Virus record (IMG/VR): IMGVR_UViG_3300028392_000029
Coordinates: 159,177-223,176 of that record
Strand: one strand, 5' to 3'
DNA length: 64,000 nucleotides
Shown here: positions 1 through 64,000 of the stretch, piece by piece
How the letters are laid out: every line of letters begins with the position of its first letter
Position numbering within the stretch: the first letter of the stretch is position 1
Made by a program: the position numbers and the translations under genes
Notes under the pieces: model-generated
Databases searched by the model: none
Told to the model about the DNA's origin: nothing
Seen by the model: the letters and a program-made list of their open reading frames with translations, nothing else

Positions 1-395
1 TTATTGCCAACCAGTCGACCTAGAAAGTCTTGAGGATCATATGATCCAGCATGCCACAGGCCATGTGTAACTACTGGAATATTCAATAGCTCACTCATGT
101 ACTTTAAGTTGATGATGCCAGGGTGCCAAGCGTCAGTAAACAAAAAATGATCCCCAGGCTTAACTGCTCCGGAGCAAAATAAACGACCCATCTGCTCAAC
201 TTGACTAGCTTTATATATGTTAGTTCCACCAAAATTGAGAAAAGCGCCAGGGGTGGTAGCAGTCGGAATATCTGTAGGTCCGGAAATAATTTGAACATTG
301 TGTCCTGCCTTTTTAAGTAACGCAGGTACATGAGTCTTCCATTGACCCGTGTACCTTGTCTCAACTGATTCTAAGTCGACTAAGAATACGTTCAT
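1..395 (-). CDS. Glycosyltransferase (GT-B fold, GT4-like), N-terminal part; runs off the window edge
   Basis: Not in the ORF track because it is truncated. ATG at 395 overlaps the upstream TAA. Translates MNVFLVDLESVETRYTGQW...GDHFLFTDAWHPG...GLWHAGSYDPQDFLGRL, which resembles phage glycosyltransferases found beside deazaguanine genes. Confidence 0.6.
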   Translation of the reverse strand, partial: MNVFLVDLESVETRYTGQWKTHVPALLKKAGHNVQIISGPTDIPTATTPGAFLNFGGTNIYKASQVEQMGRLFCSGAVKPGDHFLFTDAWHPGIINLKYMSELLNIPVVTHGLWHAGSYDPQDFLGRLVGN

Positions 396-646
396 TATTC
401 TACAGTAGCATACTTTGGATTTTTGCCCTGATATGGCTTGCGCTCACGAGAGCTGTCCAGACGTTTAGGTCTACGTGATTTTTCAAAGTTTCGCCATGCC
501 CAACTTTCTCTGTTATAAAGATGGGACTCATCAAACGGAAACATTTCCAACCGACAGAAATTGTGATATGCTTCTAGATCATCAAAGATCTTAACAACAT
601 CAGGACGGTTTTCGAAGTAAGCGTAGTCTTTGTAATTTTTAGCCAT
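395..646 (-). CDS. Hypothetical protein (83 aa, MAKNYKDY...)
   Basis: Start moved from 754 to ATG 646, which has AAGGAAAG upstream and avoids overlap with the 666..1055 gene. Confidence 0.7.
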   Translation of the reverse strand: MAKNYKDYAYFENRPDVVKIFDDLEAYHNFCRLEMFPFDESHLYNRESWAWRNFEKSRRPKRLDSSRERKPYQGKNPKYATVE

Positions 647-665
647 GATAGCTTTCCTTGTATTT

Positions 666-1055
666 TTAATACTTAATAAATGAACCATTTTCTCCGTCTT
701 CGGAGACCTCAATCCAAACCTCACGGCCTGGATACTTGCTGGAAATAGTATCAAACAAATCGCCTGACATCATCTCGCAACTCTTGTAGTCTAGTTGGAG
801 TGTACCCTCTGCGTACAATTTTTCCAACCAGCGTTTAAACTGAATAAACTCAATATCGCGATCATCGTGGGTGACACTAATCCACACTTTGAAGTGGAAT
901 GTGTGGCGATGCGGATAGCCTAGAAAACTTACATCATATTCATCACCTGTAGCAAGTGCTGTATCTGTAAGTGCGGCTGGATATTTGTGAATACCTTCTT
1001 TCTGAAAGGTAACCCAAATCATTTTGTTAGGACGAATGTCTTGTTTAATAATCAT
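666..1055 (-). CDS. QueD/PTPS-like T-fold protein
   Basis: GIHKYP...HRHTFHFKV...DIEFIQFK...SCEM...EVSEDGENG: three-His Zn pattern and T-fold glutamates; lies in the dpdA cluster. Confidence 0.65.
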   Translation of the reverse strand: MIIKQDIRPNKMIWVTFQKEGIHKYPAALTDTALATGDEYDVSFLGYPHRHTFHFKVWISVTHDDRDIEFIQFKRWLEKLYAEGTLQLDYKSCEMMSGDLFDTISSKYPGREVWIEVSEDGENGSFIKY

Positions 1056-1627
1056 ACAGTTTCTTCAAAGAGTGAGGTATAAGTTGATATAGCCATGTTT
1101 TCAAGTGTTTTCATATCTTCATCACTTAGTCTAAAAGAATAAGATTTAGACTTCGGTAAATGCACTTGTTCAAAATATCCGTAGAAACCTTCATAAGGTG
1201 TATACCCGATATTTTCATTCATTGTAATCAATGTTTTAGCATTGTTATATGCTTTTTCTATCAGTGCTTGAATGTGCGGAGCAGAAAAATCGTAAACTCT
1301 TGCTTCGATAATCACTCCGCCTTTAATTTTAATTCTTAACTGTTGTTGAAACTTTTTCCATACATGGGAATTCTTGTAGTCATTATTAATAATGTCTTCA
1401 GCATGCATATCTGCAATAGTTTGCGCACTAGTTGCATCAACATCTCGAGTTTTTACTTCAAGACCGTATACTAATATGTCTGCGCCATGACCTCGATTAA
1501 TAGGAACACCCATAGATTCAAGTAATGCTTCGACGGCTCTACCTGCATATCCGCCAGCACTTGCTGGTACTTTTTTGCCAATTAGTTGATCAGCAATTTT
1601 AAATACTTTTACTTTTGCCTTTATCAT
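1052..1627 (-). CDS. MutH/Sau3AI-like PD-(D/E)XK endonuclease
   Basis: GGYAGRAVEALLE...GADILVYGLEVKT matches the MutH/Sau3AI G-x2-G-x3-E...(P/A)D-x6-E-x-K core. Confidence 0.65.
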   Translation of the reverse strand: MIKAKVKVFKIADQLIGKKVPASAGGYAGRAVEALLESMGVPINRGHGADILVYGLEVKTRDVDATSAQTIADMHAEDIINNDYKNSHVWKKFQQQLRIKIKGGVIIEARVYDFSAPHIQALIEKAYNNAKTLITMNENIGYTPYEGFYGYFEQVHLPKSKSYSFRLSDEDMKTLENMAISTYTSLFEETV

Positions 1628-2148
1628 TTGATAACTTCATCGTTTTTATATTGAGACCAGTCTGTAAACTTACTTCTATCCATTAGCGTATGTAGACTGT
1701 GGGACCATACACCGGGATTAGTTGCCTTAAAATCTTTGTCATCTATTTTAAGCATTGTATTATAATTCCACAATTTAATGTAAGGAATTGGCACTCTTAT
1801 TTGCGGAATAAAGTTGTTGTAGTCATTCAATCCACCGTCATTAAACTCTTCTACAGCACTTAATGGAATATCTAGACTGCATATATAACCTTCTCCTAGG
1901 AAGTATTCAATCATTTCTTCCCATTTTTTCCAACCAGCATAGTCGTTGAATACTGGATTAAAACTGTGATTTGCACCAAAGAAAATATGCTCGCAATCAT
2001 TGTTCACTGCATGAAATGCAATTTGATCAATTTGTTGAATACCTGTAACAAACAAAGTTTTTAATCCGTATGCAGGAGTATGTTCAATTTCTGTGCCAAC
2101 AAAAAATGTCACTTGCTCGCTTACACCAGTTGTATAATCACGTTTCAT
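1624..2148 (-). CDS. Conserved phage hypothetical protein in the deazaguanine cluster
   Basis: 174-aa ORF overlapping both neighbours (FFVGTEIEHTPAYG...KIDDKDFKATNPGVW). Confidence 0.75.
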   Translation of the reverse strand: MKRDYTTGVSEQVTFFVGTEIEHTPAYGLKTLFVTGIQQIDQIAFHAVNNDCEHIFFGANHSFNPVFNDYAGWKKWEEMIEYFLGEGYICSLDIPLSAVEEFNDGGLNDYNNFIPQIRVPIPYIKLWNYNTMLKIDDKDFKATNPGVWSHSLHTLMDRSKFTDWSQYKNDEVIK

Positions 2149-2389
2149 TCTTTTCTGCCTTCGATCGTTCGTACACTTTAAACATTCTAGTTACATCTTC
2201 TATACGTTCAGCAAAATGCTCAGGAGCACCTCGAGCCGCCGCTTTCATATCATATTCTTCGGGATAGTGTCTTAAACAAGCTCGAGCACCGTCTTTGATT
2301 GCTTTTGGAACTCGAGGAGTAGTCAGGATCTCTAATAGAAATCTTTTAGTTTGTACTACTGCTCGATATCTTTCATCTGGTAACGTCAT
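2138..2389 (-). CDS. Hypothetical protein (83 aa), probably leaderless
   Basis: ATG lies 6 nt after a TATAAT -10 box. Confidence 0.7.
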   Translation of the reverse strand: MTLPDERYRAVVQTKRFLLEILTTPRVPKAIKDGARACLRHYPEEYDMKAAARGAPEHFAERIEDVTRMFKVYERSKAEKNET

Positions 2390-2395
2390 ATTTGT

Positions 2396-2423
2396 ATTAT
2401 ACAGTGATTGTAACTAAAATCAA
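2396..2423 (-). promoter_or_regulatory. sigma70-type promoter (TTGATT-N16-TATAAT), leaderless transcript
   Basis: Minus strand TTGATTttagttacaatcactgTATAATacaaatATG. Confidence 0.55.
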
Positions 2424-3640
2424 TCGTTTTGGCCAAGTTCGTCAAATATGAACGGCGAACCTTTAAAATAATTATATCCAAAAAACTCATCCATAATAGA
2501 TAAACTATGTGCTGAAAACAATATTGGGGGACCGTTTGCAGGTAATCCCATATCATATGCACGTTGGTTATAGGCCATTAGTTTTCTAAACTCGATATCT
2601 CCAGCTAGATTATCTTTTGAGTTTTGACTAGCTTGCCGCCAAAATTCTGTATCAAAATTACTACCACCGTGATAGATATAGTTAATAATACGTTCTAAAG
2701 TCTGTGCTAATCTAACTTGTTCAGCGTTGGCTTCTTCTTGATTCATTTGACCTGTAACATACTTAAAAATAATACCACATACGTTTGTATAGTGGTTAAT
2801 CGATGTTGCACTAATTGGTTCAAAGAATATAGCACGATTGCCGTTCTTGATAACTCTGTTATCAACTAATTTAGTAGTATAATAGGGTTTGAATTTATAC
2901 TCTTTAGTATCTAATTCGTCTATAGTTATTTTTAGCATTTCAGCCATGTCAGCTTTTGCATCTTCAACAGTAGTGATTGTGTCGTTAAACAAATAACCAT
3001 ATGTTTTTCTACTAGTTAACGGAATTCCAAACATCCATCCATTCTTGGTAGCAAAGTGTTCTGTGTACTGAATAGGATCAAATCTTTCAAAGCTATGTAC
3101 TAGACATCTGTTTAGAATACTGCAAGTACTCATATGATAGTCTTCAGAGTAGTCTGTAGGGAAACCTCTGCAATCTATAACATAATCAAATTCTTCATTG
3201 GTTCCATTTATTTCTACAATAGCTTTATCAGAATTATTAATAACATTAGTTACTGTGCCTTCAATTATGGAAAACTTTTGCGGCCAGCATAGAGCTAATC
3301 TTTCAAATACAAATTCTTTTAATTTAAAATTATTAAAATGTACAGCTACCCCGCCCTGTAGCAATGGGTTCAACCATTCCCACTTACGCCAGTTAATATA
3401 CTTTGTTCCAAATTTAAGTGTGCTATCTAATTTTGGAGTATCTTCAAGAGTTGTAAATCGTGTACCTTTTTCCAGTAAGCCAATAAATCCAGGATTAGTA
3501 CTTTCGCCAATTCCTAAAATAGGAATAGCTGGGTCATACAGTGAAACAATGTCCCATTCATTAGTAAGTGTTGAGCAAAGGTGCGACAATGTTAGCACCC
3601 CAGCACTACCTACTCCTAGTACACCAATACGTTTCTTCAT
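2420..3640 (-). CDS. Flavin-dependent tryptophan halogenase-family protein
   Basis: GVGSAG FAD motif, IGESTNP, DCRGF, GWMFGIPL, FFEPISATS. Confidence 0.8.
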   Translation of the reverse strand: MKKRIGVLGVGSAGVLTLSHLCSTLTNEWDIVSLYDPAIPILGIGESTNPGFIGLLEKGTRFTTLEDTPKLDSTLKFGTKYINWRKWEWLNPLLQGGVAVHFNNFKLKEFVFERLALCWPQKFSIIEGTVTNVINNSDKAIVEINGTNEEFDYVIDCRGFPTDYSEDYHMSTCSILNRCLVHSFERFDPIQYTEHFATKNGWMFGIPLTSRKTYGYLFNDTITTVEDAKADMAEMLKITIDELDTKEYKFKPYYTTKLVDNRVIKNGNRAIFFEPISATSINHYTNVCGIIFKYVTGQMNQEEANAEQVRLAQTLERIINYIYHGGSNFDTEFWRQASQNSKDNLAGDIEFRKLMAYNQRAYDMGLPANGPPILFSAHSLSIMDEFFGYNYFKGSPFIFDELGQND

Positions 3641-5262
3641 TTAACTTCTCCCTCTAGCTCGTCTAGTTTAGACATTTGATCTTCAGAAAACTCTCCATCT
3701 TCTACTTCAATCTCTGCTGTGCTTGTTCCTACTTCTTCAAACAAATTAGTAAACATTGATTGTGAGTTTAGTGTTTTCTTACCTGTAGCACCTCGAGTTC
3801 CAATAATACTCATCCAGAATCTGCTGTATTCTTCTACCACAGCATCTGCGGTGCCCCGGTCACTAGTTGCAAAGATAGCTTCGATTACATCTTTAAAATA
3901 TAATCTATCAAACTTTTCTTGTACTAGCATATTAGGACAACTGCCTAAATCATATTGTCGATTAGCTTCTTGTACTGCGTTCACATGCATCCAAACATTA
4001 TGACCCATCATAACAGCATAGGTAAAACTATCCCAACTTGTTCTATTACTGACTTTACCTAGTTTGTTAACGTCCGGCATTACTGTCCAGTGTGCGGGAT
4101 TATACGGATCTAGGATTGTTCCGGGTGGAACATTTGGATTTGGAGTACCAGCGTTGTAGATACAAATTTCATTCATAAGAACACCGTCCATAATTGGACT
4201 AGTTGTAAACTTAGGAAATATTTTATCCTGTATTACTGCGTCTTGGAAGAGTCTAGTATCTGTTGCGTATTTCTTGTCGTCAGCAGAAGCCTGCATACGG
4301 TAGACCCATTTTGTCCTATCGTCTGTTTCGACATTAGTATAGATTTGTCCGTTTGCTGTTGCAAGGAATGGACTTGCGCAGTCAAAAGAGATGGTAAAGT
4401 TTTCATTATGGTATTTCCTAACAGCACGTTGAATATCGGTTAAAAGAACTGCCCACTCTAACTTAGAGGTGCCTAGGAAGTGCATCCAATCATGTTGACC
4501 CTTTTCAAGGAGCCCATCGAATCGTAATGCCACTAATCTCTTTAGTACAAGGTGGATGTCACACATATTCTGCCCACCCATACCCCAACCGTTAAATGCA
4601 CGATCGCCGTATTGCGAGCGATCACAGTAACGTTTCATTCGTTGATACCAATCTTCGGCATCTGTATGCGTTTCACCTTGTAGTACGTTTAAGAACTTAC
4701 AGTTACCATTGCGATTATTAACAAAGTAATCGTTATTGATATATGTGCCTTGCACAGCCTCTGCATATGAACTAATGCCAGTTGCCGCAACACCTGCTGG
4801 ACTACGAGCAACCCAAGCTGGGATATCAAGACCCATGCCGTAGTCCATTAGTGTGTCCATCCAAGTAAGAACTTGCTGTCGCTTCTTCATAGCTTTAGGA
4901 CAGTTAGGATCTTTCCAGTCGGCTGGCCAAACACCTTTACCAATCTGGAATCCGCCTGAGTCACCTAATACCCAACTAGTACTACGATTACGATTTCGGA
5001 ACATGTCCTCGCTTTCATCTTGTTTATTCAAATCAAGATTAGCATGGCCTGCCGAATATAAACAGTGGTCATAATAAAATGCACCTTTATCTGGATCAAG
5101 ATAGTTAAGACTTTCAACACCGTTTTTAAAACTTTTAGGAATACGTGTAGGATCTACGTAATTGCTATAGCGTTGTTTTCCGATAAAGGTGCTATAAAAG
5201 CCGCTAGTTGCTGGCAAGAATACAGCATAGTCGTTTTGTGTTGCGGTAAGATTTCTATTCAT
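3637..5262 (-). CDS. dpdA: tRNA-guanine transglycosylase-like DNA 7-deazaguanine inserting enzyme (DpdA family)
   Basis: TGT motifs DSGGFQ, LDIP, FLNVLQG, GWGMGG, HFLGTS, SFDCASP; next to queD-like and replication genes. Confidence 0.8.
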   Translation of the reverse strand: MNRNLTATQNDYAVFLPATSGFYSTFIGKQRYSNYVDPTRIPKSFKNGVESLNYLDPDKGAFYYDHCLYSAGHANLDLNKQDESEDMFRNRNRSTSWVLGDSGGFQIGKGVWPADWKDPNCPKAMKKRQQVLTWMDTLMDYGMGLDIPAWVARSPAGVAATGISSYAEAVQGTYINNDYFVNNRNGNCKFLNVLQGETHTDAEDWYQRMKRYCDRSQYGDRAFNGWGMGGQNMCDIHLVLKRLVALRFDGLLEKGQHDWMHFLGTSKLEWAVLLTDIQRAVRKYHNENFTISFDCASPFLATANGQIYTNVETDDRTKWVYRMQASADDKKYATDTRLFQDAVIQDKIFPKFTTSPIMDGVLMNEICIYNAGTPNPNVPPGTILDPYNPAHWTVMPDVNKLGKVSNRTSWDSFTYAVMMGHNVWMHVNAVQEANRQYDLGSCPNMLVQEKFDRLYFKDVIEAIFATSDRGTADAVVEEYSRFWMSIIGTRGATGKKTLNSQSMFTNLFEEVGTSTAEIEVEDGEFSEDQMSKLDELEGEVK

Positions 5263-5613
5263 TTAGATCCAATGTTGTACTAGAACCATAAGACTTAACC
5301 AAGCCCACATGGTATTGAAACCGACTAGCGTTGGTAATGACTTTTTACGACTAGCCCAAATAAGTGTTACACTAGTTAACAAGGTTAGGTAGTATAATTG
5401 CCAGATTTGAATTCCAAAGATTAAACCTGGAATGATAATGATTGCCTTGGCCAGCCAACTGACAAATTCTACAGTATTGTAGCCAGTCCAATATTCTTTT
5501 GTAAACCACATCATATAGCAGTCACGCATATTTGCCCAACCGCTATGTGAGTAGCAAATTACCATTAACACTAGCCATACACCTACAGCTAATAAAATTT
5601 GATCAGTAGTCAT
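5263..5613 (-). CDS. Small multi-pass membrane protein
   Basis: 116 aa with about four hydrophobic segments; abuts both neighbours. Confidence 0.7.
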   Translation of the reverse strand: MTTDQILLAVGVWLVLMVICYSHSGWANMRDCYMMWFTKEYWTGYNTVEFVSWLAKAIIIIPGLIFGIQIWQLYYLTLLTSVTLIWASRKKSLPTLVGFNTMWAWLSLMVLVQHWI

Positions 5614-6344
5614 TATTTGCTTAGTGCAGGTAAAATATAATTGTATTCAGCAACACCGCTGTCTACAGTAATTTGCATGGCACCTGAGTCCGAAATCTTC
5701 ATAGTCAAATCTCCTGGCAATGCTAAAATACTTTGTACTTGTTGTACAGGCCATGACAATGTCTGACGCATTTTTCCAGTAATTCCAGATTGGAAAGTAA
5801 ATGATCCAGCATGTGTGCTTGCATCGCCGAAACTAAACACTAGATCGCTGCCGTCAGTTTTAACTTGGAAACTAGATTCTTCAGTATGAGCTGCCGCCTG
5901 GTATTTTAATTTTTGGATCGATGCGACTGTAGGTTGTACTTCGACATCCCAGCTAACACCTTTGAATTTGACGGTTTTAAGTTTTTCATTAATAACTTCG
6001 TTATTCATAAAACGATAATCGTTTTCAAAGTCACCGGTCGCATTTTGAAAATGCAAGCCTGTTGGAACTTCTTCACCGTTACGTTGTTGTTTAACAACTT
6101 TAATACCGGCGCCTTCTTTGTACTCCGGGCATTTCAAATGCAAATCTAATTTATTAAGTTGTGGCATTCCAAACACACCTTCGAAATTATCAACTGGGTT
6201 ATGTGTTTTTGCACTGAAAATAACTGAACGGTCTTCAGCCATTGATTCAATTGCGGTTTCTTTGTCGCTGGCACTTACTTTAACTAAAGGCAGGAAGCCC
6301 AGGTTGTGTGTATGTGCTACTAGGTCTTGTAAAAAGTCTTTCAT
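5613..6344 (-). CDS. Sliding clamp (gp45/PCNA-like)
   Basis: About 243 aa with a beta-rich two-domain pattern and C-terminal YNYILPA; close to polB; a clamp loader is also present. Start set at MKDFLQ, which has a GGAG SD. Confidence 0.6.
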   Translation of the reverse strand: MKDFLQDLVAHTHNLGFLPLVKVSASDKETAIESMAEDRSVIFSAKTHNPVDNFEGVFGMPQLNKLDLHLKCPEYKEGAGIKVVKQQRNGEEVPTGLHFQNATGDFENDYRFMNNEVINEKLKTVKFKGVSWDVEVQPTVASIQKLKYQAAAHTEESSFQVKTDGSDLVFSFGDASTHAGSFTFQSGITGKMRQTLSWPVQQVQSILALPGDLTMKISDSGAMQITVDSGVAEYNYILPALSK

Positions 6345-6364
6345 ATGATTCTCCATGTTTAATG

Positions 6365-6393
6365 ATTATACTTAGGTTTTTTGACTATGTCAA
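6365..6393 (-). promoter_or_regulatory. sigma70 consensus promoter for the clamp-dpdA operon
   Basis: TTGACA-tagtcaaaaaacctaag(17)-TATAAT. Confidence 0.85.
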
Positions 6394-6396
6394 TGT

Positions 6397-7170
6397 TTAT
6401 TTTCTTATTTTGTTGTTGTATTTCACCACTTCTTCTACAACGGTTACAGGGGTATTTAGGTTTTTTGCATAATGTATGAAAGCATTTGTGTCTTTAGGAA
6501 AACACGCTCCGCCAAACCCAAACAATCCATCGGATCCAGGCACGTTCATATGGCTTAATCCAATTCTAGTATCTGCAGAGACTAACTGTTTGACTAATTC
6601 ATAGTCTGCACCGTTGGCCTGACATACTTCATAAATTTGATTAAAAAACGCTACCTTTGTACTTAAAAAACTATTAATTGAATATTTGATCATACTAGCT
6701 TCCGTAATACTACACGGGAGAAAGAATTCGCATTTTTTAAGAACAGATGAAAATAAGTTTTCCCAGAAACTATTGAAATCTTCTCCGCCGATAATCATAT
6801 ATTCTTGATTTAAGAAATCTTCATCAGCAGTTGCCGCACGTAGAAATTCTGGACTATAACAAATATGATGATTAGGATAATCGACTAATATTTGAGATAG
6901 CTGATCCGGGGGTATAGTTGACTTAATTAAAACTGGTAAATTATCCGGCGTATTTTCTAATACTGATCGTATCTGTGTGTCGTCACAACTACCGTTGGGC
7001 AAACTTGGTGTACCTACACATATGATAACACCTTCTCCTGTTTTGTAATCAGATACACTACTAGTGTTGATCTTTGGATCAACAATGTGAATAGTATGCT
7101 CAGCCGCCAATGCTAGACCAACCGCCTTACCTACAAATCCATAACCTGCAATTATAATTTCTTTTTTCAT
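6397..7170 (-). CDS. ugd: UDP-glucose/GDP-mannose dehydrogenase family (short form, C-terminal domain absent)
   Basis: GYGFVG Rossmann motif, ICVGTP, KSTIPP, SPEFLR, GFGGACFPKD with catalytic Cys; start set at MKKEII (7170). Confidence 0.85.
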   Translation of the reverse strand: MKKEIIIAGYGFVGKAVGLALAAEHTIHIVDPKINTSSVSDYKTGEGVIICVGTPSLPNGSCDDTQIRSVLENTPDNLPVLIKSTIPPDQLSQILVDYPNHHICYSPEFLRAATADEDFLNQEYMIIGGEDFNSFWENLFSSVLKKCEFFLPCSITEASMIKYSINSFLSTKVAFFNQIYEVCQANGADYELVKQLVSADTRIGLSHMNVPGSDGLFGFGGACFPKDTNAFIHYAKNLNTPVTVVEEVVKYNNKIRK

Positions 7171-7171
7171 A

Positions 7172-9841
7172 TTAGAACTCAAATAAACTGTTAAATGTGT
7201 TTTTTTCTTCTGTACTACGGACATCCCATTTAAGTACACCGATAAGATTTTCTAGTTTTTTATCTATAATGGCTTGTTCCATTTCAGTATGGTTAAAAGG
7301 CAAATCCTTAAACCATTGCGGCAATCTGAGCTCATCTACTGGATAAGCTACGCTTGTGAATCCCAAAGGATTGTCTTTAAGTTTGCAGACGATAACTTTT
7401 GCACCATCTGTAATAGCCATGCTATATTTGTCATCAAACATACGTTTAAGTGTGTTCCAATTAATGCTTGCACGAACATGCCCGGGCATATTAGCCTTAC
7501 CAGCCTTTACTTCCTTAGCCTGATATTCTGTAATGTTATTGGCACGTTTAGGACTACCTTTCTCCCAACCGGGACGAACTTTAAAACGTGTTCGGAATTC
7601 AGTGATGTGGGCTAGTACAGTATTTTCGTCAGCACCGGTTAGCACCAACTCAAGAACATCACTTAAAAAGTTTTGAATAAACTCAGGTGTATCACTACGC
7701 TTGAGATCCAGCCCCATGGCTTTGATCTTGCCAGGCTTGCCATCTACGTCTGCACGTTTGCCTTCTTTGTCATAATACAACACTGCATAGCGTTTCTTAG
7801 TAATAAACAGACCTTTAATTGCAACAATCTCACGACCAGCTTTGATAACTTCACCGCGTGACTTTGGCACATGGAATGTATCTAACATGAACTGTGGAAA
7901 GGTAGTATTAACTTCTTCACCAATCTGGTCATATAGCTGAACAACACTTTCTTTAGTCCAGGGAATAACTTTTGAATTGATATCTTTTTGCAGAGTTTTA
8001 TAAGCACTAAAATAGCACGAGTCTGTATCACCGTAAATAATAGCCTTGCCCCTGTAGTCATACTCGCCGGCCACAATCTCATTGACCTTGCCAGCCATGT
8101 GCTTGACAATTTGTCTGCCTGTCAGTGTGGTTGACTGCCCGATACGCTTGTCAAAGAATCTACAGCCACTATTAAGAATAGCACCATACAAACTGTTCAA
8201 GTTAATCTTCTTGACCAACTGACGTTTGTCCCAATATTCTTCTTCAATCTTGTTGCCTGCCTTGATAGCATCTTTTAGTTTGGCCTGCATCTCCTTACGT
8301 TCGGCATACCAACGTTTGAGCAAGCCGGGGATAATGCCTTCTGTTTCGTGTGTAAAGATAGTACCATTAGCACTTAACATCCACGGCTGATTGCTTTCAA
8401 ATATAAGTCTATAGACTTCCGCGGCACTGAGCACATCACTATCACCGTTTTGCCAATCAATAGTAATGTCTGTGCCAATTTGTTGTTCCATTACGGCTGT
8501 ATATTCTAGTGATCCGAAGATACCTTCCCATGCCGCCGCAAATGATTTACCTTTTCCAATTTGCGCTTCAATATAATCGTCAGTTAATGTCTGACGTAAT
8601 TGTCCAACAATAGTTTCCGGACCCATATTCAATGCACGAATGGCTGATGGGTAAAGACTATTAATATCTAGGGAACCAATCCAATCATGAATACCTTCTT
8701 TAGGGACAGCGACATACGCACCTGCGGCTCCTTCATTATCTTCTCGATCATCCATCTTAGTTCGATTGGGTACTTGGAATCCTCTTCGATGGGCTTCGTT
8801 GATAATTGCTTGCTCAGTTACAGCTACCGCACCCATTGTGGTCTGTAGCAACACAGTACACTCATGTGCCAGTGTGTTGGCAAGATCCATAAACTTTAGT
8901 TTCTTGTCTAGATCGTCAAGCAGTTTACAGTCGTTACGGTTGTACTCAATGAACGTTTTAAAGTCATTGTTGTATAATTGGTCGAGCGTACCTTCATATT
9001 GTGTTTTACGTTGACCTAGTTCATATTCCGCGATGGCGTCAAGTCTATAACTGTGGCGTTCTTCATACGTATACTTACGGTACAGCTCAAGATAGTCTAA
9101 GTGAACGCGACCAATGTAGTCATAGGTTACACTATCACGACCAAACTTTTCATATTCTCTGCGTTTAGGAAATTGGTCAAATAAACAAAAACGTCGGGTA
9201 TCTTCTTTGCTTAGTGCTTTAGTAACACGATTAGTTGTGTAGGGAATATCAAAACCTTCACTATTCCACCCACTTAGTACATCAGCATCTTTAATCAAAT
9301 CAAGAAAAACATCTAGCATTTCTGCTTCTGTTTTATAAAGCATTGTGTTAGGGAAGTCTTTAACTTGCTCTAACGCTTCTTCCATGGTAATAGTCTTTGG
9401 AGGAACTGCTAGACATACCATGGTTTCCATCCACTGTAGGTAGACAGCAATCGCAGTAATTGGCATGAACGCATCGTCTGGACTTGCATAGCCACGCTCT
9501 GGATCAAAGTCTACCTCAATATCGAAAAACGCTACGTTTAGTTTAGGAGCATCTTGATTAATGTAGTTTTCGCTTAGGCAAACAAAGATGGGATTAATAT
9601 CTGCTTCAAATAATTGCTTACCTGAATTAATTGCTTGTTCTTTGCGTAGTTCTTTTGTATTTTTACAGATAACCCTGTTAAGTGGGTCGCCGTAGATTGA
9701 TTGATATTTGCCCTTGGGGTCTTTGTAGTAAAACGTGTGTTTGACAGGTATGTCACGGAACTCACGCTCACCTTTCTTATTGCGTTCGACAACTTTAATA
9801 ACATCGTTATTACGGTCAAACCATGCATCTACATAGCTCAT
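7172..9841 (-). CDS. polB: Family B DNA polymerase (T4 gp43-like)
   Basis: ExoI DIEV, ExoII WNSEGFD, ExoIII YNRND; DINSLYPS, KINLNSLYG, YGDTDS, KKRY. Confidence 0.97.
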   Translation of the reverse strand: MSYVDAWFDRNNDVIKVVERNKKGEREFRDIPVKHTFYYKDPKGKYQSIYGDPLNRVICKNTKELRKEQAINSGKQLFEADINPIFVCLSENYINQDAPKLNVAFFDIEVDFDPERGYASPDDAFMPITAIAVYLQWMETMVCLAVPPKTITMEEALEQVKDFPNTMLYKTEAEMLDVFLDLIKDADVLSGWNSEGFDIPYTTNRVTKALSKEDTRRFCLFDQFPKRREYEKFGRDSVTYDYIGRVHLDYLELYRKYTYEERHSYRLDAIAEYELGQRKTQYEGTLDQLYNNDFKTFIEYNRNDCKLLDDLDKKLKFMDLANTLAHECTVLLQTTMGAVAVTEQAIINEAHRRGFQVPNRTKMDDREDNEGAAGAYVAVPKEGIHDWIGSLDINSLYPSAIRALNMGPETIVGQLRQTLTDDYIEAQIGKGKSFAAAWEGIFGSLEYTAVMEQQIGTDITIDWQNGDSDVLSAAEVYRLIFESNQPWMLSANGTIFTHETEGIIPGLLKRWYAERKEMQAKLKDAIKAGNKIEEEYWDKRQLVKKINLNSLYGAILNSGCRFFDKRIGQSTTLTGRQIVKHMAGKVNEIVAGEYDYRGKAIIYGDTDSCYFSAYKTLQKDINSKVIPWTKESVVQLYDQIGEEVNTTFPQFMLDTFHVPKSRGEVIKAGREIVAIKGLFITKKRYAVLYYDKEGKRADVDGKPGKIKAMGLDLKRSDTPEFIQNFLSDVLELVLTGADENTVLAHITEFRTRFKVRPGWEKGSPKRANNITEYQAKEVKAGKANMPGHVRASINWNTLKRMFDDKYSMAITDGAKVIVCKLKDNPLGFTSVAYPVDELRLPQWFKDLPFNHTEMEQAIIDKKLENLIGVLKWDVRSTEEKNTFNSLFEF

Positions 9842-9853
9842 TAATTCTCCTTA

Positions 9854-9899
9854 TGTCATTTTAGGCTGACAAATACCTAGTGTGCGGTTTATGGCCCGC
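9854..9899 (-). promoter_or_regulatory. Tandem stem-loops in the polB leader (candidate translational operator)
   Basis: GCGG-GCCATAAA-CCGC and TGTCA-GCCTAAAA-TGACA, the second directly before the SD AAGGAGAA. Confidence 0.55.
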
Positions 9900-9915
9900 C
9901 GACCCTCTATAGCAA

Positions 9916-9921
9916 TATTTA
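9916..9921 (-). promoter_or_regulatory. TAAATA late-type promoter upstream of polB
   Basis: Intergenic TAAATA, a motif that recurs at many gene starts in this window. Confidence 0.45.
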
Positions 9922-10179
9922 TCAGATACGCTTAGTGATATCCAAAATTGCTTCAATCTCTTCCCAATCTTCATTGTAAGCCGCCCAATCGCCTTTGTGT
10001 GCAATCTTGATAGCTTTGTTAATGACACTTGGTTTGATCTGTAATTCTTCTGCTACTGCCTTAACTGTTTCTTTCAATCCTTCTTGCAAGTCTTCAACTT
10101 CGCGTAGTACTGTGCTACCTTCACTAATCAAACGCTCGAGTTTTGCCTTTTCTTCTGCACCGTATGAACGACCACCCAT
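9922..10179 (-). CDS. DsbA/GapR-like double-stranded DNA-binding protein
   Basis: 85-aa helical protein with EDLQEGLKETVKAVAEELQIKPSVINKAIKIAHK, resembling T4 DsbA. Confidence 0.6.
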   Translation of the reverse strand: MGGRSYGAEEKAKLERLISEGSTVLREVEDLQEGLKETVKAVAEELQIKPSVINKAIKIAHKGDWAAYNEDWEEIEAILDITKRI

Positions 10180-10204
10180 TGTAAATCTCCTAATGTATAA
10201 GCCT

Positions 10205-10233
10205 ATTATATACTAGTTATCCGGTAAATGCAA
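10205..10233 (-). promoter_or_regulatory. sigma70-type promoter (TTGCAT-N17-TATAAT)
   Basis: Upstream of the dsbA-like-polB operon, followed by an AGGAG SD. Confidence 0.7.
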
Positions 10234-10255
10234 CCACTAAGAAATTTTAGAGGTG

Positions 10256-10282
10256 AAAATGGCAGAACTAGTCTGCCATTTT
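10256..10282. terminator. Intrinsic terminator hairpin
   Basis: AAAATGGCAGA-actag-TCTGCCATTTT perfect inverted repeat after the internal-protein operon. Confidence 0.8.
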
Positions 10283-10295
10283 GTTGCATAACTAA

Positions 10296-12089
10296 TTACG
10301 GTGCTGGAGCCGGCGCCGCCTTTGGAAGTGAATCAATAGCAGTTTGTGCGGATTGTAATGCGGCGTTAATGCCGGCATCGTTGCCGTCATCTGGTAATTG
10401 AGCCATGATTTTTCTAATCTCGTCAACCATTGCTGTTTGTTCCGGTGTTGGTCCAACTGGCACTACAGGAGCTACTGGTTTGTTTGGATCTACTACTGGT
10501 TTATTTGGATCAACTGGTTTATTTGGATCAACTGGTTTATTTGGATCAACTGGTTTATTTGGATCAACTGATGGATCTGGACCTTGTCCTTTATTTGGAG
10601 TTAACGCAAGACCAGCGGCACCTCCTAATGCTGCCGCACCTAATGCAGTTTTAACTGGGTTCTTTGCAATTGCTGAACCTACGCCCATTCCTTTAAGTGC
10701 CGCATTTGAAGGAGCTCTTTCAGCGCCAGCTTTTGCCATTGCTTGCACCTGGGCAGGCGTATACTTTGCTACTTTGTTTGCTCCACGGCCAGTAGTTTGC
10801 GCCGCTAATTTGTCAGCTGACTTTTGAAAGGCAGCTTTGTCTACAGTATTAGCTAATCCTGGTTGGCCTTTCAACCCCTTCCAAGCCGCACTACCAAAGT
10901 CTGCTATATCACCAAAGATACCTTCATCTAGTGTTAATGGTTTGTTCTTTACACTTTCCCAGATGTGTTTTACTGTTGTAGTGTCTGTAACTAAGTCACC
11001 GTTGGTTCTATAAAAATTACCATCAGTGCCTAAGAAATATTCTTTGTCTAATGTTGACATAGCTTCTAACATTTCTAAACGATTGCGTAGACGAACAATA
11101 GACTCGGCAGCAGATTCTGCGGCAGGCATTGTGACTCCATATTGCTTCATAGCGGCTTGAGTCATCGGACCCATTTTGCCATCAGCTTTAATCTTAGCAC
11201 CTTTCTTGATTAGTTCATTTTGTACAGCAAATACTTTAGCATCTCCACCAGGTGGAACTGCAGGTTTACTATCAAACTCACCATGTTTGTAATCACGAGC
11301 TAAGTTGGCGGCATCTAATCCTAATGATGCGGCAGTGCCAATTCCTGGAACTAAACTAGCTAGACCACTGGCACCAGCCATACCGGCACCTAACCAATCA
11401 CCTTTCTTAGCGCGATTATACGCATCGGCAGCACCGAATGCTAAACCAACACCAGGGATAGCTTTGCCTAACATTTTACCAACACCTTTAGCGCCAGCGT
11501 ATGTTGCGCCACCGACGGCAGCTTGTTGTGCTAGGCTTGCTTCGCTTTCAGTTTGATAACCAAAACTCTCAATCAATCTACGCGAGTTAAAAGATTCCTT
11601 AACGGCTGCAGGAGTTTTTAATGATGCTTGTAATTTTTGTACTAGATCTGCCAACTTAGTCATGTTGGCTTGATTTTGCTCGTTACTGTTTAGTGTAGCA
11701 TTAGTTCTATCGCTTTGTGTTTGTACATCCTTGTCGTACTTACCACCACTTACGCCAAACAGTCTACCAAGGAATGAACTCTTGTTTGCATTCTTAGGAA
11801 CTAGACCTAAATTAGCTAATTTTTGGTCATCTTCTTTGCTAGCAGTAGTACTGATACGTGCTGTTGGCTGTCCGCCGTCGCTAGCCGGGTTTAATACAGC
11901 AGAAACATAGTTACCGCTTACTGGATCATACAATCCTGGCAAGCCGTTTTTCTCAGCCATCTGTTGTAGTGTAAGTGAACGAGCTTGTTCATTACTAGCA
12001 CCTTGTACGGCAGCTTCTACATCTCGCAATCTAATACCTTCGGATAGTTCGATTGCATCTAGTTTGTTCATTAATTCACGAATGTTCAT
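10296..12089 (-). CDS. Putative virion internal/ejection protein with a peptidoglycan-binding-like module
   Basis: Start MNIRELMNKL (12089); Gly/Ala-rich membrane-like segments; VQNELIKKGAKIKADGKMGPMTQAAM is PG_binding_1-like; VDPNKP repeats. Confidence 0.6.
   Translation of the reverse strand: MNIRELMNKLDAIELSEGIRLRDVEAAVQGASNEQARSLTLQQMAEKNGLPGLYDPVSGNYVSAVLNPASDGGQPTARISTTASKEDDQKLANLGLVPKNANKSSFLGRLFGVSGGKYDKDVQTQSDRTNATLNSNEQNQANMTKLADLVQKLQASLKTPAAVKESFNSRRLIESFGYQTESEASLAQQAAVGGATYAGAKGVGKMLGKAIPGVGLAFGAADAYNRAKKGDWLGAGMAGASGLASLVPGIGTAASLGLDAANLARDYKHGEFDSKPAVPPGGDAKVFAVQNELIKKGAKIKADGKMGPMTQAAMKQYGVTMPAAESAAESIVRLRNRLEMLEAMSTLDKEYFLGTDGNFYRTNGDLVTDTTTVKHIWESVKNKPLTLDEGIFGDIADFGSAAWKGLKGQPGLANTVDKAAFQKSADKLAAQTTGRGANKVAKYTPAQVQAMAKAGAERAPSNAALKGMGVGSAIAKNPVKTALGAAALGGAAGLALTPNKGQGPDPSVDPNKPVDPNKPVDPNKPVDPNKPVVDPNKPVAPVVPVGPTPEQTAMVDEIRKIMAQLPDDGNDAGINAALQSAQTAIDSLPKAAPAPAP
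10474..10566 (-). repeat. 18-bp tandem repeat encoding VDPNKP
   Basis: actggtttatttggatca in four perfect copies at 10495-10566, plus one degenerate 21-bp copy. Confidence 0.95.
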
Positions 12090-12090
12090 T

Positions 12091-13170
12091 TTATTTTCCT
12101 TTATTTGGTACACAGTTAGGTACTGACTTGCTGCCTTTTTTCTTTGTACCAACCATTTTATAACCTTTCCAGCACGGATCATTCATCATTTCATCTATGC
12201 CAGCAGGTATGTTTCTGCTGTTTGAGCCGCCGGCTCGACGTTTAGCACCCAATTCTCCTAGACCATGACTAATTTGTTCAATATTCATAGCAAGTTCGGG
12301 GAACAGCTTAGTAATATGTTGCCATATTCTAGGATCATCACTTTGAGCCTGTTCTGCTAGATCTTTTAATTGTCTACGAGCTCGCATAATGCGATACTCG
12401 ATACTACCTGGATTCGCACCTTTATGACTGTGAATAGTACTGGACATAGGGTTTTCACGATCAAAGTCTAATGGAGTTTCTGCCACATTACCTTGTAGAC
12501 CAGGGCCGCCTGGCCCAGGTTTAAATCCCATGTTGTCAGATAACCCTTCTTGCATGGTCTTTAACAGCTCTTGGGCTTTTTCAATGCTAATCATATAACG
12601 GCCGAGTCTGTTTGGATCAGCGGCTTTTTCTAACCACTCTTTACTATAACCAGTTGGTGCTGGAGTTGGAGCCGCCGACGGCACGACTGGTTGTTTACCT
12701 TGTTCTCTTGCTGTTAGTTCAGCCTGCGCATCAGCTACACTAACCATGTATCTTCCAAGTCTGTTTGGATCGGAGGCTTTGCGCAACCATTCTGTATCAA
12801 ACCCACTTAAATCGGCACCTTCTTTTATACGTTGCGTCGACTCTCTCATTAAGACACGTTCAGCAATAGTCTGAGCGTATTGTTTATACATTGTATTTTT
12901 TTGTGTCAATCTTTTGGTAGCATCTGTTTCAGCTTGATCAAAATACTTTCTGATACTCGATTCACGAGTAATATTTGAAACAGGAGTAGTAATAGGTTGG
13001 CCAACAACAGGTTGCTGATAGTGTTGCATTGCCATTTGTACTGGCAATGTTACTTTGTGTGGATTGCTGCCTTCGTTGATAATAGAAAGAAACTTGGACA
13101 TGCTATCAACGCCTTCCACAGGCTTCGAAGATGCCCCATCCATCGCCTGTAGAATACGTTTCATGTCCAT
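12091..13170 (-). CDS. Putative head-internal protein with a duplicated 30-aa module and a C-terminal CWKGY...PNCVP motif
   Basis: EWLxKAxDPNRLGRYMxS occurs twice; several [ILM]xE sites. Confidence 0.6.
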   Translation of the reverse strand: MDMKRILQAMDGASSKPVEGVDSMSKFLSIINEGSNPHKVTLPVQMAMQHYQQPVVGQPITTPVSNITRESSIRKYFDQAETDATKRLTQKNTMYKQYAQTIAERVLMRESTQRIKEGADLSGFDTEWLRKASDPNRLGRYMVSVADAQAELTAREQGKQPVVPSAAPTPAPTGYSKEWLEKAADPNRLGRYMISIEKAQELLKTMQEGLSDNMGFKPGPGGPGLQGNVAETPLDFDRENPMSSTIHSHKGANPGSIEYRIMRARRQLKDLAEQAQSDDPRIWQHITKLFPELAMNIEQISHGLGELGAKRRAGGSNSRNIPAGIDEMMNDPCWKGYKMVGTKKKGSKSVPNCVPNKGK

Positions 13171-13174
13171 TGTA

Positions 13175-14710
13175 TTAACCTAATAGACGCTTTGTTAATG
13201 CACGAATGCTAGCAACTTCACCTGATTCAGCAACCATAGTTCGCTCGTTTTGATTTAAACGACCTGTTAGTTCGCGCATACGTGATAAGTCAGAGGATTC
13301 GTTAGTGCCAATTGGATCTTTTTTGCCTGCTGGTGCTGGCATCATTGCTCCTAACTTCTTGGCTTCTTCAGCATCCTTAGCACCTGATGGATTTGGAACA
13401 ACGGTCAAATTCTCGTCTGTAATCTTTTCTTTCTTTTTCTTTTCAGCTAGATACGCTTGAGTTTCTTTGATGTTCTTCCACATAGCGGCAGCGGCAACCT
13501 TCTCACCTTTCTCACCGCCACCAGCAGCCTTGGCCACTTTGTCAAAACTCTTACCTGGCTTACCAATGTCGCCACCTGCTTTAGCTTTCTTAACTACAGC
13601 AGATTTTTTCTCTTTGCTTAGACCTGCGCTTGGTTTTGCGGCTTCCTTAACAGACTTTCCGCCTTTTTCATCTTTGCCAAGACGTCCGGCGATAACATCA
13701 CCACGTGTTACTTTGTCGTATGGTTTAGCGTTGTTGGCCAAGTTGCCATCGCCTTTCTTTTTAGCTTCGTCTAATTCAACTTCTTTTTCTTTCTTTGGCT
13801 TAGCAGGTGCACCGTCACGATTGTCAAACTTCTCGCTATCCTTCATACCCCATGTCTTAGCACTTTTAGGAGACATCTTTTGTGCAGGAGCTTTTTCTTT
13901 TTTCTCTGCGGCCGACTGCGATTTAGCATGGGTCTTAATACCCTTACCTGATTTAGCGTTCGAAGAGATTTCGTCGCCGTCGTCGTGATACGTAGTATTG
14001 GTATGCTTCATACCGGTATCAGTTTTAGTTGCTACACCTGTGCGTGTTTTAAATGTATCACCAGTCTTTGATTTGTCGGTAAATTCTTCATCTAAGTCTT
14101 CTTCACTGTCAGGAATACCATTGTGATTTTTATCTAAACGCTTGTGAGCGGCATGCATAGCTTTAGTTTTGCGATCGTAATCACCAGCCATTTTCTTAAC
14201 ATGATCTGGAATTGGCATCGCTTCGACATATACCATACCAGTACCACCACACTCTGTACATTGTTGCTCACCACCGCGCAACGGACCTTCCATTACTTTT
14301 TTATCTTTGGCTTTTTCAGCTTGAGTCTTTTTAAGATCTTTCATCTTAGATTTAGCTTCTGAAAGCAATTCTTTAATTTTCATACGTTGTCCTTCGCTTA
14401 ATGTATCGCTGTTATCTAAGTGTTTACCATATTCACTAAATTTCATCTCATATTCTAAGTAGTGGTATACTGATGCAATATAATCAGCGGCCTTAGTGAT
14501 CTTAGCTTGCACCCATGCTTCTAACTGATCATCGTCATGAACTTGTTTGAACAATTTCATGCTATAGTTAGCTAGTTTGTATAGATCAGCTTTGGCCATT
14601 GCGCCTTCGTGATCTAATTCATCACTGTGCAAGCCTACTACTGCTGACTGTTCAGTTGGGCTACTTTGTGGTTCCATTTCTGGGTTCATTTGGTCTAAAT
14701 CTGCTGGCAT
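13175..14710 (-). CDS. Lys-rich putative head-internal protein
   Basis: 511 aa; EGAMAKADLYK...LEAWVQAKIT domain, CTECGGTG, EF-hand-like DKNHNGIPD, many xxE cleavage-like sites; AGGAG-like SD and TAAATA upstream. Confidence 0.6.
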   Translation of the reverse strand: MPADLDQMNPEMEPQSSPTEQSAVVGLHSDELDHEGAMAKADLYKLANYSMKLFKQVHDDDQLEAWVQAKITKAADYIASVYHYLEYEMKFSEYGKHLDNSDTLSEGQRMKIKELLSEAKSKMKDLKKTQAEKAKDKKVMEGPLRGGEQQCTECGGTGMVYVEAMPIPDHVKKMAGDYDRKTKAMHAAHKRLDKNHNGIPDSEEDLDEEFTDKSKTGDTFKTRTGVATKTDTGMKHTNTTYHDDGDEISSNAKSGKGIKTHAKSQSAAEKKEKAPAQKMSPKSAKTWGMKDSEKFDNRDGAPAKPKKEKEVELDEAKKKGDGNLANNAKPYDKVTRGDVIAGRLGKDEKGGKSVKEAAKPSAGLSKEKKSAVVKKAKAGGDIGKPGKSFDKVAKAAGGGEKGEKVAAAAMWKNIKETQAYLAEKKKKEKITDENLTVVPNPSGAKDAEEAKKLGAMMPAPAGKKDPIGTNESSDLSRMRELTGRLNQNERTMVAESGEVASIRALTKRLLG

Positions 14711-14733
14711 GAGTATACTCCGTTATCTTTATA

Positions 14734-14739
14734 TATTTA
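14734..14739 (-). promoter_or_regulatory. TAAATA late-type promoter
   Basis: TAAATA overlaps the upstream stop codon, 24 nt before ATG 14710. Confidence 0.5.
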
Positions 14740-15213
14740 TCGTTTGATGCTTCCGCCAGTCATTAGATTCACATCTATATCTAGGGCGTTTTTAGCTGTG
14801 CCGTCTTTGTTTTTAGGCTGTTTTACTGGTTTATTCTTATATACCGGGCCTACTGATACATTAGCGGCACTGGTTGCTCCAGCGGTTGCTGATTCTGACA
14901 CATCTTCGGGTTTACCAAACGGATGTACTTCAATCCACTTGCCGCCTTCATTTTTAATCCATTTTTCCTGATGAAACTTACTTTTGACAATGCCGTGCAT
15001 TTTTAATGCCTGTTCAGGACTATCTCTAAATCCCTGTTGGCGAGCTTCATGTTCGCGATGGTTACTGATCATAGCTTGATGTAACCTACCATCTTTAAAA
15101 ATGTATAATAGATTTGATTCGTCTTCTGCAGGATTGCGGCGCTGACTACTAAATCCTGTGCGATTGTTATCGTAATTGTTATAGTGACCTTCGTCAAGTT
15201 CGTGCATTTTCAT
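14737..15213 (-). CDS. Putative head-internal protein (MKMHELDEG...ESATAGATSA)
   Basis: N-terminal tag shared with neighbouring genes. Confidence 0.6.
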   Translation of the reverse strand: MKMHELDEGHYNNYDNNRTGFSSQRRNPAEDESNLLYIFKDGRLHQAMISNHREHEARQQGFRDSPEQALKMHGIVKSKFHQEKWIKNEGGKWIEVHPFGKPEDVSESATAGATSAANVSVGPVYKNKPVKQPKNKDGTAKNALDIDVNLMTGGSIKR

Positions 15214-15214
15214 T

Positions 15215-15508
15215 TTATTTTCCTACAGGTTTTTCGCCAGTTAAGTACGGCTTACTAAACCACAGTTGAAACCATTCTGGGGTTCCGGGACGAATATGAT
15301 GCTTACGCTCTAGCTCTTGTTTGCTCATACCAGTAACACTGATATTACTGCCTTGATTAGCACGGTATTCGTGTAGTCTAGCTTCGCCACCTAACCCGCC
15401 TAGTCCTGCTAGTGCTTTCATTTCGTGTATAGGATCACTCGGATCTAAATAGCAGTCATCTGAACTATCTTGATTTAAATCCTGCGTAGTAATTCTATAC
15501 TGTTTCAT
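15215..15508 (-). CDS. Hypothetical protein (MKQYRIT...IRPGTPEWFQLWFSKPYLTGE)
   Basis: Start set at 15508, overlapping the dps stop. Confidence 0.65.
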   Translation of the reverse strand: MKQYRITTQDLNQDSSDDCYLDPSDPIHEMKALAGLGGLGGEARLHEYRANQGSNISVTGMSKQELERKHHIRPGTPEWFQLWFSKPYLTGEKPVGK

Positions 15509-15945
15509 TTTAAACTTGACCTCAGCATCCAACTGTGCTTCTTATGTGCATCCTGTCGATCAGCTAAGAAATTACTCAGCCCGTGGTCACCATGCGCTTC
15601 AGCCATATCAAACGTAATGCGAAATATCTCAGCCATTCTGTCACTATCTGTTAATAATTCTTTTAGCATACCGCTCCAATCTGGTACATGATTTTCATCT
15701 TCTACCACAGTCAGCATACTGAATTTTTGTAAACTAGCCGGTGTATAAATCTGTAGAGCACGTAGATGTTCCGCAAACGGATCAATTGCACCATATACTT
15801 CCTCGTATATGGTTTGAAACAGTTCGTGTAACTGACCAAACAACGGTCCTTCTACATTCCAGTGAAAGTTATGCGCTTTTAGATAAAAACTAAATTCACT
15901 AGCAAAAGCTGTTTTTAATGATAAGTGATATTTGTCGTGTTCCAT
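15505..15945 (-). CDS. dps: Dps family ferritin-like DNA-protection protein
   Basis: KAHNFHWNVEG, LHELF, D-x3-E ferroxidase residues, HKKHSWML. Confidence 0.92.
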   Translation of the reverse strand: MEHDKYHLSLKTAFASEFSFYLKAHNFHWNVEGPLFGQLHELFQTIYEEVYGAIDPFAEHLRALQIYTPASLQKFSMLTVVEDENHVPDWSGMLKELLTDSDRMAEIFRITFDMAEAHGDHGLSNFLADRQDAHKKHSWMLRSSLK

Positions 15946-17240
15946 TATATACCGTATTTGTTTCTTTTGGCTTTATTTACAGGGCTAGTTTTGTTAGTGT
16001 CAGCGGGCTCTTCGCTCTTGCTAAACTTGCTAATTGTTTTTCCATCAGTGGGGACAGTTTTCATAGCCGATCGAATCTTATTATCGTCTTCTTTGGTGTA
16101 AGGATGATGTGTATTATACTTTTCAGCCCAGGTATCTTGCGGACTGTCTACAGCTTTTATACTCTCGCCGTCGGCCATGGCCATGGCCATCATCATGCGA
16201 TTCATGTGATAGATACGATCGTACCCGCCGATATCGCGTGTTCGAATTACGCCCAGGCTGGCGGCATCGTGGTGGGGGTGTCGATGACTAGTTTTACCTT
16301 CGCGTACAAATTCGTTAGCTTTCATTTCTCTTAATACCCTGTTAGCTTCTTTAATCAAATTAAAGGCTTTTAAATTCTTTTTTGGTGTACTACTATTTAC
16401 ATCAACTGTACTATTCTGTTTTGTAATAGTGCCGACCCCGGCAGCTTCTTCGTCAGTTTTAGTATATACTTGTTGCGGTTTTTTATGCCCCTCACCTCGT
16501 TCCATTTTATCAGGATCTTTGGATTTTTCTTTTTCAAAGTACTTGCGCATTTCTTCTGCACTGGTCGTTGGCTTAGCTTTAACAGGTTTAGTCATGAATC
16601 CCATTAAGCCTTCATCAGTTACTGGTTCTGCTACAGGTTTTTCTTTTTTAGCTCGTTTTACTTTTTCAGGATGTTGGCCTACTGCGGCTACTACTGTATC
16701 AAAATAGTGTTGACCATTTACTTCTAGATTAGGATCTGTACCAGCGGCTCGATAAAATGCGTCCATGTTACCAGCACGAGCCGCATTGCGTAGATCAGTT
16801 GCTGAGCTTACTCTGGGACTTGGTATATGGATGATTTTAGCAAAGTTAAAATAACCATGTGTACTTTCCTTGCCATTGTATTGATTTAATAATTTTCCAG
16901 CCCATGCCCAGTCAGTTGCATCAGTTATATAAGCTACAGTTGCACCATCTCCAACTTCTGCATAAATCTTAGAGGCCAGTGTGATAACTGTAGATTCACC
17001 TAACACATGTCCTTCAATGCTGGGATCAATTGCAGACATCCATGCTGCCTTAACATCAAACGGCAACGGATCGTTGGTGCCGGTTGTACTAGGATTAGTA
17101 CCTATGTACCATTGATGACCTGCATGTTTAACAGCTTCCCAAACTTTGGCATGCCCTTGATGCGGTGGATTGAACCGACCAAAGCAGAATGCCGCAGTTA
17201 CCTTAGTATGAGTTGATTCAAAAAGTTCACGTAAATTCAT
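15945..17240 (-). CDS. HxGH cytidylyltransferase-like nucleotidyltransferase fused to a second capsid-tagged module
   Basis: FGRFNPPHQGH, DPLPF, VSSATDLRNAA; internal MKANEFVREG at 16325. Confidence 0.75.
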   Translation of the reverse strand: MNLRELFESTHTKVTAAFCFGRFNPPHQGHAKVWEAVKHAGHQWYIGTNPSTTGTNDPLPFDVKAAWMSAIDPSIEGHVLGESTVITLASKIYAEVGDGATVAYITDATDWAWAGKLLNQYNGKESTHGYFNFAKIIHIPSPRVSSATDLRNAARAGNMDAFYRAAGTDPNLEVNGQHYFDTVVAAVGQHPEKVKRAKKEKPVAEPVTDEGLMGFMTKPVKAKPTTSAEEMRKYFEKEKSKDPDKMERGEGHKKPQQVYTKTDEEAAGVGTITKQNSTVDVNSSTPKKNLKAFNLIKEANRVLREMKANEFVREGKTSHRHPHHDAASLGVIRTRDIGGYDRIYHMNRMMMAMAMADGESIKAVDSPQDTWAEKYNTHHPYTKEDDNKIRSAMKTVPTDGKTISKFSKSEEPADTNKTSPVNKAKRNKYGI

Positions 17241-18433
17241 TATGGTGTCCAGGCTGGTATAGTTCCAGACGGAGTTTCGATACTACTACGCGGAACTAGT
17301 TTAATATGATCATCACCTTTTTTATCGTAGTGTACCCAGCCCTCTGGGTTGGTTACTTTAATCTCACCGGGATCTTTATCTAATTGTGCAATTACACTGT
17401 TCTTCAATTGCATAATATCGTCAAACAAATTAAACATTGCAGGTAGTGCTCCTGGGAACATCTTTGCACGTTCTTGTACCTTAGCCAACTGTGTTGGACT
17501 TACAATTGTTGGATTAGATTCCATCCACATCATAAAATTATGACCGACATTGTGTAATTGTCCTTGCTTACTCATAGTATTAACATATCTGTAAACAATA
17601 TTTTTAAATCCACTTACTCCGGGTAGTGGTGATAAGAATTGATCAATTTCAGCTGAATGTTTTTTAATTTCTGCTTCAACAATAGATATAGCTTGAGAAT
17701 CAACTTCCGGCTGCATCTGGGTATAGTATGGACCTAGTACGATCAGTTGAGATGTTGAATTAAACTCTTCAAAACTGTCTTTGGGTTGTTGCGTATGGTC
17801 GGCGTCTCCGAATGTTTCAAATATGCCATGACCAACAACCATTGCATGCGCTGTAGAAATTTGTTGTCCTAGATCAGTATCCTGTGCAATATGATAAACT
17901 GTTCCGCTTTTTGGATTTGGATGTAAATTATATATTCCATCAGCATCTGGGGTTGGTTGCCCTAAGAATAACCCATCGGCGTAGACAAATCCTCTAAAAT
18001 CTTCAGGGGTAGCTTTTTCAAACACTGGATGTAAGAAACTAAATTCTCTAGCAAACTCTTTACGTTGCTCTTGTTCTTCGGGGGTCTTTGGATTACCACT
18101 CTTGTTAAGAATAAAATTATAAATTCCTTGCTGTGTGGTAAACTCGTCTAATGTACTTGTACCAGTGCCGCCACGCAACCAACCATTGTGGTTAGTCAAT
18201 ATAAATGTACCATTCTCATCTCTGCCCCAATACACTTGCGGAGCACCGTCCCACTTGTATCGAACACCCTTGGCATTTTTGCCTATGGCTTTGATATGTT
18301 CCAGCGCCTTAATTGCACCAGCACTGCCATTTAAAAATGTTAGATCCTCTGGATGATTGAATGCCCTACCTACTTTTTTCTTAACTTCTTCAGCGGCTGG
18401 GGCTTCTCTTAAAAATAATTCTCTTAGTAACAC
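17240..18433 (-). CDS. KxDG covalent nucleotidyltransferase (RNA-ligase-like; DUF6267-like)
   Basis: HPEDL, YKWDGAP (motif I), NPEGWV (motif IV), IKLVPR (motif V); GTG start, MLLRELF. Confidence 0.6.
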   Translation of the reverse strand: MLLRELFLREAPAAEEVKKKVGRAFNHPEDLTFLNGSAGAIKALEHIKAIGKNAKGVRYKWDGAPQVYWGRDENGTFILTNHNGWLRGGTGTSTLDEFTTQQGIYNFILNKSGNPKTPEEQEQRKEFAREFSFLHPVFEKATPEDFRGFVYADGLFLGQPTPDADGIYNLHPNPKSGTVYHIAQDTDLGQQISTAHAMVVGHGIFETFGDADHTQQPKDSFEEFNSTSQLIVLGPYYTQMQPEVDSQAISIVEAEIKKHSAEIDQFLSPLPGVSGFKNIVYRYVNTMSKQGQLHNVGHNFMMWMESNPTIVSPTQLAKVQERAKMFPGALPAMFNLFDDIMQLKNSVIAQLDKDPGEIKVTNPEGWVHYDKKGDDHIKLVPRSSIETPSGTIPAWTP

Positions 18434-18435
18434 GA

Positions 18436-18807
18436 TTAGTCCTTATACTTGCCATCGGCAACGTGCTTACAAGTTTCATCGTGTATTTTTTTACATACTT
18501 TACTGCAAAGTTCCTCATCTAATTCGTCTGGTAGTTCGCGAATCGGAAATTTTTTAATGTACAATTTATAGCTAGCCTGTACAGGCACCTTAAACATATT
18601 TGGATGTGTTGCACGATCAGCTTTCAAACGGTCTATGCACTTGGAAATAACTGGATGGACATGACGTCGATACGATCTGTCATCGTTATGCATAAAATGA
18701 ATTAAATCATCCGGAAGGTCGTAGTTAATCTCTCTGCCGTCATTCTTTGGCGAGACAAAGTCTAAATCTTTGAAGATGGTGCCTTCTAATAGCTCATTTA
18801 TGCGCAT
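18436..18807 (-). CDS. Putative head-internal protein (MRINELLEG)
   Basis: N-terminal tag; first gene after a TAAATA promoter. Confidence 0.65.
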   Translation of the reverse strand: MRINELLEGTIFKDLDFVSPKNDGREINYDLPDDLIHFMHNDDRSYRRHVHPVISKCIDRLKADRATHPNMFKVPVQASYKLYIKKFPIRELPDELDEELCSKVCKKIHDETCKHVADGKYKD

Positions 18808-18853
18808 TGTTAAATCCGTTTTTATAGACCAGCAGAATAAACTACGGTTAGAG

Positions 18854-18859
18854 TATTTA
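18854..18859 (-). promoter_or_regulatory. TAAATA late promoter of the internal-protein operon
   Basis: GATAAATACTC, similar to the copies at 54010 and 59751. Confidence 0.6.
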
Positions 18860-18879
18860 TCGATTTTGGAATCAACACC

Positions 18880-19509
18880 CTATGCTTTAACGATACGTTC
18901 AATCTTTGTTATTACGCCACCGAGATGCATTTTAGTCAACAGTAGTGTATTGTCGCCTGTTACATAGAAGTGTGTTCCGCCCCAACTTCTTGATTTTCCT
19001 AGCTCTTTTTTGCAACTTTTAGTCAGTTTTAGTTTGTCACGGCCAGCCGCCCATTCAACAAACGCTTGATAATCTTGGTTAGTTTTACCTAAAGTCACTC
19101 GATAATCGTAATTTGTTTTAGGCATTATTATAGTATTAGCCGCTAGAGGTGAATCTTTTGGTGGCTCAGATATATATTTCACATTGCTACTATCTAATTT
19201 AGACAGCAGAGTAACATAATCAAGGTTGTTAGTATATACGCTGACCCACGGAGATTCTACCCTAATTTCTATATCCTTCATTTTCTTCAAGGCAGTTGCA
19301 AGTCTAATAGCATAATCTAGCTGATCTTGAGTTTTGATATTATTAATACGCCACACATCGTCGGGCTTTTGAAGTAAAGAAGTTTTACTTAGTAGTTTTA
19401 ATGCAGTTTCCATATCACCGCTTCTAAACGAACTAGCGCCAGAACATATCAACACAATTTTGTATTGATATGTTCCTTTAAATAAACTTCTAGTTGTTTT
19501 GTACAACAT
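18880..19509 (-). CDS. Hypothetical protein
   Basis: 209-aa ORF overlapping the end of clpA. Confidence 0.75.
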   Translation of the reverse strand: MLYKTTRSLFKGTYQYKIVLICSGASSFRSGDMETALKLLSKTSLLQKPDDVWRINNIKTQDQLDYAIRLATALKKMKDIEIRVESPWVSVYTNNLDYVTLLSKLDSSNVKYISEPPKDSPLAANTIIMPKTNYDYRVTLGKTNQDYQAFVEWAAGRDKLKLTKSCKKELGKSRSWGGTHFYVTGDNTLLLTKMHLGGVITKIERIVKA

Positions 19510-21763
19510 CTTCTAAGTTGCTCTCAATAGCCAGTAATGCAATTTTAGATACTTTTGGTTTAGCAATTAACGAAATTGCATCGCCATCAACACTAATAGT
19601 GACCCAGCCGCCATTTTTAAGATCTCCAAACAACATCAATCGAGCAAGGTCGCGTTTAATTTCCTTGTCAATAACACGCTGTAACGGACGAGCACCCATC
19701 TTAGGATCAAAGCCTTTTTCGATGAGCCAATTAACTGCTTCCTTATCGATCTTAACTCGGATACCTTTATCTTTAACTTGGTCTTTAAGTTGATCTATAA
19801 ACTTATTAACAATTTTTATCATTGTTTCTTTTCCAAGTTTATTAAATGTAACAACACCATCTAAACGATTGCGGAACTCCGGAGTTAAGAATTTCTTCAA
19901 ATCAGCATCGCTATAGTCTTTATCTTGCTTACCAAATCCAATAGCATTTTTGTCTGCTGATTGTGCTCCGGCATTAGTAGTAAGGATAAGAACAATATTA
20001 CGGCAGTCAGCTTTTTTGCCATTTGATCCGGTAATAAATCCGTTATCCATAAGCTGTAGCAATACAGTTATTACATCTGGATGCGCTTTTTCAATCTCAT
20101 CTAGCAACAGTACAGCATTAGGTGCTTCTTGAATACTGGTAATTAGTTGACCCGCATTTTCTTCAAATCCAACATAACCGGGAGGGCTGCCGATCAACTT
20201 ACTGATACTGTGTTTTTCTTGATATTCACTCATATCAAAGCGCAGTAACTTAACACCCAAGTTTTTAGCAAGTGACTTAGCAGTTTCGGTTTTACCAGTA
20301 CCAGTCGGCCCCATGAATACAAACGATCCAACGGGTTTATTTTCTGTTTTAAGTCCAGCCTGTGCAACAACAATCTTATCAACGATTTCGGTGATAGCAA
20401 GTTCTTGCCCATACACTTCTGTTTCAAGTTTAGTTTGTAAACTAATTAAATTAACACTTTCAGTTTCTGAAACTTGCTCTTCCGGCATATTGACCATCTT
20501 AGCTAGTTCGAATTGAATTTCACGCTCGCCGATAATGCGCTCATCAGCTAGTTTGAGATTGAAGCGTGAGCAAGCTACATCAATTAAATCAATGGCCTTG
20601 TCCGGAAGTTTTTTATCTGTTTGATACTTAACTGACAATTTAATTGCCGCATCAATTGCATCGTCCTTGATCTTAACATTATGGAATCCTTCGTAGTATT
20701 TCTTAATACCTTTAAGGATCTGTTTAGTAACTTCTGTTGTAGGCTCGTCAACAGTAATGCGTTGGAAACGACGCATGAGCGCACGATCCTTTTCGAAGTG
20801 CTTACGATATTCTTCCCAGGTAGTCGATGCTACAACTTTAATATTGCCTTTGCTTAGTGCAGGCTTCATCATGTTGGCAAGATCGTTCGCTGAATTGCTT
20901 GCCGACCCAGCACCACTAATCATGTGTGCTTCGTCAATAAACAAGACAGTCTTACCTTTCTTTTGTAGGGCTTTAATAACATGCTTAAAGCGTTCTTCAA
21001 AGTCTCCGCGATATTTAGAGCCAGCTAACATAGCACTGATGTCTAGATTATAAACTGTATACTCTTTCAAGAAATCAGGAACAGCACCATTTACAATATT
21101 ATGAGCCATGCCCTCGGCGATCGCAGTCTTACCTACACCAGGGTCACCAACTAAGATCACGTTGTTTTTGCTACGACGACCTAGTGCTAACGCAATATTT
21201 TCTAATTCGTCAACTCTGCCAATAACTGGATCGATTTTGTTTTTCTTAACTTCTTGATTCAGATTAGTAGTAAATGCCTGAAGGGCTTTATCACTATGCG
21301 AATCAGCTGGGCTATCGTCCGGACCATTTTCCATATTATTATTTAAATATTCAGCAAATTTATCTTTATCGATATTAGCTTGTGCAACAAAAAAGTGCGC
21401 CCAACTACGTTTCTCGCCCATCATAGCCAAGAATACATCCGTTGGTTCAATACGCTGTCGCCCGTTGAATAGGACTTGAGTAAACGCCCTATTAAGTACA
21501 CGCTCTACACTTTGAGTTTTCTTAGGTTTAACCACTACATCTGGTACTGTAATTTCACTACATTTATTATGTAGATAATCTTGTAGGTTTGTTTTAAGGG
21601 AATTAGCATCAGCGCCGAATCCTTGAATACAGTTAGTAAACCCATCTTCTGCAAGCATAGCAAACAACAGATGTTCTATTGTTAGATATTCGTGATGAAG
21701 TTTTTTAGAAGTTTCTATAGCTCTTTCAAAGACTGCTTGAAGATTATCGCTAGGTTCGACCAT
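19490..21763 (-). CDS. clpA: ATP-dependent Clp protease ATP-binding subunit ClpA
   Basis: Clp N domain, GDPGVGKT, KYRGDFEER, GPTGTGKT, DMSEYQEKH, IGF ClpP-docking loop, GARPL. Confidence 0.95.
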   Translation of the reverse strand: MVEPSDNLQAVFERAIETSKKLHHEYLTIEHLLFAMLAEDGFTNCIQGFGADANSLKTNLQDYLHNKCSEITVPDVVVKPKKTQSVERVLNRAFTQVLFNGRQRIEPTDVFLAMMGEKRSWAHFFVAQANIDKDKFAEYLNNNMENGPDDSPADSHSDKALQAFTTNLNQEVKKNKIDPVIGRVDELENIALALGRRSKNNVILVGDPGVGKTAIAEGMAHNIVNGAVPDFLKEYTVYNLDISAMLAGSKYRGDFEERFKHVIKALQKKGKTVLFIDEAHMISGAGSASNSANDLANMMKPALSKGNIKVVASTTWEEYRKHFEKDRALMRRFQRITVDEPTTEVTKQILKGIKKYYEGFHNVKIKDDAIDAAIKLSVKYQTDKKLPDKAIDLIDVACSRFNLKLADERIIGEREIQFELAKMVNMPEEQVSETESVNLISLQTKLETEVYGQELAITEIVDKIVVAQAGLKTENKPVGSFVFMGPTGTGKTETAKSLAKNLGVKLLRFDMSEYQEKHSISKLIGSPPGYVGFEENAGQLITSIQEAPNAVLLLDEIEKAHPDVITVLLQLMDNGFITGSNGKKADCRNIVLILTTNAGAQSADKNAIGFGKQDKDYSDADLKKFLTPEFRNRLDGVVTFNKLGKETMIKIVNKFIDQLKDQVKDKGIRVKIDKEAVNWLIEKGFDPKMGARPLQRVIDKEIKRDLARLMLFGDLKNGGWVTISVDGDAISLIAKPKVSKIALLAIESNLEDVVQNN

Positions 21764-22248
21764 TATTTAAATTTCCTTTGTTTTTTCTGTGCCATTTTTA
21801 ATTTCAAATCACTTACATATTCTGTAAATGTTATTCCATCTAAGTGATCTAATTCGTGTTGAAAACAACGAGAGTCGATTCCTTCAAGTTCTATTATACA
21901 TTGTTTTCCTGCGCTGTCAAGATACATGGCAGTAATTTTGTCACTTCTTTTGACTTTAAGCCAGAGATTTGGAAAACTTAAACACCCTTCGTCAGCTTGT
22001 ACATCTGCGTTGTCGCCGACTAGAATAGTAGGATTGAAAACCCCAAGTTCTCTACCGTCTTGTAGTTTCATCACAAATACTCTACGCAACAACCCAACTT
22101 GATTGCCAGCAAGTCCGATACCGTTATGTGCTCGCATGAGTTCAAGCATTTCTCTTTCTATAACATCCGCATTAACATGGTTTTTAAAATCCCAACGTTC
22201 TGCTTTTTGTTTAAGAATTGGATCAGGATCTTGAATTAATTTCAACAT
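21763..22248 (-). CDS. def: Peptide deformylase
   Basis: GIGLAGNQVG, EGCLS, HELDH. Confidence 0.95.
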   Translation of the reverse strand: MLKLIQDPDPILKQKAERWDFKNHVNADVIEREMLELMRAHNGIGLAGNQVGLLRRVFVMKLQDGRELGVFNPTILVGDNADVQADEGCLSFPNLWLKVKRSDKITAMYLDSAGKQCIIELEGIDSRCFQHELDHLDGITFTEYVSDLKLKMAQKKQRKFK

Positions 22249-23080
22249 CTAGTGCTTTAAGTTTTTCTATTAATGATGGATCTGTAATTGCCGGTGTTTT
22301 AATATTTACAACAATTACTAGCCGACCTTTCTGACCAGTATTAATATTAGGGAATCCGTGCCCAGAGCTTGCAAATTCAGATCCAGCTTCAATACCTGGA
22401 CGAATATCAAGATCTATTTTTTGGCCGGTTATAGTTTTAACACCTTTACTACAACCGATCATAGCCTCGATCGGTGTTATGTACACTGTAGTATACATAT
22501 CGTCTCCGGCACGCCTAAAGTTGCTATCAGGAAGCACAATAATAGTTACATTTAAATTTCCTCTCGGAGCATTAGGAACACTATCGTCACCTAATCCATT
22601 ATATCGTATAGTTTCACCATGACTTATTCCAGCCGGAACATTAATAACTACAGTCTGCGTTTGCCCGCTCGGCATTTTATAATTTGCTTCTAGTTGTTTT
22701 CCTAGATAGCTGTCTAATATTGAAACTTGACATTGGATGTTTAGATCTCGATTTCTGCGCATCTGCGCATGTCCGCCGCCGAACATGCTAGTAAATGGGT
22801 GCCCTTGCGGGAATCCTTGTCCAAACATCGCGCCAAATGGATCAAATCCATCTGTAGTAAATCTTACTTGCGGGCCACCTCCGAACATACGTTGTTGGTC
22901 GTATTCAGCTTTCTTTTGTGGGTCGCTTAGGTTATCGTATGCAACGCTAATATCTTTGAATTTGGCTTGATCACCACCCTTGTCCGGGTGATGTTTATTA
23001 GCCAAGCTTCGGTATGCTTTTTTAATTTCATCTGGGCTAGCGTTTTCGCCAACACCTAGTGTTTGGTAATAATCTGTCAT
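22223..23080 (-). CDS. dnaJ: DnaJ class II co-chaperone (no zinc finger)
   Basis: J-domain with HPD, G/F-rich linker, C-terminal DnaJ domain. Confidence 0.9.
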   Translation of the reverse strand: MTDYYQTLGVGENASPDEIKKAYRSLANKHHPDKGGDQAKFKDISVAYDNLSDPQKKAEYDQQRMFGGGPQVRFTTDGFDPFGAMFGQGFPQGHPFTSMFGGGHAQMRRNRDLNIQCQVSILDSYLGKQLEANYKMPSGQTQTVVINVPAGISHGETIRYNGLGDDSVPNAPRGNLNVTIIVLPDSNFRRAGDDMYTTVYITPIEAMIGCSKGVKTITGQKIDLDIRPGIEAGSEFASSGHGFPNINTGQKGRLVIVVNIKTPAITDPSLIEKLKALDVEINSRS

Positions 23081-23111
23081 AGTCGTAAAAAAGGCTCCAG
23101 TAATAGCATTA

Positions 23112-23140
23112 ATTATACTATCTTAACTGAAGCCTGTCAA
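23112..23140 (-). promoter_or_regulatory. sigma70 consensus promoter for dnaJ-def-clpA
   Basis: TTGACA-ggcttcagttaagatag(17)-TATAAT. Confidence 0.85.
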
Positions 23141-23148
23141 GTTTTTGA

Positions 23149-23328
23149 TTACTTCTTCTTGCTGTCTGGAACTTTATCGCCCTCGACTTTTTTGTGAACT
23201 TTGATAGTTTTGCAAACTTCTTTCTTTGTTTTTGGATCAGTGTTGCAAACCTTCTTTGATTCACCGCCGGCAAATGCTGGGCTAGATAATGCTAAACATA
23301 GTCCTGCTACAAATATATAATTTTTCAT
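23149..23328 (-). CDS. Small exported basic protein with a Cys pair
   Basis: Start MKNYIF with AAGGAAG SD; signal peptide ending PAFA; KKVC...EVCK. Confidence 0.65.
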   Translation of the reverse strand: MKNYIFVAGLCLALSSPAFAGGESKKVCNTDPKTKKEVCKTIKVHKKVEGDKVPDSKKK

Positions 23329-23338
23329 TTTAACTTCC

Positions 23339-23917
23339 TTAAATTGCTGGTTGACCAAAATCTGGTACAATCTTTTTACCGCTTGCAGTTGTGCCTACTG
23401 TTGGGGTTGATCCCCAGCTTGCTGGCGGTGTGAAACTGCTTGAGCTGTTGCCGCCGAGTGGTACTGAACCAAAACCTGTGCTGGGGGCACCGAAGCTGCC
23501 TGTTTGAGGTACGCTAGGTGCTGTTGACCCACTCGCAAATCCTGTTGTTGGTGCTGTTGTTGTGCCATTTCCAAATCCTCCGCTGACCGGTGGTGTATAT
23601 GTTGTACCTGAGCCTAAGCTAAGACCTCCATTGTTTGCGCCGCCCAGCTTTTCTTGTGTACGCCCATATGCTGAAATACCAATAACAGCACCCATCGCAA
23701 TGTGGAATAATCCAGCACCTTGCAAGGTTAATGGTTGCCATTGTGTATTGACTGATCCATGACTTAGGGATTGTAATAAACTCCATAGGATTGGGAATCC
23801 TACAAAGTCCATAGTACACACCAGCATATACATCCAACCCATCATGGGACGCCATTTGCTGTTCATCCAATCTTCTTTCTTTAGTTCGCTTGCGCTCTTG
23901 ACTTCTTCGTCTGCCAT
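23339..23917 (-). CDS. Holin-like membrane protein (3TM/GTA-holin-like)
   Basis: KWRPMMGW, WQPLTLQGAGLFH, AYGRTQEK; lies in the lysis cassette. Confidence 0.6.
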   Translation of the reverse strand: MADEEVKSASELKKEDWMNSKWRPMMGWMYMLVCTMDFVGFPILWSLLQSLSHGSVNTQWQPLTLQGAGLFHIAMGAVIGISAYGRTQEKLGGANNGGLSLGSGTTYTPPVSGGFGNGTTTAPTTGFASGSTAPSVPQTGSFGAPSTGFGSVPLGGNSSSSFTPPASWGSTPTVGTTASGKKIVPDFGQPAI

Positions 23918-23944
23918 GGTTCGCTCCTGTTGGCTTAATAGTAG

Positions 23945-23950
23945 TATTTA
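23945..23950 (-). promoter_or_regulatory. TAAATA late promoter upstream of the holin-like gene
   Basis: TAAATA followed by an AGGAG SD. Confidence 0.5.
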
Positions 23951-24220
23951 TTTGATACTGTCAAATATTTTCTTTTGCTCAATATACCACTCTATCCATG
24001 CGTTATATCGCTCACGTAATTCGTAATATTTGCCAGCATTTTCGTTGGCATTTTCTATAATATCGCTTAATTCTATTTTTTTACTAGTATCCAACGGTGA
24101 TAATTTTCCAGCAGGTACTTTAAGTGCTTCTGGTACTTCTGGGAATTTTATTACTACCGGAGCAGTTGTACTACATGCAGTTAGTGCAGAAATGAAAATA
24201 ATTAGTAATAGTCTTTTCAT
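23948..24220 (-). CDS. o-spanin (Rz1-like lipoprotein)
   Basis: Lipobox LTAC, Pro-rich, directly after the i-spanin. Confidence 0.75.
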   Translation of the reverse strand: MKRLLLIIFISALTACSTTAPVVIKFPEVPEALKVPAGKLSPLDTSKKIELSDIIENANENAGKYYELRERYNAWIEWYIEQKKIFDSIK

Positions 24221-24675
24221 TTGTTAACCTCGGTTGGATCGCTTACTGCTTTATTATAAAGTTCTATGGCAATGTCATTTATTTTACATTCAGCATTAAT
24301 AACTTCTCGTTGAATTTCTATTTCTTTTTTAACAACTTCGACCTTCTTCTCTACAATTTTAACACGTTCTACAACCTTAGTTTGTATTACAGTATTAGCT
24401 TCTTGTGATTTAGTTTCGGCTGCTTTAACTTTAGCTTCTAATTCGGCTACACGTTCTAGCCAGGCTTTTTGAACACCATGCCCACCATAAAAATATGCAC
24501 CGACTACTAGTAATATAACTCCGATGATTTCTGAAGGAAATTTGTATTGCCCCATCATGGGGATCCATTTTACTAGTTTGCTAGCAATATACAATACGAT
24601 ACCTGCTGTCAGCATGATATAGTATATTAGTATAAAAATACTATCAGGTACAAGGCTTAAAACCCAACCAAACAT
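24217..24675 (-). CDS. i-spanin (Rz-like)
   Basis: N-terminal TM helices, coiled coil and a C-terminal Cys; follows the endolysin. Confidence 0.7.
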   Translation of the reverse strand: MFGWVLSLVPDSIFILIYYIMLTAGIVLYIASKLVKWIPMMGQYKFPSEIIGVILLVVGAYFYGGHGVQKAWLERVAELEAKVKAAETKSQEANTVIQTKVVERVKIVEKKVEVVKKEIEIQREVINAECKINDIAIELYNKAVSDPTEVNK

Positions 24676-24676
24676 A

Positions 24677-25303
24677 TCAGCCTCCTAGGACTTGTAGTGC
24701 GTGTTGATAATGCTTTTGACGATCTTCAAGGCCTAGTGTGCCACCGTTAATACGTTTGGTCATGGTTAGGATGTCACCTGAATCTGCATACTGATTTAGG
24801 TTATTAGCTTCCCAGAACCAAGCCGCTGATTGTACACAACCCTCAAAAGTTGACAGATGTTCGCTGGCTTCGTCTAAACTTTGTTCGGTTGCTTGTGCAT
24901 AACGGGTATAGTTATCTTTACCAGTTAACTGGATAAGTCCGCGTCCGCAAAACTTCCAACCGTCGCCTGATGCTTCGTTACCGTTGCCCATGCGGTTAGC
25001 ATAAGCTCGATTGGCAATTTTTTCTGGTTGATGAGCATAGTCATTGGCATTGCCTGCATTAAAATATTTAGGCCATACTTTGCATAGACTTTCTGCTTTG
25101 TAATTTAGATTTTCTTTGATTGCAGTATATCCGCCTGATTCGTGTGCTGTCTGTGCTAGAAAGGCTGCAACACGTTCCACAGTATCAATATCATAGTCTG
25201 GAAGTGTTTCACTCAATGCTTCGAACCAATGATCGGCATAAGGATTATTACCAATAATTGCTTTGAATTTCTCTAATGTAAAATCAAATTTAAAGTCGCT
25301 CAT
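24677..25303 (-). CDS. Glycoside hydrolase family 19 endolysin
   Basis: FLAQTAHESG, ENLNY, GRGLIQLTG, INGG. Confidence 0.9.
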   Translation of the reverse strand: MSDFKFDFTLEKFKAIIGNNPYADHWFEALSETLPDYDIDTVERVAAFLAQTAHESGGYTAIKENLNYKAESLCKVWPKYFNAGNANDYAHQPEKIANRAYANRMGNGNEASGDGWKFCGRGLIQLTGKDNYTRYAQATEQSLDEASEHLSTFEGCVQSAAWFWEANNLNQYADSGDILTMTKRINGGTLGLEDRQKHYQHALQVLGG

Positions 25304-25304
25304 C

Positions 25305-26039
25305 TTATTTCCTTTCTAGTGCAACGGCCCAGCCGTTGTTTTCAAATATAAATTTGTTACTAATCTTAGTAATATTATAGTTACCGATTATTTTAGTTAA
25401 GAATAATACTTCTGAAATATCTTTACCTTCTAGCATAATAGGACCACTGATACTATTATAAACTTCTGCCCTAGGTCCACTATTAACTATATTAAACTTA
25501 ATTTGTTCACCGTAGACTCTTTTAAATGTAATAGACTCGTCTATTAATTTTAATTCTTCTGCATAACTATTTTTAAAAAACTCACTAAAGTTATTTAATT
25601 TATGCTCTTCGGTTGCGATTGCATATGCATTTCTATCAGTGGGAACCACTGCTGATATATTTTCTTCGTTAGCAACTTCACTTTTAAAACTTTTAAAATA
25701 TCTAAATCGCATGTATTCTAAACCAGTTAGTAATATTATGCCATCTACGATTTCCATTATTTGTCTAGCCACATGCCGATTGCGTTCAAGTTCTACGTAT
25801 ACACGATAGTTGCCATCGTCAGTCTCACCTGGAGTAGCATCGGCATCTAGAACAAATTCATAGCCCATCTCGATAAAGTTTTCTAAATCTTTAGCGGCAT
25901 CTTCTTGATCTACAGTAAAACTCAACACAACAATATCTTCATCGTCGCCAGTTTTACTTTTAAATGAATCAATCTCAAACACTTTTTTAACTAAGTGTTC
26001 TAAATCACCTGCTCTAAGATTTTCTGTAATGTATGTCAT
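25305..26039 (-). CDS. Conserved phage hypothetical protein
   Basis: Start set at MTYITENL (26039); EIDSFKSKTGDDEDIVVLSF. Confidence 0.75.
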   Translation of the reverse strand: MTYITENLRAGDLEHLVKKVFEIDSFKSKTGDDEDIVVLSFTVDQEDAAKDLENFIEMGYEFVLDADATPGETDDGNYRVYVELERNRHVARQIMEIVDGIILLTGLEYMRFRYFKSFKSEVANEENISAVVPTDRNAYAIATEEHKLNNFSEFFKNSYAEELKLIDESITFKRVYGEQIKFNIVNSGPRAEVYNSISGPIMLEGKDISEVLFLTKIIGNYNITKISNKFIFENNGWAVALERK

Positions 26040-26040
26040 A

Positions 26041-26601
26041 TTATGCTGCCGGTGTAGGTGCCGCTCCTGCCGCCGGTGCGCCGGCTGCCGGTGCCGCCGC
26101 TGGTGCTCCTGCCGGTGCTCCACCCGGAGGCGGCGCCGCTGTACTTGGAGATTGTGATTCTTTATATTCGTTCTTCATCTTGTCCATGTAACCTTTGTAT
26201 ACATCAAATGCTAGTTTTTTTGGCATTTTAATTTCTACAATCCAAATAGGATGGCGATCTAATTTACCTTTTTTACTATTGGGTCTTAGATCTTCTTTCG
26301 TTCGTATTTTACGGGGCTCTACTAAGAAATTCTTTTGATAGGAAATTTTACATCCTAAATCAGTTAATCGCTTGCCACCGATGGGATCGGGCATCTTTTC
26401 TTCAGGCCACATGAATCCCACGGTAATCCAATGACGATCTACTTCAGGCCCATAGGCCAATTCGCCTTCTTCCCAGTTTTTGTAAACATACACATCTAGT
26501 TCGTCCAACACCCGTTCGAAATCTTTCAAAACAGCTAAACTACTGTTGTTTTCGTATAGATCCTGTATATTTTGTATAACGTCTAATATGTCGTGGTGCA
26601 T
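26041..26601 (-). CDS. Conserved phage hypothetical protein with an Ala/Pro tail
   Basis: LKDFERVLDELDVYVYKNWEEGEL...MPDPIGG; TAAATA at 26628-26633 upstream. Confidence 0.75.
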   Translation of the reverse strand: MHHDILDVIQNIQDLYENNSSLAVLKDFERVLDELDVYVYKNWEEGELAYGPEVDRHWITVGFMWPEEKMPDPIGGKRLTDLGCKISYQKNFLVEPRKIRTKEDLRPNSKKGKLDRHPIWIVEIKMPKKLAFDVYKGYMDKMKNEYKESQSPSTAAPPPGGAPAGAPAAAPAAGAPAAGAAPTPAA

Positions 26602-26680
26602 GAGTTGATCCTAGAGTCTTCTACACTTATTTAGCTGGTTTAAATCCATAACGTATCAGTTTATAATTCTGTAGATCCGT

Positions 26681-26760
26681 TAAATAATAGTGTAGGACCT
26701 CTGTAGTTATCAAGGCCGGTCACTACAAGTTCTACTTTTATTACAGTAAGAGTAGGAGCA
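26681..26760 (+). promoter_or_regulatory. TAAATA promoter plus a structured phoH leader with alternative anti-SD hairpins
   Basis: GTAGGAC/GTTCTAC plus TGTAGT/ACTACA stem competes with an SD-sequestering TTCTACTTTTA/TAAGAGTAGGA stem. Confidence 0.55.
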
Positions 26761-26767
26761 CAACTAG

Positions 26768-27487
26768 ATGAGTAAACAACGAGTGAAAAAGCGTTTTACA
26801 TCAGAAGTTAACATAATTGACTTTCAACCATATCTTCCTCAAAAGAAACAGCGTGTGAGTCTACATGCACGAAATCCAAATCAAAAAGTATACCTTGACA
26901 AGCTACAAGATGAAACTAAAAGTATCATTTTAGCTATCGGGCCAGCAGGCACGGGTAAAACTATGTTGGCAGTGCAAGTAGGAGTTAAGCTGTATCAAGA
27001 AGGTATTGTTGATAAGATAATTGTAACAAGACCCGCCGTCAGTGTAGATGAAGATTTAGGATTTTTACCAGGTACGCTAAATGAAAAAATGGCACCTTGG
27101 ACTCGTCCTATATTCGACGTTCTAGGAGAGTATTACCAGCAAAAAGACATAGCTAAAATGCTAGAGGATGGAACCATTGAAATAAGCCCACTCGCGTACA
27201 TGCGTGGACGCACATTTAAAAACGCATACATTGTTGCAGATGAATGCCAGAACACCACAGTCAATCAAATGAAAATGTTACTAACTCGTTTAGGCGATGG
27301 TAGTAAGATGGTTGTTACGGGTGACTTGGCTCAGGCTGATCGTGTTAGTGATAATGGTTTAATAGATTTTTGTAACTTACTCTCATCTAAACCTGCTCTA
27401 AAACATATCGACATAGTACAATTTGAAGCTAAAGACATTGAACGCCATAATGCCGTGAAGGAGGTGTTAGCGGTTTATGGAGACTAA
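26768..27487 (+). CDS. phoH: PhoH-family ATPase
   Basis: GPAGTGKT, TRPAV, GFLPG, MRGRTF, DECQN, TGDLAQAD. Confidence 0.95.
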   Translation: MSKQRVKKRFTSEVNIIDFQPYLPQKKQRVSLHARNPNQKVYLDKLQDETKSIILAIGPAGTGKTMLAVQVGVKLYQEGIVDKIIVTRPAVSVDEDLGFLPGTLNEKMAPWTRPIFDVLGEYYQQKDIAKMLEDGTIEISPLAYMRGRTFKNAYIVADECQNTTVNQMKMLLTRLGDGSKMVVTGDLAQADRVSDNGLIDFCNLLSSKPALKHIDIVQFEAKDIERHNAVKEVLAVYGD

Positions 27488-27488
27488 A

Positions 27489-27514
27489 AAATAGGAGCAT
27501 GGACGCTCCTATTT
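27489..27514. terminator. Bidirectional intrinsic terminator between convergent genes
   Basis: AAATAGGAGC-atggac-GCTCCTATTT with A/T tails. Confidence 0.8.
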
Positions 27515-27533
27515 AGAATGTTATAGCAATTTG

Positions 27534-28289
27534 TTACTTGATGGGAAGTTCTATATCGTGGACATCAACGGTATAGGACTTCTTCTCTCTTATGTGACGT
27601 ACCCAACTAGTAAAAGACATTTCTTTAAGATAAGACAGTGAGTTATGTCGTTTGATCATGGATTGTGTAAGCTCGCCTGAAAATGCAGTAATCTCTTCTC
27701 GTTTAAGAGGGATAACTTGTACTAACGGTTCGCCCATCTTGATGACAGTTGTTTTAGGTTGCTTCAACATAATATTAATAGGTTGAATCAATGGTACCTT
27801 ATCATGATCAATGATCCCGGGAATAGCTTCCCAGTTACGTGAGTCGTCATAATAATACATAGGTTGCCAAAACAAACTGTAACCCTTTGCCGCCCACACA
27901 GTCCATGGATTATCAAGTTTAACTGGAGTGCCAAACTTAAATTTATTACCCATGAATCCCTGTAGGGCATCTTTAGGTTGAGCACCTTCTTTATATTTAG
28001 GATGGCTATAGCGGGTAACTACTCTGCCATTCGGACCCGGTTCAATTTCAATATCACACCATGCAGGAATAACAAATCCAGTACTACAGTAATCAATAAT
28101 TCCAGGGCACGATTTAACAGTTTTATCACTGTCAATGGGCTTTGCAGATTTCTTGTAGTACAGCGCCATGTCCTTAAATGCAGGCGGTAAAAACTCGCTT
28201 GCTGGACGGATTGGTGCATGGTGTCTAATAGCCCACTCGTCGCAGGCAAAGTAAATCTGATGCTCAAGTTTTTTCTTAAATGGCCACAT
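27534..28289 (-). CDS. Phage hypothetical protein (possible dUTPase-like beta fold)
   Basis: KSCPGIIDY...GFVIPAW...NPW...PGIIDHD...GEPLVQVIP. Confidence 0.55.
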   Translation of the reverse strand: MWPFKKKLEHQIYFACDEWAIRHHAPIRPASEFLPPAFKDMALYYKKSAKPIDSDKTVKSCPGIIDYCSTGFVIPAWCDIEIEPGPNGRVVTRYSHPKYKEGAQPKDALQGFMGNKFKFGTPVKLDNPWTVWAAKGYSLFWQPMYYYDDSRNWEAIPGIIDHDKVPLIQPINIMLKQPKTTVIKMGEPLVQVIPLKREEITAFSGELTQSMIKRHNSLSYLKEMSFTSWVRHIREKKSYTVDVHDIELPIK

Positions 28290-28291
28290 GA

Positions 28292-29206
28292 TTACAGATG
28301 TCCGAGTCTAATTAGTGTTGCGGCTAGGTTAATCTCTGGATCCATGACTAGTGTATGATCCACAAGACCTTGCTTGATAATGAGAATAGCTTTATCTTGC
28401 TTATCTTCTGCACCAAAGATTTCTACATTGTCATACAGCCAGCGATAAATTTCTTCCATTTCTTCTGGACGAGCTTGACTGCATACAAGTTTACGTGCTT
28501 CAGCAATTTTTCCTGCGGTAAACAATGCTACCATTTCGACCCGATAATCAGTACTGTCAGCCGCTGTTTCTACAATCTTTAGTCTACCGTCCATACTGTT
28601 CATCTGAGCATTATTGATTGTTTTACGCAGGTCTGGATAAGTTGCTTTAACATAGATGTCTAATGTATCTAGATCAAATTCTACATTCTCTTCTACAAGG
28701 ATTGTAGCAACACGAGCTGTAAACTCAGTCAAGTCAGTTTTTTCAATATGCATCTTCTGGCACCTGCTGTGCAACGCCGGAAGTATCTTATTAGGATAGT
28801 TGCAAGTTAGGATAAATCTAACAGAGTTACTGTAGTCTTCCATTAGATTACGTAGTGCAGGTTGTACTGAATTTGGATTCATGAAATCTGCTTCGTCAAT
28901 TAGTACAACTTTAAAATCGCCAAATGGCATAGTTTGACAAAATCCAATCAGTTTGTCGACCCACTCAACCTTACGTGCTTCTTTACTGCCGTTAGCATAT
29001 AGCACATCACAATCTTGCACACCTAACTTGTTAAGCAAAATTTTAGCCAGTGTAGTTTTACCTACACCTGCATTACCACTGAACAATAAGTGAGGAATAC
29101 TTCCTTCCTTGAGCCAACTTTCAATTTGATCACGTTGATGGTCATCTTTGAATACATAACCGTCTAAGGTATCTGGTCGATATTTTTCAACCCATAATTC
29201 TTTCAT
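28292..29206 (-). CDS. Clamp loader AAA+ subunit (RFC small/gp44-like)
   Basis: LWVEKYRP, GNAGVGKT, IDEAD, FILTCNY, SRC; start set at MKELWV. Confidence 0.93.
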   Translation of the reverse strand: MKELWVEKYRPDTLDGYVFKDDHQRDQIESWLKEGSIPHLLFSGNAGVGKTTLAKILLNKLGVQDCDVLYANGSKEARKVEWVDKLIGFCQTMPFGDFKVVLIDEADFMNPNSVQPALRNLMEDYSNSVRFILTCNYPNKILPALHSRCQKMHIEKTDLTEFTARVATILVEENVEFDLDTLDIYVKATYPDLRKTINNAQMNSMDGRLKIVETAADSTDYRVEMVALFTAGKIAEARKLVCSQARPEEMEEIYRWLYDNVEIFGAEDKQDKAILIIKQGLVDHTLVMDPEINLAATLIRLGHL

Positions 29207-29466
29207 ACTAGTTCCTCGGCAATGCCTAATACTTCTGCTACTACTAACAACCACCCGGCCGCTTGTAGATAAGGATTCATTTCTAACCAGCCACCGCCAG
29301 CAAGTGCTAGCCCAGCGGCGATTCTAACGCCACTTTTAATTAGGCTAATATATAAATGTTTTTTTGGATCTGGGTGTGATGATTTAGGACTTTCTGTTGT
29401 ATCAACAGAATCCAAAGCTTCTACTGCTTTTTTAATATCTTCAACTGCTTCAGCATGTGTACTCAT
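29203..29466 (-). CDS. Small membrane protein
   Basis: Start MSTHAE with AAGGAG SD; two hydrophobic helices; ends AEVLGIAEELV. Confidence 0.7.
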   Translation of the reverse strand: MSTHAEAVEDIKKAVEALDSVDTTESPKSSHPDPKKHLYISLIKSGVRIAAGLALAGGGWLEMNPYLQAAGWLLVVAEVLGIAEELV

Positions 29467-29485
29467 TTGACATCTCCTTTTGTGT

Positions 29486-29514
29486 AGTATAAAGGAAAAA
29501 TCAGGATCTGTCAA
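29486..29514 (-). promoter_or_regulatory. sigma70 promoter (TTGACA-N17-TATACT) for the clamp-loader operon
   Basis: Near-consensus hexamers with 17-nt spacing. Confidence 0.8.
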
Positions 29515-29524
29515 GGATCCTGAT
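29495..29524 (-). terminator. Intrinsic terminator after groES
   Basis: ATCAGGATC-cttgaca-GATCCTGAT followed by a T-run on the minus strand. Confidence 0.7.
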
Positions 29525-29534
29525 AGTCAAATAG

Positions 29535-29927
29535 TTACAAACCGGCGGATGGCGGACGGAAGTCGAATTCCGGCGGACTTAGGTCGATAGCAGTCAACCC
29601 AGATGTTATATCGTTTGGCTTTTCATCAGCTGACATTAACATACACTTAATATCAACCCTGTGTATCTTACGCTTGGTTCCATCGGGCTCGACTATTTCA
29701 ATAGCTCTAGTCCAACGACCGTGTTCAAGCAAGATCCATTCACCAACTTTCACATCTTTTTGATCTTTTCCAATAGCGTAGACACGACCCCAACGAGGTT
29801 TGATCCCGCTATCTTTACCATCATCGCTAGGTATGTAAATACCACCGGCGCTGACTTGTTCATCGAAACTCATATCACTGACAAATACATTGTCGCGAAT
29901 AGGAACAATTTTGCCGTAAACAGCCAT
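29535..29927 (-). CDS. groES: GroES-like co-chaperonin
   Basis: PIRDNVFV, SAGGIYIP, GRVYAIG, VKVGEWIL. Confidence 0.85.
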   Translation of the reverse strand: MAVYGKIVPIRDNVFVSDMSFDEQVSAGGIYIPSDDGKDSGIKPRWGRVYAIGKDQKDVKVGEWILLEHGRWTRAIEIVEPDGTKRKIHRVDIKCMLMSADEKPNDITSGLTAIDLSPPEFDFRPPSAGL

Positions 29928-30253
29928 TATTCTTTCCCTTCAGGGTCCATGTCTGCAATATTTTTTACAGTAGTAGCTGTTACAGGTGCAGTTACTTTTG
30001 ACGTAGTTGCTATTTCAGGTGCGGGAGCTGTTCGAACATTAATTTGATCAGGAACACCTACACTAGACTCACGCAACACATCTTCGCGTTTTTTAATGAT
30101 CTGTCCGCCCGGCCCGATCTTGTCGCCACGGGCATTAACACCCATGTTGCCAACAGCTATAGTCATTTCATTTTGGTTGATAAGTTTGTTCATATCAACG
30201 ATTTTACCTTGCATACTGCGATGCACTGTTTTTGGGGCTTCTTTCATTGCCAT
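29927..30253 (-). CDS. Conserved phage hypothetical protein
   Basis: RSMQGKIVDM...AVGNMGVNARGDKIGPGG; GAGGAG SD and a TAAGTA variant upstream. Confidence 0.75.
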   Translation of the reverse strand: MAMKEAPKTVHRSMQGKIVDMNKLINQNEMTIAVGNMGVNARGDKIGPGGQIIKKREDVLRESSVGVPDQINVRTAPAPEIATTSKVTAPVTATTVKNIADMDPEGKE

Positions 30254-30279
30254 ATTAATCTCCTCGATTATACTAGTAC

Positions 30280-30786
30280 TTATCTCAGGAATTCCTGCCA
30301 GTCCAAATTATATTTGACAGAATCCACTTGGTGTACACCTAACACATATAATACATAACTAGCTACGCTAGACCCACGTCCTACACCTCGAACAATATTA
30401 TTAGCTTCGCAAGTGTCAACAAAATACTTTAACCAGCGTAATAAATCTAGCATGTTTCTAGATTTGTATTCTGCCATTTCTTGCATGGCCCTAACAGTGG
30501 ATATTTGAGTCAAACACTTTGAATATACAAATTGTTCAATATCTAGGGTTTTATATTCTTCGGGCATAAACCAGTTTGACTGGCAAGCCTTGTCATAGTC
30601 AGCAACTTCAAAATGGGTTTCATACGGTTCTAAGAATTTAAAACCCAATTGTACTTCTAGTTGTTTAACAGCGTCTGTACGTTCAACGAGTAATGTGTCG
30701 TCGACATTAAATCCGTAATCTTTATATAAAGAATCAAACAGATCTTGTTCTGTAAAAATGGGATTATTATATTTGTCTAAGTGCAT
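30280..30786 (-). CDS. Mini DnaE (DNA Pol III alpha) fragment-like protein
   Basis: YFVD...NIVRGVGRGSSVASYVLYVLGVHQVDSVKYNLDWQEFL matches the DnaE palm GRGS region; start set at MHLDKY. Confidence 0.7.
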   Translation of the reverse strand: MHLDKYNNPIFTEQDLFDSLYKDYGFNVDDTLLVERTDAVKQLEVQLGFKFLEPYETHFEVADYDKACQSNWFMPEEYKTLDIEQFVYSKCLTQISTVRAMQEMAEYKSRNMLDLLRWLKYFVDTCEANNIVRGVGRGSSVASYVLYVLGVHQVDSVKYNLDWQEFLR

Positions 30787-30793
30787 ATACAAC

Positions 30794-30822
30794 AGTTTAA
30801 CTGATATTAATTAGTTTGTCAA
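30794..30822 (-). promoter_or_regulatory. sigma70-type promoter (TTGACA-N17-TAAACT), leaderless
   Basis: ATG 30786 lies 7 nt after the -10 box. Confidence 0.6.
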
Positions 30823-31027
30823 GACCTTTATCTCGACTGTTCATCATTTTGTCGTATTCTGCCGCTTTGCGTTTGCTCAATTCTTCTCGATAAGAATCAA
30901 GTATACTGGACATTTGAGCTTTGACTCCCGGATTAGGAGTCATAAAATACTTACGAGTTAGTTCATTAATTTTGTTTTCTAACTCGGAATCTTTTATACC
31001 GCTCAAATCGTTAACTAACGGATGCAT
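30797..31027 (-). CDS. Hypothetical protein
   Basis: 76-aa helical ORF abutting the structural operon. Confidence 0.7.
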   Translation of the reverse strand: MHPLVNDLSGIKDSELENKINELTRKYFMTPNPGVKAQMSSILDSYREELSKRKAAEYDKMMNSRDKGLDKLINIS

Positions 31028-31028
31028 C

Positions 31029-31613
31029 TTAGTATTCGCCGCTCAGTTTGATATATACGTTAGCTCCGGCATCAACAGACCATGCTTCAATGACTTCAAG
31101 TTTAGTTGAACCAATTGCACCAACTGTGAATGGGCTAAATCCAGTTGCAAAACGCACAACTCCGCCGTTGGCAGTGGCAAATACTGGTGTTCTAACAGCA
31201 ATAGTGTCGCCTTTCAAAATAACTCTAATAATTCCGTATGCAGGTACCGCAGGCCAGCCGGTAAAAGTTAATGTAGCATTTCCTGCGAGTGTAAATTGTT
31301 GTATAGATCCGTTGGCCAAGTTAATATTTGCAGTAGTAGATACAGTTCCACCGGGGTAGAATATACCGTAAAATTGATTATGTGTACCGTTTGTGATAGA
31401 ACTTTGTAACAGATTATTTACTACAGGAGTGGTACCAGTTGCTAGATCTGCTTTTAATAGTGTATTAGTTTGTAGTGCAGTAATTTCAGACTTGGCTACT
31501 CCTAATCCCGCTGAAATAGCAGTAAAGTTGTTACGAAATCCCTGACTATCGTTGTCCTGCCCTGCTACAGGGTAAGTTGTGTTAATTGAGATATAGTTTA
31601 TTTGACTTGTCAT
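31029..31613 (-). CDS. Virion structural protein (tail/baseplate)
   Basis: YPVAGQDNDSQGFRNNF N-terminus, coiled coil, beta-rich C-terminus. Confidence 0.65.
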   Translation of the reverse strand: MTSQINYISINTTYPVAGQDNDSQGFRNNFTAISAGLGVAKSEITALQTNTLLKADLATGTTPVVNNLLQSSITNGTHNQFYGIFYPGGTVSTTANINLANGSIQQFTLAGNATLTFTGWPAVPAYGIIRVILKGDTIAVRTPVFATANGGVVRFATGFSPFTVGAIGSTKLEVIEAWSVDAGANVYIKLSGEY

Positions 31614-34600
31614 ACGGTTATCCTATCATTTCTAAATATAAGGTATTTATCGCCTAGATAACCACTGACAGAATCTATTGTATATCTGTCTACAGTATAA
31701 TCTAATACTTGAAAATCAAATTTACTAAATTTGATGTTTAGCAAAATATCGTTAGCAGTTCCTACTTTACAGAAGCAGATAGGAATAGCTAGGGTATACC
31801 CTTGTTCTTGTTTTTGCCCAGTTTGTATAGTTCTCATCCAAAGCGGCAAATAATTGCGCTCACTTAGTCCTACACCGGATAATCTTGATTGCCAGTTTGC
31901 TATACTATTGGGGAATATCGTATTTGGATTAGGATTAGAGACTTCGTATCCTGTACTGTCGGCTGTTATTATAGGCTCTGGTCGAACAGAATTTGGAGCA
32001 TCTAGATTTAAGACTGCGGCAGAGTTATTCCAGAAATTATTGCTACTATCAACTGTTATAGCATCTGAACTTATTCCAAATTTATTAATTATCTTATTTG
32101 GAAGTTTTCCACTCGCTGGACTTAGCGGGTCTATCATGTTTATATAAATTACTTCGTATAGATCCAACCCTGTAGCAGGATCTACAGCCCTTGACGATGA
32201 CACAGAGCCAAACTGGAATCTTTTACGTTTGTGATTCAATCCCATAGCCCCAATATATGCCGCTGCCTCTTTAGTTTCAATCCCGCCATATACTAGCATT
32301 GATAATGATGATTGAATACCAAAGTTTTGATCATTTATTCTATAAATGCTACTGGGTGTAAAGATGGTTGAGTCATTAATAAATCCCTTCCATATGGCTC
32401 TTTGGTCTTGTTTTAAGAATGGTCGAACTACTATGTTACTATAAGAAGTAGTATTAGGTGTATCAATGGTCAACGTAAATGTTCTAGTACGGGAGCTGTA
32501 ACCAAATTGATCTCGAGCTTCAACAGTAAACTTATACGTATAGTCAAACGTTGCGATACCTTTATCAAACGTAGTGGCACTGGTATCAAATCTAATCAAA
32601 CCCAATGAACCGTTTAACGGATTATAATACTGATTAACTTTACCAATAATTTCTCCGTCAAGATTTAATGTTAGTCCAGGCGGTAGTGCTCCGTCTACGA
32701 TAGAATAGATTACAATAGAATTAGGAACAGATGATACTGCGCTGATGTTTAATGTTGAATAGTAATCTGCATGCAATGTTTCTAAAATACTATTAGTTTT
32801 CCACGTAACAGTACTGTCAATCTCACCGATGATGGTTACTGTAAATGTTTTATATGCAACTGTAGTTTCGCCTTTCTCTCCAATTCTTGTAGCAGTCAGT
32901 GTAAAAGTATAGAGCTTGCTGATAGCAGGTTGATATGGAACTATGCCATATACCTCGCCAGTGCCTGCATCAAATGTAGTACCTGGCGGAAGTTTGCTTA
33001 ATGATCCCATATAAAACGGAACCATATCGGGAAGTGTCATTACTAGCCCAGTTGTTAGAGTTAATCGATATGCGCCACCGCCTAAATCAGCTACTACGGA
33101 AATTCTATATAGTTCACCAGTTGCATTTGGAATATAGTTTGCAAAACTAATGTATTGACCAAATAGCGGCGGACTTGATGCGTTAGTAATAGTTAGACTA
33201 TGACTGCCGATAGTGTTATCTAGATTAGTTAGTTGCTTTGTAATTGCTCGTATTTCTTGATTTGTTGGAGAAAGATTAAAAATAACATTACTATTGTCGT
33301 ATAAGACAATTGGCAGGGTGATATAGTTGTTTGCTCTAAGAACACCTAAGTTTGAATCATTAATCCATACTGGTTCGCGTAAGTATGTTGCATCAGCAGT
33401 AAAATTCCCAGCGCCACCGTCTAACGTTGTTGAGTCTGCACGGAATTGATCTGTACCTACAACAAATATTTTAAAAATTCGTTGAGCATAATTGACACCA
33501 TCAGTTAGTGTTACACGAAATTGATAATTAGAATTGATACTGTTTGGCGGATGTAACGGACTATTGTAGTCATAAAACACTCCATCATACTGATAACTGT
33601 CAAAACCGTCATTGGAAGTAGTACCAAAATCAAATGCCACGCCATCGTAATAGCCATCGTCGTATGTGCCTGAGCCGTCGATCGCTGTGATTTTATAAGT
33701 AGGTAGTATAAATCCCGATAGTCGTCCTGAACTTGACAGCGTAAGTCCTTTAGGTAGTACTCCGTCATCACTGGCTATAAAGTATGTTAGTTTACTACCG
33801 ACTACAGTGTTCAAATCAAATGCTTCAATTTGATAATCAACATGTGTATCGTCAAGTACATATAATTGCTGGTGGACTCCGATCGGCAATGGTCCAGCGG
33901 CAGTTACAAAAACTGGTATATTAGAACCTGTAATAGTTATAGTAAAAGTTCTATCGGCTATATCTGTTCCGTTTGTAGCTCTGATACAAAATTTATAAGT
34001 TGTATCGTTACTAACAATGTATGGACTTCCAGTAATTGTGCTACTTTGTAGTATCAATCCAGGCGGTAATGATCCACTAATCACTGTAAATGTTATTCCA
34101 GCAGTATCGGACAATGGAGGAGGACTAGTGCTAGGTGATCGAGCAACTATGCTTGGAACAGCGCCTGAAATAAGGTCTGCACGTTCTACTGCTACAAATG
34201 CATCAGCCTGCATGTGTACTGTATCAGTATTGCGTAAAATTATATCAGATAAGGTAGCACTATTAATCCAAGTTAAATCTGTTGGATTCCATGGTTGATT
34301 TTGATACCAAGATTGATCACCATCTCGTAATCGAATCATTTGATCTGCTATGATAGCACGGAATGTCGGGCCTACCATTGCTCCTGGATAGCGATCCTCT
34401 GCAAGACCACCAACCCATAGATCTATGTCATTGATATTAACATAAGCTGACTGTAATGCATTGGCTACAGTTACATCGCTAGTAATTTGACTAAAGCTAG
34501 TATATGCTGAAAATCCTAATGCTATACGCATTTGATTTAAACTTGGAAGACCTAAGTCACGCCCACGCTGTATATTTGTTGCGGCAAGATCTAATGCTGC

Positions 34601-35803
34601 CGGAGGATCGTTAAGCAAGTTACGTAAGTCTTCAATAATATATACATCTAATTTGTTAGATATATCGCTGGCTAATTTTCTTAAGAATCCGTTTGCGCCA
34701 CCGTTGCGTTCATACTGTGCAGGTGTTAAGAAAAACGCTTGTCCTAAAGTTAAAGATTCTGTAATGTTGCCTGCTTCATCTACACGATCTTGTGCGCCAG
34801 ACACTATGCTATGGCCAAAGCGTAGTGCCGCGGCAGCAAATTCTATTTTTATACTTGCATCGACTTCAGGTTTAAATCCAGTGTAAGCAGATATCGCATC
34901 ATTACCGATAATCTTTGGTAACCATTCTTTGTAAGTAATGACTTGTTCTTCTGCAATAACAATATTGCGGGCACGTTGATATAACTGTTCACCCGTCCAA
35001 GATGGATTAGCCGCACGTAGTCGATCTACATGCCAGTTATGTTCTCGTATAAACAGTGTCTGAATTGAAGTTAAATCTGGATTTTCAGTTCCACGGGGAT
35101 CGCCGAACAAAAATGATCCATTAACGATGGGACCATATTGTCCGTTACTAGATGTTAACAATTTGCCAGTAGTGGCGATCGAACCGCCTTCTCGTAATAA
35201 TACTGGATTAGTAAATCCACTAACAGGCGCAACACCGGGAGGGTATGCAATACCATAAACTACACTACCATCGATCCACCCTGTTACGTCATTGATCGGC
35301 AGTGCGGCAATCCCATTGATACCTGTACCGGGTGCAACTTGCGCACGAGTTACCGGTATGTGACTACCCGGTGTTAAATTAGTGTCGCCTGCTGGAACTA
35401 TAACATCAATATTAGCACCGCCAGTTCTTTCACTAGCCAGCTCATGAGTTATAAATTGACCCCATGCGTACATAAATCCACTATAGCCAGTTGGATCAGC
35501 AGTTTCACCTTCATTTACTTGATCCCATACTACTAAATTACTAACTGTGCGAGCATTGGCTAGATCAGTACGCATGGCATGTAAGCCATCTGTATAGCTG
35601 TTTACTGGGTATCGGGCAAATGCACTACCAGCAGAATTTCTTAATGGTACTGTTGGGTGATGACCTGTGCCGTCATATGACGGTGGAGGAACACCGTTAA
35701 ACGCCGCCGGAGGTATTAACGGTAATGGTAAGTTAACCGATACTTGTTCAGGGAATGATCCAAGACTGTAACCAGAACGTTGAGTCCAGATGTTTAGTGA
35801 CAT
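31610..35803 (-). CDS. Baseplate wedge-like protein with Ig-like (He_PIG) repeats and an inserted animal heme peroxidase domain
   Basis: Repeated GxLPPGL units; C-terminal YLPLWMR...CFCK...DYTVDRY; peroxidase at about residues 38-535. Confidence 0.8.
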   Translation of the reverse strand: MSLNIWTQRSGYSLGSFPEQVSVNLPLPLIPPAAFNGVPPPSYDGTGHHPTVPLRNSAGSAFARYPVNSYTDGLHAMRTDLANARTVSNLVVWDQVNEGETADPTGYSGFMYAWGQFITHELASERTGGANIDVIVPAGDTNLTPGSHIPVTRAQVAPGTGINGIAALPINDVTGWIDGSVVYGIAYPPGVAPVSGFTNPVLLREGGSIATTGKLLTSSNGQYGPIVNGSFLFGDPRGTENPDLTSIQTLFIREHNWHVDRLRAANPSWTGEQLYQRARNIVIAEEQVITYKEWLPKIIGNDAISAYTGFKPEVDASIKIEFAAAALRFGHSIVSGAQDRVDEAGNITESLTLGQAFFLTPAQYERNGGANGFLRKLASDISNKLDVYIIEDLRNLLNDPPAALDLAATNIQRGRDLGLPSLNQMRIALGFSAYTSFSQITSDVTVANALQSAYVNINDIDLWVGGLAEDRYPGAMVGPTFRAIIADQMIRLRDGDQSWYQNQPWNPTDLTWINSATLSDIILRNTDTVHMQADAFVAVERADLISGAVPSIVARSPSTSPPPLSDTAGITFTVISGSLPPGLILQSSTITGSPYIVSNDTTYKFCIRATNGTDIADRTFTITITGSNIPVFVTAAGPLPIGVHQQLYVLDDTHVDYQIEAFDLNTVVGSKLTYFIASDDGVLPKGLTLSSSGRLSGFILPTYKITAIDGSGTYDDGYYDGVAFDFGTTSNDGFDSYQYDGVFYDYNSPLHPPNSINSNYQFRVTLTDGVNYAQRIFKIFVVGTDQFRADSTTLDGGAGNFTADATYLREPVWINDSNLGVLRANNYITLPIVLYDNSNVIFNLSPTNQEIRAITKQLTNLDNTIGSHSLTITNASSPPLFGQYISFANYIPNATGELYRISVVADLGGGAYRLTLTTGLVMTLPDMVPFYMGSLSKLPPGTTFDAGTGEVYGIVPYQPAISKLYTFTLTATRIGEKGETTVAYKTFTVTIIGEIDSTVTWKTNSILETLHADYYSTLNISAVSSVPNSIVIYSIVDGALPPGLTLNLDGEIIGKVNQYYNPLNGSLGLIRFDTSATTFDKGIATFDYTYKFTVEARDQFGYSSRTRTFTLTIDTPNTTSYSNIVVRPFLKQDQRAIWKGFINDSTIFTPSSIYRINDQNFGIQSSLSMLVYGGIETKEAAAYIGAMGLNHKRKRFQFGSVSSSRAVDPATGLDLYEVIYINMIDPLSPASGKLPNKIINKFGISSDAITVDSSNNFWNNSAAVLNLDAPNSVRPEPIITADSTGYEVSNPNPNTIFPNSIANWQSRLSGVGLSERNYLPLWMRTIQTGQKQEQGYTLAIPICFCKVGTANDILLNIKFSKFDFQVLDYTVDRYTIDSVSGYLGDKYLIFRNDRITV
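34196..35690 (-). other. Peroxidase-cyclooxygenase superfamily (An_peroxidase) domain
   Basis: SYDGTG, WGQFITHE (distal Q/H), IDGSVVYG, GDPRGTEN (distal R/E), FIREHN, RFGHS (proximal H), NIQRGRDLG, DIDLWVGGLAE, RLRDGD. Confidence 0.92.
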
Positions 35804-35806
35804 TGT

Positions 35807-35884
35807 TTAATATCCAAATCTTGTTTTGTAAGTTGCGTACAATGACTGAACGTCGGCTAGCGTTACTGCTACTGCACCTGTCAT
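35807..35884 (-). pseudogene. 25-aa mini-ORF, probably an internally deleted remnant of a LamG-type tail protein gene
   Basis: MTGAVAVTLADVQSLYATYKTRFGY* fills the intergenic gap exactly. Confidence 0.5.
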
Positions 35885-35885
35885 A

Positions 35886-38600
35886 TTATGTTAGTCCTGT
35901 TCCGTTGATGTACCACGTTGTGGCTGCCACTTTAACTGCGGTGGCCATACCATGTGCGGCCAATGTGCGTGTACCAGTTGTACCTGTACCTGCTAGATAC
36001 ATAGTGTCTGTGGTAATAGCAATACTGACTGTGGTAGCACTTGGACCAGCTATGAATGTAAGTGTAGTTCCTATTGGATAGGCCACTGTTCCATTTGCTG
36101 GAATAGTCATAGTCTGACTTGCTGTATTCACATAAATGTGTTTGCCAGAATCACCTATGGCCAATGTAGCACTAGTGTTGGTAGCACTTTGTGGAAGTCC
36201 TAGATACCCTAGGCTAGAAGCTGTACTTGATGTAGTAGCAGTTGCCGCAAAGCCAGTGATAGGTGCACCGCTTGCACCTATGTTCAATGCTGTGGTAGCA
36301 CTACCAGCAATGGTAACTGAAGTTTGACTTGCATCGTTTAGCACACTAGTGGCCGTTAATACATCAACGTTGTTGATTTTATATTTCTTGCCTGAAGCAA
36401 TGTTCCAATGTTCACTTGCAGTCCAGTTGGTATTGGCATTGTCCCAGACTATGGTTTTATCAGTGGTACCTTTGAGAGTAATACCGCCGCCGTTGGCAGT
36501 TACATCAGTTGCACCTGTTGTTGTAATATTGGTAACTGAGCCAGCAACTGGTGTTGTACCGCCAGTTGCCGTATAAGTTAAACTTGTACCATCAATAATG
36601 CTAGCAACAATATAAGCTCCAGACCCACCTAAACTTCCCGGAGCACCATTAGTAGCAGAAATTGCACTGCCGACAATTAGATCAGTAGTGGTCGTCATGC
36701 CGGTAATAGTTGCGGCCCATGGACTTCCTAGTGCTGTAGCCACAGTTAGTGTTAAACTATTTGAGCCTAATAGGCCGCCTAATACCGCACCTGAAATAAG
36801 AATGGTGTCGCCGATCGCATACCCACTTCCCGGAGTAGCTACAGTGATAGTCGTGAATCCAGCGTAACTGGTTCCGGATCCAGTTTTTGTAATATTAAAT
36901 GTTGCACCTATGCCTGTACCACTGGTAGATAGCTGACTTACACCTGAATAAGTTCCGGCTGCGGAAACACTAGTACCGCTAGCTGTAAAAGTAGTTGAGC
37001 CTTGTAGTAGTGCGCCCTTGATAGAGCCAACAGTTCCTGTAGCACTAACTGTTTGAGATGCCACACTGCCTAGTTCAATATTTTTGTCATCAACGGTAAC
37101 AGTAGTTGAATTAATGTTTGTACTTGTTCCTTGTACAGTTAAGTTGCCACTGATAACTACGTTGCCGGTATGCGATAATGTAGAGTCATTGCCAATTTTT
37201 GTAGCCAGTGTTAGTACACCGAGGCTGTTTGTTACATAGAATGTTAAACTTCCCGGAGTCTTTCCGGCTGCTACTGTACCGTCAACAGATGATTCAATTT
37301 TTGCAGTGTACTGCAAATTAGTTCCATCATATGATCTAAATGCTATCTGTCCAGTCATGTCTCCAAAAATTAAAGTTGTTGGAGTAGCAATAGTTCCCCT
37401 GTATTTTCTTAATGATAGTATTGCTGGATTGTTATCACTAAAGTAATTGCTTACCCTTAAGATCGAACTGTTGCCGCCGGCAGTTGCGGTAACATCTAAA
37501 CTACCGCTACCTCCGTCGTTAGTAAAAAACGGACCAATAGTCACCCTGCCTACACCTGTCGCTCGTAATACTGAATTTATATTACCGTTGATATCTTGAA
37601 CATTCATGGTCAAGCTACCGGGCATGTTACCTTCGATATATCCTGCGACTGTCTGAGGGCCTAGGGTGCCAACTAGTGCATACTGCACTTGGGTAGTAGT
37701 CGGAGTTCCTGTAATGACGAAAGTTCCATTGAATGCAGTTGGGGTAACTCCAGCAACTAGAATAGTTTGACCTGTAACAAAACAAACACTAGGTTGCGCG
37801 GCAAAAGTTAAAGTAGCAGTTCCGCCAGATGCAAATGCCGCGGTGATAGCTATTCTAGGATTAACTACAGGTCTAACAGTTGTTGCTCGACCAGCAACAA
37901 CACTAACGTTATTATCTATAACTTCTGCTCTTATATTTGCGACAAGCTGAAATTGATTACCGGTGTGTCCTGAAAACGCTAGGTATCCTATATCATCAAA
38001 ATAAGATAGTGACGTCGGTACAATACTTGTTCCTCGTCCTCGTCTAATAGAAATAGAATTGCCAAGACTGTCATTATTATATGTGTCAGATAACAGTACA
38101 CTTCTACCACTAGATGATGCAACAATTCGGAATGTACCGTCAGTATTGGTTAGAATATTATCGACTTCGCCCCAGACAAGATTTTGTGATGCCGCTATAG
38201 TATTTCCAGCCGCTGGCCAATAAGCCAGCGAGCCTGCTATGCCGGTAGGTATGACATTCAGTGTTAGCGTACGAGTAACACTATTATATGAGATTGTAAT
38301 GCCTTTTGTTGTTGCAGTTGTTAATAAGGCAGCAGCCGCATCTTTTGTTCGATTTGTTGTAAAGTAAGTATTATAGGTACCTTCGTTGACGTTGTCAGTA
38401 GTTAGGGCAACATTGCCTATTTGGCCGTTAACAGTTTGTACAGGTGCTAGAGAAATGCCCCCGGCAACTAAACTGCCAGTGCCCCCAGTCTTACCTCCAA
38501 CATACAATAAATTAGTATCAGTTGTATAGAGTAATTCACCTTCTGCAGGAGTAATCCCAGTTCGTTGACTGTTGGTGCCTCTTCTTATTTGTAATGTCAT
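35886..38600 (-). CDS. Tail fibre protein
   Basis: Mtd-like N-terminus LQIRRGT...EGELLYTTDT; Gly/Thr-rich modules; AGGAG SD. Confidence 0.8.
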   Translation of the reverse strand: MTLQIRRGTNSQRTGITPAEGELLYTTDTNLLYVGGKTGGTGSLVAGGISLAPVQTVNGQIGNVALTTDNVNEGTYNTYFTTNRTKDAAAALLTTATTKGITISYNSVTRTLTLNVIPTGIAGSLAYWPAAGNTIAASQNLVWGEVDNILTNTDGTFRIVASSSGRSVLLSDTYNNDSLGNSISIRRGRGTSIVPTSLSYFDDIGYLAFSGHTGNQFQLVANIRAEVIDNNVSVVAGRATTVRPVVNPRIAITAAFASGGTATLTFAAQPSVCFVTGQTILVAGVTPTAFNGTFVITGTPTTTQVQYALVGTLGPQTVAGYIEGNMPGSLTMNVQDINGNINSVLRATGVGRVTIGPFFTNDGGSGSLDVTATAGGNSSILRVSNYFSDNNPAILSLRKYRGTIATPTTLIFGDMTGQIAFRSYDGTNLQYTAKIESSVDGTVAAGKTPGSLTFYVTNSLGVLTLATKIGNDSTLSHTGNVVISGNLTVQGTSTNINSTTVTVDDKNIELGSVASQTVSATGTVGSIKGALLQGSTTFTASGTSVSAAGTYSGVSQLSTSGTGIGATFNITKTGSGTSYAGFTTITVATPGSGYAIGDTILISGAVLGGLLGSNSLTLTVATALGSPWAATITGMTTTTDLIVGSAISATNGAPGSLGGSGAYIVASIIDGTSLTYTATGGTTPVAGSVTNITTTGATDVTANGGGITLKGTTDKTIVWDNANTNWTASEHWNIASGKKYKINNVDVLTATSVLNDASQTSVTIAGSATTALNIGASGAPITGFAATATTSSTASSLGYLGLPQSATNTSATLAIGDSGKHIYVNTASQTMTIPANGTVAYPIGTTLTFIAGPSATTVSIAITTDTMYLAGTGTTGTRTLAAHGMATAVKVAATTWYINGTGLT

Positions 38601-38614
38601 TCTATTCTCCTACC

Positions 38615-39085
38615 TTAAAAGGTTCCTAAATCGTATGTACCTATTGGGTTGGCAAATGTGCCTTGATCGCCAATAGTGCCGCTTAATAATGTTTGTACTT
38701 GGGTATTTAATGTTCGTATATCAAAACCCCAAACTGTGGTTTGTATGTCACCCGTGCCCGTTATGTTGTGATTATTTAAATTTAAATTACCACCTAATCT
38801 TGGAACCGGGTCGCTTTGTACAGCACCTAACGCATTGATATTAACTGTGGTCGGGGTACTTGTAACAGTAACTCCGCTACTGCCTGTTATGGTTTTAAAC
38901 TGTAGTACGCCGTTGGTATCTACTGAAAATAACCCAGCTCCTGATCCAATGTTCTGTCCGTTTATACCGGCAATTTGTGCTGATAAAAATACAAAATTAT
39001 CATTAGCTTTGGTAAAAGCCGTGCGTAAATCATCGCCTGTACCGTCATTCGCGTATGAACCTAATTTAATCTGTTGAATTGCCAT
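38615..39085 (-). CDS. Short tail/baseplate protein
   Basis: gp9/gp10-like N-terminus ANDGTGDDLRTAFTKANDNF; DPVPRLGGNL; TAAATA at 39104-39109. Confidence 0.75.
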   Translation of the reverse strand: MAIQQIKLGSYANDGTGDDLRTAFTKANDNFVFLSAQIAGINGQNIGSGAGLFSVDTNGVLQFKTITGSSGVTVTSTPTTVNINALGAVQSDPVPRLGGNLNLNNHNITGTGDIQTTVWGFDIRTLNTQVQTLLSGTIGDQGTFANPIGTYDLGTF

Positions 39086-39115
39086 GGTCTATTCCGTTTA
39101 GTATATTTACCGTAA

Positions 39116-41863
39116 TTAGCTAATGCTTACTCTGTGTATAGTCAGTCTACAGCCGCTGGCAAGATCGATATTTGCTCCGCTAGCATTCCTTAAAACAAAA
39201 CAATGAATGGTGTCCCCGGCGGTGGCTTGAACCACAGTTGAATAGTGTAGATATCGCCCCGACCATGCATCCTGCATGATTGTGACTGTTTTAGCACCGT
39301 CACTGCTGTCTATGAGGAAAAAGCTACCTGAGTTTAATGTCACTGATGTTGAGAAATATATTGACACATTGAATTGATAGTATCCTGTATATGGTGCTGT
39401 GAATACACCATTGGCGTATGCATTAGCAGTGTCCACTGTTTCAGTAAACAGAATGTAGGCGGCACTTGCTTGATCTATGATTGTTCTTGTAGTTGATGTT
39501 TGGGCAATCACTGTGACAGGTTTGTAACTGGCAATAACACTGGCATCTGGTAATGTTATCTGGCCACTACTTCCAAAAATATAATTGTTACCGCCCACTT
39601 GTAGTGTAATGGCATTTGATAAAGTATTTGACAGCGTGTCTCCACTGAACGCAAAATTACCCAAACTTGGTGCGGATCCGTAGGTAACTTCTTTAGTTGT
39701 GGTGTTGTAATATAACACATTGGATGTTGCTGTGGCAGTTCTAATTGGTGCCACATAGAAACTGTTGGGTTGTTCGGCAACACTATTGACTATAACACCG
39801 CTGGCATTTAATATGATGGTGTTGGCCGCTTGGTTGTTGTCTCCCGCCCTATAACCGATTGCTATGGCATTGGCACCTTGGCCGCCTAGGCCGGCTTGCT
39901 TACCAATGGCCACGCTGTTTACACCTTGTAAGTTATACCCAGCACCAAAGCCCACAGCCACTGCACCTTGACCTTGCACGGATATTCCAGCCAAGGCACC
40001 AATGGCCACTGTTTCAGTTCCTTGGTCACTATTACCCGCTTGTGTGCCAATGGCCACTGCATTGGCACCTTGTGAGGTTGTTCCGGCATCTTCACCAAAT
40101 ACCACACTATTACCCGCAGTGTCTTTTATCACTGCACCGTTGGGCAATGTCAATGCACCATCCGTGCCAAATGTAAAATTATGTGGAACTGTGCTTGAGG
40201 TTGAAAAAGATACACTACGGATACCCGTATTGTTAGGCAGTGTGCCGTCTACTCTACCACTCACACGCTGCCAGGTTGGATGTGCTGGATCGTATTGTCC
40301 TTGAGTTGTGAACGCCTGTGTTATGGTGCCAGTAAACAAATTAGGCTGGCCACCGGATGTTTCATACACCACACCCATACCCGTGCCCAGAGCCAGTCCA
40401 GTCACATAGGTCACAAACGCAGGGGTTCCGAACAGGGCAAACTCAATCTGTGACGGATTGCGTTGATACCATCCCTGTATAAATGTGCCGTTTACTGTTA
40501 TGTCTCTTGAGAAGGCTTGCGCATTGTTATAGGTCGGACTGGTGGTAACCACTGTTTCCTGAGTGGTAACTGCAAGCGCAGTGTCTACCGCAGATTTAAT
40601 GGTGTTGCTGGGAAATGTCAATACACCAGTTGAAGCAAGACTCAATGTGCTGCCACCGTTGACCAAACTACTCACACTGCCAGTCCAGGCTGTGGTCTGT
40701 ACAGAAGCGTCTGGGAATGTTAAGCTACCATCTGTGCCAAGACTCCACTGTTTAACACCACCAGAAGTTTGTGTTTCAATTTGCAACACTTTGTTAAGAT
40801 CAGCGGTTATAGTAGAGTAAGGCGTGCCATTTTTCCGAAAGGTGAGTCCTGACGGCAATGTTAAGACGCCACTAGAACTAAGGCTCACAGTTTGTGTGCT
40901 GTTGACTAATGTGCTTACACTGCCAAGCCAGGCTGTGGTTTGTACCGTGGCATTGGGGAATGTTAAATTACCATTCTTGCCAAAGGTCCAGATACTGTTT
41001 GTTGCCCCAGGCTTATAAAAACTCCAAGATGAAACGCCAAAAGTATCGCTAGCACCTGTGAAGTCGTCAGTACTTAAAGTTATACGCCATTCCCCAATAT
41101 TAGCGTCAGGAGCAGCCACAGCAGTTATTTGCATTACACATGTTCTACTAATCACATAGTCACCAACAGCGACTACGGTTGCCCAATTGGGTGCTGAAGA
41201 AATTGAGAACACTAGGGTAAAAAAATCACTGTAAAGAGCACTAAGGTTAGATAGGTAATAAGCGCCAGTTTGTATTTTTATATCCAATGCTGATTTTATT
41301 TTTGACCCAACTCCAGCCATGATATCAAAATTTGGCAATGTTACTGTGCCATCCGAGCCAAGGCTCACTGTGCGAGCACCGTTGACTAATGTGCTTACAC
41401 TGCCACTGCTGGCAGTAACAACGCCACTGCCATCTATACTTAGGCCAGTGCCAATTTTGATACCACCCAATATGGATGCGGATGCTGTGGGCAATGTGTA
41501 AGCACTGGGTATGGTGGGCTTGTTGGTCAAGTCTGTATATGAACCACTGAACAATGTGGGTTTGTTCAGTATAACTCCTAATCCACTAGATGCAGTCCAG
41601 TTGCTTTGTACCTGTGCCGCCGCCCCAGTTAGTAATATTTTGTTATTGGCATCATCATAGGTCACCGTGATGTTGGTGTGACTGGCATGTGTGAACAAGG
41701 GTGCCGCATAGTCCTGTGCCAGTTCAATCAAAGCCGCACTTGAACCGCCAGTTAAGGCATACAGTTCTGTGAAGTTTGCATTTACTTTTATAAACGCATT
41801 ACGAAGTGTATCACCGCTTTTGTCGTTGGCACTAGCACCAACTAGGATATTTTGTTTAGACAT
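39116..41863 (-). CDS. Tail fibre/receptor-binding protein with YadA-like head repeats and a C-terminal C1q-like domain
   Basis: ANDKSGDTLRNAF N-terminus; repeated AVAIG; GVFTAPYTGYYQF. Confidence 0.8.
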   Translation of the reverse strand: MSKQNILVGASANDKSGDTLRNAFIKVNANFTELYALTGGSSAALIELAQDYAAPLFTHASHTNITVTYDDANNKILLTGAAAQVQSNWTASSGLGVILNKPTLFSGSYTDLTNKPTIPSAYTLPTASASILGGIKIGTGLSIDGSGVVTASSGSVSTLVNGARTVSLGSDGTVTLPNFDIMAGVGSKIKSALDIKIQTGAYYLSNLSALYSDFFTLVFSISSAPNWATVVAVGDYVISRTCVMQITAVAAPDANIGEWRITLSTDDFTGASDTFGVSSWSFYKPGATNSIWTFGKNGNLTFPNATVQTTAWLGSVSTLVNSTQTVSLSSSGVLTLPSGLTFRKNGTPYSTITADLNKVLQIETQTSGGVKQWSLGTDGSLTFPDASVQTTAWTGSVSSLVNGGSTLSLASTGVLTFPSNTIKSAVDTALAVTTQETVVTTSPTYNNAQAFSRDITVNGTFIQGWYQRNPSQIEFALFGTPAFVTYVTGLALGTGMGVVYETSGGQPNLFTGTITQAFTTQGQYDPAHPTWQRVSGRVDGTLPNNTGIRSVSFSTSSTVPHNFTFGTDGALTLPNGAVIKDTAGNSVVFGEDAGTTSQGANAVAIGTQAGNSDQGTETVAIGALAGISVQGQGAVAVGFGAGYNLQGVNSVAIGKQAGLGGQGANAIAIGYRAGDNNQAANTIILNASGVIVNSVAEQPNSFYVAPIRTATATSNVLYYNTTTKEVTYGSAPSLGNFAFSGDTLSNTLSNAITLQVGGNNYIFGSSGQITLPDASVIASYKPVTVIAQTSTTRTIIDQASAAYILFTETVDTANAYANGVFTAPYTGYYQFNVSIYFSTSVTLNSGSFFLIDSSDGAKTVTIMQDAWSGRYLHYSTVVQATAGDTIHCFVLRNASGANIDLASGCRLTIHRVSIS
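40901..41405. repeat. 25-bp identical direct repeat, 480 bp apart, inside the tail fibre gene
   Basis: gttgactaatgtgcttacactgcca at 40901-40925 and 41381-41405; a third diverged copy near 40660. Confidence 0.9.
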
Positions 41864-44800
41864 TATGATCTCCCTACTGCAACTTCGATTACGCCCACAC
41901 TATCGTAGTCTTTGTCCTGGATAGCCTTACCAATAATACTGCCAATCTGTGGATTAGTTGACTTGACTGCGCAACCCTCTACAGCTGATGTTGTTAGTAA
42001 ATCACCCTTCTTAACTCGACCAACTACTCGGCACGGAATACGACCTGCTAGTGCTAGACAGACCTTGATGCCCTGTTGTCCTTCGTTCATTACATAAGCC
42101 GGGTTAGTTGTTACTACACCTGCTAATCTAGTGTCGTTAAATGTAGTAGTTGAAGTAACTTCTTTGTCACCACCAAACACTAACACCCAACCTTCTGGAT
42201 ATTCTTGATCACCTTCATAGAACTCAGCCAAGTCAGCATATGTACTGCGTAGTTGACTACCAGTTGTTAAACTCCAGTTACCATCAATAGTACCAGCGGC
42301 TGTACTTGATCCAGCTGTTAAGTTATTTGATTTTAATATACCTAGGCTAAAATCAAACTGGCTACTAGCCGTCAAGTACCACTGACCCTCCATTGATCCA
42401 CCAGTAGCAGGTGCACCAGCAGTAAATGTTGTAGCAACTAATGTTCCGTTGCTGGTATTTAAAGTACCCTGTGTAGTAATAGTAGTGTTACTGCCAGTAG
42501 TACCAACAGCAGTCATGTAGTAGAATGGAGTTGCTTGAACTATACCACCTGGGGTACTATGTTGTACAGTAGTTCCGCTAGTTGATAGTACTGTGAAGCC
42601 TCCAACTTTTAAGTTAGCAACGTCGGCACTTCCATCAACCCCAGTTTTAAGTATTTGATTAGCACCACGAGTTGAAGTAATACCAACTACAGTATATGAA
42701 TTATTTGCACTGTTAGATCCGTCATAGCCTACGACCATAGCACCACTTGCGCCAAACGATCCATTACTAATACCACCGGCAGCATTTAAAATCTGTGTTG
42801 GTGTTACTTCTGACGGACTAGCGGCGCTGGCAGTTAAATTACCAAGCACAGTTCCAACACTCATCTGTTGTATTTTACTATAGGTAATACCGGTTATAGC
42901 ACTAGTACTGGTTAATAAATCAATCCAACCGTTGGTACTGCTAAATGACGAGCTGTTAAAACTAGCTATACCTAAATCAGCTTGCGCAATTCCAGTGTAG
43001 TTAGCTCGAGTCGTAGCCGCAGTCATTGCCAGCTTGCTTTGCGCGATTGCCGCGCTAGCATTAACATCGGCGTTGACAATTGCTCCGGCATTGAGGTTGG
43101 TAACTATAGTGCCGGTGCCCGAGTTGTAGGTGATCGATAAATCACCTGTAGGAGCCGCAACGTTTTTCCACTTACCCAACCCGACATCGTACACTAAGAA
43201 CGATCCCGATGACACAGCATTTAAGAAGAATATAGTTCCACTTGGGTTGCTGTTCGGATATGTTCCTAGAGTAATTGTGGCAACACCTGCGCCGCTGATA
43301 CTCACACTTTGAACGATCTGAGTACCGTCAAATCCAGTACCATACACTGCTAACCCGCTAGTAATACTTCCACTGATGTTGTTAACTGTTAACACATAGC
43401 TAATACTACTGCCGCTTAGATACAGGCCCCTGCCAGCGGCAATGCCCACATCTAGCAATTTGAATATCGAGTTTAATGCAATCAAACTTTGGTCAACATA
43501 ATCTCTGTTAGCCCCGTCATACTTGCTAGTACTGGTACTTGGCATTGTTAAATTACCAATACTAAAGTTACCTAAATTTAAATTACCCTTCATGGCTAGT
43601 GTGCCGTTAAGTGCTAGATATCCTGGGCCGATCAAACTAGTTGTAGCTACTGGACTACCGCCATAGTCTAAACCTAATCTGTTGTCAATGAAACTACGAG
43701 TAGCACTTTGTACCGGAACAATGTCCGGTGCGTTATCAGTCATTGTAGGATCAGTTGAGAATTGAGTAACAACAACACCGCGTTTAAATCCTAAACCGTC
43801 CAAGTTACTAAGGGCAATACTTGCTGAGAATGTAACAGTACCAGTGCCCTGGTCAACGCTGAAGAATCGACCTACACGGAATATACCGTTTTCGTCTGTG
43901 GTCACATAGAACACACGACCTACTGTTTCTTCTTTAACTTGATTACTACCGTTTGACTGTATTGCCGGATTACCGTAAATTTGTACAGGATAGTTAGTAG
44001 TAACATACCCGCCAGTACCGATATCTAAGAAGTCATGTCCCGTAGCTCGGCAAGTACTAATACGTGTGGTAATTTGAGCCGCTGATCCAGCTGGTCTACC
44101 TAGACGCAGGGTAGCACTGGTAAGAGTACTAAATGGTCTTCCAATACCTAGCGTATTGCTAGAGCCACTAGTTACTTCTAAAGTCACAGTAGTATTAAAC
44201 GCTGTACTCCATGTACCCGGATCTTGAGGATATGTTAGTGTAATAGTTGTGGCGCTACTTGCACTGCACAAATAGAATCCGTTGTACAATGGATTGTTGT
44301 TACCCGAAACAAGATAATAGCTTCCTGTAACGGGCGCAGTTGTTGTGGCAAAATTCAATACCACACTGTAAGTCGGGCCAGTACCGATGATAGTCTTACT
44401 TGTAAATCCAGTACTAGCATCAACTGCAAGACTTGTACCATATCCGTAGTTTGGAGAATACAATGACAACAGAGTTCCTACACTAACACTACCAGACGAT
44501 ACGGTTATATCGCTTCCACCTAATGAAGTAGCAATACCGATAGATGTTCCTGCTACTTTGTTAATGTAGTACAATGTATTTGGAGAAACTCCGTTAACTG
44601 GCGTTAAGATGGTCCCAGTTCCAAATGCCGAGCCACTGAATGTAATCTGTTGTCCAGCATTTAATCCGGTAGCCGATGCAACTGTTAATAGATTTGCCAG
44701 CCCTGAAATACTAGTACTGGAAACAGTTTGACTTGCACTAACTGTGTAACTGGTACCGACAATACCAATATTAATTCCGTTAGTAGCCGCACCACTGAGT

Positions 44801-47800
44801 GTGAACGGGCCGGTGCCACTGGCAATATATGTTCCGGTAGGTATACCGGTCCCCACCAACACCATACCAATACTTGGAGCAGTACCTGATACAATAGTTA
44901 ATGTAGTTGTACTTGTAATAGTTCCAACAAACGTTGCACTATTAACAGCAGTAATATAAGTTCCAGTAGTTACTCCAGATCCGGATAATACCATACCGAG
45001 GACAGGAGTGCCAGATGCTACAGTAGTTAAACTTAATGTAGTACCTGTAATCCGTCCAGTAGAACTTAATGTGCTATTAGTAGTTGCAGTAACATTTGAA
45101 TTTGCTCCCGGGTCGGTTGGATACAACAATGACATGGTCACAGTATTTGTACCAGCACTGGCTGTTGTAGCAACGGTAGCTGTTGATGTTAGCACTGGTG
45201 TAAGCAATACGCTACCCAATGCAGGTGTTACTGTAATAATAGGTTGAGAAGTGTATCCGTATCCTGGACTCACTAACACATAGGCTACGATACTACCGTT
45301 GGCAATAGTTACTGTTGCAATGGCTTGACTTGTCGCACCACCGCCTGAGAACACAACGGTTGGAGGATTTGCTGGATCAAATCCACTACCACCATTGGTA
45401 ATTGTAATACTTTGTACGGTAGCTACTAAACTAGAACTTACTATACTGCCCGATGGAATCCAAACAGCAGGAGCCACTGTAAATTTAGTTGTACTATCAA
45501 TACTTTGGATAATAGTTCCACTAGGAACATATGCGCCAGTGCTGGTAGATGATACTACCATGCCTACAGATAAACTAGAAGTAGATGATACTGTTAGTTG
45601 ACTGCTGTTAACAATGCCAGCAATCTGCTTGCTTCCGTTATAACTAGTATTACTGTTATTTGCTATGGTAATATAACTGTCGACCGCAGGTAACTGTGCC
45701 GTCGGACTGTATGGAATATTAAATGTTACAATCTTAGCAGTTGTACTACCTGTTTGCAGTACACTACTAGCATAGGTCATGGAATTGATAACAGTTCCAT
45801 CGGCCGCTAAGTTGCTTATTGGGTTAGGGTCAACACTTAAATATCCGTTGGCTGTAACACCAAATGTAACAGTGCCAGTTGGAGGGTTAACTGTAGCCGC
45901 GCTACTCAAGGTGATTGTTGCTGTATTTACACCACCAGAATTAGATATAACAACAGTTGATACAGTTTGTGTTCCGTTGAATCCTGTACTACTGCCAGTA
46001 CTTGTTAAGATTTGACCTTGACTAATTGTACCTGCAAGACCGTTAACTACTAGTGTATAAGTTGGCCCAGCTGTTACAGTATAGCTTACAAACAACCCTG
46101 TTGAAATAGTCAGTGGCGCAGTATAACTAATAACTCTATGTGTACGACCACCCCAGCCAACTACATAAGTTCCTTTGTTAATTTGATTAATGGTTGATGC
46201 CGAACTAACGGCTAACACAGCAATTTTGTTATCTCCAACCTTACTACCTTGAGTTTTAGTAGCGTCAGTTGGATCCAATTGCGTTATATTATTACCATCG
46301 GTTGTAAATTTATAATAGCTAAAGCTAGCATCAGTTTGTAACACTGATATGTTTGCACCTAAAGTTTCTCCAGTTGCCTCAGTTAACCCATATGCAATTA
46401 CTCGATAAATTTCAGATAAATTGTCAACATACTGTAACGCAGTACTTGGACGTACAGGTTTAACGTTATCAATATTATTGAATTTTATAGCTTGTAATAC
46501 TCTAAAGGTCACAGTTTGACCGTCATATAATGCGTATTGTAGTCCAGTGCTTGAAGTACTGTCAGTGCCTGCGGTACTAAGAGTTACAGATAATATGTTT
46601 TTACCATTGATAGTAACAGTGGTGTGTGCAATTGTTGATATTAGATATCGAACAATGCCGCCACTCTGTACACCGTGATCAATTTCCAGTTCGCTGGCAG
46701 TGTATGGAGCATATGAGTATCCGGTAATGTATAGAGTGACAGACTGTTTAGTTGAAGTTGGAGTCATCTCATTAACAAACAAACCTTGCTTGTATATACG
46801 AGCTACCTGAACCATATCATAGGATAAGTTTACACTATCGGGCAATTCTGTTACGTCGTATCCTGTAGCACGTAAACCATAAACACCGTGTGAGTTAGAA
46901 CCAGCAATACTTCGAACTTGACCGCCATTGTTGGCCCAGTAGCCTGTGTAACAGTAATATGAGAATGTAGATACTTGTTCAGTCAATCCACCGTTGGTTG
47001 CAAATACACCATAACCTAAATCGTTAATTTGTGTAAAGTCGTTAGCCAACATGGACTTATTACCGCCCATTTCAATATTGATACCTAGACCGGCACCACT
47101 GTTTAAGTAGGCAACTGATCCAGATAACAATGTAGATTTCAATCCCTGTAATGTAGTGTAATCACTAGATCTAGTTTGACTTGAATACCATGATTGACTT
47201 GCAGGGGTAGTACGTGTAGTTGGCGTATCAAAATCACCATCTGCAACATAGTCAGTTAGAATTGCAATCTCGGTGTTTACTAATCCTGCTTCAGTTGCGG
47301 TTGCCACAGGCAAACTTATATTTTGAGTATATGGATTACCAGCAGATTTACTTACAGTTTGATTTTGAACAACCTGTTGCATAACAGTATTCAATCGACC
47401 GTATGCCGCAACGCAGTAAGATTCTTCTCCTAAGATTTGACTCACACCGCTGCCGTAATAACTTAGCGATACATCATAGATGGCGCTATTACCACCATAC
47501 ATAATATCGTAACAGATAGCATCAATAATAAATCCTGTATCTCTTTGAGATTTAAGGGCGTTATAATTAGGAATAGTGTTTACGTTATATGTACTAGCAA
47601 TCCAAGCAGACACTTCCTGTTGTAAGAATATTCTGTTAGCTTGTAAAATATTTTTTGCCTTAACAGCATTAGGATTGTTATAAGTACCACCCGGTGTTGG
47701 GAAGGTAGTCGCTGGCACGGTAGTAACACCGTTATTGATCATGTTAGTAATTGTAAGCAAACTTGCCGCAATTGAATTCTTGCCAGTAGTTGATACACTA

Positions 47801-50800
47801 CCTAAATTAGAATTAACATATGCTAGACCTTGAGTTGTAAACAATGTAGCTAAAACAGTTAAACTATTCTGTGGGAACAAATATGTATAACCTGAGAACA
47901 AACTCTTATAGTTAGAACCAGTTACCATGTCTAGACCAATATTGTCTATAACACCACCCAACGCAGTTGTAAATTTAGTTGTGTTGTAAAAATTAGGCGG
48001 ATAGAAAGGTGTACCAGTATCAATTGTTAGCACCACTGTATAGGTTGCCGCATTAAAACTTACAACATCGTTAACTTGGAAGCGATTACCTTGTATATAG
48101 AAAGCGCAAGGAGTTTGTGGAGCACGAATATCAAGTCCGCTGTTAACACTTCCAACAACGGTAATTTGTGTACCATTAACACCTGCAATATTTTGTTCTA
48201 CCCTAGTAATTTTACCAAACAAACGTCCAGTGAATCCATCAATGAATTGACCGCCAGCAAATCGTTTGTAATTGATACTTTGACTAAAGCTACCGCTCTC
48301 TTGAGCATAAGGTGATTTAGTTTTAATTTGTCCTTCTGGATCAAGTACCATGGCAAATCCGCCGTGTCCTTGCATGCTGATCATTCTAACACGAGTAGCA
48401 TCATTACATAAGAACACATCCATTAATCTATTGTTTAGCGGAGTACTATTAATATCTAACGGATCAGTTAAGTAGTGTCTTCCGTAATTAATTGTACTGT
48501 ACAAATGCCAAGCGCCAACAGCATATGTTGTTGCGGCAGCAAAAGGATAAATCACTGTTAAGTTTAACACATTACCACTGATAGTGCTAACAACAGCTTT
48601 ACCCGGAGTTCCGGTACCGCTAGTGCTGTCAGTGAATACTAATCCTAGCCAACTTGCCGGTGCTTGACCAGTACCTAGTGTAGCTGTGATTGATCCTGTT
48701 ATACCGCTGAGTGTAATAGTTGATCCAGTAGTGGCAGCATAATCGGTACCACTATAATCAATAATACCAGTCTGTATGCCGTCAATGACACTGTCTCTAT
48801 AAAAGAACACACTGCGCCATGGGCTTTGACTTACACGATCTAATGGACGTACAATAACACGTCGGAAGTCATCACCAGAAATTGTTACGTTTGCAGATAA
48901 TTTGATTGGGTAATCTTCATAGTAGGTACCGCTTTCAACACAGATAGCAATGTTTTGTTCCGGAACAGTTTCACCGTAGTCTATTTCTTCCCCTACTCTA
49001 AAGAATCCTGGACGAACCATCCTTACTGTGATAGTGTCATATGAAGTAGTTACACCTGGAGTGTATGTTACAATTTGGCCGTATGCATTGCTAGTTCCAC
49101 CGACTAGTATTTTGGCAGGAATAATGTGTACCGCACCTGGTATACCTTGGTCTACAAATCCGTTACCGCCGTTGTCAAATGTAATAGTATACAAGCCCGA
49201 GCCAAATGTAGGGGTTGGAGCCGCACCATATCCATTTGTAATAATACTAATTAAAGTATTCATGTTTGTGGTAAATGTAGTTTTTGCAGGAGTACTTGGC
49301 GACTTTGCAACACCATTCACCGTTGTTTGTTGTCTTACTAGATCTTGGAATCGTGTTTGCTGGGTTTTATTAAGTACCTGAATACCGAGATTTTTAGCAA
49401 ACACAATACCGTCTAATGTTTCACGTAACTGAGATCCAATGGCAATAGCTTTTGCTGATGCATTTTTATAATAGCTTTTACCAGCATTGACGCTTTGATA
49501 AGTTCCGCCTGTTAGTATATCAATAATCATTGCATCAATGATGTATCCAATATCTCGATAACAAGTTGCTTCATTATAATTAAACCCGCCTGGATATGTA
49601 ACAGCGAGGTATGCAGTAGTTGCGTTTCCTATAGTATCTTTACTGTTATTTAAAATTACTTGTGCAGCCTGGGGAATACTTGCATAAATTGTTAAGTCTG
49701 GAAGAGATTGGGTATAGGTTGTATCGTTAGCAACAATATCTGTAACATAATTGAACAATGCATTAATGTCTCCGGCTGCCGCGGCACCGTCAACCCATAC
49801 TGCGTTTCTTACCTGTACAGCACTGTTACCAGTTGCAGGAGTCACTACTGAATTTGACGACACAAGAATAGCAACCGCCTGTGCATGAGTAATTGCTGCC
49901 ACTGTTGCAGTTACTTCATTGCTGGCGATTTGTCTAGTGCCACCGGCCCAATATTGATATGCGGCTCTCAGTGTTGCTGAATTACCACCATATGTTAGAT
50001 CGTAACAGACTGCTTCTAATATAGATTTCACATCTCTACTGCAAGTGGTGTTACTATATACTAAAGATGGGTAATTGGTATTAATCCAAGCAATAGTATC
50101 TGCGGCAATAAAATCAATATTGGCCAATATGGCCGAACGTGCGTGAGCAGTTGTAACTGTTATCGATGGCGGGTCAATAAATGTTGGAACAGACCTACTG
50201 GCAATACCAGCTGTTAATAAGTTAGTAATAATCCCAAACAAACTTGTAATTGTAGAACTGACGGTCACATTATTGATTACTGAGAATGTTGAATTGATAT
50301 AGCTAATCTCAGCTGACTGGATTGCAGATTTCTTCGCAATAATTGCAGTTCTAGCAGTATTCAAAGTAGCACTGGCATTGGCTGTCGTTGGCCCGTACAC
50401 TACTGGATTAGGTGTACTTACACTATTAACGATCCCGGCAATCGTTGCTATGTTGTTTGATATTGATGTGCTGACAATTGTTGAGCCGCCCAATGTTTGA
50501 TTGATATACTGATATACACTCAATTGATACACAGTAGTAGTCGAAACATTATTAATGATCGCTTGACACAATGTATTAATATAATTAATTGCGGCGACGG
50601 TGGCAGTTTTTTCATACTGAGCAATTTGTAAAGTATTGCCTATCCAATATTGAAGTCCAGAGTAAACACTGTTACTGTTACCACCGTACATAAAGTCGTA
50701 GATCAAACTCCATATAATATATTTTACATCTCGCTTACATGTGGCAGAACTGTAGCTTAGTGTTGGATAGTTTGCTAATAAGAAAGCAATAATCTCTGCT

Positions 50801-53667
50801 TGGATAAATGATAGGTTGTTCAGCAACAAATCTCTAGCACTTAGTACACCAGTGTTCGACTGATATGTTTCTATCAAGAATAAAATTACATTTGACTGTA
50901 TAGTTGATAGGCCATTTAAGATAGTTGTTCTTGATGTACCGTTGCTTGCGTAAGTTGTACCAGTGCTGTATATTGGGTTGATAGCAGTAGGCCCTGAAGC
51001 AACACCACCGTTGATAACAGTAATTACAATATTAACTAATGTACTAGCAGCCGCATTAGCAGTTCCGGTTCCTGCGCTTACTGATTGTGTGGTAGTATTG
51101 CCTGTAGTTCTAGTGTATAAATTGCCTTGAATGACTGAAGTCATTACGGCATTTAAGTGCGTATATGCGGCTGTAACTGGAACAAGTTCTGTAGCAATAG
51201 TGTTTACGTTAGTTCCTGTAAAGTATGCATCAGCTGCCGCAATGGTAGCAGTATTACCTCCATAGATCAAGTCAAAGGTTATAGCATCGATAATATATCC
51301 GGTGTCACGTCGACAATTTCCTTCGTTGTATAATGAAATAGTTCCTGGATTCAAGTTAGCATTAATGTATGCAATAGTTTCATCAATTAAAAATTGACGA
51401 TTATTTTGTAATTGTCGGGCGCTGATGTTTACACCAGAAGATGAATTGTTATAAGTCCATGTTACGCTAGGTGCACCGTTAGTACTAACATTGTTAATAA
51501 TAGTTGTGATTACATTCATGCTGGCAGTAATGGCAGCAATGGCAGCGGTATTAGTTGGAATTAATCCAATTACTTCATCTCTAGCTAGATTAATACCAGC
51601 AATGGTTTGAGCCTTTTGGCTTGATGTTACTACAGAACTGTAACTTCTAATGTAGGCAAATGCGGCAGTTATAGAACGATAATTAGTTCCAAAGATCAAA
51701 TCATCTAGTACAGCATTAACAATGATTCCCACGTCTCGACTGCATTTTGCTTGATTAAATGTAAATGTTGAACTAGCATTGGTTGTCGGTAAAGCACCAA
51801 ATACTACGCTAGGCAGACTTCCACCTGAAATAATTTTTTCTATCAATGCAGTATTAGCTTTGATATTGGCAACAGCTGATGGTAAATTTGCAAATGCCGC
51901 ATCTGACACTATGGTATTTGCAAGATCGTTTAGTGTTGCCGCTGCCTGACTTATTCCAGTTGTTTTCACAGACATAATACCAGCATGAGTTGTAACCGCA
52001 AATGGATCGCCCCCGGCTACTAGACTAATTTTAATAGTTGTGCTGTCTACTACACTGTGGATAAAATAAATGGTTCCGATAGTAATATTTCCAAAACCAG
52101 TACCGGAAAATGTAATCGGACTTCCTACCAGCATGCCAACGCTTGAATCTACAGTGATGGTGTTTACAATTGAAGTAGTACCCACAGTAGTAGTATTAAC
52201 AACCGTAGGGGTTGTTTCTAGCCCAGTAGATGCTGTGCTAAATGATAAAGCAACCTGTATACTTCTTAAATTTGAACCAAATATCAAATCATATAACAAT
52301 GCATCAATTACTTGACCTAGATATGTTTGAGTATTAGCGGTACTATACGAGAAATTTAAAACTTGATCTCTAGCATAGTTAACTGCATCGATTATTTGAG
52401 TTAAATTATTTTCAACAATATCTGAGTTATAAGCATTGAATAATATAGATGCTTGAGTTGTGGAATTAAAAGTTGTACCTAATACCGTATCATATCCTAC
52501 AGCATCTACGATATCTGAAATTATACTGCCCCATCTAGCTTTATCAAATGTAAATGTGTTTACATATTTTTTGTTAATGTATGCAATAGTTTCAGCTTGG
52601 ATGAACGATTTGTTTGCTGTTAACAAATCAGCGGCATCAGTATAGCCTATAACTCCGCTATTGCCGCCGCCGAGCGTGACACTTTGAATTGTACTAAAGG
52701 TCTGAGTAGGGCCAACTGTGTAGGCAATTCTTTGACGATATGGGCCAGGTTCTACAGTTGATAGCGCAATAAGATTTTGGGCCTGGAGCGCGGCAGCTCC
52801 AATAGTCTTATAAGCATACGCCCACGAACGACCTTCTCGACCGGGGGGAGTGTTTGTTTGTAAATCGTCACCATTAGTCTTAACATATAGATTTGTCGCG
52901 CTATAGCTAGTATTATTGTCAACATAAAATTTTGTTGCGGCTTGTAGATCATCAGCACCATTAGGTGTACCAAATCCTGCCATTGGTGACGGATGGTCGT
53001 TGAGAGCAAGCGGCCCAGTCATAGTATCGCCGCCACGGTAAACAGTATACTTGCGTTGCATTGCTTCTGTGCTTACATAGTTGCTAGACAATGTTGCGTC
53101 ATAGTCTTTATCACTAGTTTGCGGATTAGCTGGCTCGTCACGGACTCTTAATGCTTTTGAAACTGTGCCGTTATAAGTGGCCACGTAGGTATTATCGGCA
53201 TAATTTTTACTAATTGCCAGCTGTCCTAGAGTGGTAGTAATATTTTGAGAAGCGTACAGAGTATTAAACTGATCAACTAGGGCTTGGCTTGGATCTCCTA
53301 AATTACCAATACTAAATTGATTAGCGTTGATACTGGCACTTAACGATGGTTGCGGGTCGTTGTTTAGTCGAGCACTTAAGGCTGCAATTGTGAGTTTAGT
53401 AGGATCAGAGGTAGTAATACCAATACCTGTTCCAGCTACAATAGTTCTAGCAGATAATGCCCCGCCTGTAGTGTTTGCCATGATAACTTGGTTAGCACTA
53501 TACGTAGATGGTGCATCGGACAAGTTGGTAAATCTGATAGTTCCTCCAGCTCCAAAAATAGCGTATAACTCATTAAAGTTGCTGTTTACTTTTTGGAAAC
53601 TTGTACGGATACTATCGCCAGTTCCGTCATTACCTTGTACGCCAATGTCAATTACTTGTTGTGTCAT
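41863..53667 (-). CDS. Giant (3934 aa) virion structural/tail protein
   Basis: GNDGTGDSIRTSF N-terminus; ATKFYVD; helical CxRD repeats; GHDFLDIGTG; C-terminal YADLAEFY...ALAGRIPC...IEVAVGR. Confidence 0.85.
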   Translation of the reverse strand: MTQQVIDIGVQGNDGTGDSIRTSFQKVNSNFNELYAIFGAGGTIRFTNLSDAPSTYSANQVIMANTTGGALSARTIVAGTGIGITTSDPTKLTIAALSARLNNDPQPSLSASINANQFSIGNLGDPSQALVDQFNTLYASQNITTTLGQLAISKNYADNTYVATYNGTVSKALRVRDEPANPQTSDKDYDATLSSNYVSTEAMQRKYTVYRGGDTMTGPLALNDHPSPMAGFGTPNGADDLQAATKFYVDNNTSYSATNLYVKTNGDDLQTNTPPGREGRSWAYAYKTIGAAALQAQNLIALSTVEPGPYRQRIAYTVGPTQTFSTIQSVTLGGGNSGVIGYTDAADLLTANKSFIQAETIAYINKKYVNTFTFDKARWGSIISDIVDAVGYDTVLGTTFNSTTQASILFNAYNSDIVENNLTQIIDAVNYARDQVLNFSYSTANTQTYLGQVIDALLYDLIFGSNLRSIQVALSFSTASTGLETTPTVVNTTTVGTTSIVNTITVDSSVGMLVGSPITFSGTGFGNITIGTIYFIHSVVDSTTIKISLVAGGDPFAVTTHAGIMSVKTTGISQAAATLNDLANTIVSDAAFANLPSAVANIKANTALIEKIISGGSLPSVVFGALPTTNASSTFTFNQAKCSRDVGIIVNAVLDDLIFGTNYRSITAAFAYIRSYSSVVTSSQKAQTIAGINLARDEVIGLIPTNTAAIAAITASMNVITTIINNVSTNGAPSVTWTYNNSSSGVNISARQLQNNRQFLIDETIAYINANLNPGTISLYNEGNCRRDTGYIIDAITFDLIYGGNTATIAAADAYFTGTNVNTIATELVPVTAAYTHLNAVMTSVIQGNLYTRTTGNTTTQSVSAGTGTANAAASTLVNIVITVINGGVASGPTAINPIYSTGTTYASNGTSRTTILNGLSTIQSNVILFLIETYQSNTGVLSARDLLLNNLSFIQAEIIAFLLANYPTLSYSSATCKRDVKYIIWSLIYDFMYGGNSNSVYSGLQYWIGNTLQIAQYEKTATVAAINYINTLCQAIINNVSTTTVYQLSVYQYINQTLGGSTIVSTSISNNIATIAGIVNSVSTPNPVVYGPTTANASATLNTARTAIIAKKSAIQSAEISYINSTFSVINNVTVSSTITSLFGIITNLLTAGIASRSVPTFIDPPSITVTTAHARSAILANIDFIAADTIAWINTNYPSLVYSNTTCSRDVKSILEAVCYDLTYGGNSATLRAAYQYWAGGTRQIASNEVTATVAAITHAQAVAILVSSNSVVTPATGNSAVQVRNAVWVDGAAAAGDINALFNYVTDIVANDTTYTQSLPDLTIYASIPQAAQVILNNSKDTIGNATTAYLAVTYPGGFNYNEATCYRDIGYIIDAMIIDILTGGTYQSVNAGKSYYKNASAKAIAIGSQLRETLDGIVFAKNLGIQVLNKTQQTRFQDLVRQQTTVNGVAKSPSTPAKTTFTTNMNTLISIITNGYGAAPTPTFGSGLYTITFDNGGNGFVDQGIPGAVHIIPAKILVGGTSNAYGQIVTYTPGVTTSYDTITVRMVRPGFFRVGEEIDYGETVPEQNIAICVESGTYYEDYPIKLSANVTISGDDFRRVIVRPLDRVSQSPWRSVFFYRDSVIDGIQTGIIDYSGTDYAATTGSTITLSGITGSITATLGTGQAPASWLGLVFTDSTSGTGTPGKAVVSTISGNVLNLTVIYPFAAATTYAVGAWHLYSTINYGRHYLTDPLDINSTPLNNRLMDVFLCNDATRVRMISMQGHGGFAMVLDPEGQIKTKSPYAQESGSFSQSINYKRFAGGQFIDGFTGRLFGKITRVEQNIAGVNGTQITVVGSVNSGLDIRAPQTPCAFYIQGNRFQVNDVVSFNAATYTVVLTIDTGTPFYPPNFYNTTKFTTALGGVIDNIGLDMVTGSNYKSLFSGYTYLFPQNSLTVLATLFTTQGLAYVNSNLGSVSTTGKNSIAASLLTITNMINNGVTTVPATTFPTPGGTYNNPNAVKAKNILQANRIFLQQEVSAWIASTYNVNTIPNYNALKSQRDTGFIIDAICYDIMYGGNSAIYDVSLSYYGSGVSQILGEESYCVAAYGRLNTVMQQVVQNQTVSKSAGNPYTQNISLPVATATEAGLVNTEIAILTDYVADGDFDTPTTRTTPASQSWYSSQTRSSDYTTLQGLKSTLLSGSVAYLNSGAGLGINIEMGGNKSMLANDFTQINDLGYGVFATNGGLTEQVSTFSYYCYTGYWANNGGQVRSIAGSNSHGVYGLRATGYDVTELPDSVNLSYDMVQVARIYKQGLFVNEMTPTSTKQSVTLYITGYSYAPYTASELEIDHGVQSGGIVRYLISTIAHTTVTINGKNILSVTLSTAGTDSTSSTGLQYALYDGQTVTFRVLQAIKFNNIDNVKPVRPSTALQYVDNLSEIYRVIAYGLTEATGETLGANISVLQTDASFSYYKFTTDGNNITQLDPTDATKTQGSKVGDNKIAVLAVSSASTINQINKGTYVVGWGGRTHRVISYTAPLTISTGLFVSYTVTAGPTYTLVVNGLAGTISQGQILTSTGSSTGFNGTQTVSTVVISNSGGVNTATITLSSAATVNPPTGTVTFGVTANGYLSVDPNPISNLAADGTVINSMTYASSVLQTGSTTAKIVTFNIPYSPTAQLPAVDSYITIANNSNTSYNGSKQIAGIVNSSQLTVSSTSSLSVGMVVSSTSTGAYVPSGTIIQSIDSTTKFTVAPAVWIPSGSIVSSSLVATVQSITITNGGSGFDPANPPTVVFSGGGATSQAIATVTIANGSIVAYVLVSPGYGYTSQPIITVTPALGSVLLTPVLTSTATVATTASAGTNTVTMSLLYPTDPGANSNVTATTNSTLSSTGRITGTTLSLTTVASGTPVLGMVLSGSGVTTGTYITAVNSATFVGTITSTTTLTIVSGTAPSIGMVLVGTGIPTGTYIASGTGPFTLSGAATNGINIGIVGTSYTVSASQTVSSTSISGLANLLTVASATGLNAGQQITFSGSAFGTGTILTPVNGVSPNTLYYINKVAGTSIGIATSLGGSDITVSSGSVSVGTLLSLYSPNYGYGTSLAVDASTGFTSKTIIGTGPTYSVVLNFATTTAPVTGSYYLVSGNNNPLYNGFYLCSASSATTITLTYPQDPGTWSTAFNTTVTLEVTSGSSNTLGIGRPFSTLTSATLRLGRPAGSAAQITTRISTCRATGHDFLDIGTGGYVTTNYPVQIYGNPAIQSNGSNQVKEETVGRVFYVTTDENGIFRVGRFFSVDQGTGTVTFSASIALSNLDGLGFKRGVVVTQFSTDPTMTDNAPDIVPVQSATRSFIDNRLGLDYGGSPVATTSLIGPGYLALNGTLAMKGNLNLGNFSIGNLTMPSTSTSKYDGANRDYVDQSLIALNSIFKLLDVGIAAGRGLYLSGSSISYVLTVNNISGSITSGLAVYGTGFDGTQIVQSVSISGAGVATITLGTYPNSNPSGTIFFLNAVSSGSFLVYDVGLGKWKNVAAPTGDLSITYNSGTGTIVTNLNAGAIVNADVNASAAIAQSKLAMTAATTRANYTGIAQADLGIASFNSSSFSSTNGWIDLLTSTSAITGITYSKIQQMSVGTVLGNLTASAASPSEVTPTQILNAAGGISNGSFGASGAMVVGYDGSNSANNSYTVVGITSTRGANQILKTGVDGSADVANLKVGGFTVLSTSGTTVQHSTPGGIVQATPFYYMTAVGTTGSNTTITTQGTLNTSNGTLVATTFTAGAPATGGSMEGQWYLTASSQFDFSLGILKSNNLTAGSSTAAGTIDGNWSLTTGSQLRSTYADLAEFYEGDQEYPEGWVLVFGGDKEVTSTTTFNDTRLAGVVTTNPAYVMNEGQQGIKVCLALAGRIPCRVVGRVKKGDLLTTSAVEGCAVKSTNPQIGSIIGKAIQDKDYDSVGVIEVAVGRS

Positions 53668-53673
53668 ATTATT

Positions 53674-53997
53674 TTAAACTCCAAAGCTAGAACCGCAACC
53701 GCATGTTGTCTGTGCGTTGGGATTCTTTATGCTGAATGTACTGCCCATTAATTCTTCTTTATAATCTATTTCAGCACCTGTGAGATACTGCATACTCATT
53801 GCGTCTACAAGCACTCGAAATTCGTCTAGGGGGATCTCAAAATCATCTTCGTTGATTATTTCATCAAAGGTAAAACCATAGCTAAAGCCGCTACAGCCGC
53901 CACCTTGAACAAAGGTACGTAATGATAAGTTAGGGTTACCTTCTTCGTATAGAAGATCTTTGATTTTTGTCTTTGCTGATTCGGAAATAGTGATCAT
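53674..53997 (-). CDS. erpA: Iron-sulfur cluster insertion protein (ErpA/IscA/HesB family)
   Basis: GGGCSGFSY and [14 protein letters not shown]. Confidence 0.93.
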
Positions 53998-54009
53998 GAT
54001 AGCCCTCGA

Positions 54010-54051
54010 TTGAGTATTTATCCAATATATTTTATAACCTTAATGTAAATA
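54010..54051. promoter_or_regulatory. Back-to-back TAAATA late promoters (erpA and the 54057 ORF)
   Basis: Minus strand TGGATAAATACTCAA (54010-54024); plus strand TAAATA at 54046-54051, 5 nt before ATG. Confidence 0.6.
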
Positions 54052-54056
54052 CAGTT

Positions 54057-54344
54057 ATGTATATTGGAACTGAATTTCGAGAAAACCACTATGTGCGCAC
54101 CAGCAATCGTGGTAAGACACACACCTATAGTCGTAAAAAAACCGTACTGGTATTACGGTGTGATTGCTGTGGAGAAGTATTTAATCGAGACAAGGGCAAT
54201 ATGGACCCTAATCGATTAAGCAACAACTATTATCATGTGTGTGGTAATTGTGATGCTAAAAAGTTTGCTCAAAGCAAAGGGATTGAAAGTAAGCATGTTT
54301 GGGACATGCCTGTAAGCAGTCTTAAGACGCTAGGCCAACTCTAG
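54057..54344 (+). CDS. Small Zn-ribbon protein
   Basis: CDCC...HVCGNC; leaderless after TAAATA. Confidence 0.7.
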   Translation: MYIGTEFRENHYVRTSNRGKTHTYSRKKTVLVLRCDCCGEVFNRDKGNMDPNRLSNNYYHVCGNCDAKKFAQSKGIESKHVWDMPVSSLKTLGQL

Positions 54345-54882
54345 CACTGATTACATTCCAGTTGATAATTTTCCACTGATTAGATAGATAGCTTTTTTTA
54401 TCGGCTTGGTAGTCTAGAGCCCAGGCATGCTCCCACCAATCTACCAGCAATACAATATCCTGTCTGATTTCGTGATTTTTGATAGTCTTAATTTTTCCGT
54501 CACGAGCCAAATACACCCATCCTGAACCTTGGATTTTCATAGCTTCTTTTTCAAAGGCATCAATAAACTTATCAAAATTTTTAAAGTGTTTATCGATAAA
54601 TTCACCGGACGACCCGCTAGGCTCGTTTGATCTTGTAGGTTTCTGAAATTGCGTAAAGTATATATTATGCAAAAAAGCCCCAGCTTCGTTGAAGTCAGGA
54701 TCCCCTTCTCCTTTATTAAAACGCTTAACATATCCGCCGTACAGTTCACTATAGTGATAGTCTATGGTTTCTTCACTCATGCTGGGTTCTAAATCATCTC
54801 TTGCATAGGGCAACTTGGTATGAACCAACGTCTTGGGGGTTTTACCCTCGTTCAGCGTGATGTGTTTAATAAAGTTGTACAT
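54322..54882 (-). CDS. sod: Fe/Mn superoxide dismutase
   Basis: LPY...LEP, YHY, LHNIYF, GSGW, DWWEHAW (His, His, Asp, His metal ligands). Confidence 0.9.
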   Translation of the reverse strand: MYNFIKHITLNEGKTPKTLVHTKLPYARDDLEPSMSEETIDYHYSELYGGYVKRFNKGEGDPDFNEAGAFLHNIYFTQFQKPTRSNEPSGSSGEFIDKHFKNFDKFIDAFEKEAMKIQGSGWVYLARDGKIKTIKNHEIRQDIVLLVDWWEHAWALDYQADKKSYLSNQWKIINWNVISARVGLAS

Positions 54883-54887
54883 AATGG

Positions 54888-54905
54888 TATTTATCAGTAT
54901 AAATA
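54888..54905. promoter_or_regulatory. Back-to-back late promoters (sod and the 54925 ORF)
   Basis: Minus strand TAAATA at 54888-54893, 5 nt before the sod ATG; plus strand TATAAATA at 54898-54905 (T4 late consensus). Confidence 0.65.
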
Positions 54906-54924
54906 CTCTGGAGGATAATATACC

Positions 54925-55188
54925 ATGTTAAAATTTATCAAAAGTTTTTTTAAGAAATCAGATCCAGTAGTGGCAGAGCCAGTTCCATATAAAGTCGAAG
55001 TTGCTCCGGTAGCAGAACTAGCACCAGTTGCTGTTCAAGCTGTAGAAGCAATGGTAGAGTCTATTATGCCAGCTGGGACAGAAGCATCAATGGCCGCACC
55101 TGTTACTAAATCTAAGAAAGCACCTGCGGCTAAGAAAGCACCAGCCGCAAAAAAGCCACGTGCTCCTAAAAAGCCTAAAGCAGAGTAA
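54925..55188 (+). CDS. Small protein with an amphipathic N-terminus and a histone-like KKAPAA tail
   Basis: GGAGG SD; MLKFIKSFF...KKAPAAKKAPAAKKPR. Confidence 0.75.
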   Translation: MLKFIKSFFKKSDPVVAEPVPYKVEVAPVAELAPVAVQAVEAMVESIMPAGTEASMAAPVTKSKKAPAAKKAPAAKKPRAPKKPKAE

Positions 55189-56200
55189 GTCGTTTAGCTT
55201 GCTCGTATAAGGCAAAACTTGCAAGATTTTTGCCTTTGCTTTCACACATAATATCGTGTGTGCTTAGAAAGCTCAGTGCCCATTCATTAACTTTTGTATT
55301 CCAATAAAAGTCTGAATGTGCTCTGAGCTTTTGCTTTTTGTATCCTGTTTCAAGTAACGCCGAGTGATTTGGGATTATATCAGTGTCATGATCCACAAGA
55401 TAGTCTTCACGAGATACTGAATAATGCATAGTAGGGCGCAGACCGCGCCAACTGTCCACGACACGCATAACACGGCTATCTGTGTTGCTGATGTATTGCC
55501 CTTCACGTATCCAGTGATGGTGTACGTCAAGCACAATAGGAATGATATCGCTAATAGTAAGACAGTCATCTAGCCCCCATGAGTTTTCTTCGTTTTCGAT
55601 TGTAATTGTATTTCGAGCTTCAGGTGATAGTCGCTGGTAAGCCCTGCGTATGCCTTCGGGGCCTTGGCGGCCTGATATGTGTACATTAATTTTAATGTCT
55701 TGGAAAGATTTACCATAGCCCATATATCGTGCCATGTCTGCGTGATATTCAAATTCTTCTATACTGCGCTGAACAATACCTTCATTATCACTAGCCAACA
55801 CAGTAAACTGGCCAGGATGAAAACTAAGGCGGACGTTGCGATCCTTAGCAATTCGACCAACGGTTCCAAACTGTTTTTCGCAATATTCAACCACATCGCT
55901 ACGTTGCCAAAAATAAGACCAGTCAGCGTGAGTATACACAGGCAGGATATCACTACTAATACGTACCATACGAAGGTTATCATCTAAATCTCCTACTCTC
56001 TCTACAAGTTTGCGGGTGGATTCGATGTTCTGAACCATTAGGTCCCATAGTTTTTGTTCTGCCACTTCTTTAGTTTGGCGTCGAAGCCAGCTGACAGTTG
56101 TACTACCGGTGTTATACTGTTTAGCATCATCTTTTGTATTAATGCCATTAACTTGATCTGCATGATCGATCCATTTACATGCGAAGCCTATACGTTTCAT
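55175..56200 (-). CDS. uvsE: UV damage endonuclease UvsE/UVDE
   Basis: RIGFACK, RISSDILP, HPGQF, NVHISG, IENEE, LDVHHH, HSD, MCESKGK; start set at MKRIGF. Confidence 0.92.
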   Translation of the reverse strand: MKRIGFACKWIDHADQVNGINTKDDAKQYNTGSTTVSWLRRQTKEVAEQKLWDLMVQNIESTRKLVERVGDLDDNLRMVRISSDILPVYTHADWSYFWQRSDVVEYCEKQFGTVGRIAKDRNVRLSFHPGQFTVLASDNEGIVQRSIEEFEYHADMARYMGYGKSFQDIKINVHISGRQGPEGIRRAYQRLSPEARNTITIENEENSWGLDDCLTISDIIPIVLDVHHHWIREGQYISNTDSRVMRVVDSWRGLRPTMHYSVSREDYLVDHDTDIIPNHSALLETGYKKQKLRAHSDFYWNTKVNEWALSFLSTHDIMCESKGKNLASFALYEQAKRLTLL

Positions 56201-56370
56201 TACCAATGCCTTATGACGCTTGCGATTATAAAAATGTTTGTAAGTACATATGATAACACAATTACAGCACGAATGCAAGCAATTCGATCCGATTCCTCGT
56301 CCGTACTGCCTGATTTTTCACCTAATGATTTTGCCCAAAGTCGCCAAAAATTACGGAAGTAAGTTCCCAT
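56200..56370 (-). CDS. Small membrane protein (56 aa; missed by the ORF track)
   Basis: MGTYFRNFWRLWAKSLGEKSG...IRAVIVLSYVLTNIFIIASVIRHW*; TAATG coupling to uvsE. Confidence 0.7.
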   Translation of the reverse strand: MGTYFRNFWRLWAKSLGEKSGSTDEESDRIACIRAVIVLSYVLTNIFIIASVIRHW

Positions 56371-57148
56371 TAGTCTTCTGCCAAATTCCTGTATGGATTA
56401 AGAGATCTTTGTGCCAACCTGGTATATTTTCCCAATAATGATGTTCATACCCATTATGCCCCTTTGTTACAAAATGGTCTTTATAAGACATTCTGATAAT
56501 AGTCTTAAATTTGGAATTCAGTAATTCTAAAGGATTATCGATGTCGATAATCGGGTGAAGAAATAATAATCCGTTATTGGCTAGCATATCATTAACTTTG
56601 TCAACGTACTTACTTAATGGATAATGCCACCCCCACGAAGCGCATGATATGACCAAGTTGACCGGAATTTGACTCCACACGGGTTGTTTATAATCTACAT
56701 TTATAAAATGAGATTGTGTACACCCATTAAGATTGATACATCTATATACCTGATCCCAATTGTTGTAAGGTGCATGATCTAACGAGTACATAGTGTTCGA
56801 ATTATCATTTACCTCGTTACCATCAACTAGCATAAATCTAGCATTGTTTATATTTTTTGATTGAAAAAATTTGTAAAGAATGATGTCGAAAATACTATTT
56901 CCGCATCCAACATCAAGAACAACGATTTGCTTATTTTGATCTGCAAAATTTTTAAAATATTCTAATACCTTCGGAGTTAACAAATCTTTTAATTTAGATG
57001 AATACCTATCTGATAACTCTTTTAGATATATATCGGGACTTAATCCGACCATTCCGTTTTGAATTAAAAGCATATCAATAAAATCCCCATCCGGTAGGAA
57101 TATGTCTATAGTTCCGTTGTTGGGTGTTTCAATTGCCAGTCTATTCAT
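56351..57148 (-). CDS. Class I SAM-dependent methyltransferase
   Basis: VLDVGCGNS, LVDG, LVISCASWGWHYP; start set at MNRLAI. Confidence 0.75.
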   Translation of the reverse strand: MNRLAIETPNNGTIDIFLPDGDFIDMLLIQNGMVGLSPDIYLKELSDRYSSKLKDLLTPKVLEYFKNFADQNKQIVVLDVGCGNSIFDIILYKFFQSKNINNARFMLVDGNEVNDNSNTMYSLDHAPYNNWDQVYRCINLNGCTQSHFINVDYKQPVWSQIPVNLVISCASWGWHYPLSKYVDKVNDMLANNGLLFLHPIIDIDNPLELLNSKFKTIIRMSYKDHFVTKGHNGYEHHYWENIPGWHKDLLIHTGIWQKTNGNLLP

Positions 57149-57158
57149 AATTTTATTT

Positions 57159-57608
57159 TTAGCCTTCGTATGTAGCCGAGTTAGCACCATGTTCTGCACA
57201 TTCTACCCTTACACAATAGCAACGATTATTAGTCTTTTCTCTTATTAATTGATCAGCAAAATTAAAAGCATGTTCAGCAAACTTCTCTGCACCTACGCCA
57301 TCAAAGATGCGAATCTCTGCTAGACCTAACATTTCCAATTCTAAAAACTTTGACAAATATGGATCACTTTTATCCAATGCTAGTTTGTGATCAAAGTGAT
57401 CTTCCAGCCATGCCTTGAGCAACTTAAGACCGCCAAAGTCTACTGCCCAGTTTTTATTGTCTAATGTTTCACAACCAAAGGTAAACGTAAATGCTAGACT
57501 ATAACCATGTAGCAAATGACAGTGACTGTGATCTGCGTTTGGTTGACGGAATACAGCACTTAGTCCAATGTTGTGTCCATAGTGTTTTGTTGAGTAAAAT
57601 TTTGCCAT
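57159..57608 (-). CDS. queD: 6-carboxy-5,6,7,8-tetrahydropterin synthase
   Basis: HCHLLHGYS, WAVDFGGLK, FDHKL, GAEKFAE, VECAEHGANSA. Confidence 0.88.
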   Translation of the reverse strand: MAKFYSTKHYGHNIGLSAVFRQPNADHSHCHLLHGYSLAFTFTFGCETLDNKNWAVDFGGLKLLKAWLEDHFDHKLALDKSDPYLSKFLELEMLGLAEIRIFDGVGAEKFAEHAFNFADQLIREKTNNRCYCVRVECAEHGANSATYEG

Positions 57609-57675
57609 TGTTATCTCCTAAGATTAAGCAATGGCATGCAGAGTTTATATTGCGGGATGAATGCCTAAGTCCGCA
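57603..57675 (-). ncRNA. Candidate riboswitch-like pseudoknot leader of queD
   Basis: P1 UGCGG/CCGCA; loop GGCAU pairs with downstream AUGCC across an A-rich linker; competing SD/start-sequestering hairpin. Confidence 0.5.
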
Positions 57676-57682
57676 TAGTATA

Positions 57683-57710
57683 ATTATACACTTTTATGCG
57701 TCTAGGTCAA
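57683..57710 (-). promoter_or_regulatory. sigma70-type promoter of queD (TTGACC-N16-TATAAT)
   Basis: Places the transcription start just before the P1 stem. Confidence 0.7.
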
Positions 57711-57712
57711 GT

Positions 57713-59734
57713 TTATTGATTAGCAATCATGCCAAACCCTAACCATTGACCAGGATTGCCAGACACTGTGCATACCCAGCCAACATAGCTGTTTGCTCTT
57801 GGCTCAGTATTCCAGCAGACATCACCTGCATTGTAAGTTCCTACTGTTGGAAAACTTGTATTATTTGTGAATCGTTTATTGCCAATACTAACATCACCGT
57901 TGACAGCAAAACTTAAACTTGGATCTGGATTATTAACCCCTACAGTCAGTGCTCCGAAAACCTTAACAGTTTTACGTGTGTTAGATTTATCACCTAGTAC
58001 AATCTGTGTTGAATCACTACTAAGTACATTTGACTGCTGATTAGTGATTGATACTACTCCACCGAAGTTAATGTTAGCTGTAGTAATATCTATACTGTTT
58101 GTGCCGTCATTTAGTAGTAGTGACTTAACTTTAACATTACCCTGGCTTGCATCGATGTCATCTAAAAATGTACTATGTCCCGATACTGATAATGAATTTA
58201 ATGTTCCAAGAGCAGTTAAGTTACTATTAACAATACTAGATCCTAACCCTGTGGCAGTGACAGCAACTCTGCTGCCAATGTAATAGCTTTGATCAGCATG
58301 CAGATCTATACTTTCACTGCTGTATAACCTGTCAGGGCCAGCCATCATAATCAACTGTCTTGGCGCACCCGTACCAGACCATACCAAACCTAGACCGTAT
58401 ATGCTAGTATCTGTAGTTGCTTGGAATTGCATTGGACTTGTTCGGTCTATTCTAGTGTCAGCCACTAGATTGCTAACATGCAATGTACCATAAATATTCA
58501 CCACAGCATTTTGACCAGCGGCGTTACCAAAGTTTACTTCTCCGCTATTCTTTACAGTGATACGTGCAATATTGTCTGTAGTAATTTCGAGATCGTGATT
58601 ACTGTGTGTTCCAATAGAGGCTACATTAGTTCTCTGACTCCCGATACCGATTTCAACATTGTTATCAACAATACTGAAACTAGCATTAGGCTCGTCAGTG
58701 CCAATACCAATTCTGTTGTATGTACTATTAATAAAGACAAACTCTCCAAGGGCAGTATCGCCTGATACTGACAAACTTTCCAAAGTTCCAACAGTTTTTA
58801 AATTACTATTAACAATAGTGGATCCTAAAGTACCATTGGATAGTACTGGTACATTGTCGATCCTAAAACTAGAGTTTACATCTAAGTCTAAATGGCTGTT
58901 AGTCCACAATCTAGAACCGTTTCGATATACTAGCATGTTGTCGCTAGTACCAGTTACCCAATGTATGCCCTGTCCGTTTAATTGTTGTTCAGTGTTGGCA
59001 GTAAAGTTTCCTAACTCAAAAGCCGCACCCGATTCAGTAATTACTTGACTAGCTTTAATTGTTTGAGCAGTTAGAGTGCCGGTAATTGTAACAGGGCCGT
59101 CAATCTCAACCGAGTTATTGAATTTAGTAAGTCCGTTAATTTCAGTAAGTCCGTCTACTGTTAACGACTGTAATCGACCTAGGGTTTTTAAATTACTACT
59201 AGTAACTCCTGTACCTAGTGCCGTATGCGATAGTACAGGTGAGCCACTGATGTGATAGCTTTGGTCTACACCCAAATCTATTTCTAGAGTAGATGCTAGT
59301 CGACCATTTCTGTAAAGTAATGAACTAACGACAGTTGGTCCAACTTTCCAAACAAGCCCCTTTCCATTTAAATCAGCATTTTGCATGCCTGTGAATGTTA
59401 ACGGCTCTCTAGTTTCTTGTGTTACATCTGCGATTAAGTTAGCAACGGTAATTGTATTTGCACTAATATTACCAGATATGATTAAATCTTTAAGAAATCT
59501 TGTATCTTCCGAAACACTAATAGTGCCGTCAACTGTTAAGTTTCCAGCAACTTGTACGTTTCCGTCTAGCTTCTTTGTTCTAATGGTGTCAACAGTAGCC
59601 ATACCGTTAGAAACAATAAGACTAGTTTGACCAGCTAGATCTTGTATGCCGGTACTTTGGAATTGCGTGATTACGCCGCCGGAAACCTTGTTTCCACTTA
59701 TAGAACCGTCTGGTATAATTGTATTGTCAGCCAT
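57713..59734 (-). CDS. Virion structural protein with three internal repeats
   Basis: Three copies of G-x-x-W...LD(L/H)...(VLS/AVT)xxxLG-x3-x(S/N)SNL-x3-G-x-L; late promoter upstream. Confidence 0.65.
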   Translation of the reverse strand: MADNTIIPDGSISGNKVSGGVITQFQSTGIQDLAGQTSLIVSNGMATVDTIRTKKLDGNVQVAGNLTVDGTISVSEDTRFLKDLIISGNISANTITVANLIADVTQETREPLTFTGMQNADLNGKGLVWKVGPTVVSSLLYRNGRLASTLEIDLGVDQSYHISGSPVLSHTALGTGVTSSNLKTLGRLQSLTVDGLTEINGLTKFNNSVEIDGPVTITGTLTAQTIKASQVITESGAAFELGNFTANTEQQLNGQGIHWVTGTSDNMLVYRNGSRLWTNSHLDLDVNSSFRIDNVPVLSNGTLGSTIVNSNLKTVGTLESLSVSGDTALGEFVFINSTYNRIGIGTDEPNASFSIVDNNVEIGIGSQRTNVASIGTHSNHDLEITTDNIARITVKNSGEVNFGNAAGQNAVVNIYGTLHVSNLVADTRIDRTSPMQFQATTDTSIYGLGLVWSGTGAPRQLIMMAGPDRLYSSESIDLHADQSYYIGSRVAVTATGLGSSIVNSNLTALGTLNSLSVSGHSTFLDDIDASQGNVKVKSLLLNDGTNSIDITTANINFGGVVSITNQQSNVLSSDSTQIVLGDKSNTRKTVKVFGALTVGVNNPDPSLSFAVNGDVSIGNKRFTNNTSFPTVGTYNAGDVCWNTEPRANSYVGWVCTVSGNPGQWLGFGMIANQ

Positions 59735-59750
59735 GGATAAACACTCTCTT

Positions 59751-59765
59751 TTGAGTATTTATCCA
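59751..59765 (-). promoter_or_regulatory. Late promoter TGGATAAATACTCAA
   Basis: 15-nt identity with 54010-54024. Confidence 0.65.
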
Positions 59766-59776
59766 CGGACTGGTGC

Positions 59777-60979
59777 TTAACTAGATGCTTTAAGAATAAT
59801 GATTTCTTCGTTTAAACGACCATTTAGGCGTGTATCAGTAGCATTGATATCGTCTAAGAACTTACGTAACTGCACCTTACCTGCCGCTTTGAACTCTTTA
59901 AGTTTCTCTTCGGGCTTGCGTAGTGTTTTCTGGACACTAGTAGACTCGTTGAAGTTAACAATACTTGCACCCTTAACACCTAGTTCTTTGTACTCTTCTG
60001 CAATATAGCGTCCGAGCTTTCGGCTCTTAGTGTTGTAAGTCCATACTTCCTTAGCACCGATGATGTCTGTAGGATTAATACTAACAAGTTTTAAAGGTTC
60101 GCAAGATTTCATGTACTTGAGTTTAGCAACAATCTTTTCTTTAGGCTGTGCCTTTTTAGCACGTGGAGCGCGATTAACCTTAGCCTCTTGTGCTAACATA
60201 TCACATGCACTTGCAATTTCTTGATAGAACGCAATTAGACTGCGAATTTGCTTTTTAGTACGATGGCTGTATGCTTCTTTCAATTGCTCGTCACCGTTAC
60301 CACTAGCAAGTTCTTCTAGCTCGGCTAGATCTCTAGCATATAGGTTTTTAATAATACGAGCATGTGCGGCTTTGACTTCTTTGCCTTTGAGCAAGTTCAA
60401 AACCTTAAATGCTTTTGGATCAAACGACTCTGGATCGTTTTGAAAACCTTCGATAGCATCCTCTAATTCTTCAGTCATGCGGAACGAAGCTTCACGAACC
60501 CGATCCTGTATACTAGGTTGCGGAATTACAGGCTTGGCTGCTTCAGCGGCCTTTGCTTCATCTTCGTCAACATCATTTTTACCATCAGCGATAACCTTGA
60601 CAATCTCTGCTCGCAACCAAGCACTAGTATCTCGCCCGTCATTAAAATCTGCGCGAACTGCTGGCATCCCACGAAGTAAACAGCTGGCAATAGCACCCAT
60701 GGTTGAGTTACAACGATTGTCTTTAGTTTTCTTAAAGGCGGCAATGTCTTCCTTAGTGCAACCCACAGTAGCCATCCATTTAAGCACAGCAGGCTTCAAA
60801 TCTTTGCCGTTGAATTCTAAGCGATAGTATTCCATAGCATGATGCCAGTGACGCAAAAATTGCGAAGCGTCCATAGACTCTACATTATCCCAAACTGGGC
60901 TATGATCTTTAGCCGCTTTGGTGCGATGAGCAGTTACCTGCTTTTTGGTAACTCTAGTTTTGGTTGCCACTTTAGCCAT
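59777..60979 (-). CDS. Conserved phage hypothetical protein (400 aa, early promoter)
   Basis: AGGAG SD; C-terminal KTLRKPEE...NGRLNEEIIILK. Confidence 0.8.
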   Translation of the reverse strand: MAKVATKTRVTKKQVTAHRTKAAKDHSPVWDNVESMDASQFLRHWHHAMEYYRLEFNGKDLKPAVLKWMATVGCTKEDIAAFKKTKDNRCNSTMGAIASCLLRGMPAVRADFNDGRDTSAWLRAEIVKVIADGKNDVDEDEAKAAEAAKPVIPQPSIQDRVREASFRMTEELEDAIEGFQNDPESFDPKAFKVLNLLKGKEVKAAHARIIKNLYARDLAELEELASGNGDEQLKEAYSHRTKKQIRSLIAFYQEIASACDMLAQEAKVNRAPRAKKAQPKEKIVAKLKYMKSCEPLKLVSINPTDIIGAKEVWTYNTKSRKLGRYIAEEYKELGVKGASIVNFNESTSVQKTLRKPEEKLKEFKAAGKVQLRKFLDDINATDTRLNGRLNEEIIILKASS

Positions 60980-61010
60980 TTTTCACTCCTGTGTGTTAAA
61001 CAATATACAT

Positions 61011-61039
61011 ATTATAGCACCGTTGGAGGTAGTTGTCAA
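61011..61039 (-). promoter_or_regulatory. sigma70 consensus promoter with extended -10
   Basis: TTGACA-actacctccaacggTGc(17)-TATAAT. Confidence 0.85.
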
Positions 61040-61923
61040 CCTGTAGATCTATTTAAGATTTTGATTTCTATACTTTTGGCTAGTCTATCTGCAACTCTAC
61101 GATTCCAGGTTTCCCCAAAATGCAGACCATCTCGTGCCATATTTTCGGGTAGCATCTCGCCGGCAGATAGATTTGCCCAAATTATATCATCAAATTTGAT
61201 ATTTAATTGTTCTTCCCACATGGTATCATAAGTCCATTGGTATACCGGAATACCGGCCAGTCGCCATAATAGTATAGTCGAGTGATACATCATAAGAGCA
61301 TTATAAGAGTCTGATTTATGCTTGATCATACAGCTATAAAATTCTGTTAGATTTGGACTACCTTTGGGAAAGTTTGCGTAACTTTCATCTAACTGCCAAG
61401 GGCCGAGCATACCATATGCTTCTAAATTTTTATACATCATCCTACAGGTTTGAGGCCATTGTATTACTACAAATTTTGGTCTGATGCTAGATGTGTTTTT
61501 TAAAAATAACAAAGAGTTAAGATAAACTAATTCTGCACTTCCGCCGCCCTTGGCATGATTAATTACAGGTATATTTAATTTGTCGCTAAGGATATTCGCC
61601 CACATTTCGTCTTCAGCTAATCCTTCGCCCTCCGTGAAACTGCAACCAAACACCATAAAGAAATTGTTATCAGTAACATCGGATAGGTCTTTGCTACGGT
61701 ATCCTAATGAGTTTTTTGCATATGAAATTTGCTTAGTAGCATATCGCCATGATGGTCCCATAATCTTTAGATTTTTAAAATAAAGTTTTTCAGTATCAGT
61801 ACCATTAGGACTAAAAGTAGTTGGGGCGGTGCGGTCTGAGAAATTAACAGCAATGCTATTGTATGAGTCAACTCTATCAATAATTCGTCCCAAGTTATGT
61901 TTATTAACAGTAAGATTATTCAT
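61036..61923 (-). CDS. SGNH/GDSL-hydrolase-like protein
   Basis: NSLGYRS, FGCSFTEG, NHAKGGGS, RDGLHFG. Confidence 0.65.
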   Translation of the reverse strand: MNNLTVNKHNLGRIIDRVDSYNSIAVNFSDRTAPTTFSPNGTDTEKLYFKNLKIMGPSWRYATKQISYAKNSLGYRSKDLSDVTDNNFFMVFGCSFTEGEGLAEDEMWANILSDKLNIPVINHAKGGGSAELVYLNSLLFLKNTSSIRPKFVVIQWPQTCRMMYKNLEAYGMLGPWQLDESYANFPKGSPNLTEFYSCMIKHKSDSYNALMMYHSTILLWRLAGIPVYQWTYDTMWEEQLNIKFDDIIWANLSAGEMLPENMARDGLHFGETWNRRVADRLAKSIEIKILNRSTG

Positions 61924-63277
61924 TTTCTTTTTCGCATATTTGATAAAATCCAGTCATTTCTGGAAATGTTTTTTTAAAATCTGTATTTCGCCTATGATCA
62001 TGTTCAGCGAACCATGCATGGAAGTCTTTGCGGCCTTCTCTTAATTTATTATCGGAGTAAAAAGTAGTCTCCATATAGTTGACTACTCTACGAAATTTTT
62101 CATATTCCAACTCTGAAAATGTACCAGCAGTGAGTCCGATATTGTCTTTTATAAAATTTAAACTAGCATGCATATATGGCATAAATTCTTCTTTAGGTAA
62201 GATATTTATATCGTACTGTAAAGGTTCTTTAAGATACGGAGTATCAAATCTAATTCTGTGCTGATTAATATGTGCGTACCACCCATATAGTCTACGCCAT
62301 TCTAACAGTTTTTGCAAGAGTGTCTTAAATCCGGTCACTGACAATATATTGAATGTTATCATAAATGTAATTGGATTTTTAGTCTTTAACATATATGTAT
62401 GGAAATTGTATTCCCAAGATTTCAAATCTAGTCCAGTGCGTATGTATTCTGCCGGAGCGCCCCAAGTATCTAAACTAGTGAACAGTTTAAATCCTTTTAT
62501 CTTTTTCTCAGCTCTGAGTTTTTCAACCTTTTCTGCTAGGCGTTCAACTAAAATGGGTTTAACACCTAGGTTACTGTTAATGTTTAGTTCTAAGTTTGGC
62601 AACGGGTTTTTATCTAAATCTTCTAGCAGTCGCCATGTCGATTTTTGCAATAAAGGCTCGCCGCCGGTGATGCGTAAAATATTTAGAGTTCTACTTACAG
62701 TTGGCCACCACTTCCACCATGCATCCACATACGGATTCGATTCTTCTTCGTAGATAACAAGTTTGTCTATACCAAAGTGGTGATTCTTGACTGGGTATGG
62801 GCCGTGTTGTTTTATTTCTTTGTAGTAGGCACTAGACGCTTTTGGATGACAGTACCCGCATTTAAAATTGCACTCATTTCCAAAACTTACTTCAATGTAT
62901 TCTGGATTAACATTAAAGTCAGGGCCTTGCGTAAGTATCTCATTAAATCGATGGTCTGTGTATATACTGGCATTGCGTTCGTGGCGATCGCTGATGTAAT
63001 CATCGCCCATTGCTTCAATGTTCCAACAGTACTGGCATCCACTGGGTTTTTCACCGTTTAACATTTCTAAACGCTGTGTCTTTTTTTCGTTGGTATTATG
63101 TATCGCACTAGGATTACTTTTAATCTCTTCCAGCGGGATAGTATGTGGGGCAGGGTGATAACAACTGTGTGTTTCACCTGACTGCAAGTAGATAGTAGTA
63201 TGATGCCATTTAGCAAGACAAAATGTTTTACTAGCTGTATCTGTTATATCTTTTATTTCAAATATCCGTTGTTTCAT
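61916..63277 (-). CDS. Radical SAM protein with an N-terminal twitch/SPASM-like domain
   Basis: CNFKCGYC, ITGGEPL, extra Cys in FCLAKW...SCYH...CQYCW. Confidence 0.88.
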   Translation of the reverse strand: MKQRIFEIKDITDTASKTFCLAKWHHTTIYLQSGETHSCYHPAPHTIPLEEIKSNPSAIHNTNEKKTQRLEMLNGEKPSGCQYCWNIEAMGDDYISDRHERNASIYTDHRFNEILTQGPDFNVNPEYIEVSFGNECNFKCGYCHPKASSAYYKEIKQHGPYPVKNHHFGIDKLVIYEEESNPYVDAWWKWWPTVSRTLNILRITGGEPLLQKSTWRLLEDLDKNPLPNLELNINSNLGVKPILVERLAEKVEKLRAEKKIKGFKLFTSLDTWGAPAEYIRTGLDLKSWEYNFHTYMLKTKNPITFMITFNILSVTGFKTLLQKLLEWRRLYGWYAHINQHRIRFDTPYLKEPLQYDINILPKEEFMPYMHASLNFIKDNIGLTAGTFSELEYEKFRRVVNYMETTFYSDNKLREGRKDFHAWFAEHDHRRNTDFKKTFPEMTGFYQICEKENE

Positions 63278-63849
63278 TTATCTTTCATAATGTAGTGTAC
63301 ACCAATGCTTATCCTTAATGGACTGTTTTTAGGTGCTTCTGCTTTATGATGGATATTGGCTGGAAACAAAACTGCTCGACCTTTTTTATACTGACATCTA
63401 AATATTTCAGTAGTATGATCAGTGTCGTAAAACACAGTATCGCCGTCACTGTCGTTTACATAATAAACTAATACCCAGGCAATTGGGTCTGGATAATCAA
63501 TATGAGGATTAAGATCAAACCCACGCAATGTTCCATTGAACCGCACCCGTGCAAGTCTAACCACTTCTAAGTCTGGCAGTGCTTTGGGTATTACATCAAT
63601 AGTTAGTGCATCATTCAGCAACTTGGTAATACTGTGGAACTCATTAACTTCTCTGTTGGTAATATCGAACACCATGTAGCTCAATGCCCATTCTTTCCCA
63701 GCATTGTGCATGGCATCAATTTCAATCCAACTCCACGGTATGCCTCTGCTGATTTTATCTATGTAAGTTTCAAACCATGCGGGAAACGCATTATCGAGTA
63801 CGATAATTTTACTAGTATCCACCTCGTCTTTTAATTTTCTCAAGTCCAT
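63274..63849 (-). CDS. 2OG-Fe(II) oxygenase
   Basis: PHIDY, YYVNDSDGDT, H-x9-RIS. Confidence 0.85.
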   Translation of the reverse strand: MDLRKLKDEVDTSKIIVLDNAFPAWFETYIDKISRGIPWSWIEIDAMHNAGKEWALSYMVFDITNREVNEFHSITKLLNDALTIDVIPKALPDLEVVRLARVRFNGTLRGFDLNPHIDYPDPIAWVLVYYVNDSDGDTVFYDTDHTTEIFRCQYKKGRAVLFPANIHHKAEAPKNSPLRISIGVHYIMKDK

Positions 63850-64000
63850 AAACTATCACGGGCCTTGATCAATCGGATCATCATGGCTTCATCTTCTGCT
63901 TCGTAGGCCGCTTCAATTTCTTGTAGTAGCTTGTGTGACTTATTGCTCATTTCTTCAAGTTCAGGACTCCTGTCATTTCTAAAACTTAGCTTGCCACCGT
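63840..64000 (-). CDS. C-terminal end of a hypothetical protein (partial)
   Basis: ...EIEAAYEAEDEAMMIRLIKARDSLWT*; overlaps the oxygenase start. Confidence 0.6.
   Translation of the reverse strand, partial: GGKLSFRNDRSPELEEMSNKSHKLLQEIEAAYEAEDEAMMIRLIKARDSLWT

What the first reader, a model, noticed from the sequence alone, without database searches (positions are those of the whole stretch)
15945..18433. Coupled pair of tagged nucleotidyltransferases: KxDG ligase-like and HxGH cytidylyltransferase-like
Seen: the genes are joined by TAATG and both begin MxLRELF. One has covalent nucleotidyltransferase motifs I, IV and V (KWDG, EGWV, IKLV); the other has FGRFNPPHQGH and an SSAT motif. Inference: an injected two-enzyme module, for example tRNA/RNA repair against anticodon nucleases, NAD rebuilding against NAD-depleting defences, or synthesis of a nucleotide signal. 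The substrate cannot be read from the sequence.
Basis: partly seen in the sequence, partly recalled or inferred. Interest (0 to 1): 0.65.

Follow-up and report, generated by a model that had tools for sequence, protein, structure and literature searches.

The report
Capsid-tagged ligase-like and adenylyltransferase gene pair
Two overlapping genes of a large T4-like phage encode a very divergent ligase-type enzyme and an NMN-adenylyltransferase-type enzyme; both start with a short leader like the one T4 uses to load proteins into its head, and related phages repeatedly fuse the two, so they probably work together as a nucleic-acid break-repair kit delivered with the DNA.

Summary
ORF A (17240-18433, minus strand, GTG start) is a DUF6267 protein with invariant KWDG, EG and K-x-V-P-R motifs. 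Its model matches RNA and DNA ligases only moderately (best Z 7.1), and no sequence method links it to them. ORF B (15945-17240) has a solid HxGH nucleotidyltransferase domain, closest to NadM and archaeal NMNAT (Z 14.8), followed by a disordered modular tail.

The two genes are functionally linked. They are adjacent in 49 of 74 related loci and in cyanophages at about 25% identity. They are also fused in several domain orders, often with a third enzyme, a Pol-beta-type nucleotidyltransferase.

The MxLRELF leader is a peptide-level signal shared by unrelated neighbouring genes. It resembles the T4 IPII/IPIII and gp24 propeptides and ends in the hydrophobic-x-Glu site that gp21 cleaves. The genome encodes a gp21-type protease. 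A leader-bearing cyanophage homologue of ORF B has been found in purified virions.

The most likely reading is a head-packaged module that extends and seals broken polynucleotide ends, with RNA somewhat favoured over DNA. The substrate, Lys adenylylation and packaging are all untested. I rate it a new variant of known kinds and moderately interesting.

The parts
17240..18433 (-). ORF A: 397-aa DUF6267 protein, a ligase-like (covalent nucleotidyltransferase-type) enzyme with a GTG start
   Evidence: ORF listing. Pfam PF19782 at E 6e-16. AF2 model with pLDDT 88.5. The top 27 rows of an exhaustive fold search are all ligases or capping-type proteins, best Z 7.1.
18404..18433 (-). ORF A leader MLLRELFLRE|A (residues 1-10), a candidate capsid-targeting propeptide with L8-x-E10
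   Evidence: E5 is invariant and a hydrophobic-x-Glu follows in homologues. pLDDT is below 50. Compare T4 IPII/IPIII MKTYQEFIAE|A and gp24 MAKINELLRE|S and the gp21 cleavage rule L/I-x-E (PMC9026906).
18341..18370 (-). Invariant N-terminal motif GRAFNHPEDL (residues 22-31), family signature [FY]-x-H-x-E-D
   Evidence: Invariant in alignment A1. H, E and D are invariant in 64 distant fusion proteins. It resembles the T4 Rnl2 N-terminus KYSSLEN; that comparison is by eye only.
18245..18256 (-). Motif I KWDG (K60 is the putative nucleotidyl-accepting lysine)
   Evidence: Invariant. Also present in P-HM1 and S-SZBM1 homologues.
17333..17344 (-). Motif IV EGWV (residues 364-367)
   Evidence: E364 and G365 are invariant. 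The only hhalign local match to Rnl2 puts this motif on Rnl2 motif IV, EGYV 204-207, but the match is not significant.
17288..17305 (-). Motif V IKLVPR (residues 377-382)
   Evidence: K378, V380, P381 and R382 are invariant. This Lys is invariant in distant fusions.
17238..17242 (-). TAATG stop/start overlap joining ORF A and ORF B
   Evidence: Read directly from the sequence. The same tight junction occurs in relatives L007, L009 and L010.
15945..17240 (-). ORF B: 431-aa protein made of leader, HxGH nucleotidyltransferase domain and variable tail
17217..17240 (-). ORF B leader MNLRELFE|S (residues 1-8)
   Evidence: M1, L3 and E8 are at least 90% conserved in 25 homologues.
16656..17207 (-). 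HxGH (cytidylyltransferase-like) nucleotidyltransferase domain, residues 12-195. It includes FGRFNPPHQGH (17151-17183) and SSAT (16797-16808).
   Evidence: PF01467 at E 2e-5. phrog_3041 and phrog_395 'cytidyltransferase'. pLDDT above 90. Foldseek match to NadM at E 1e-5. VIA Z 14.8 for NadM, 13.0 for archaeal NMNAT and 12.7 for PPAT.
15948..16655 (-). ORF B C-terminal half (residues 196-431): low-confidence, modular, variable region
   Evidence: pLDDT is mostly below 50. The region varies between homologues. Residues 344-431 are a separate leader-bearing gene in L009:8475-8894. Some homologues carry sigma-70 region 4 here instead.
18436..18807 (-). Conserved 123-aa leader-bearing protein (MRINELLEG...) immediately upstream of ORF A; function unknown
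   Evidence: Homologues occur in L009, L007 and L010. No family match.
10296..12089 (-). 597-aa leader-bearing protein (MNIRELMNKL...) with an endolysin/peptidase-like segment; belongs to the same tagged cluster
   Evidence: The ATG at 12089 lies 1 nt after the stop codon of the gene upstream of it.
14737..15213 (-). 158-aa protein (MKMHELDEG...) carrying an internal copy of the major-capsid-protein cleavage junction (VSE|SATAGATSAANV)

Best explanation
The pair is the two-gene form of a conserved phage enzyme module.

Shown by sequence, fold or comparison:
- ORF A (DUF6267) is a highly divergent member of the lysine-nucleotidyltransferase (ligase) fold. It has a helical insert and no OB domain.
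- ORF B carries an HxGH nucleotidyltransferase domain of the NadM/archaeal-NMNAT type.
- In related phages these two, plus a roughly 230-aa Pol-beta-type nucleotidyltransferase, sit next to each other or are fused into one polypeptide in several orders.
- Both proteins, and several unrelated neighbours, start with a roughly 8-10-residue leader that resembles T4 capsid-targeting and propeptide sequences and ends in a hydrophobic-x-Glu site.

Inferred:
- The leader loads the enzymes into the prohead core.
- The phage's gp21-type protease removes it.
- The mature enzymes leave the head with the DNA.
- In the cell they act on broken polynucleotide ends. The Pol-beta enzyme (elsewhere in the genome) and/or the HxGH enzyme add or activate nucleotides at the ends, and K60 of ORF A takes up AMP and seals a 3'-OH/5'-phosphate break.

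RNA (for example tRNA cut by host nucleases) is somewhat more likely than DNA as the substrate.
For: Ligase-like:
- Motifs I, IV and V and an H-x-E-D motif are invariant across 26 close and 64 distant homologues.
- The motifs occur in the canonical order on beta-strands of a confident model.
- Rows 1-27 of an exhaustive comparison with 48,161 chains are all covalent-nucleotidyltransferase-fold proteins (RNA ligases, DNA ligases, one capping enzyme and snurportin's cap-binding domain). The best are NgrRnl Z 7.1, T4 Rnl2 Z 6.4 and Trl1 Z 6.2. Foldseek independently ranks ligases at the top.

HxGH.

Coupling:
- TAATG overlap.
- ORF B's homologue lies directly downstream in 49 of 74 IMG/VR loci that have room for it, and in L007, L009 and L010.
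- The same adjacency holds in cyanophages P-HM1 and S-SZBM1 at about 25% identity.
- Among the top 150 family representatives the fusions are duf-nt 10, pb-duf-nt at least 13, nt-pb-duf 3, and pb-duf or duf-pb about 23.
- An atlas cluster combines DUF6267 and CTP_transf_like.

Repair logic:
- The Pol-beta catalytic triad is invariant, and an atlas neighbour cluster carries NTP_transf_2.
- A HAD protein next to the pair in L007 and L010 hits the 'polynucleotide kinase' PHROG at E 1e-4.
- The published paradigm is RNA ligase + RlaP Pol-beta nucleotidyltransferase + HAD phosphatase in jumbo phages (PMC7824862, PMC12776372).
- A 96%-complete relative also has a canonical ATP-dependent DNA ligase, so DUF6267 is not its only ligase.

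Packaging:
- Leader enrichment of 26% versus 1%.
- T4 IPII/IPIII, IPI and gp24 N-termini and the gp21 rule.
- Peptidase_S77 at E 6e-27 with scaffold and gp23-like genes, and a leader-bearing small ORF beside them.
- The S-SZBM1 cytidylyltransferase starts MRFRQFIIE|A and was detected in CsCl-purified virions.
- The S-SM2 homologue starts MKSFFQFLSE|A.
Against: - No sequence method links ORF A to any ligase family. Pfam and NCBIfam give nothing, and hhalign against Rnl2 gives probability below 1%.
- Fold Z-scores of 5-7 lie in the range the tool warns can be a common arrangement.
- I could not inspect residue-level superposition of K60 on a catalytic lysine.
- The role of an HxGH enzyme in end repair has no precedent.
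- No kinase or 2',3'-cyclic phosphodiesterase was seen.
- The Pol-beta partner and the HAD protein are absent from this 223-kb fragment.
- There are no virion data for this phage.
- Cyanophage DUF6267 homologues lack the leader, and S-SZBM1_141 was not among the 30 virion proteins reported.
- The leader has Arg or Asn at position 4, where T4 needs an aromatic residue.
- Fusions to SOD and sigma-70 domains show that some fusions in these phages may reflect co-packaging rather than shared chemistry.
Confidence: 0.45

Rival explanations
1. DNA version. DUF6267 is a DNA nick-sealing ligase. In cyanophages it would be the 'missing' replicative ligase. Here it would be a head-packaged ligase that, with Dps- or SOD-type neighbours, repairs or circularises the incoming genome. 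The HxGH partner would supply NAD+ or another adenylate donor.
For: The complete cyanophage genomes P-HM1 and S-SZBM1 have no PF01068 or PF01653 ligase but do have DUF6267, inside the replication/recombination block (uvsX, gp41, mazG ... primase). DUF6267 occurs in 469 phage records, mostly T4-like cyanophages. DNA ligases score within 1-2 Z units of RNA ligases. A Dps-like gene lies next to ORF B, DUF6267-SOD fusions exist, and SOD genes neighbour DUF6267 in some loci. The variable domain order recalls LigD.
Against: There is no OB domain; the protein ends 15 residues after motif V. The best fold matches are RNA ligases. The 96%-complete relative keeps a canonical ATP-dependent DNA ligase as well. 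No NAD-ligase Ia-type feature was found.
Confidence: 0.2
2. NAD+ supply or rebuilding. ORF B is a true NMN adenylyltransferase injected to keep NAD+ up against NAD-depleting defences. ORF A uses NAD+, or makes it by reversing ligase step 1.
For: The best structural matches of ORF B are NMNATs: NadM Z 14.8 and archaeal NMNAT Z 13.0, against PPAT Z 12.7. The GRFxPxHxGH and SxTxxR motifs are of the NadM/archaeal type (motif typing from my own knowledge). Some sources name homologues NMNAT. Phage NAD+ reconstitution pathways are known (Osterman 2024, cited in PMC12801897).
Against: ORF B scores 12-15 bits against NMNAT equivalog models whose cut-offs are 112-210 bits. No Nampt/NAPRTase is present in this fragment or in the 96%-complete relative. 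This reading does not explain the Pol-beta fusion partner.
Confidence: 0.12
3. The leader is not a capsid-targeting signal. The enzymes would act only in the cytoplasm of the producing cell, and the shared N-terminus would serve another purpose, such as recognition by the adjacent phage ClpA/DnaJ chaperones or a translation-initiation preference.
For: The DnaJ, deformylase and ClpA-like block is conserved just upstream of the tagged cluster. There is no proteomic evidence for this phage. Cyanophage DUF6267 lacks the leader and was not seen in virions.
Against: The leader is close to T4 gp24, IPI and IPII/IPIII propeptides, including the hydrophobic-x-Glu site at positions 8-10. A gp21-type protease is present. 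The same leader sits on a small ORF inside the head-morphogenesis block. A leader-bearing homologue was detected in virions. No ClpP is present in the fragment. The codons are not conserved, so this is not an mRNA element.
Confidence: 0.25
4. The module makes a small nucleotide product, such as a dinucleotide, a capped nucleotide or a signal, rather than repairing polymers.
For: Three nucleotidyl-transfer domains sit in one polypeptide. HxGH enzymes normally act on small phosphorylated molecules.
Against: No nucleotide-signal synthase or known small-molecule pathway uses a ligase-fold enzyme. The neighbouring Pnkp-like HAD protein points to polymer ends.
Confidence: 0.05

Closest known systems
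ATP-dependent RNA ligases of the Rnl2/Rnl5/Trl1 type (T4 Rnl2, Naegleria NgrRnl, fungal Trl1 LIG domain)
   Same: They share KxDG, EG-x-V and K-x-(K/V) motifs in the same order. They are the best structural matches (Z 7.1, 6.4 and 6.2 over 168-189 residues). Neither has an OB domain. ORF A has an N-terminal [FY]xxLE[ND]-like motif about 30 residues before the lysine, as does Rnl2.
   Different: No detectable sequence homology. ORF A has a roughly 110-residue helical insert between the central strands and motif IV. The second motif V lysine is replaced (K-L-V-P-R). There is no Rnl2-type C-terminal domain. ORF A carries an N-terminal leader.
NadM / archaeal NMN adenylyltransferases (HxGH nucleotidyltransferases)
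   Same: Same fold (Z 14.8 and 13.0) and the GRFxPxHxGH and SxTxxR motifs.
   Different: Identity is 12-17%. ORF B is far below the NMNAT model cut-offs. It has no Nudix domain. It carries a leader and a 235-residue disordered modular tail.
T4 internal head proteins IPI/IPII/IPIII and Alt, and the gp24 propeptide (capsid-targeting sequences cleaved by gp21)
   Same: A short shared N-terminal leader sits on otherwise unrelated proteins, with hydrophobic-x-Glu at its end (MLLRELFLRE|A against MKTYQEFIAE|A and MAKINELLRE|S). A relative has MKTFKELFES against T4 IPI MKTFKEFTST. The genome encodes a gp21-type protease.
   Different: The cargo here is 40-50 kDa nucleotidyltransferases rather than small basic inhibitors or an ADP-ribosyltransferase. 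Position 4 is basic, not aromatic. Packaging and cleavage have not been shown.
RNA ligase + RlaP (Pol-beta nucleotidyltransferase) + HAD phosphatase RNA-repair systems of jumbo phages and bacteria
   Same: A ligase-type enzyme is linked or fused to a template-independent Pol-beta nucleotidyltransferase, with a HAD phosphatase nearby in relatives (PMC7824862, PMC12776372).
   Different: The ligase is DUF6267, not Rnl1, Rnl2 or RtcB. The Pol-beta domain does not match PF10127. There is an extra HxGH enzyme. The proteins carry capsid-type leaders. No kinase is present.
Cyanomyovirus 'cytidylyltransferase' (T4-GC 190) and the adjacent hypothetical protein (T4-GC 71)
   Same: They are homologues of ORF B and ORF A, adjacent in P-HM1, S-SZBM1 and others. 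The transferase bears a T4-like leader and is a virion protein in S-SZBM1.
   Different: Identity is about 25-30%. The cyanophage DUF6267 has no leader. The two genes are not adjacent in all cyanophages. Neither has a described function.

Membership tests
Covalent (lysine) nucleotidyltransferase superfamily: ATP/NAD ligases and capping enzymes | Motif I KxDG with an invariant lysine | tested here: met
   K60, W61, D62 and G63 are invariant in 26 homologues, and K, D and G are invariant in 64 distant homologues.
Covalent (lysine) nucleotidyltransferase superfamily: ATP/NAD ligases and capping enzymes | Motifs III, IIIa, IV and V downstream in canonical order on beta-strands | tested here: inconclusive
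   Motif IV (E364, G365) and motif V (K378) are invariant and lie on strands 366-368 and 377-379. The candidates for III (YAD153) and IIIa (T178-x-Y180) were assigned by eye. The second motif V lysine is absent.
Covalent (lysine) nucleotidyltransferase superfamily: ATP/NAD ligases and capping enzymes | Nucleotidyltransferase-domain fold | tested here: inconclusive
   Rows 1-27 of 48,161 chains all have the covalent-nucleotidyltransferase fold, but Z is only 4.7-7.1 at rmsd 4-5 A. Foldseek gives E 0.04-1.
Covalent (lysine) nucleotidyltransferase superfamily: ATP/NAD ligases and capping enzymes | Formation of a covalent enzyme-NMP intermediate | not testable with these tools
   Needs labelled ATP, NAD+ or GTP and a K60A control.
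Rnl2 family (PF09414) | Profile-level sequence homology | tested here: not met
   There is no Pfam hit in 26 members even at E 10. hhalign gives probability below 1%, and only EGWV aligns with EGYV.
ATP-dependent DNA ligases / capping enzymes | OB-fold domain after motif V | tested here: not met
   The protein ends 15 residues after motif V, and the model shows only short strands there.
HxGH (cytidylyltransferase-like) nucleotidyltransferases | (H/T)xGH motif, SxTxxR motif and Rossmann-type fold | tested here: met
   H27, G29, H30, S146, A147 and R151 are invariant. PF01467 scores above its cut-off. Z is 12-15 to NMNAT and PPAT.
NMN/NaMN adenylyltransferase (NadM, NadD, NadR equivalogs) | Score above the curated family cut-off | tested here: not met
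   ORF B scores 12-15 bits against cut-offs of 112-210 bits.
T4-type capsid-targeted internal head proteins | Short N-terminal leader shared by unrelated proteins and ending in L/I-x-E | tested here: met
   E5 (ORF A family) and E8 (ORF B family) are conserved. The cleavage rule is from PMC9026906.
T4-type capsid-targeted internal head proteins | gp21-type prohead protease and T4-type head module in the same genome | tested here: met
   PF03420 at E 6e-27 and phrog_207 at E 3e-59, with scaffold and gp23-like genes. The relative G001 has them too.
T4-type capsid-targeted internal head proteins | Presence in virions with the leader removed | not testable with these tools
   The only evidence is indirect: the S-SZBM1 homologue of ORF B is in the virion proteome (PMC9146016).
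Rnl-RlaP RNA-repair systems | Pol-beta nucleotidyltransferase partner of family PF10127 | tested here: not met
   A Pol-beta-type partner exists in relatives and in fusions, but it does not match PF10127 and is absent from this fragment.
NARP2-type NAD+ reconstitution (Nampt + Nmnat) | Nampt/NAPRTase partner gene | tested here: not met
   No PF04095 in this fragment or in the 96%-complete relative.

The most novel reading that the evidence does not exclude
DUF6267 is a previously unrecognised family of polynucleotide ligases, present in most T4-like cyanophages and many marine and freshwater jumbo phages. It works with a Pol-beta nucleotidyltransferase and an HxGH adenylyltransferase as a three-enzyme extend/activate-and-seal machine. 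In this lineage the machine is preloaded into the capsid through T4-like targeting leaders, so that break repair (for example of nuclease-cut tRNA) is available before any phage gene is expressed.
Probability: 0.3. Interest if true: 0.8.

Novelty: new variant of a known kind. Interest (0 to 1): 0.6.

Why it matters
Three consequences would follow if this reading is right.

- It would give a function to two of the most widespread uncharacterised genes of oceanic T4-like phages, DUF6267 and the 'cytidylyltransferase'.
- It would add a new ligase family and an unexpected HxGH partner to phage nucleic-acid repair.
- It would extend the T4 idea of capsid-targeted, injected proteins from small inhibitors to a multi-enzyme repair kit.

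It also bears on a known gap: the two complete cyanomyovirus genomes checked here (P-HM1, S-SZBM1) have no recognisable DNA ligase. Every element can be tested with standard biochemistry and virion proteomics in cultured cyanophages.

Tried and rejected
- blastn of the region against 50,697 phage records found no match.
- phmmer and profile searches of ORF A, ORF B and the Pol-beta domain against PDB sequences gave nothing meaningful.
- A Pfam scan of 26 DUF6267 members at E 10 found no ligase family. NCBIfam found none either.
- hhalign of DUF6267 profiles against T4 Rnl2, as a single sequence and as a 120-sequence alignment, gave probability below 1%.
- Complex prediction of ORF A 20-397 with ORF B 1-196 returned no verdict (score 0.00). 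This counts neither for nor against binding.
- The T4 late-promoter motif TATAAATA is not enriched: 2 found against 8 expected.
- The leader-bearing 79-aa ORF beside the protease shows no BLAST similarity to T4 gp68.
- I considered that the 3934-aa ORF might be an N4-type injected RNA polymerase. It matches tail-fibre families instead.
- I considered that the leader might be a copied DNA cassette. The codons differ, so I rejected this.
- Literature searches for DUF6267 and for 'cytitidyltransferase' found no papers.
- The read-mapping tools were not used.

Full report
**Context**

The window is the last 64 kb of a 223,176-bp IMG/VR virus record that CheckV estimates at about 60% complete. It is a large T4-like phage. 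Evidence for that:
- a family-B DNA polymerase (phrog_262, E 1e-198) and a clamp loader;
- a gp21-type prohead protease (PF03420, E 6e-27; phrog_207, E 3e-59), followed on the coding strand by a scaffold-like gene and the start of a gp23-like capsid gene;
- giant tail-fibre-like structural proteins.

All genes around the finding are on the minus strand.

**Observation**

ORF A runs from 17240 to 18433 (397 aa). It starts at GTG with AAGGA six bases upstream, two bases after the stop of the preceding gene. ORF B runs from 15945 to 17240 (431 aa). The junction reads cca-TAATG-aat, so the stop and the start share a base.

The proteins begin MLLRELFLRE and MNLRELFEST.

**ORF A**

Pfam places ORF A in DUF6267 (PF19782, E 6e-16), and nothing else matches. 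The family is large: more than 580 clusters in the word search and 906 representatives at 50% identity in the exhaustive profile search. As far as labelled, it is viral.

In 26 homologues the following are invariant:
- G22, R23, F25, N26, H27, E29, D30, L31;
- K60, W61, D62, G63;
- Y151, A152, D153;
- E364, G365;
- K378, V380, P381, R382.

In 64 much more distant multidomain members, H-x-E-D, K-x-D-G and the motif V lysine remain invariant.

An AF2 model is confident (pLDDT 88.5, pTM 0.85) except for residues 2-21. In it the conserved motifs lie on consecutive beta-strands in the canonical ligase order. A helical insert (residues 246-353) precedes motif IV, and there is no domain after motif V.

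Foldseek gives only weak hits, but they are ligases. In the exhaustive VIA comparison with 48,161 chains, rows 1-27 all have the ligase/capping-enzyme nucleotidyltransferase fold:
- NgrRnl, Z 7.1;
- T4 Rnl2, Z 6.4 and 6.0;
- Trl1, Z 6.2;
- REL1, Z 5.8;
- DNA ligases, about Z 5.5;
- vaccinia capping enzyme, Z 4.7.

The Z values are moderate, and the tool warns that such values can reflect a common arrangement. Profile-profile comparison with Rnl2 is not significant; its only local match places EGWV on Rnl2's motif IV EGYV. I therefore call ORF A ligase-like by motifs and fold. It is not a demonstrated member of any described ligase family.

**ORF B**

Residues 12-195 form a confident HxGH nucleotidyltransferase domain (PF01467; phrog 'cytidyltransferase'). 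Structural matches are NadM (Z 14.8 and 13.8), archaeal NMNAT (Z 13.0) and PPAT (Z 12.7). Against NMNAT equivalog models it scores only 12-15 bits, where the cut-offs are 112-210 bits. The substrate is therefore open.

Residues 196-431 are poorly modelled and vary between homologues. Residues 344-431 correspond to a separate, leader-bearing gene in relative L009, where the transferase gene is only 192 codons long. Other homologues carry sigma-70 region 4 or short cysteine modules in this position.

**Linkage**

The order DnaJ, deformylase, ClpA-like, small genes, DUF6267, HxGH transferase is kept in three distant metagenomic relatives. In each, the two genes abut or overlap.

Of 80 IMG/VR loci, 74 have room downstream of DUF6267. 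In 49 of these the transferase follows immediately. The other 25 form a clade in which a Pol-beta-type gene precedes DUF6267 instead.

In cyanophage P-HM1, the homologue of ORF A (25% identity, 91% coverage) is followed directly by a 'cytidyltransferase'. The same holds in S-SZBM1. DUF6267 occurs in 469 phage records and the transferase in 566, mostly T4-like cyanophages. In some of them the two genes lie far apart.

The strongest evidence is fusion. Among the top 150 family representatives I found these architectures with my own HMMs:

| Architecture | Count |
|---|---|
| DUF6267 alone | 101 |
| pb-duf (including one pb-pb-duf) | 25 |
| duf-nt | 10 |
| pb-duf-nt | 6 |
| duf-pb | 5 |
| nt-pb-duf | 3 |

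Here duf is DUF6267, nt is the HxGH domain and pb is a roughly 230-residue domain. Pfam then found a CTP_transf_like domain in the tails of seven more 'pb-duf' proteins. An ESM-Atlas cluster also combines DUF6267 and CTP_transf_like.

The pb domain has the invariant G-[ST]...S-G-D-x-D ... Q-x-D signature of Pol-beta-superfamily nucleotidyltransferases, and an atlas neighbour cluster carries NTP_transf_2. It is absent from this 223-kb fragment. It is present, unlinked, in a 96%-complete 356-kb relative.

Several independent fusion orders argue that the three enzymes act on one substrate. There is one caveat: DUF6267-SOD and transferase-sigma fusions show that some fusions in these phages may reflect co-packaging rather than shared chemistry.

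**The tag**

In this genome fragment a strict pattern finds the leader on six ORFs. Four of them are true N-termini within window 10296-18807: a peptidase/endolysin-like protein, ORF B, ORF A and a 123-aa protein. One is internal to the ORF at 13175-14710. One sits on a small ORF about 1.1 kb upstream (in the direction of transcription) of the prohead protease gene.

Across 84 related loci the leader heads 26% of coding-strand ORFs against 1% of opposite-strand ORFs. The codons differ between ORF A and ORF B, so the similarity is in the peptide.

Comparison with T4 sequences read from NC_000866:

| Protein | N-terminus |
|---|---|
| T4 IPII/IPIII | MKTYQEFIAE\|A |
| T4 IPI | MKTFKEFTST |
| T4 gp24 | MAKINELLRE\|S |
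| ORF A | MLLRELFLRE\|A |
| ORF B | MNLRELFE\|S |
| Upstream 123-aa gene | MRINELLE\|G |
| Gene in relative L007 | MKTFKELFES |

According to PMC9026906, gp21 cleaves after L/I-x-E. The first ten residues of IPIII suffice for capsid targeting, and residues 8 and 10 govern processing. ORF A has L8-x-E10. A hydrophobic-x-Glu is conserved after the leader in both families (E5 invariant in the ORF A family, E8 at least 90% conserved in the ORF B family).

A neighbouring 158-aa protein contains VSE|SATAGATSAANV. This copies the capsid protein's own junction YLAE|SATAGATSAGNV.

The cyanophage transferases start MKSFFQFLSE|A (S-SM2) and MRFRQFIIE|A (S-SZBM1). The S-SZBM1 protein was the one enzyme detected by LC-MS in CsCl-purified virions. 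The adjacent DUF6267 protein, which has no leader, was not reported (PMC9146016).

I put the probability that the leader is a prohead-core targeting propeptide at about 0.65-0.7. It has not been shown for this phage.

**Function**

The published paradigm for jumbo phages is an RNA ligase working with the Pol-beta enzyme RlaP, which adds one or two nucleotides to damaged RNA 3' ends, and with HAD phosphatases (PMC7824862, PMC12776372, PMC9503650).

The DUF6267 module parallels this. It has a ligase-type enzyme fused or linked to a Pol-beta nucleotidyltransferase. In relatives L007 and L010 a leader-bearing HAD protein nearby hits the 'polynucleotide kinase' PHROG at E 1e-4. The pb domain is not PF10127, and no canonical RNA ligase, RlaP or Tpt1 is present in the fragment.

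Three things favour RNA over DNA:
- RNA ligases give the best fold matches;
- there is no OB domain;
- the near-complete relative also carries a canonical ATP-dependent DNA ligase.

Three things favour DNA:
- the complete cyanophage genomes P-HM1 and S-SZBM1 have no recognisable DNA ligase but do have DUF6267, inside their replication block;
- the neighbours include Dps- and SOD-type genes;
- the enzymes would be co-packaged with the genome.

NAD+ rebuilding is weakened by the absence of Nampt/NAPRTase and by the sub-threshold NMNAT scores. The role of the HxGH enzyme remains the least explained part. It could supply an adenylate donor such as NAD+, or it could adenylylate a 5'-phosphate end.

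**Verdict**

The 'coupled pair' claim is well supported. The 'ligase-like' and 'injected' claims are plausible and better grounded than before, but both remain inferences. The substrate is unresolved.

The pair belongs to known but uncharacterised families (DUF6267 and the cyanophage 'cytidylyltransferase'), and it works like known heal-and-seal systems. Three points go beyond what I could find described:
- the ligase-fold assignment for DUF6267;
- the recurrent three-enzyme fusions that include an HxGH domain;
- the capsid-type leaders on these enzymes.

The read-mapping tools were not used.

Noticed in passing
window 41863-53667 (-): A 3934-aa ORF matches giant tail-fibre/short-tail-fibre PHROGs (E 2e-62 and 3e-51). 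It is structural, not an N4-type virion RNA polymerase.
   Followed up: partly
window 31610-35803 (-): A 1397-aa protein has a full animal haem peroxidase domain (E 3e-114) plus He_PIG Ig-like domains. It sits among structural genes, which is unusual for a phage.
   Followed up: no
window 19490-23080 (-): A block of DnaJ, peptide deformylase and a ClpA/B-like double AAA+ ATPase lies directly upstream of the tagged cluster and is conserved in three distant relatives. No ClpP is present in the 223-kb fragment.
   Followed up: partly
window 14737-15213 (-) and L005:3-242: The 158-aa protein contains ...DVSE|SATAGATSAANV..., nearly identical to the propeptide junction ...YLAE|SATAGATSAGNV... of the phage's gp23-like capsid protein. 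It looks like a borrowed protease site.
   Followed up: partly
window 12091-13170 (-) C-terminus; P-HM1 PHM1_163; several ORF B homologues: Two short cysteine modules recur at the ends or linkers of unrelated proteins in these phages. One is CW(K/T)GYKxxGTKxKGxKxVPNCV. The other is WSxKYKRSINCxNPKGFSQRAHCQGRKK, which is inserted right after the leader in some DUF6267 homologues.
   Followed up: no
window 15948-16209 (ORF B residues 344-431) and L009:8475-8894: The C-terminal part of ORF B is a separate, leader-bearing 139-aa gene in a relative whose transferase gene is only 192 codons long. ORF B is therefore a composite.
   Followed up: partly
P-HM1 (NC_015280), S-SZBM1 (OL473597), G001 (356-kb relative): The two complete cyanophage genomes have no PF01068 or PF01653 DNA ligase but do have DUF6267 within their replication block. 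The 96%-complete jumbo relative has both a canonical ATP-dependent ligase and DUF6267.
   Followed up: partly
ESM-Atlas cluster; L062:5122-6249, L086:5107-6234: DUF6267 is fused to Cu/Zn superoxide dismutase in one cluster and is followed by an Fe/Mn-SOD-like gene in some loci. Here a Dps/ferritin-like gene (15505-15945) follows ORF B. This suggests an oxidative-damage theme, or simply a shared packaged-protein cluster.
   Followed up: no
window 2420-3640 (-) and 61916-63277 (-): Tryptophan-halogenase-like (phrog_2928, E 2e-71) and radical-SAM-like genes, which look like auxiliary metabolic genes.
   Followed up: no
L007:8467-10161, L010:8378-9772: A leader-bearing protein in relatives combines an N-terminal DxDxT HAD domain (weak 'polynucleotide kinase' PHROG hit) with a metallopeptidase-like HExxH segment and a cysteine module. 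It is absent from this fragment.
   Followed up: partly

What the first reader, a model, noticed from the sequence alone, without database searches (positions are those of the whole stretch)
26681..26770. Two-state RNA switch in the phoH leader
Seen: after a TAAATA promoter, GUAGGAC (26692-98) pairs with GUUCUAC (26729-35) and encloses UGUAGU/ACUACA (26702-07/26722-27). Alternatively UUCUACUUUUA (26730-40) pairs with UAAGAGUAGGA (26747-57) and buries the AGGAG SD. The two folds exclude each other. Known: PhoH proteins are ATPases, some with RNA-binding or helicase activity. Inference: a ligand-, protein- or autoregulated translational switch on one of the few plus-strand genes.
Basis: partly seen in the sequence, partly recalled or inferred. 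Interest (0 to 1): 0.6.

Follow-up and report, generated by a model that had tools for sequence, protein, structure and literature searches.

The report
Bistable RNA leader of phage phoH
The untranslated leader of the phoH gene in an uncultured freshwater jumbo phage is a strongly conserved RNA, absent from Rfam, that can fold in two exclusive ways, one hiding and one exposing the ribosome-binding site, so it probably gates translation of a protein whose function is still unknown.

Summary
All helices lie at the stated coordinates.

One sequence alone is not convincing (fold z = -1.25). The comparative evidence is.
- Every one of 260 related phage contigs with enough upstream DNA carries the leader, always directly before phoH.
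- It occurs once in this 223-kb phage record and has no Rfam match.
- Fold A (P1 + P2) is paired in 99% of cells, with compensatory changes at 4 pairs.
- The SD-burying hairpin (fold B) is paired in 97%.
- G-U wobbles work only on the + strand, so this is RNA, not a DNA operator.
- The a-to-b segment is 86% identical while third codon positions are 45%.

It coexists with fold B.

The two states are predicted to be nearly isoenergetic (median 1.5 kcal/mol), insensitive to temperature, and separated by about 15 kcal/mol.

Best reading: a bistable translational gate. Its input (protein, ligand or folding kinetics) is untested. This is a new RNA family of a known kind.

The parts
26681..26686 (+). 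TAAATA, a promoter-like element resembling the core of the T4 late promoter. The predicted start of the mRNA lies about 5-6 nt downstream, at or next to G26692.
   Evidence: It is invariant in 95 leaders and TAAGTA in one clade. TAAATA sits 17-30 nt before the start codons of many minus-strand genes of the window, while ATAAATA is depleted overall. The start site itself is inferred, not measured.
26692..26698 (+). Strand a (GUAGGAC): the 5' arm of P1 and a near copy of the SD region. It acts as the anti-anti-SD.
   Evidence: It pairs with 26729-35. Pairs 2, 5 and 6 of P1 show changes on both sides in relatives.
26699..26701 (+). J1/2 internal loop (CUC) in fold A. In fold C it is paired with the apical loop.
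   Evidence: It is nearly invariant in the main clade and absent in the L221/L215 clade.
26702..26707 (+). Strand a' (UGUAGU): the 5' arm of P2.
   Evidence: It pairs with 26722-27. U-A changes to G-C at the closing pair in L221/L215, and 39 leaders have U-G there.
26708..26721 (+). Apical part of the hairpin. It holds P2a (AUC 26709-11 with GGU 26718-20) and the loop AAGGCC. GGUC at 26718-21 is also the partner of GACC of strand a in fold C.
   Evidence: In P2a, AUC changes to ACU or AUU and still pairs. RNAalifold predicts P2a independently. This window has C at 26716, where over 90% of relatives have G.
26722..26727 (+). Strand b' (ACUACA): the 3' arm of P2. In fold C it pairs instead with GUAG of strand a.
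26729..26735 (+). Strand b (GUUCUAC): the anti-SD strand shared by P1 (fold A) and the SD hairpin (fold B).
   Evidence: Nearly all its substitutions are C-to-U or A-to-G, which keep pairing with both partners.
26730..26757 (+). Fold B, the SD-sequestering hairpin: 26730-41 with 26746-57, loop 26742-45.
   Evidence: One search gives the structure. It is paired in 97.4% of cells in relatives, with U-A to A-U swaps, while its loop is hypervariable at 25% identity.
26754..26758 (+). Shine-Dalgarno AGGAG. The first four bases are buried in fold B.
   Evidence: GGAG is invariant in all but one of the leaders aligned.
26768..27487 (+). phoH coding sequence (239 aa). It has a PhoH ATPase domain only, plus a basic N-terminal arm.
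   Evidence: Pfam PF02562 at 3.2e-72. NCBIfam PhoH and PhoH2 helicase models match below their cut-offs. Alignment.
27489..27514 (.). Hairpin directly after the phoH stop codon, terminator-like on the opposite strand. It closes the one-gene cassette.
   Evidence: Most of the commonest homologous loci shown carry a canonical bidirectional intrinsic terminator here.

Best explanation
The roughly 77-nt phoH leader is a cis-acting bistable mRNA element that gates translation initiation.

It has five segments in order:
- a (GUAGGAC)
- a' (GUAGU)
- b' (GGUC-R-CUAC)
- b (GUCCUAC)
- c (GUAGGAG, the SD)

In the OFF state, a pairs with b' (fold C) and b pairs with c (fold B), which buries the SD. In the ON state, a pairs with b (P1) and encloses the a':b' hairpin (P2/P2a), which leaves the SD free.

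Shown:
- Both P1/P2 and the SD hairpin are maintained by selection on the + strand RNA.
- They are mutually exclusive.
- The element is specific to phoH.

Predicted from energy models:
- The favoured fold flips as each segment is transcribed: first C, then A, then C plus B.
- The finished states are nearly isoenergetic.
- A barrier of about 15 kcal/mol separates them.

Inferred:
- The choice is made during transcription.
- The ON conformer is a metastable or factor-stabilised state that allows a limited amount of PhoH synthesis.
- Something that binds the conserved P2 apex, most plausibly a protein and possibly PhoH itself, or the speed of transcription, sets the ON/OFF ratio.
For: Distribution
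- The core pattern gave at least 120 hits in viral contigs, all immediately upstream of phoH.
- All 260 loci with enough upstream DNA have the leader.
- There is one copy in the 223-kb record.

Structure
- Fold A is 99.1% paired, with 4 pairs changed on both sides, reached by 0 of 500 shuffles. RNAalifold predicts the same fold.
- The L221/L215 clade changes P1 U-A to C-G and P2 U-A to G-C. It loses the internal loop and most of the apical loop, yet keeps all three pairings.
- Fold B is 97.4% paired in a region aligned without any structure.

Strand: dozens of G-U pairs would be C-A mismatches on the other strand.

Selection: identity is 86% for a-to-b and 88% for c/SD. It is 45% at third codon positions, 25% in the fold-B loop and 46% in the SD-AUG spacer. 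Stems that are this invariant, with almost only wobble-compatible changes, fit strands that each have two partners.

Energetics
- The truncated RNA a..b' folds as C in 98 of 100 leaders. Through b it folds as A in 97 of 100.
- For the full length, ON minus OFF has a median of +1.5 kcal/mol, and 53 of 100 leaders lie within 2 kcal/mol.
- The difference is unchanged from 5 to 45 C.
- Barriers are 14.5 and 15.9 kcal/mol.

Context
- Other TAAATA-preceded genes have this element only 17-30 nt before the start codon. phoH has it 81 nt upstream.
- There is no upstream start codon for a leader peptide.
Against: - There is no experimental datum: no mapped 5' end, no probing, no reporter. If transcription started inside strand a, the ON state could not form. 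Covariation of a with b argues that a is transcribed.
- True compensatory changes are few and come from a handful of clades, because the family is shallow (PhoH at least about 73% identical).
- Fold C has no covariation. It is merely 97% compatible.
- Predicted energy differences of 1-4 kcal/mol are within model error.
- In the L221 and some other clades the ON fold is predicted to be clearly more stable, by up to 7 kcal/mol. The poise is therefore not uniform.
- Several unpaired bases are more conserved than pairing alone explains, which points to an unidentified binding partner.
- A sigma-70-like promoter on the opposite strand overlaps 26684-26713 and may add sequence constraint.
Confidence: 0.6

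Rival explanations
1. Protein operator. The conserved P2/P2a hairpin apex is the binding site of a phage protein, with PhoH (a predicted RNA-dependent ATPase or helicase relative with a basic N-terminal arm) the obvious candidate. Binding shifts the a/b/c competition and gives autoregulation of translation. This is one candidate input of the best explanation, not an alternative architecture.
For: - The apical loop and junction bases are nearly invariant while neutral positions are saturated.
- PhoH here matches the PhoH2 RNA 5'-3' helicase model over its ATPase domain (4.8e-37, below cut-off) and has a Lys/Arg-rich N-terminus.
- A 2026 preprint reports lineage-specific structured RNAs encoded next to PhoH2 genes in bacteria (10.64898/2026.10.21.760802).
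- Autoregulation through a leader hairpin is established for T4 gp32, gp43 and RegA and for ribosomal proteins (general knowledge).
Against: - Nothing here tests binding.
- The L221/L215 clade has replaced the apical loop and lost P2a and the internal loop while its PhoH stays 78% identical. A fixed protein-RNA interface is therefore not universally kept.
- The preprint's RNAs are long (357 nt) and go with PIN-PhoH proteins, not this architecture.
Confidence: 0.25
2. Small-molecule riboswitch. P1, the internal loop, P2 and the apical loop form a 44-nt aptamer for an unknown metabolite, for example one related to nucleotides or phosphate. Ligand binding stabilises P1 and frees the SD.
For: - It has the classical anatomy: a conserved aptamer-like core with covarying stems, variable peripheral loops, and an expression platform that shares one strand with P1.
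- The unliganded equilibrium favours OFF by a few kcal/mol, a gap that ligand binding energy could plausibly bridge.
Against: - No Rfam family matches even at E = 10.
- The L221/L215 clade lacks the internal loop and most of the apical loop, so it has no conserved pocket.
- Most conserved 'unpaired' bases are accounted for by pairing in fold C or P2a.
- The motif is tied to one gene family in one phage clade, so gene context gives no hint of a ligand.
Confidence: 0.15
3. No switching. P1/P2 is simply a 5'-terminal stabilising stem-loop that protects against 5'-end-dependent decay. The SD hairpin is a constitutive damper of translation. Their overlap is incidental.
For: - The hairpin starts within a few nt of the predicted transcript 5' end.
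- PA5oct, the nearest cultured relative, also has a hairpin right after ATAAATA-N5 upstream of phoH, but a different one.
- Both states keep the 5' end paired.
Against: - Strand b varies almost only in ways compatible with both partners.
- a and c are kept as near copies of each other across the whole family, including the diverged clades.
- Near-isoenergetic states in about half of the leaders and sequential flips in at least 97% are not expected from two independent hairpins.
Confidence: 0.15
4. DNA-level element. The inverted repeats are an operator, or part of the divergent promoter region shared with the upstream minus-strand structural gene. Their conservation would then reflect protein-DNA contacts.
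For: - The region lies in a 166-bp divergent intergenic space.
- A good sigma-70-like promoter (TTGATA-18-TATTAT) lies on the minus strand at 26713-26684.
Against: - Pairing is kept through G-U wobbles that exist only in the + strand RNA: 24 U-G, 12 G-U and 39 U-G at single pairs.
- Half-sites covary.
- The TT of the putative -35 is not conserved, since the loop reads UAUCRR.
- The minus-strand gene has its own TAAATA 26 nt before its start codon.
Confidence: 0.03

Closest known systems
Translational riboswitches with three-state expression platforms, such as the Vibrio vulnificus add adenine riboswitch (general knowledge)
   Same: One strand is shared between the P1 helix of a 5' structured domain and an SD-sequestering helix. 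An additional alternative pairing of the 5' strand gives a binding-incompetent OFF conformer.
   Different: No ligand is known or indicated. There is no Rfam match. The putative pocket is not conserved in one clade. The element is half the size of a purine aptamer.
Delayed-folding or kinetic-trap leaders: the MS2 maturation-protein 5' UTR and hok mRNA metastable hairpins (general knowledge)
   Same: The equilibrium fold hides the SD, and a transient co-transcriptional fold leaves it open. The predicted sequential refolding (C, then A, then C plus B) and the barrier of about 15 kcal/mol fit this logic.
   Different: Here the ON fold is a nested two-helix hairpin at the very 5' end, and all elements lie within about 70 nt. 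There is no long-distance 5'-3' pairing and no antisense RNA. The kinetics are only predicted.
Phage lambda cIII mRNA alternative structures A and B (general knowledge)
   Same: A phage mRNA sits in equilibrium between two conformers, one occluding and one exposing the ribosome-binding site.
   Different: The cIII equilibrium is sensitive to temperature and Mg and involves the coding region. The phoH leader is predicted to be insensitive to temperature and lies wholly upstream of the start codon.
T4 late-promoter-dependent RBS unmasking in genes e, soc and 49 (general knowledge)
   Same: A T4-late-like TAAATA element sits directly at the edge of a hairpin that decides RBS access. The transcript 5' end therefore determines which fold is possible.
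   Different: In T4 the late start removes the inhibitory arm. Here the predicted start includes the activating arm, and both folds are available to one transcript.
PhoH2-associated structured ncRNAs (bioRxiv 10.64898/2026.10.21.760802)
   Same: A conserved structured RNA is encoded immediately beside a PhoH-domain gene, and the RNA differs by lineage.
   Different: Those RNAs are long multistem molecules (357 nt in the lead case) next to PIN-PhoH (PhoH2) genes of bacteria. This one is a 77-nt mRNA leader of a PIN-less 239-aa phage PhoH.

Membership tests
Any Rfam 15 family | The covariance-model score reaches the family's gathering threshold. | tested here: not met
   There was no relevant hit even at E <= 10 on 26300-27100, and none at gathering score in the whole window.
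Riboswitch | A conserved structured domain in the 5' leader, with stems supported by covariation. | tested here: met
Riboswitch | An expression platform whose helix is mutually exclusive with an aptamer helix. | tested here: met
   Strand b (26729-35) is shared by P1 and the SD hairpin, and both are conserved.
Riboswitch | A ligand-binding core conserved in all members. | tested here: not met
   The L221/L215 clade lacks the internal loop, P2a and most of the apical loop.
Riboswitch | Direct, specific binding of a small molecule. | not testable with these tools
   This needs in-line probing, ITC or a similar assay.
RNA thermometer | SD access shifts with temperature in the physiological range. 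| tested here: not met
   The predicted G(ON) minus G(OFF) has a median of 2.1 kcal/mol at 5 C and 1.7 at 45 C. This is a prediction only.
Transcription attenuator or intrinsic terminator | A hairpin followed by a conserved U tract, and for peptide-dependent attenuation a leader ORF. | tested here: not met
   The U run after P1 is replaced by AUCCCC in a clade and covaries as part of fold B. There is no start codon between 26692 and 26767.
Autoregulatory translational operator (T4 gp32, gp43 or RegA type) | The encoded or a dedicated protein binds the leader and changes translation. | not testable with these tools
   Only circumstantial evidence exists: a conserved apex, a basic N-terminus and similarity to a helicase model.
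Kinetic-trap or delayed-folding leader | The equilibrium fold of the full leader occludes the SD. | tested here: inconclusive
   OFF is favoured by more than 2 kcal/mol in 40 of 100 leaders. The states lie within 2 kcal/mol in 53 of 100, and ON is favoured in 26 of 100. These are predictions within model error.
Kinetic-trap or delayed-folding leader | A nascent-chain intermediate leaves the SD accessible. | tested here: met
   When transcribed through b, fold A is the minimum-energy structure in 97 of 100 leaders. This is a prediction only.
PhoH2-associated ncRNA (preprint) | It lies next to a PIN-PhoH gene and is a long multistem RNA. | tested here: not met
   The protein has a PhoH domain only, 239 aa. 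The RNA is about 77 nt.
DNA inverted-repeat operator | Symmetry is equally valid on both strands. | tested here: not met
   Many G-U pairs would be C-A on the minus strand.

The most novel reading that the evidence does not exclude
The leader is the specific RNA partner or sensor of phage PhoH. Either it is an orphan riboswitch for a metabolite tied to PhoH's unknown function, or it is the cognate RNA that PhoH binds or remodels, giving autoregulation. In both cases it would provide the first direct handle on what this very widespread phage auxiliary gene does.
Probability: 0.3. Interest if true: 0.85.

Novelty: new member of a known kind. Interest (0 to 1): 0.6.

Why it matters
phoH is one of the most widespread 'auxiliary' genes of phages and is used as a marker of phage diversity, yet its biochemical role is unknown.

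This leader is more conserved than the second codon positions of the gene it precedes, and it belongs exclusively to that gene. That says expression of PhoH must be tightly gated in these jumbo phages.

It also offers a small object of 45-77 nt that can be tested directly. Finding what shifts its two states (a metabolite, PhoH itself, or transcription speed) would point to PhoH's function.

It is also a compact natural example of a five-segment strand-exchange switch whose predicted balance does not change with temperature.

Tried and rejected
- **Rfam.** Nothing matched at permissive or gathering thresholds.
- **RNA evidence for the 5' end.** Only Logan contigs were available. One lake metatranscriptome holds exact pieces of neighbouring DNA, but nothing defines a start site.
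- **A repeated promoter word.** GTWAAATA is not enriched. The real signal is TAAATA near start codons.
- **Second copies.** There are none in the window or the genome.
- **Long-range pairing of the SD with the 3' terminator.** The window's terminator stem contains UAGGAGC, but terminator sequences differ freely in relatives. Rejected.
- **Pho box upstream.** The second half-site is not conserved. Rejected by eye.
- **Mimicry of the 16S 3' end.** This was compared with a 16S sequence recalled from memory. The similarity was at chance level, and I dropped it.
- **Thermometer.** Rejected on predicted insensitivity to temperature.
- **Terminator or attenuator.** Rejected.
- **The same motif in cultured relatives.** PA5oct, Phosso and Atu_ph07 have PhoH 45-51% identical over the whole protein (54% for PA5oct over the tblastn match). 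The model finds nothing upstream of their phoH.
- **Covariation for fold C.** None was found. One possible C-G to A-U change in the L129 clade depends on the bulge register, and I do not count it.
- **Not used.** The large protein searches, structure prediction and complex prediction would not have changed the verdict. No alternative genetic code was named.

Full report
**What is in the window.**
GUAGGAC (26692-98) pairs with GUUCUAC (26729-35). UGUAGU (26702-07) pairs with ACUACA (26722-27). The alternative is 26730-40 with 26747-57, which covers AGGA of the AGGAG Shine-Dalgarno (26754-58), ten bases before the ATG at 26768.
- The ORF 26768-27487 is a 239-aa PhoH-domain ATPase (Pfam 3.2e-72). 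NCBIfam PhoH and PhoH2-helicase models match below their cut-offs.
- It is the only credible + strand gene among the 41 long ORFs of the window.
- It sits between a divergent virion-protein gene and a convergent gene, with a hairpin right after its stop codon.
- The window is part of a 223-kb virus record judged about 60% complete, so this is a jumbo phage. The record also encodes a DNA polymerase, a clamp loader, a Lon-like protease and an endolysin.
- The nearest cultured relatives by PhoH are PA5oct-like Pseudomonas jumbo phages (54% identity). PA5oct shows the same local gene order.

**Is it more than chance?**
- Not on one sequence. The minimum-energy fold has z = -1.25.
- Relatives decide the matter. 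A PhoH search of viral contigs found 432-488 relatives from freshwater metagenomes.
- A DNA pattern for the hairpin core gave at least 120 hits, every one directly upstream of a phoH start.
- All 260 fetched loci with at least 110 nt of upstream DNA carry the leader, in 121 distinct versions.
- A covariance model built from them (R1) finds exactly one copy in the window (78.8 bits) and one in the whole record.
- Rfam has nothing like it.

**Evidence for the helices.**
- *Fold A on the plain MAFFT alignment of 95 leaders:* P1, P2 and a 3-bp extension P2a are paired in 99.2% of cells.
- *Fold A on the model-based alignment of 100 leaders:* it is 99.1% paired, against 21-58% when partners are slid. 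Four pairs have changes on both sides, reached by 0 of 500 shuffles. That alignment is fitted to fold A.
- RNAalifold predicts the same structure on the same alignment.
- *The most telling variant is the L221/L215 clade.* P1 changes U-A to C-G, and the P2 closing pair changes U-A to G-C. The internal loop is gone and the apical loop is shortened to AAAYGGUC.
- *Other changes also keep pairing.* There is a G-C, G-U, A-U series at P1 pair 5, an A-U to G-C change at pair 6, and AUC to ACU in P2a.
- *Fold B:* the SD hairpin is paired in 96.4-97.4% of cells, against 48-65% slid. It has U-A to A-U swaps, and its region was aligned without any structure.
- *Strand:* the many G-U pairs exist only on the + strand, so the selected object is the RNA, not a DNA palindrome.

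**Strength of selection.**

| Region | Mean pairwise identity |
|---|---|
| a through b | 86% |
| SD strand c | 88% |
| phoH second codon positions | 85% |
| phoH third codon positions | 45% |
| SD-AUG spacer | 46% |
| Fold-B loop | 25% |

- At this divergence a simple hairpin would be expected to show many compensatory swaps. Instead the stems are almost frozen.
- Strand b changes almost only by C-to-U and A-to-G, which keep pairing with both a and c. This fits strands that each serve two partners.

**A third helix.**
- The minimum-energy fold of the window pairs strand a plus the following CCUCU with the 3' part of the apical loop and the 3' arm of P2. In the window this is 26692-26702 with 26713-26726. 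The helix coexists with fold B.
- It explains why GGUC in the loop and CCUCU in the junction are conserved, and why GGUC survives in the L221 clade.
- It is 96.7% compatible across the family but nearly invariant, so no covariation supports it.
- I treat fold C as likely but unproven.

**Energetics (ViennaRNA predictions).**
- Truncated at b', 98 of 100 leaders fold as C. Extended through b, 97 of 100 fold as A.
- For the leader through the AUG, enforcing P1 against enforcing the SD hairpin gives a median difference of +1.5 kcal/mol (interquartile range -0.1 to 2.8). Of 100 leaders, 53 lie within 2 kcal/mol. The window's value is +3.8.
- The ensemble difference barely moves between 5 and 45 C.
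- Direct-path barriers are about 14.5 (ON to OFF) and 15.9 kcal/mol (OFF to ON). Spontaneous exchange should therefore be slow.
- These numbers fit a bistable element whose state is set during transcription or by a factor. They are predictions with errors of a few kcal/mol, and some clades are predicted to favour ON clearly.

**Promoter and transcript.**
- TAAATA is invariant 4-5 nt before strand a and is TAAGTA in one clade.
- In the window the same word sits 17-30 nt before the start codons of many minus-strand genes, although ATAAATA is depleted overall (11 found, 26 expected). Cultured relatives have ATAAATA-N5-G before phoH.
- This resembles the T4 late promoter core (general knowledge) and would place the 5' end at about 26692, making P1 a 5'-terminal helix. 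phoH would then have a leader of about 77 nt, where other genes have roughly 11-24 nt.
- No measured 5' end exists. The RNA contigs available were uninformative. Covariation of a with b is the only evidence that a is transcribed.
- Most of the commonest homologous loci shown end phoH with a canonical bidirectional terminator. The gene is therefore a self-contained cassette.

**Mechanism and rivals.**
- My best reading is a translational gate built from five segments (a, a', b', b, c). OFF is a:b' plus b:c. ON is a:b enclosing a':b'. I hold this at 0.6.
- The input is open.
- *Protein operator, possibly PhoH itself (0.25).* It fits the frozen apex and the basic N-terminus, and a recent report of RNAs paired with PhoH2 genes.
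- *Small-molecule riboswitch (0.15).* It fits the anatomy, but the L221 clade, which lacks the putative pocket, weakens it.
- *Factor-free kinetic timer.* It fits the predicted folding order and barrier.
- *Two unrelated hairpins (0.15).* This is disfavoured by the dual-partner substitution pattern.
- *A DNA-level element (0.03).* This is disfavoured by the strand asymmetry.
- Thermometer and attenuator readings fail their tests.

**Comparison and novelty.**
- It works like the expression platform of a translational riboswitch, or like delayed-folding leaders such as the MS2 maturation gene, hok and lambda cIII.
- It is a member of none of them. The model finds no counterpart upstream of phoH in the nearest cultured phages.
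- It is a new RNA family of a known kind.
- Its value is that it belongs exclusively to phoH, a ubiquitous phage gene of unknown function, and is small enough to test directly.

Noticed in passing
window, minus strand: 59761, 54020, 39109, 31649, 26633, 23950, 14739 (first base of TAAATA): TAAATA, usually preceded by A or GA, lies 17-30 nt upstream of the start codons of many minus-strand genes. ATAAATA is depleted in the window as a whole (11 found, 26 expected). It looks like a T4-late-type promoter word of this phage.
   Followed up: partly
window 26684-26713, minus strand: A consensus-like sigma-70 promoter (TTGATA-18-TATTAT) on the opposite strand overlaps the P2 loop and the TAAATAAT box. 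Its -35 TT is not conserved among relatives. The divergent gene has its own TAAATA at 26633.
   Followed up: partly
window 26716: This phage and three identical metagenome contigs (L001-L003) have C where more than 90% of relatives have G in the apical loop (GGCCGG instead of GGGCGG). Its strand b also carries a G-U in P1. It is predicted to be among the more OFF-biased leaders (+3.8 kcal/mol).
   Followed up: partly
window 27489-27514, and homologous loci: A hairpin lies directly after the phoH stop codon. In most of the commonest relatives shown it is a textbook bidirectional intrinsic terminator (A-run, GC stem, T-run), so phoH is a one-gene cassette on the opposite strand from its neighbours.
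   Followed up: yes
L362 (PA5oct 190092-191939), L363, L364: The nearest cultured relatives by PhoH are PA5oct-like, Phosso and Atu_ph07 jumbo phages. PA5oct has the same gene order around phoH. It also has a different 5' hairpin right after ATAAATA-N5, with the SD partly paired (z = -2.4). The design may be analogous, but the RNA is not homologous.
   Followed up: partly
window 41863-53667, minus strand: A single open reading frame of 3,934 aa. It is flanked by other very large ORFs of 1,397, 915 and 904 aa. Two of these have no PHROG match and the 904-aa one matches a virion structural family. The 3,934-aa ORF itself was not scanned.
   Followed up: no
window 19490-21763, 2420-3640 and 61916-63277, minus strand: These ORFs match a Lon-like ATP-dependent protease (E = 6e-248), a tryptophan-halogenase-like protein and a radical-SAM-domain protein. 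This is unusual accessory content for a phage.
   Followed up: no
window 26041-26123: The listed ORFs 25305-26123 and 26041-26601, both virion structural families on the minus strand, overlap by 83 nt. The downstream ORF's GTG start is probably called too far upstream.
   Followed up: no
window 26013-26274, 26471-26610, 27197-27469, 27479-27629: A lake metatranscriptome run (X7) holds contigs identical to these stretches, so the phage or its DNA was present in an RNA library. No exact contig covers the leader itself.
   Followed up: partly

Follow-up and report, generated by a model that had tools for sequence, protein, structure and literature searches.

A heme peroxidase domain inserted in frame into an Ig-like domain of a tail-region protein of an uncultured freshwater jumbo phage

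Can a complete heme peroxidase be carried inside a phage structural protein, and if so, is the arrangement real, is the enzyme likely to be functional, and where would it act? The question was raised by a 64,000-nucleotide stretch (the window; positions 159,177 to 223,176 of IMG/VR record IMGVR_UViG_3300028392_000029, a 223-kb contig). The DNA polymerase of this phage is nearest to those of Sinorhizobium phage Phosso, Agrobacterium phage Atu_ph07 and Rak2-like phages, and we consider it an uncultured freshwater jumbo myovirus. A megablast comparison of 20 kb against INPHARED produced no match. An earlier note, based on the nucleotide sequence alone, described an animal-type heme peroxidase grafted through Pro-rich linkers into an Ig repeat of a baseplate protein, and proposed that a virion-displayed enzyme detoxifies H2O2, cross-links the tail or attacks the host surface. 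The observation was confirmed by our analysis. The interpretation was supported only in part, since the domain, its clean in-frame insertion and its linkers were verified, while the baseplate assignment was not shown and the functional options remain inferences.

The region 31610-35803 (minus strand) is a single ATG-started open reading frame of 1397 amino acids. A Pfam search showed that residues 42-536 (34196-35680, minus strand) match An_peroxidase (PF03098) practically end to end (E=3.2e-114, 382.9 bits against a cutoff of 25, profile positions 3-530 of 530). The motifs listed in the earlier note were located at WGQFITHE, aa 114-121 (35441-35464), GDPRGTEN, aa 234-241 (35081-35104), RFGHS, aa 328-332 (34808-34822), and NIQRGRD, aa 410-416 (34556-34576). 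These motifs align with the distal Gln and His (Gln116, His120), the distal Arg and the heme-ester Glu (Arg237, Glu240), the proximal His (His331) and its Asn and Arg partners (Asn410, Arg413) of peroxidases of known structure, of which the best hits were PDB 8s6c_A (E=1e-82) and the Dictyostelium enzyme 6erc (E=1e-63). In a census of 45 phage copies, Q116, H120, R237, E240, H331, N410, R413 and D235 are kept in 45 of 45, once inserts nested inside the peroxidase of two of the copies (P0031 and P0032) are accounted for. The distal Ca2+ site residues T174, W176, D178 and S180 are conserved, and the residue following the distal His is Glu in the window and Asp in 31 of 45 copies. The domain therefore has the sequence features of the peroxidase-cyclooxygenase superfamily, although heme binding, formation of the ester bond and turnover of H2O2 are inferred from sequence alone.

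To determine if the peroxidase is an insertion, the protein was compared with P0028, an orthologue of 862 amino acids with an 86% identical scaffold that lacks the block. Where P0028 reads LTLPITNGTGITFSVISG, the protein of the window reads LPLPL, then about 539 amino acids, then GITFTVISG. The He_PIG profile (PF05345; E=1.9e-20 with two stretches in the window protein) points to the same site, because profile positions 17-94 match P0028 aa 21-90 but only positions 28-96 match the window protein, at aa 559-625. The roughly 535-amino-acid block thus sits in a loop of the N-terminal He_PIG Ig-like domain of a protein of about 860 amino acids. Residues 1-29 (35717-35803, minus strand) are a conserved N-terminus (M-x-L-N-x-W-T...LPLPL), aligning with aa 1-29 of insert-less orthologues, that holds the first β-strands of this domain; in the AF2 model of P0028, strands 12-18 and 23-26 belong to a domain with pLDDT 82-92. 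They are followed by the left Pro-rich linker, IPPAAFNGVPPP (aa 30-41, 35681-35716, minus strand), which is absent from P0028, and by the peroxidase. The end of the cassette (VERADL...) and the right Pro/Ser-rich linker, SPSTSPPPLSDTA, occupy aa 537-568 (34100-34195, minus strand), and the remainder of Ig-like domain 1, GITFTVISGSLPPGL..., occupies aa 569-625 (33929-34099, minus strand). An AF2 model of aa 1-700 of the window protein, obtained with an alignment of 28 sequences, had a mean pLDDT of 51.5, which is too poor to show whether the N-terminal strands complete the split Ig domain around the insert or to inspect the heme pocket.

The possibility that the junctions are assembly chimeras, which had been named beforehand as a condition that would refute the observation, was ruled out. 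Of 31 IMG/VR loci from 23 metagenomes, all 27 that are long enough to be judged encode the fusion as one open reading frame, and an independent assembly of the same phage includes the right junction. Furthermore, two phage contigs, L003 and L004, with 99.5-99.7% identical flanks, differ by a precise in-frame presence/absence of 1599 bp with CCAGG at both junctions. An intein or homing element was also rejected: Pfam found no Hint, intein or homing-endonuclease domain, and the junction residues, L|I on the left and A|G on the right, are not those of a self-splicing insert.

The peroxidase behaves as a cassette that is gained, lost and exchanged among phages. The phage peroxidase copies form one clade but are scattered over the scaffold tree, where at least 19 state changes are required. 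The direction of these changes, gain or loss, cannot be read from this tree because distant scaffolds entered the hit list only by virtue of carrying the peroxidase, which biases the sampling. Against one relative, dS is 0.20 in the cassette and above 1.6 in the rest of the gene. In a sister phage lineage (P0035), at a syntenic locus, the peroxidase is found in a different He_PIG loop, that of the last He_PIG domain (VTWKTNS...GALPPGL, aa 999-1044 in the window protein). Selection on the peroxidase is strongly purifying, with dN/dS of 0.064 and 0.081 at unsaturated dS. A recent capture from a cell was rejected, since the best identity to cellular homologues is 45-53% and those genomes have 62% GC compared to 40% for the phage.

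One correction to the earlier description concerns the heme-ester residues. The Asp that forms the second heme ester bond in mammalian enzymes, adjacent to the distal His and also used in families 1 and 2 and in the cyanobacterial LspPOX, is Thr119 in the window protein and Thr in 45 of 45 phage copies, while Asp was found in 112 of 116 cellular homologues in a protein search and in 8 of 8 from a genome scan. This substitution predicts a single-ester enzyme like D. discoideum peroxidase A (DdPoxA, PDB 6erc), the only characterized member with a single Glu-heme ester, in which Asp is replaced by Ile. DdPoxA oxidizes iodide and thiocyanate very fast, bromide poorly and chloride not at all (PMC5787809). 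By analogy, the change makes chloride or bromide oxidation by the phage enzyme unlikely and iodide, thiocyanate or one-electron chemistry more likely. DdPoxA is, however, a eukaryotic secreted glycoprotein with disulfides, while the phage peroxidase domain has no cysteines. The closest cellular counterparts are the short bacterial peroxidases of family 6, such as LspPOX (8s6c_A is the best solved match), which share with the phage domain the fold family, the length of about 500 amino acids, the distal Gln-His-Arg and proximal His-Asn-Arg triads, the heme-ester Glu, the Ca site and the absence of cysteines. The cellular relatives are stand-alone secreted proteins, often with a signal peptide or RTX repeats, while the phage copies are embedded in a phage structural protein.

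The next question was the identity of the protein that carries the peroxidase. Downstream of Ig-like domain 1, aa 626-1115 (32459-33928, minus strand) form a chain of further Ig/cadherin-like domains, as judged from the AF2 model of P0028, that includes a Tyr/Asp-rich low-confidence segment and the last He_PIG domain. Residues 1116-1397 (31613-32458, minus strand) are a conserved C-terminal domain, unassigned in the AF2 model, that is always C-terminal in 901 representative clusters detected by a phmmer search of 1.84 billion representatives, and we interpret it as the virion anchor. The scaffold showed no match to a baseplate protein or to any solved or annotated fiber protein. PHROGs gave nothing significant, Pfam detected no baseplate family, and a profile of the scaffold against PDB sequences returned no hit at E<=1. 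Foldseek searches with the P0028 model returned only cadherin and Ig chains from PDB, and uncharacterized "Ig" phage proteins, Atu_ph07 gp329 and a K64-1 protein from BFVD, none of which assigns a place in the virion.

The evidence for a location in the tail is contextual. The upstream neighbors (35886-41863, minus strand) encode a tail-fiber-like protein of 904 amino acids with an Mtd_N N-terminus, a T4 gp9/gp10-N-like protein of 156 amino acids, and a protein of 915 amino acids with an N-terminus like cyanophage gp10/gp9 baseplate-wedge/tail-pin proteins; T4_gp9_10_N was identified in the L003 orthologue. The gene lies in this tail-fiber/baseplate-periphery block, and the synteny is conserved at the related loci L001, L003, L004 and L038. 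The one cultured relative is Atu_ph07 gp329 ("extracellular serine proteinase"), which shows the same scaffold logic: an enzyme cargo, in this case an N-terminal Peptidase_S8 rather than a loop-inserted heme peroxidase, He_PIG repeats and the homologous C-terminal domain. It is encoded beside tail fiber and sheath genes and was detected by virion MS/MS, although with only 3 peptides and 2% coverage, and the relationship is distant, as it shares only the He_PIG and C-terminal parts (24% identity over aa 1087-1376 of the window protein). Other cargos found on the same scaffold are YHYH, CBM_5_12 and ubiquitin-like domains.

Taken together, the data lead us to favor, with moderate confidence, an explanation in which the gene encodes a tail-module structural protein and a complete, bacterial-type, short family-6-like peroxidase is inserted in a surface loop of its first Ig domain, so that it would be displayed as a globular cargo of about 60 kDa on the fiber. 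Our analyses establish the insertion and its exact site, the intact catalytic and Ca-site residues, the strong purifying selection, and the gain, loss and exchange of the cassette together with its second insertion site. The rest is inferred, including heme loading, activity, substrate and presence in virions. In this view, the domain would take up heme b in the host cytoplasm, needing no disulfides since it has no cysteines, and would form a single autocatalytic Glu240-heme ester bond. On the released virion it would use ambient or host-derived H2O2 to oxidize easily oxidized donors (iodide, thiocyanate, phenolics or tyrosines) at the cell surface or in the surrounding matrix, although H2O2 in lake water is low and turnover per virion would be slow. 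It would thereby act like other swappable virion enzymes, such as proteases and depolymerases, that condition adsorption or penetration.

Other explanations were considered less likely. An antioxidant role, in which the peroxidase removes H2O2 in the infected cell before assembly or around the virion, protecting catalase-poor freshwater hosts or the particle itself, with the fusion being only a way to express and carry it, is compatible with the conserved catalytic machinery, the purifying selection and the freshwater origin of the phages. However, peroxidases of this superfamily need a co-substrate and generate reactive products rather than simply removing H2O2, and a few copies per virion cannot change bulk H2O2. 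In addition, a tail-fiber-type scaffold that elsewhere carries a protease or carbohydrate-binding modules points to action on the host surface, and no stand-alone phage copy was seen among the 27 judgeable loci. We regard this role as unlikely, and somewhat more so the formation of dityrosine or similar bonds that would harden the tail apparatus or lock the fiber irreversibly to the host surface, as ovoperoxidase and peroxidasin do in extracellular matrices. A conserved Tyr/Asp-rich segment of the scaffold (about 9 Tyr in 40 amino acids, around aa 700-745) and the preference of a single-ester peroxidase for one-electron or low-potential substrates would agree with cross-linking, but the segment is equally conserved in the majority of orthologues that lack the peroxidase, and near-identical phages do without the enzyme, so it is not needed for assembly.

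It is equally doubtful that the protein is a soluble or lysis-released enzyme encoded inside the structural gene block. The virion evidence is indirect and, as it rests on Atu_ph07 gp329, weak, yet the conserved N- and C-termini, the Ig-chain architecture, the conserved position between fiber/baseplate-periphery genes in all relatives and the absence of a signal peptide argue against this possibility. The least likely alternative is that the domain is a non-catalytic, peroxinectin-like adhesin. It sits in a host-recognition-type protein, and its presence or absence co-varies with a swapped segment of the neighboring fiber gene, but every catalytic, proximal and Ca-site residue is invariant or nearly so in 45 copies that share only 51-94% identity overall, and the low dN/dS values also speak against it.

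Tail-spike depolymerases, endosialidases and tail lysozymes are likewise catalytic domains carried on host-recognition or tail proteins, modular and exchanged by recombination, but the known examples are hydrolases or lyases acting on polysaccharide or peptidoglycan, while the domain described here is a predicted heme redox enzyme that would need H2O2. Literature searches for a phage or virion heme peroxidase found no described case, in agreement with the earlier note; the one report connecting PF03098 with phage concerns bacterial DUF4214 proteins. A conserved, selected heme peroxidase on a tail-module protein would add oxidative chemistry to the ways in which phages deal with the cell surface and would link infection to environmental H2O2 and halide chemistry. 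It is possible, although tentative, that phages of this group use it as an oxidative host-surface enzyme, which would be the first redox (H2O2-dependent) enzyme in a phage host-recognition apparatus. It would be carried on a "plug-in" Ig-loop platform from which the cassette of roughly 1.6 kb hops between loops and between co-occurring phage genomes, giving peroxidase-positive and peroxidase-negative variants within near-identical populations and so modulating host range or adsorption in H2O2- and iodide-containing fresh waters.

The system is also an unusually clean natural example of domain insertion, in which the same domain of about 535 amino acids sits in two different Ig loops, with nested inserts inside it, a circularly permuted cellular sister, and presence/absence polymorphism between phages that are 99.5% identical around it. 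It is thus a testable model for how structural proteins acquire cargo and a possible natural scaffold for enzyme display on phage particles. Ig-type domains are combined with a peroxidase of the same superfamily in the extracellular animal proteins peroxidasin and peroxinectin, with roles in matrix cross-linking and adhesion, but the domain order and origin are unrelated, so the architecture is convergent, and the animal enzymes have two ester bonds and make HOBr.

A single ATG-started ORF (31610-35803, minus strand) encodes a protein of 1397 aa with no internal stop. Pfam matches An_peroxidase (PF03098) with an E value of 3.2e-114 over aa 42-536, which covers profile positions 3-530 of 530, as well as the Ig-like domain He_PIG. 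When the sequence was compared to those in the PDB, the best hits were 8s6c_A (a 528-aa chain deposited as 'Lactoperoxidase', E=1e-82) and Dictyostelium peroxidase A, 6erc (E=1e-63), followed by eosinophil peroxidase, dual oxidase, myeloperoxidase and lactoperoxidase. The catalytic motifs that an earlier note had recognized by eye are located at aa 114-121, 234-241, 328-332 and 410-416, and they align with the distal Gln/His, the distal Arg and heme-ester Glu, the proximal His, and its Asn/Arg partners, respectively (residue roles as given in PMC5787809). The observation made in that note is therefore correct and far beyond chance.

The peroxidase is an insertion into an Ig domain. A search of 5.8 billion proteins identified more than 1390 relatives of the scaffold, most of which are about 860-870 aa long and lack the peroxidase, while about 45 clusters are about 1400 aa long and carry it. 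The nearest scaffold, P0028 (862 aa, 86% identical), reads ...LTLPITNGTGITFSVISG... where the window reads ...LPLPL, then about 539 aa, then GITFTVISG... He_PIG profile positions 17-94 match P0028 aa 21-90, but in the window only positions 28-96 match, at aa 559-625. In the AF2 model of P0028, aa 1-90 form one confident domain (pLDDT 82-92), and the insertion point falls in the loop between strands 23-26 and 36-42. Both linkers are Pro-rich. The sharpest evidence came from the comparison of two metagenomic phage contigs, L003 and L004, which are 99.5-99.7% identical in DNA on both sides and differ by a 1599-bp in-frame block. The junctions (marked by a slash) are TTA CCA GG/C on the left and ATT CCA GG/A on the right, against TTA CCA GGA at the empty site.

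To determine if the fusion could be an artefact, the IMG/VR loci with this peroxidase were inspected. There are 31 such loci from 23 metagenomes, one of them a 223,176-bp contig identical to the window. In all 27 loci with enough sequence, one uninterrupted ORF runs from the peroxidase into the C-terminal domain of the scaffold. Furthermore, an independent 25-kb assembly of the same phage contains the right junction. These results showed that the fusion is not an artefact. Nine of the 31 viral contigs (L058, L059, L062, L064-L068 and L070) end inside the peroxidase cassette, which fits a sequence shared between co-occurring strains with divergent flanks and suggests branching of the assembly graph at that sequence.

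The window is phage DNA. It carries a T4-type family-B DNA polymerase, clamp loader, PhoH, Clp/Lon-type protease, endolysin, holin and virion proteins. The polymerase is nearest to those of jumbo phages, namely Sinorhizobium phage Phosso (49%), Agrobacterium phage Atu_ph07 (45%) and Rak2-like coliphages (44%), although there is no nucleotide match in INPHARED. A close insert-less relative comes from a freshwater lake metagenome project. The window also includes a tryptophan-halogenase-like gene, a QueD-like gene and a radical-SAM gene (2420-3640, 57159-57608 and 61916-63277, minus strand), for which no link to the peroxidase was established. In addition, a stand-alone ORF of ~170 aa (30280-30792, minus strand) matches only the NTPase part of DNA polymerase III alpha (PF07733) and is conserved at the same position in the loci L001, L003, L037 and L038.

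The scaffold has no PHROG, no baseplate Pfam family and no PDB sequence relative, and its model is a chain of cadherin/Ig-like domains followed by a C-terminal domain without an assignment. The evidence that it belongs to the tail apparatus is contextual. The gene always sits downstream of a giant ORF, which in the window encodes 3934 aa (41863-53667, minus strand), has no Pfam match and lies in the same structural block; its equivalents in relatives range from 2122 to 4381 aa. Nearby are a protein with a T4 gp9/gp10-like N-terminus, an Mtd_N-type fibre protein, and a 915-aa protein whose N-terminus resembles cyanophage 'baseplate wedge subunit and tail pin'/gp9. The C-terminal ~100 aa (aa 800-904) of the neighboring fibre-like protein (35886-38600, minus strand) are 47-58% identical to proteins of small freshwater phages, including Limnohabitans phage YIMV22061, a weak hint at the host or receptor. 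The only cultured relative of the scaffold, Atu_ph07 gp329, combines Peptidase_S8, three He_PIG repeats and the homologous C-terminal domain. It lies next to tail-fibre and sheath genes and is listed in the published virion MS/MS table, albeit with only 3 peptides and 2.08% coverage. In one relative (L001:8415-10001), a Pro-kuma_activ + Peptidase_S8 (sedolisin/subtilase-like) gene lies directly upstream of the peroxidase-bearing gene, which echoes the S8 protease fused to the scaffold in Atu_ph07. Therefore, the designation 'baseplate wedge protein' is not demonstrated, and the supported wording is a tail-module structural protein, probably a peripheral fibre or whisker.

The C-terminal domain occurs in 901 representative clusters, always at the C-terminus of proteins 500-1650 aa long. 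Among 40 long members, 38 have He_PIG, 7 have a YHYH domain and 4 have CBM_5_12, and another member has an N-terminal ubiquitin-like domain. The ubiquitin-like domain (P0052), the CBM_5_12 modules (P0067 and P0034) and the YHYH domains (seven members of one alignment) are other cargos on the same scaffold family, and unassigned inserts of about 70-230 aa sit at the same N-terminal Ig loop in P0077, P0081 and P0115. The scaffold is thus a general cargo-display platform.

Several lines of evidence indicated that the peroxidase is a mobile cassette. On a tree of 128 scaffolds built without the insert columns, the peroxidase carriers are scattered, at least 19 gains or losses are needed, and the sister of the window's scaffold, P0028, lacks the insert. 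In contrast, all phage peroxidase domains form one clade against the cellular homologues (100 SH-aLRT). The two trees disagree: the window's peroxidase is 94% identical to that of the relative P0001, whose scaffold is only 51% identical. At the DNA level, comparison of the window with the locus L041 gave a dS of 0.20 in the peroxidase but above 1.6 in the rest of the same gene, and the upstream gene is unrelated. A more distant lineage at the syntenic locus (P0035 and relatives; L038 and L039) has an intact first Ig domain and carries the same cassette in a loop of the last He_PIG domain, between GLTRF and TTFDGG. The heptapeptide IPPAAFN sits at the left junction of the cassette in the window (35699-35716) but at the right junction in this lineage (P0035 aa ~1130-1140); it may be a trace of a tandem or permuted intermediate, or chance in Pro-rich linkers. 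Some copies carry nested insertions inside the peroxidase domain, just after the distal-His helix, of about 190 aa in P0031 and P0032 (aa ~130-320) and about 100 aa in P0074 and P0114 (aa ~140-240). The distal motif WGQF(I/L)TH is retained, making this a domain within a domain within a domain.

The sequence of the enzyme looks like that of a functional peroxidase, with one telling change. In 45 phage copies sharing 51-94% identity, Gln116, His120, Asp235, Arg237, Glu240, His331, Asn410 and Arg413 are invariant; the apparent exceptions, P0031 and P0032, are alignment shifts caused by the nested inserts. The Ca-site residues are kept, and dN/dS is 0.064 and 0.081 at unsaturated dS. The window's domain has no cysteine, and 31 of the 45 copies have none, which suits folding in the cytoplasm, where virions assemble. 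The Asp that forms the second heme ester bond in mammalian enzymes and LspPOX is Thr in 45 of 45 phage copies, while it is Asp in 8 of 8 genome-derived and 112 of 116 metagenomic cellular homologues. The only characterized single-ester enzyme, DdPoxA, has a lower reduction potential and oxidizes iodide and thiocyanate at more than 1e8 per M per s, bromide very poorly and chloride not at all (PMC5787809). By analogy, we infer that the phage enzyme should not make HOCl or HOBr and should handle iodide, thiocyanate and one-electron donors.

What our analyses demonstrated is a full peroxidase domain under selection, displayed from an Ig loop of a tail-module protein and exchanged as a cassette. 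The steps beyond this are inferences: that heme b is loaded in the cytoplasm, that a single autocatalytic Glu-heme ester forms, that the enzyme is active on the released particle using ambient or host-derived H2O2, and that it acts on the host surface or matrix, the latter by analogy with the protease, carbohydrate-binding and other cargos on the same scaffold. An antioxidant role, cross-linking of the virion, a non-catalytic adhesin and an enzyme that is not part of the virion were considered as alternatives. Between the near-identical L003 and L004 phages, the other marked difference is a swapped segment of the neighboring fibre gene (L003:2868-5987 versus L004:2871-5987). In these two phages, which are 99.5% identical elsewhere, the Mtd_N-type fibre protein next to the peroxidase gene differs strongly in aa ~100-400 (32-59% identity) and is 85-100% identical over the remaining length up to aa 1000. 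This swap co-varies with the presence of the peroxidase and links it to the host-interaction apparatus. The interpretation offered in the earlier note is thus supported in part: the insertion and the enzyme are supported, while the baseplate location and the function are not yet supported. Full-text literature searches found no report of a heme peroxidase in a phage virion or tail protein. Although both the peroxidase family and the idea of tail-borne enzymes are known, a redox heme enzyme as loop-inserted, swappable cargo on a phage structural protein appears to be undescribed.

The closest cellular homologues of the cassette are stand-alone secreted peroxidases at 45-53% identity, which come from Bradyrhizobium and uncultured Alphaproteobacteria and from MAGs labelled Mycobacterium, and include RTX-repeat forms. 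No recent donor is identifiable. Three cellular proteins (P0317, P0321 and P0328; L072:1509-3389) carry a signal peptide and sit on a 62%-GC contig with housekeeping genes. They are circularly permuted, with peroxidase residues 141-527 followed by a linker and then residues 13-127. These three proteins share the phage-specific Thr at the heme-ester Asp position and fall as sister to the phage clade once de-permuted, although the branches are long and the placement must be treated with caution. Circular permutation implies that the termini of the domain lie close together, which is what a loop insertion needs.
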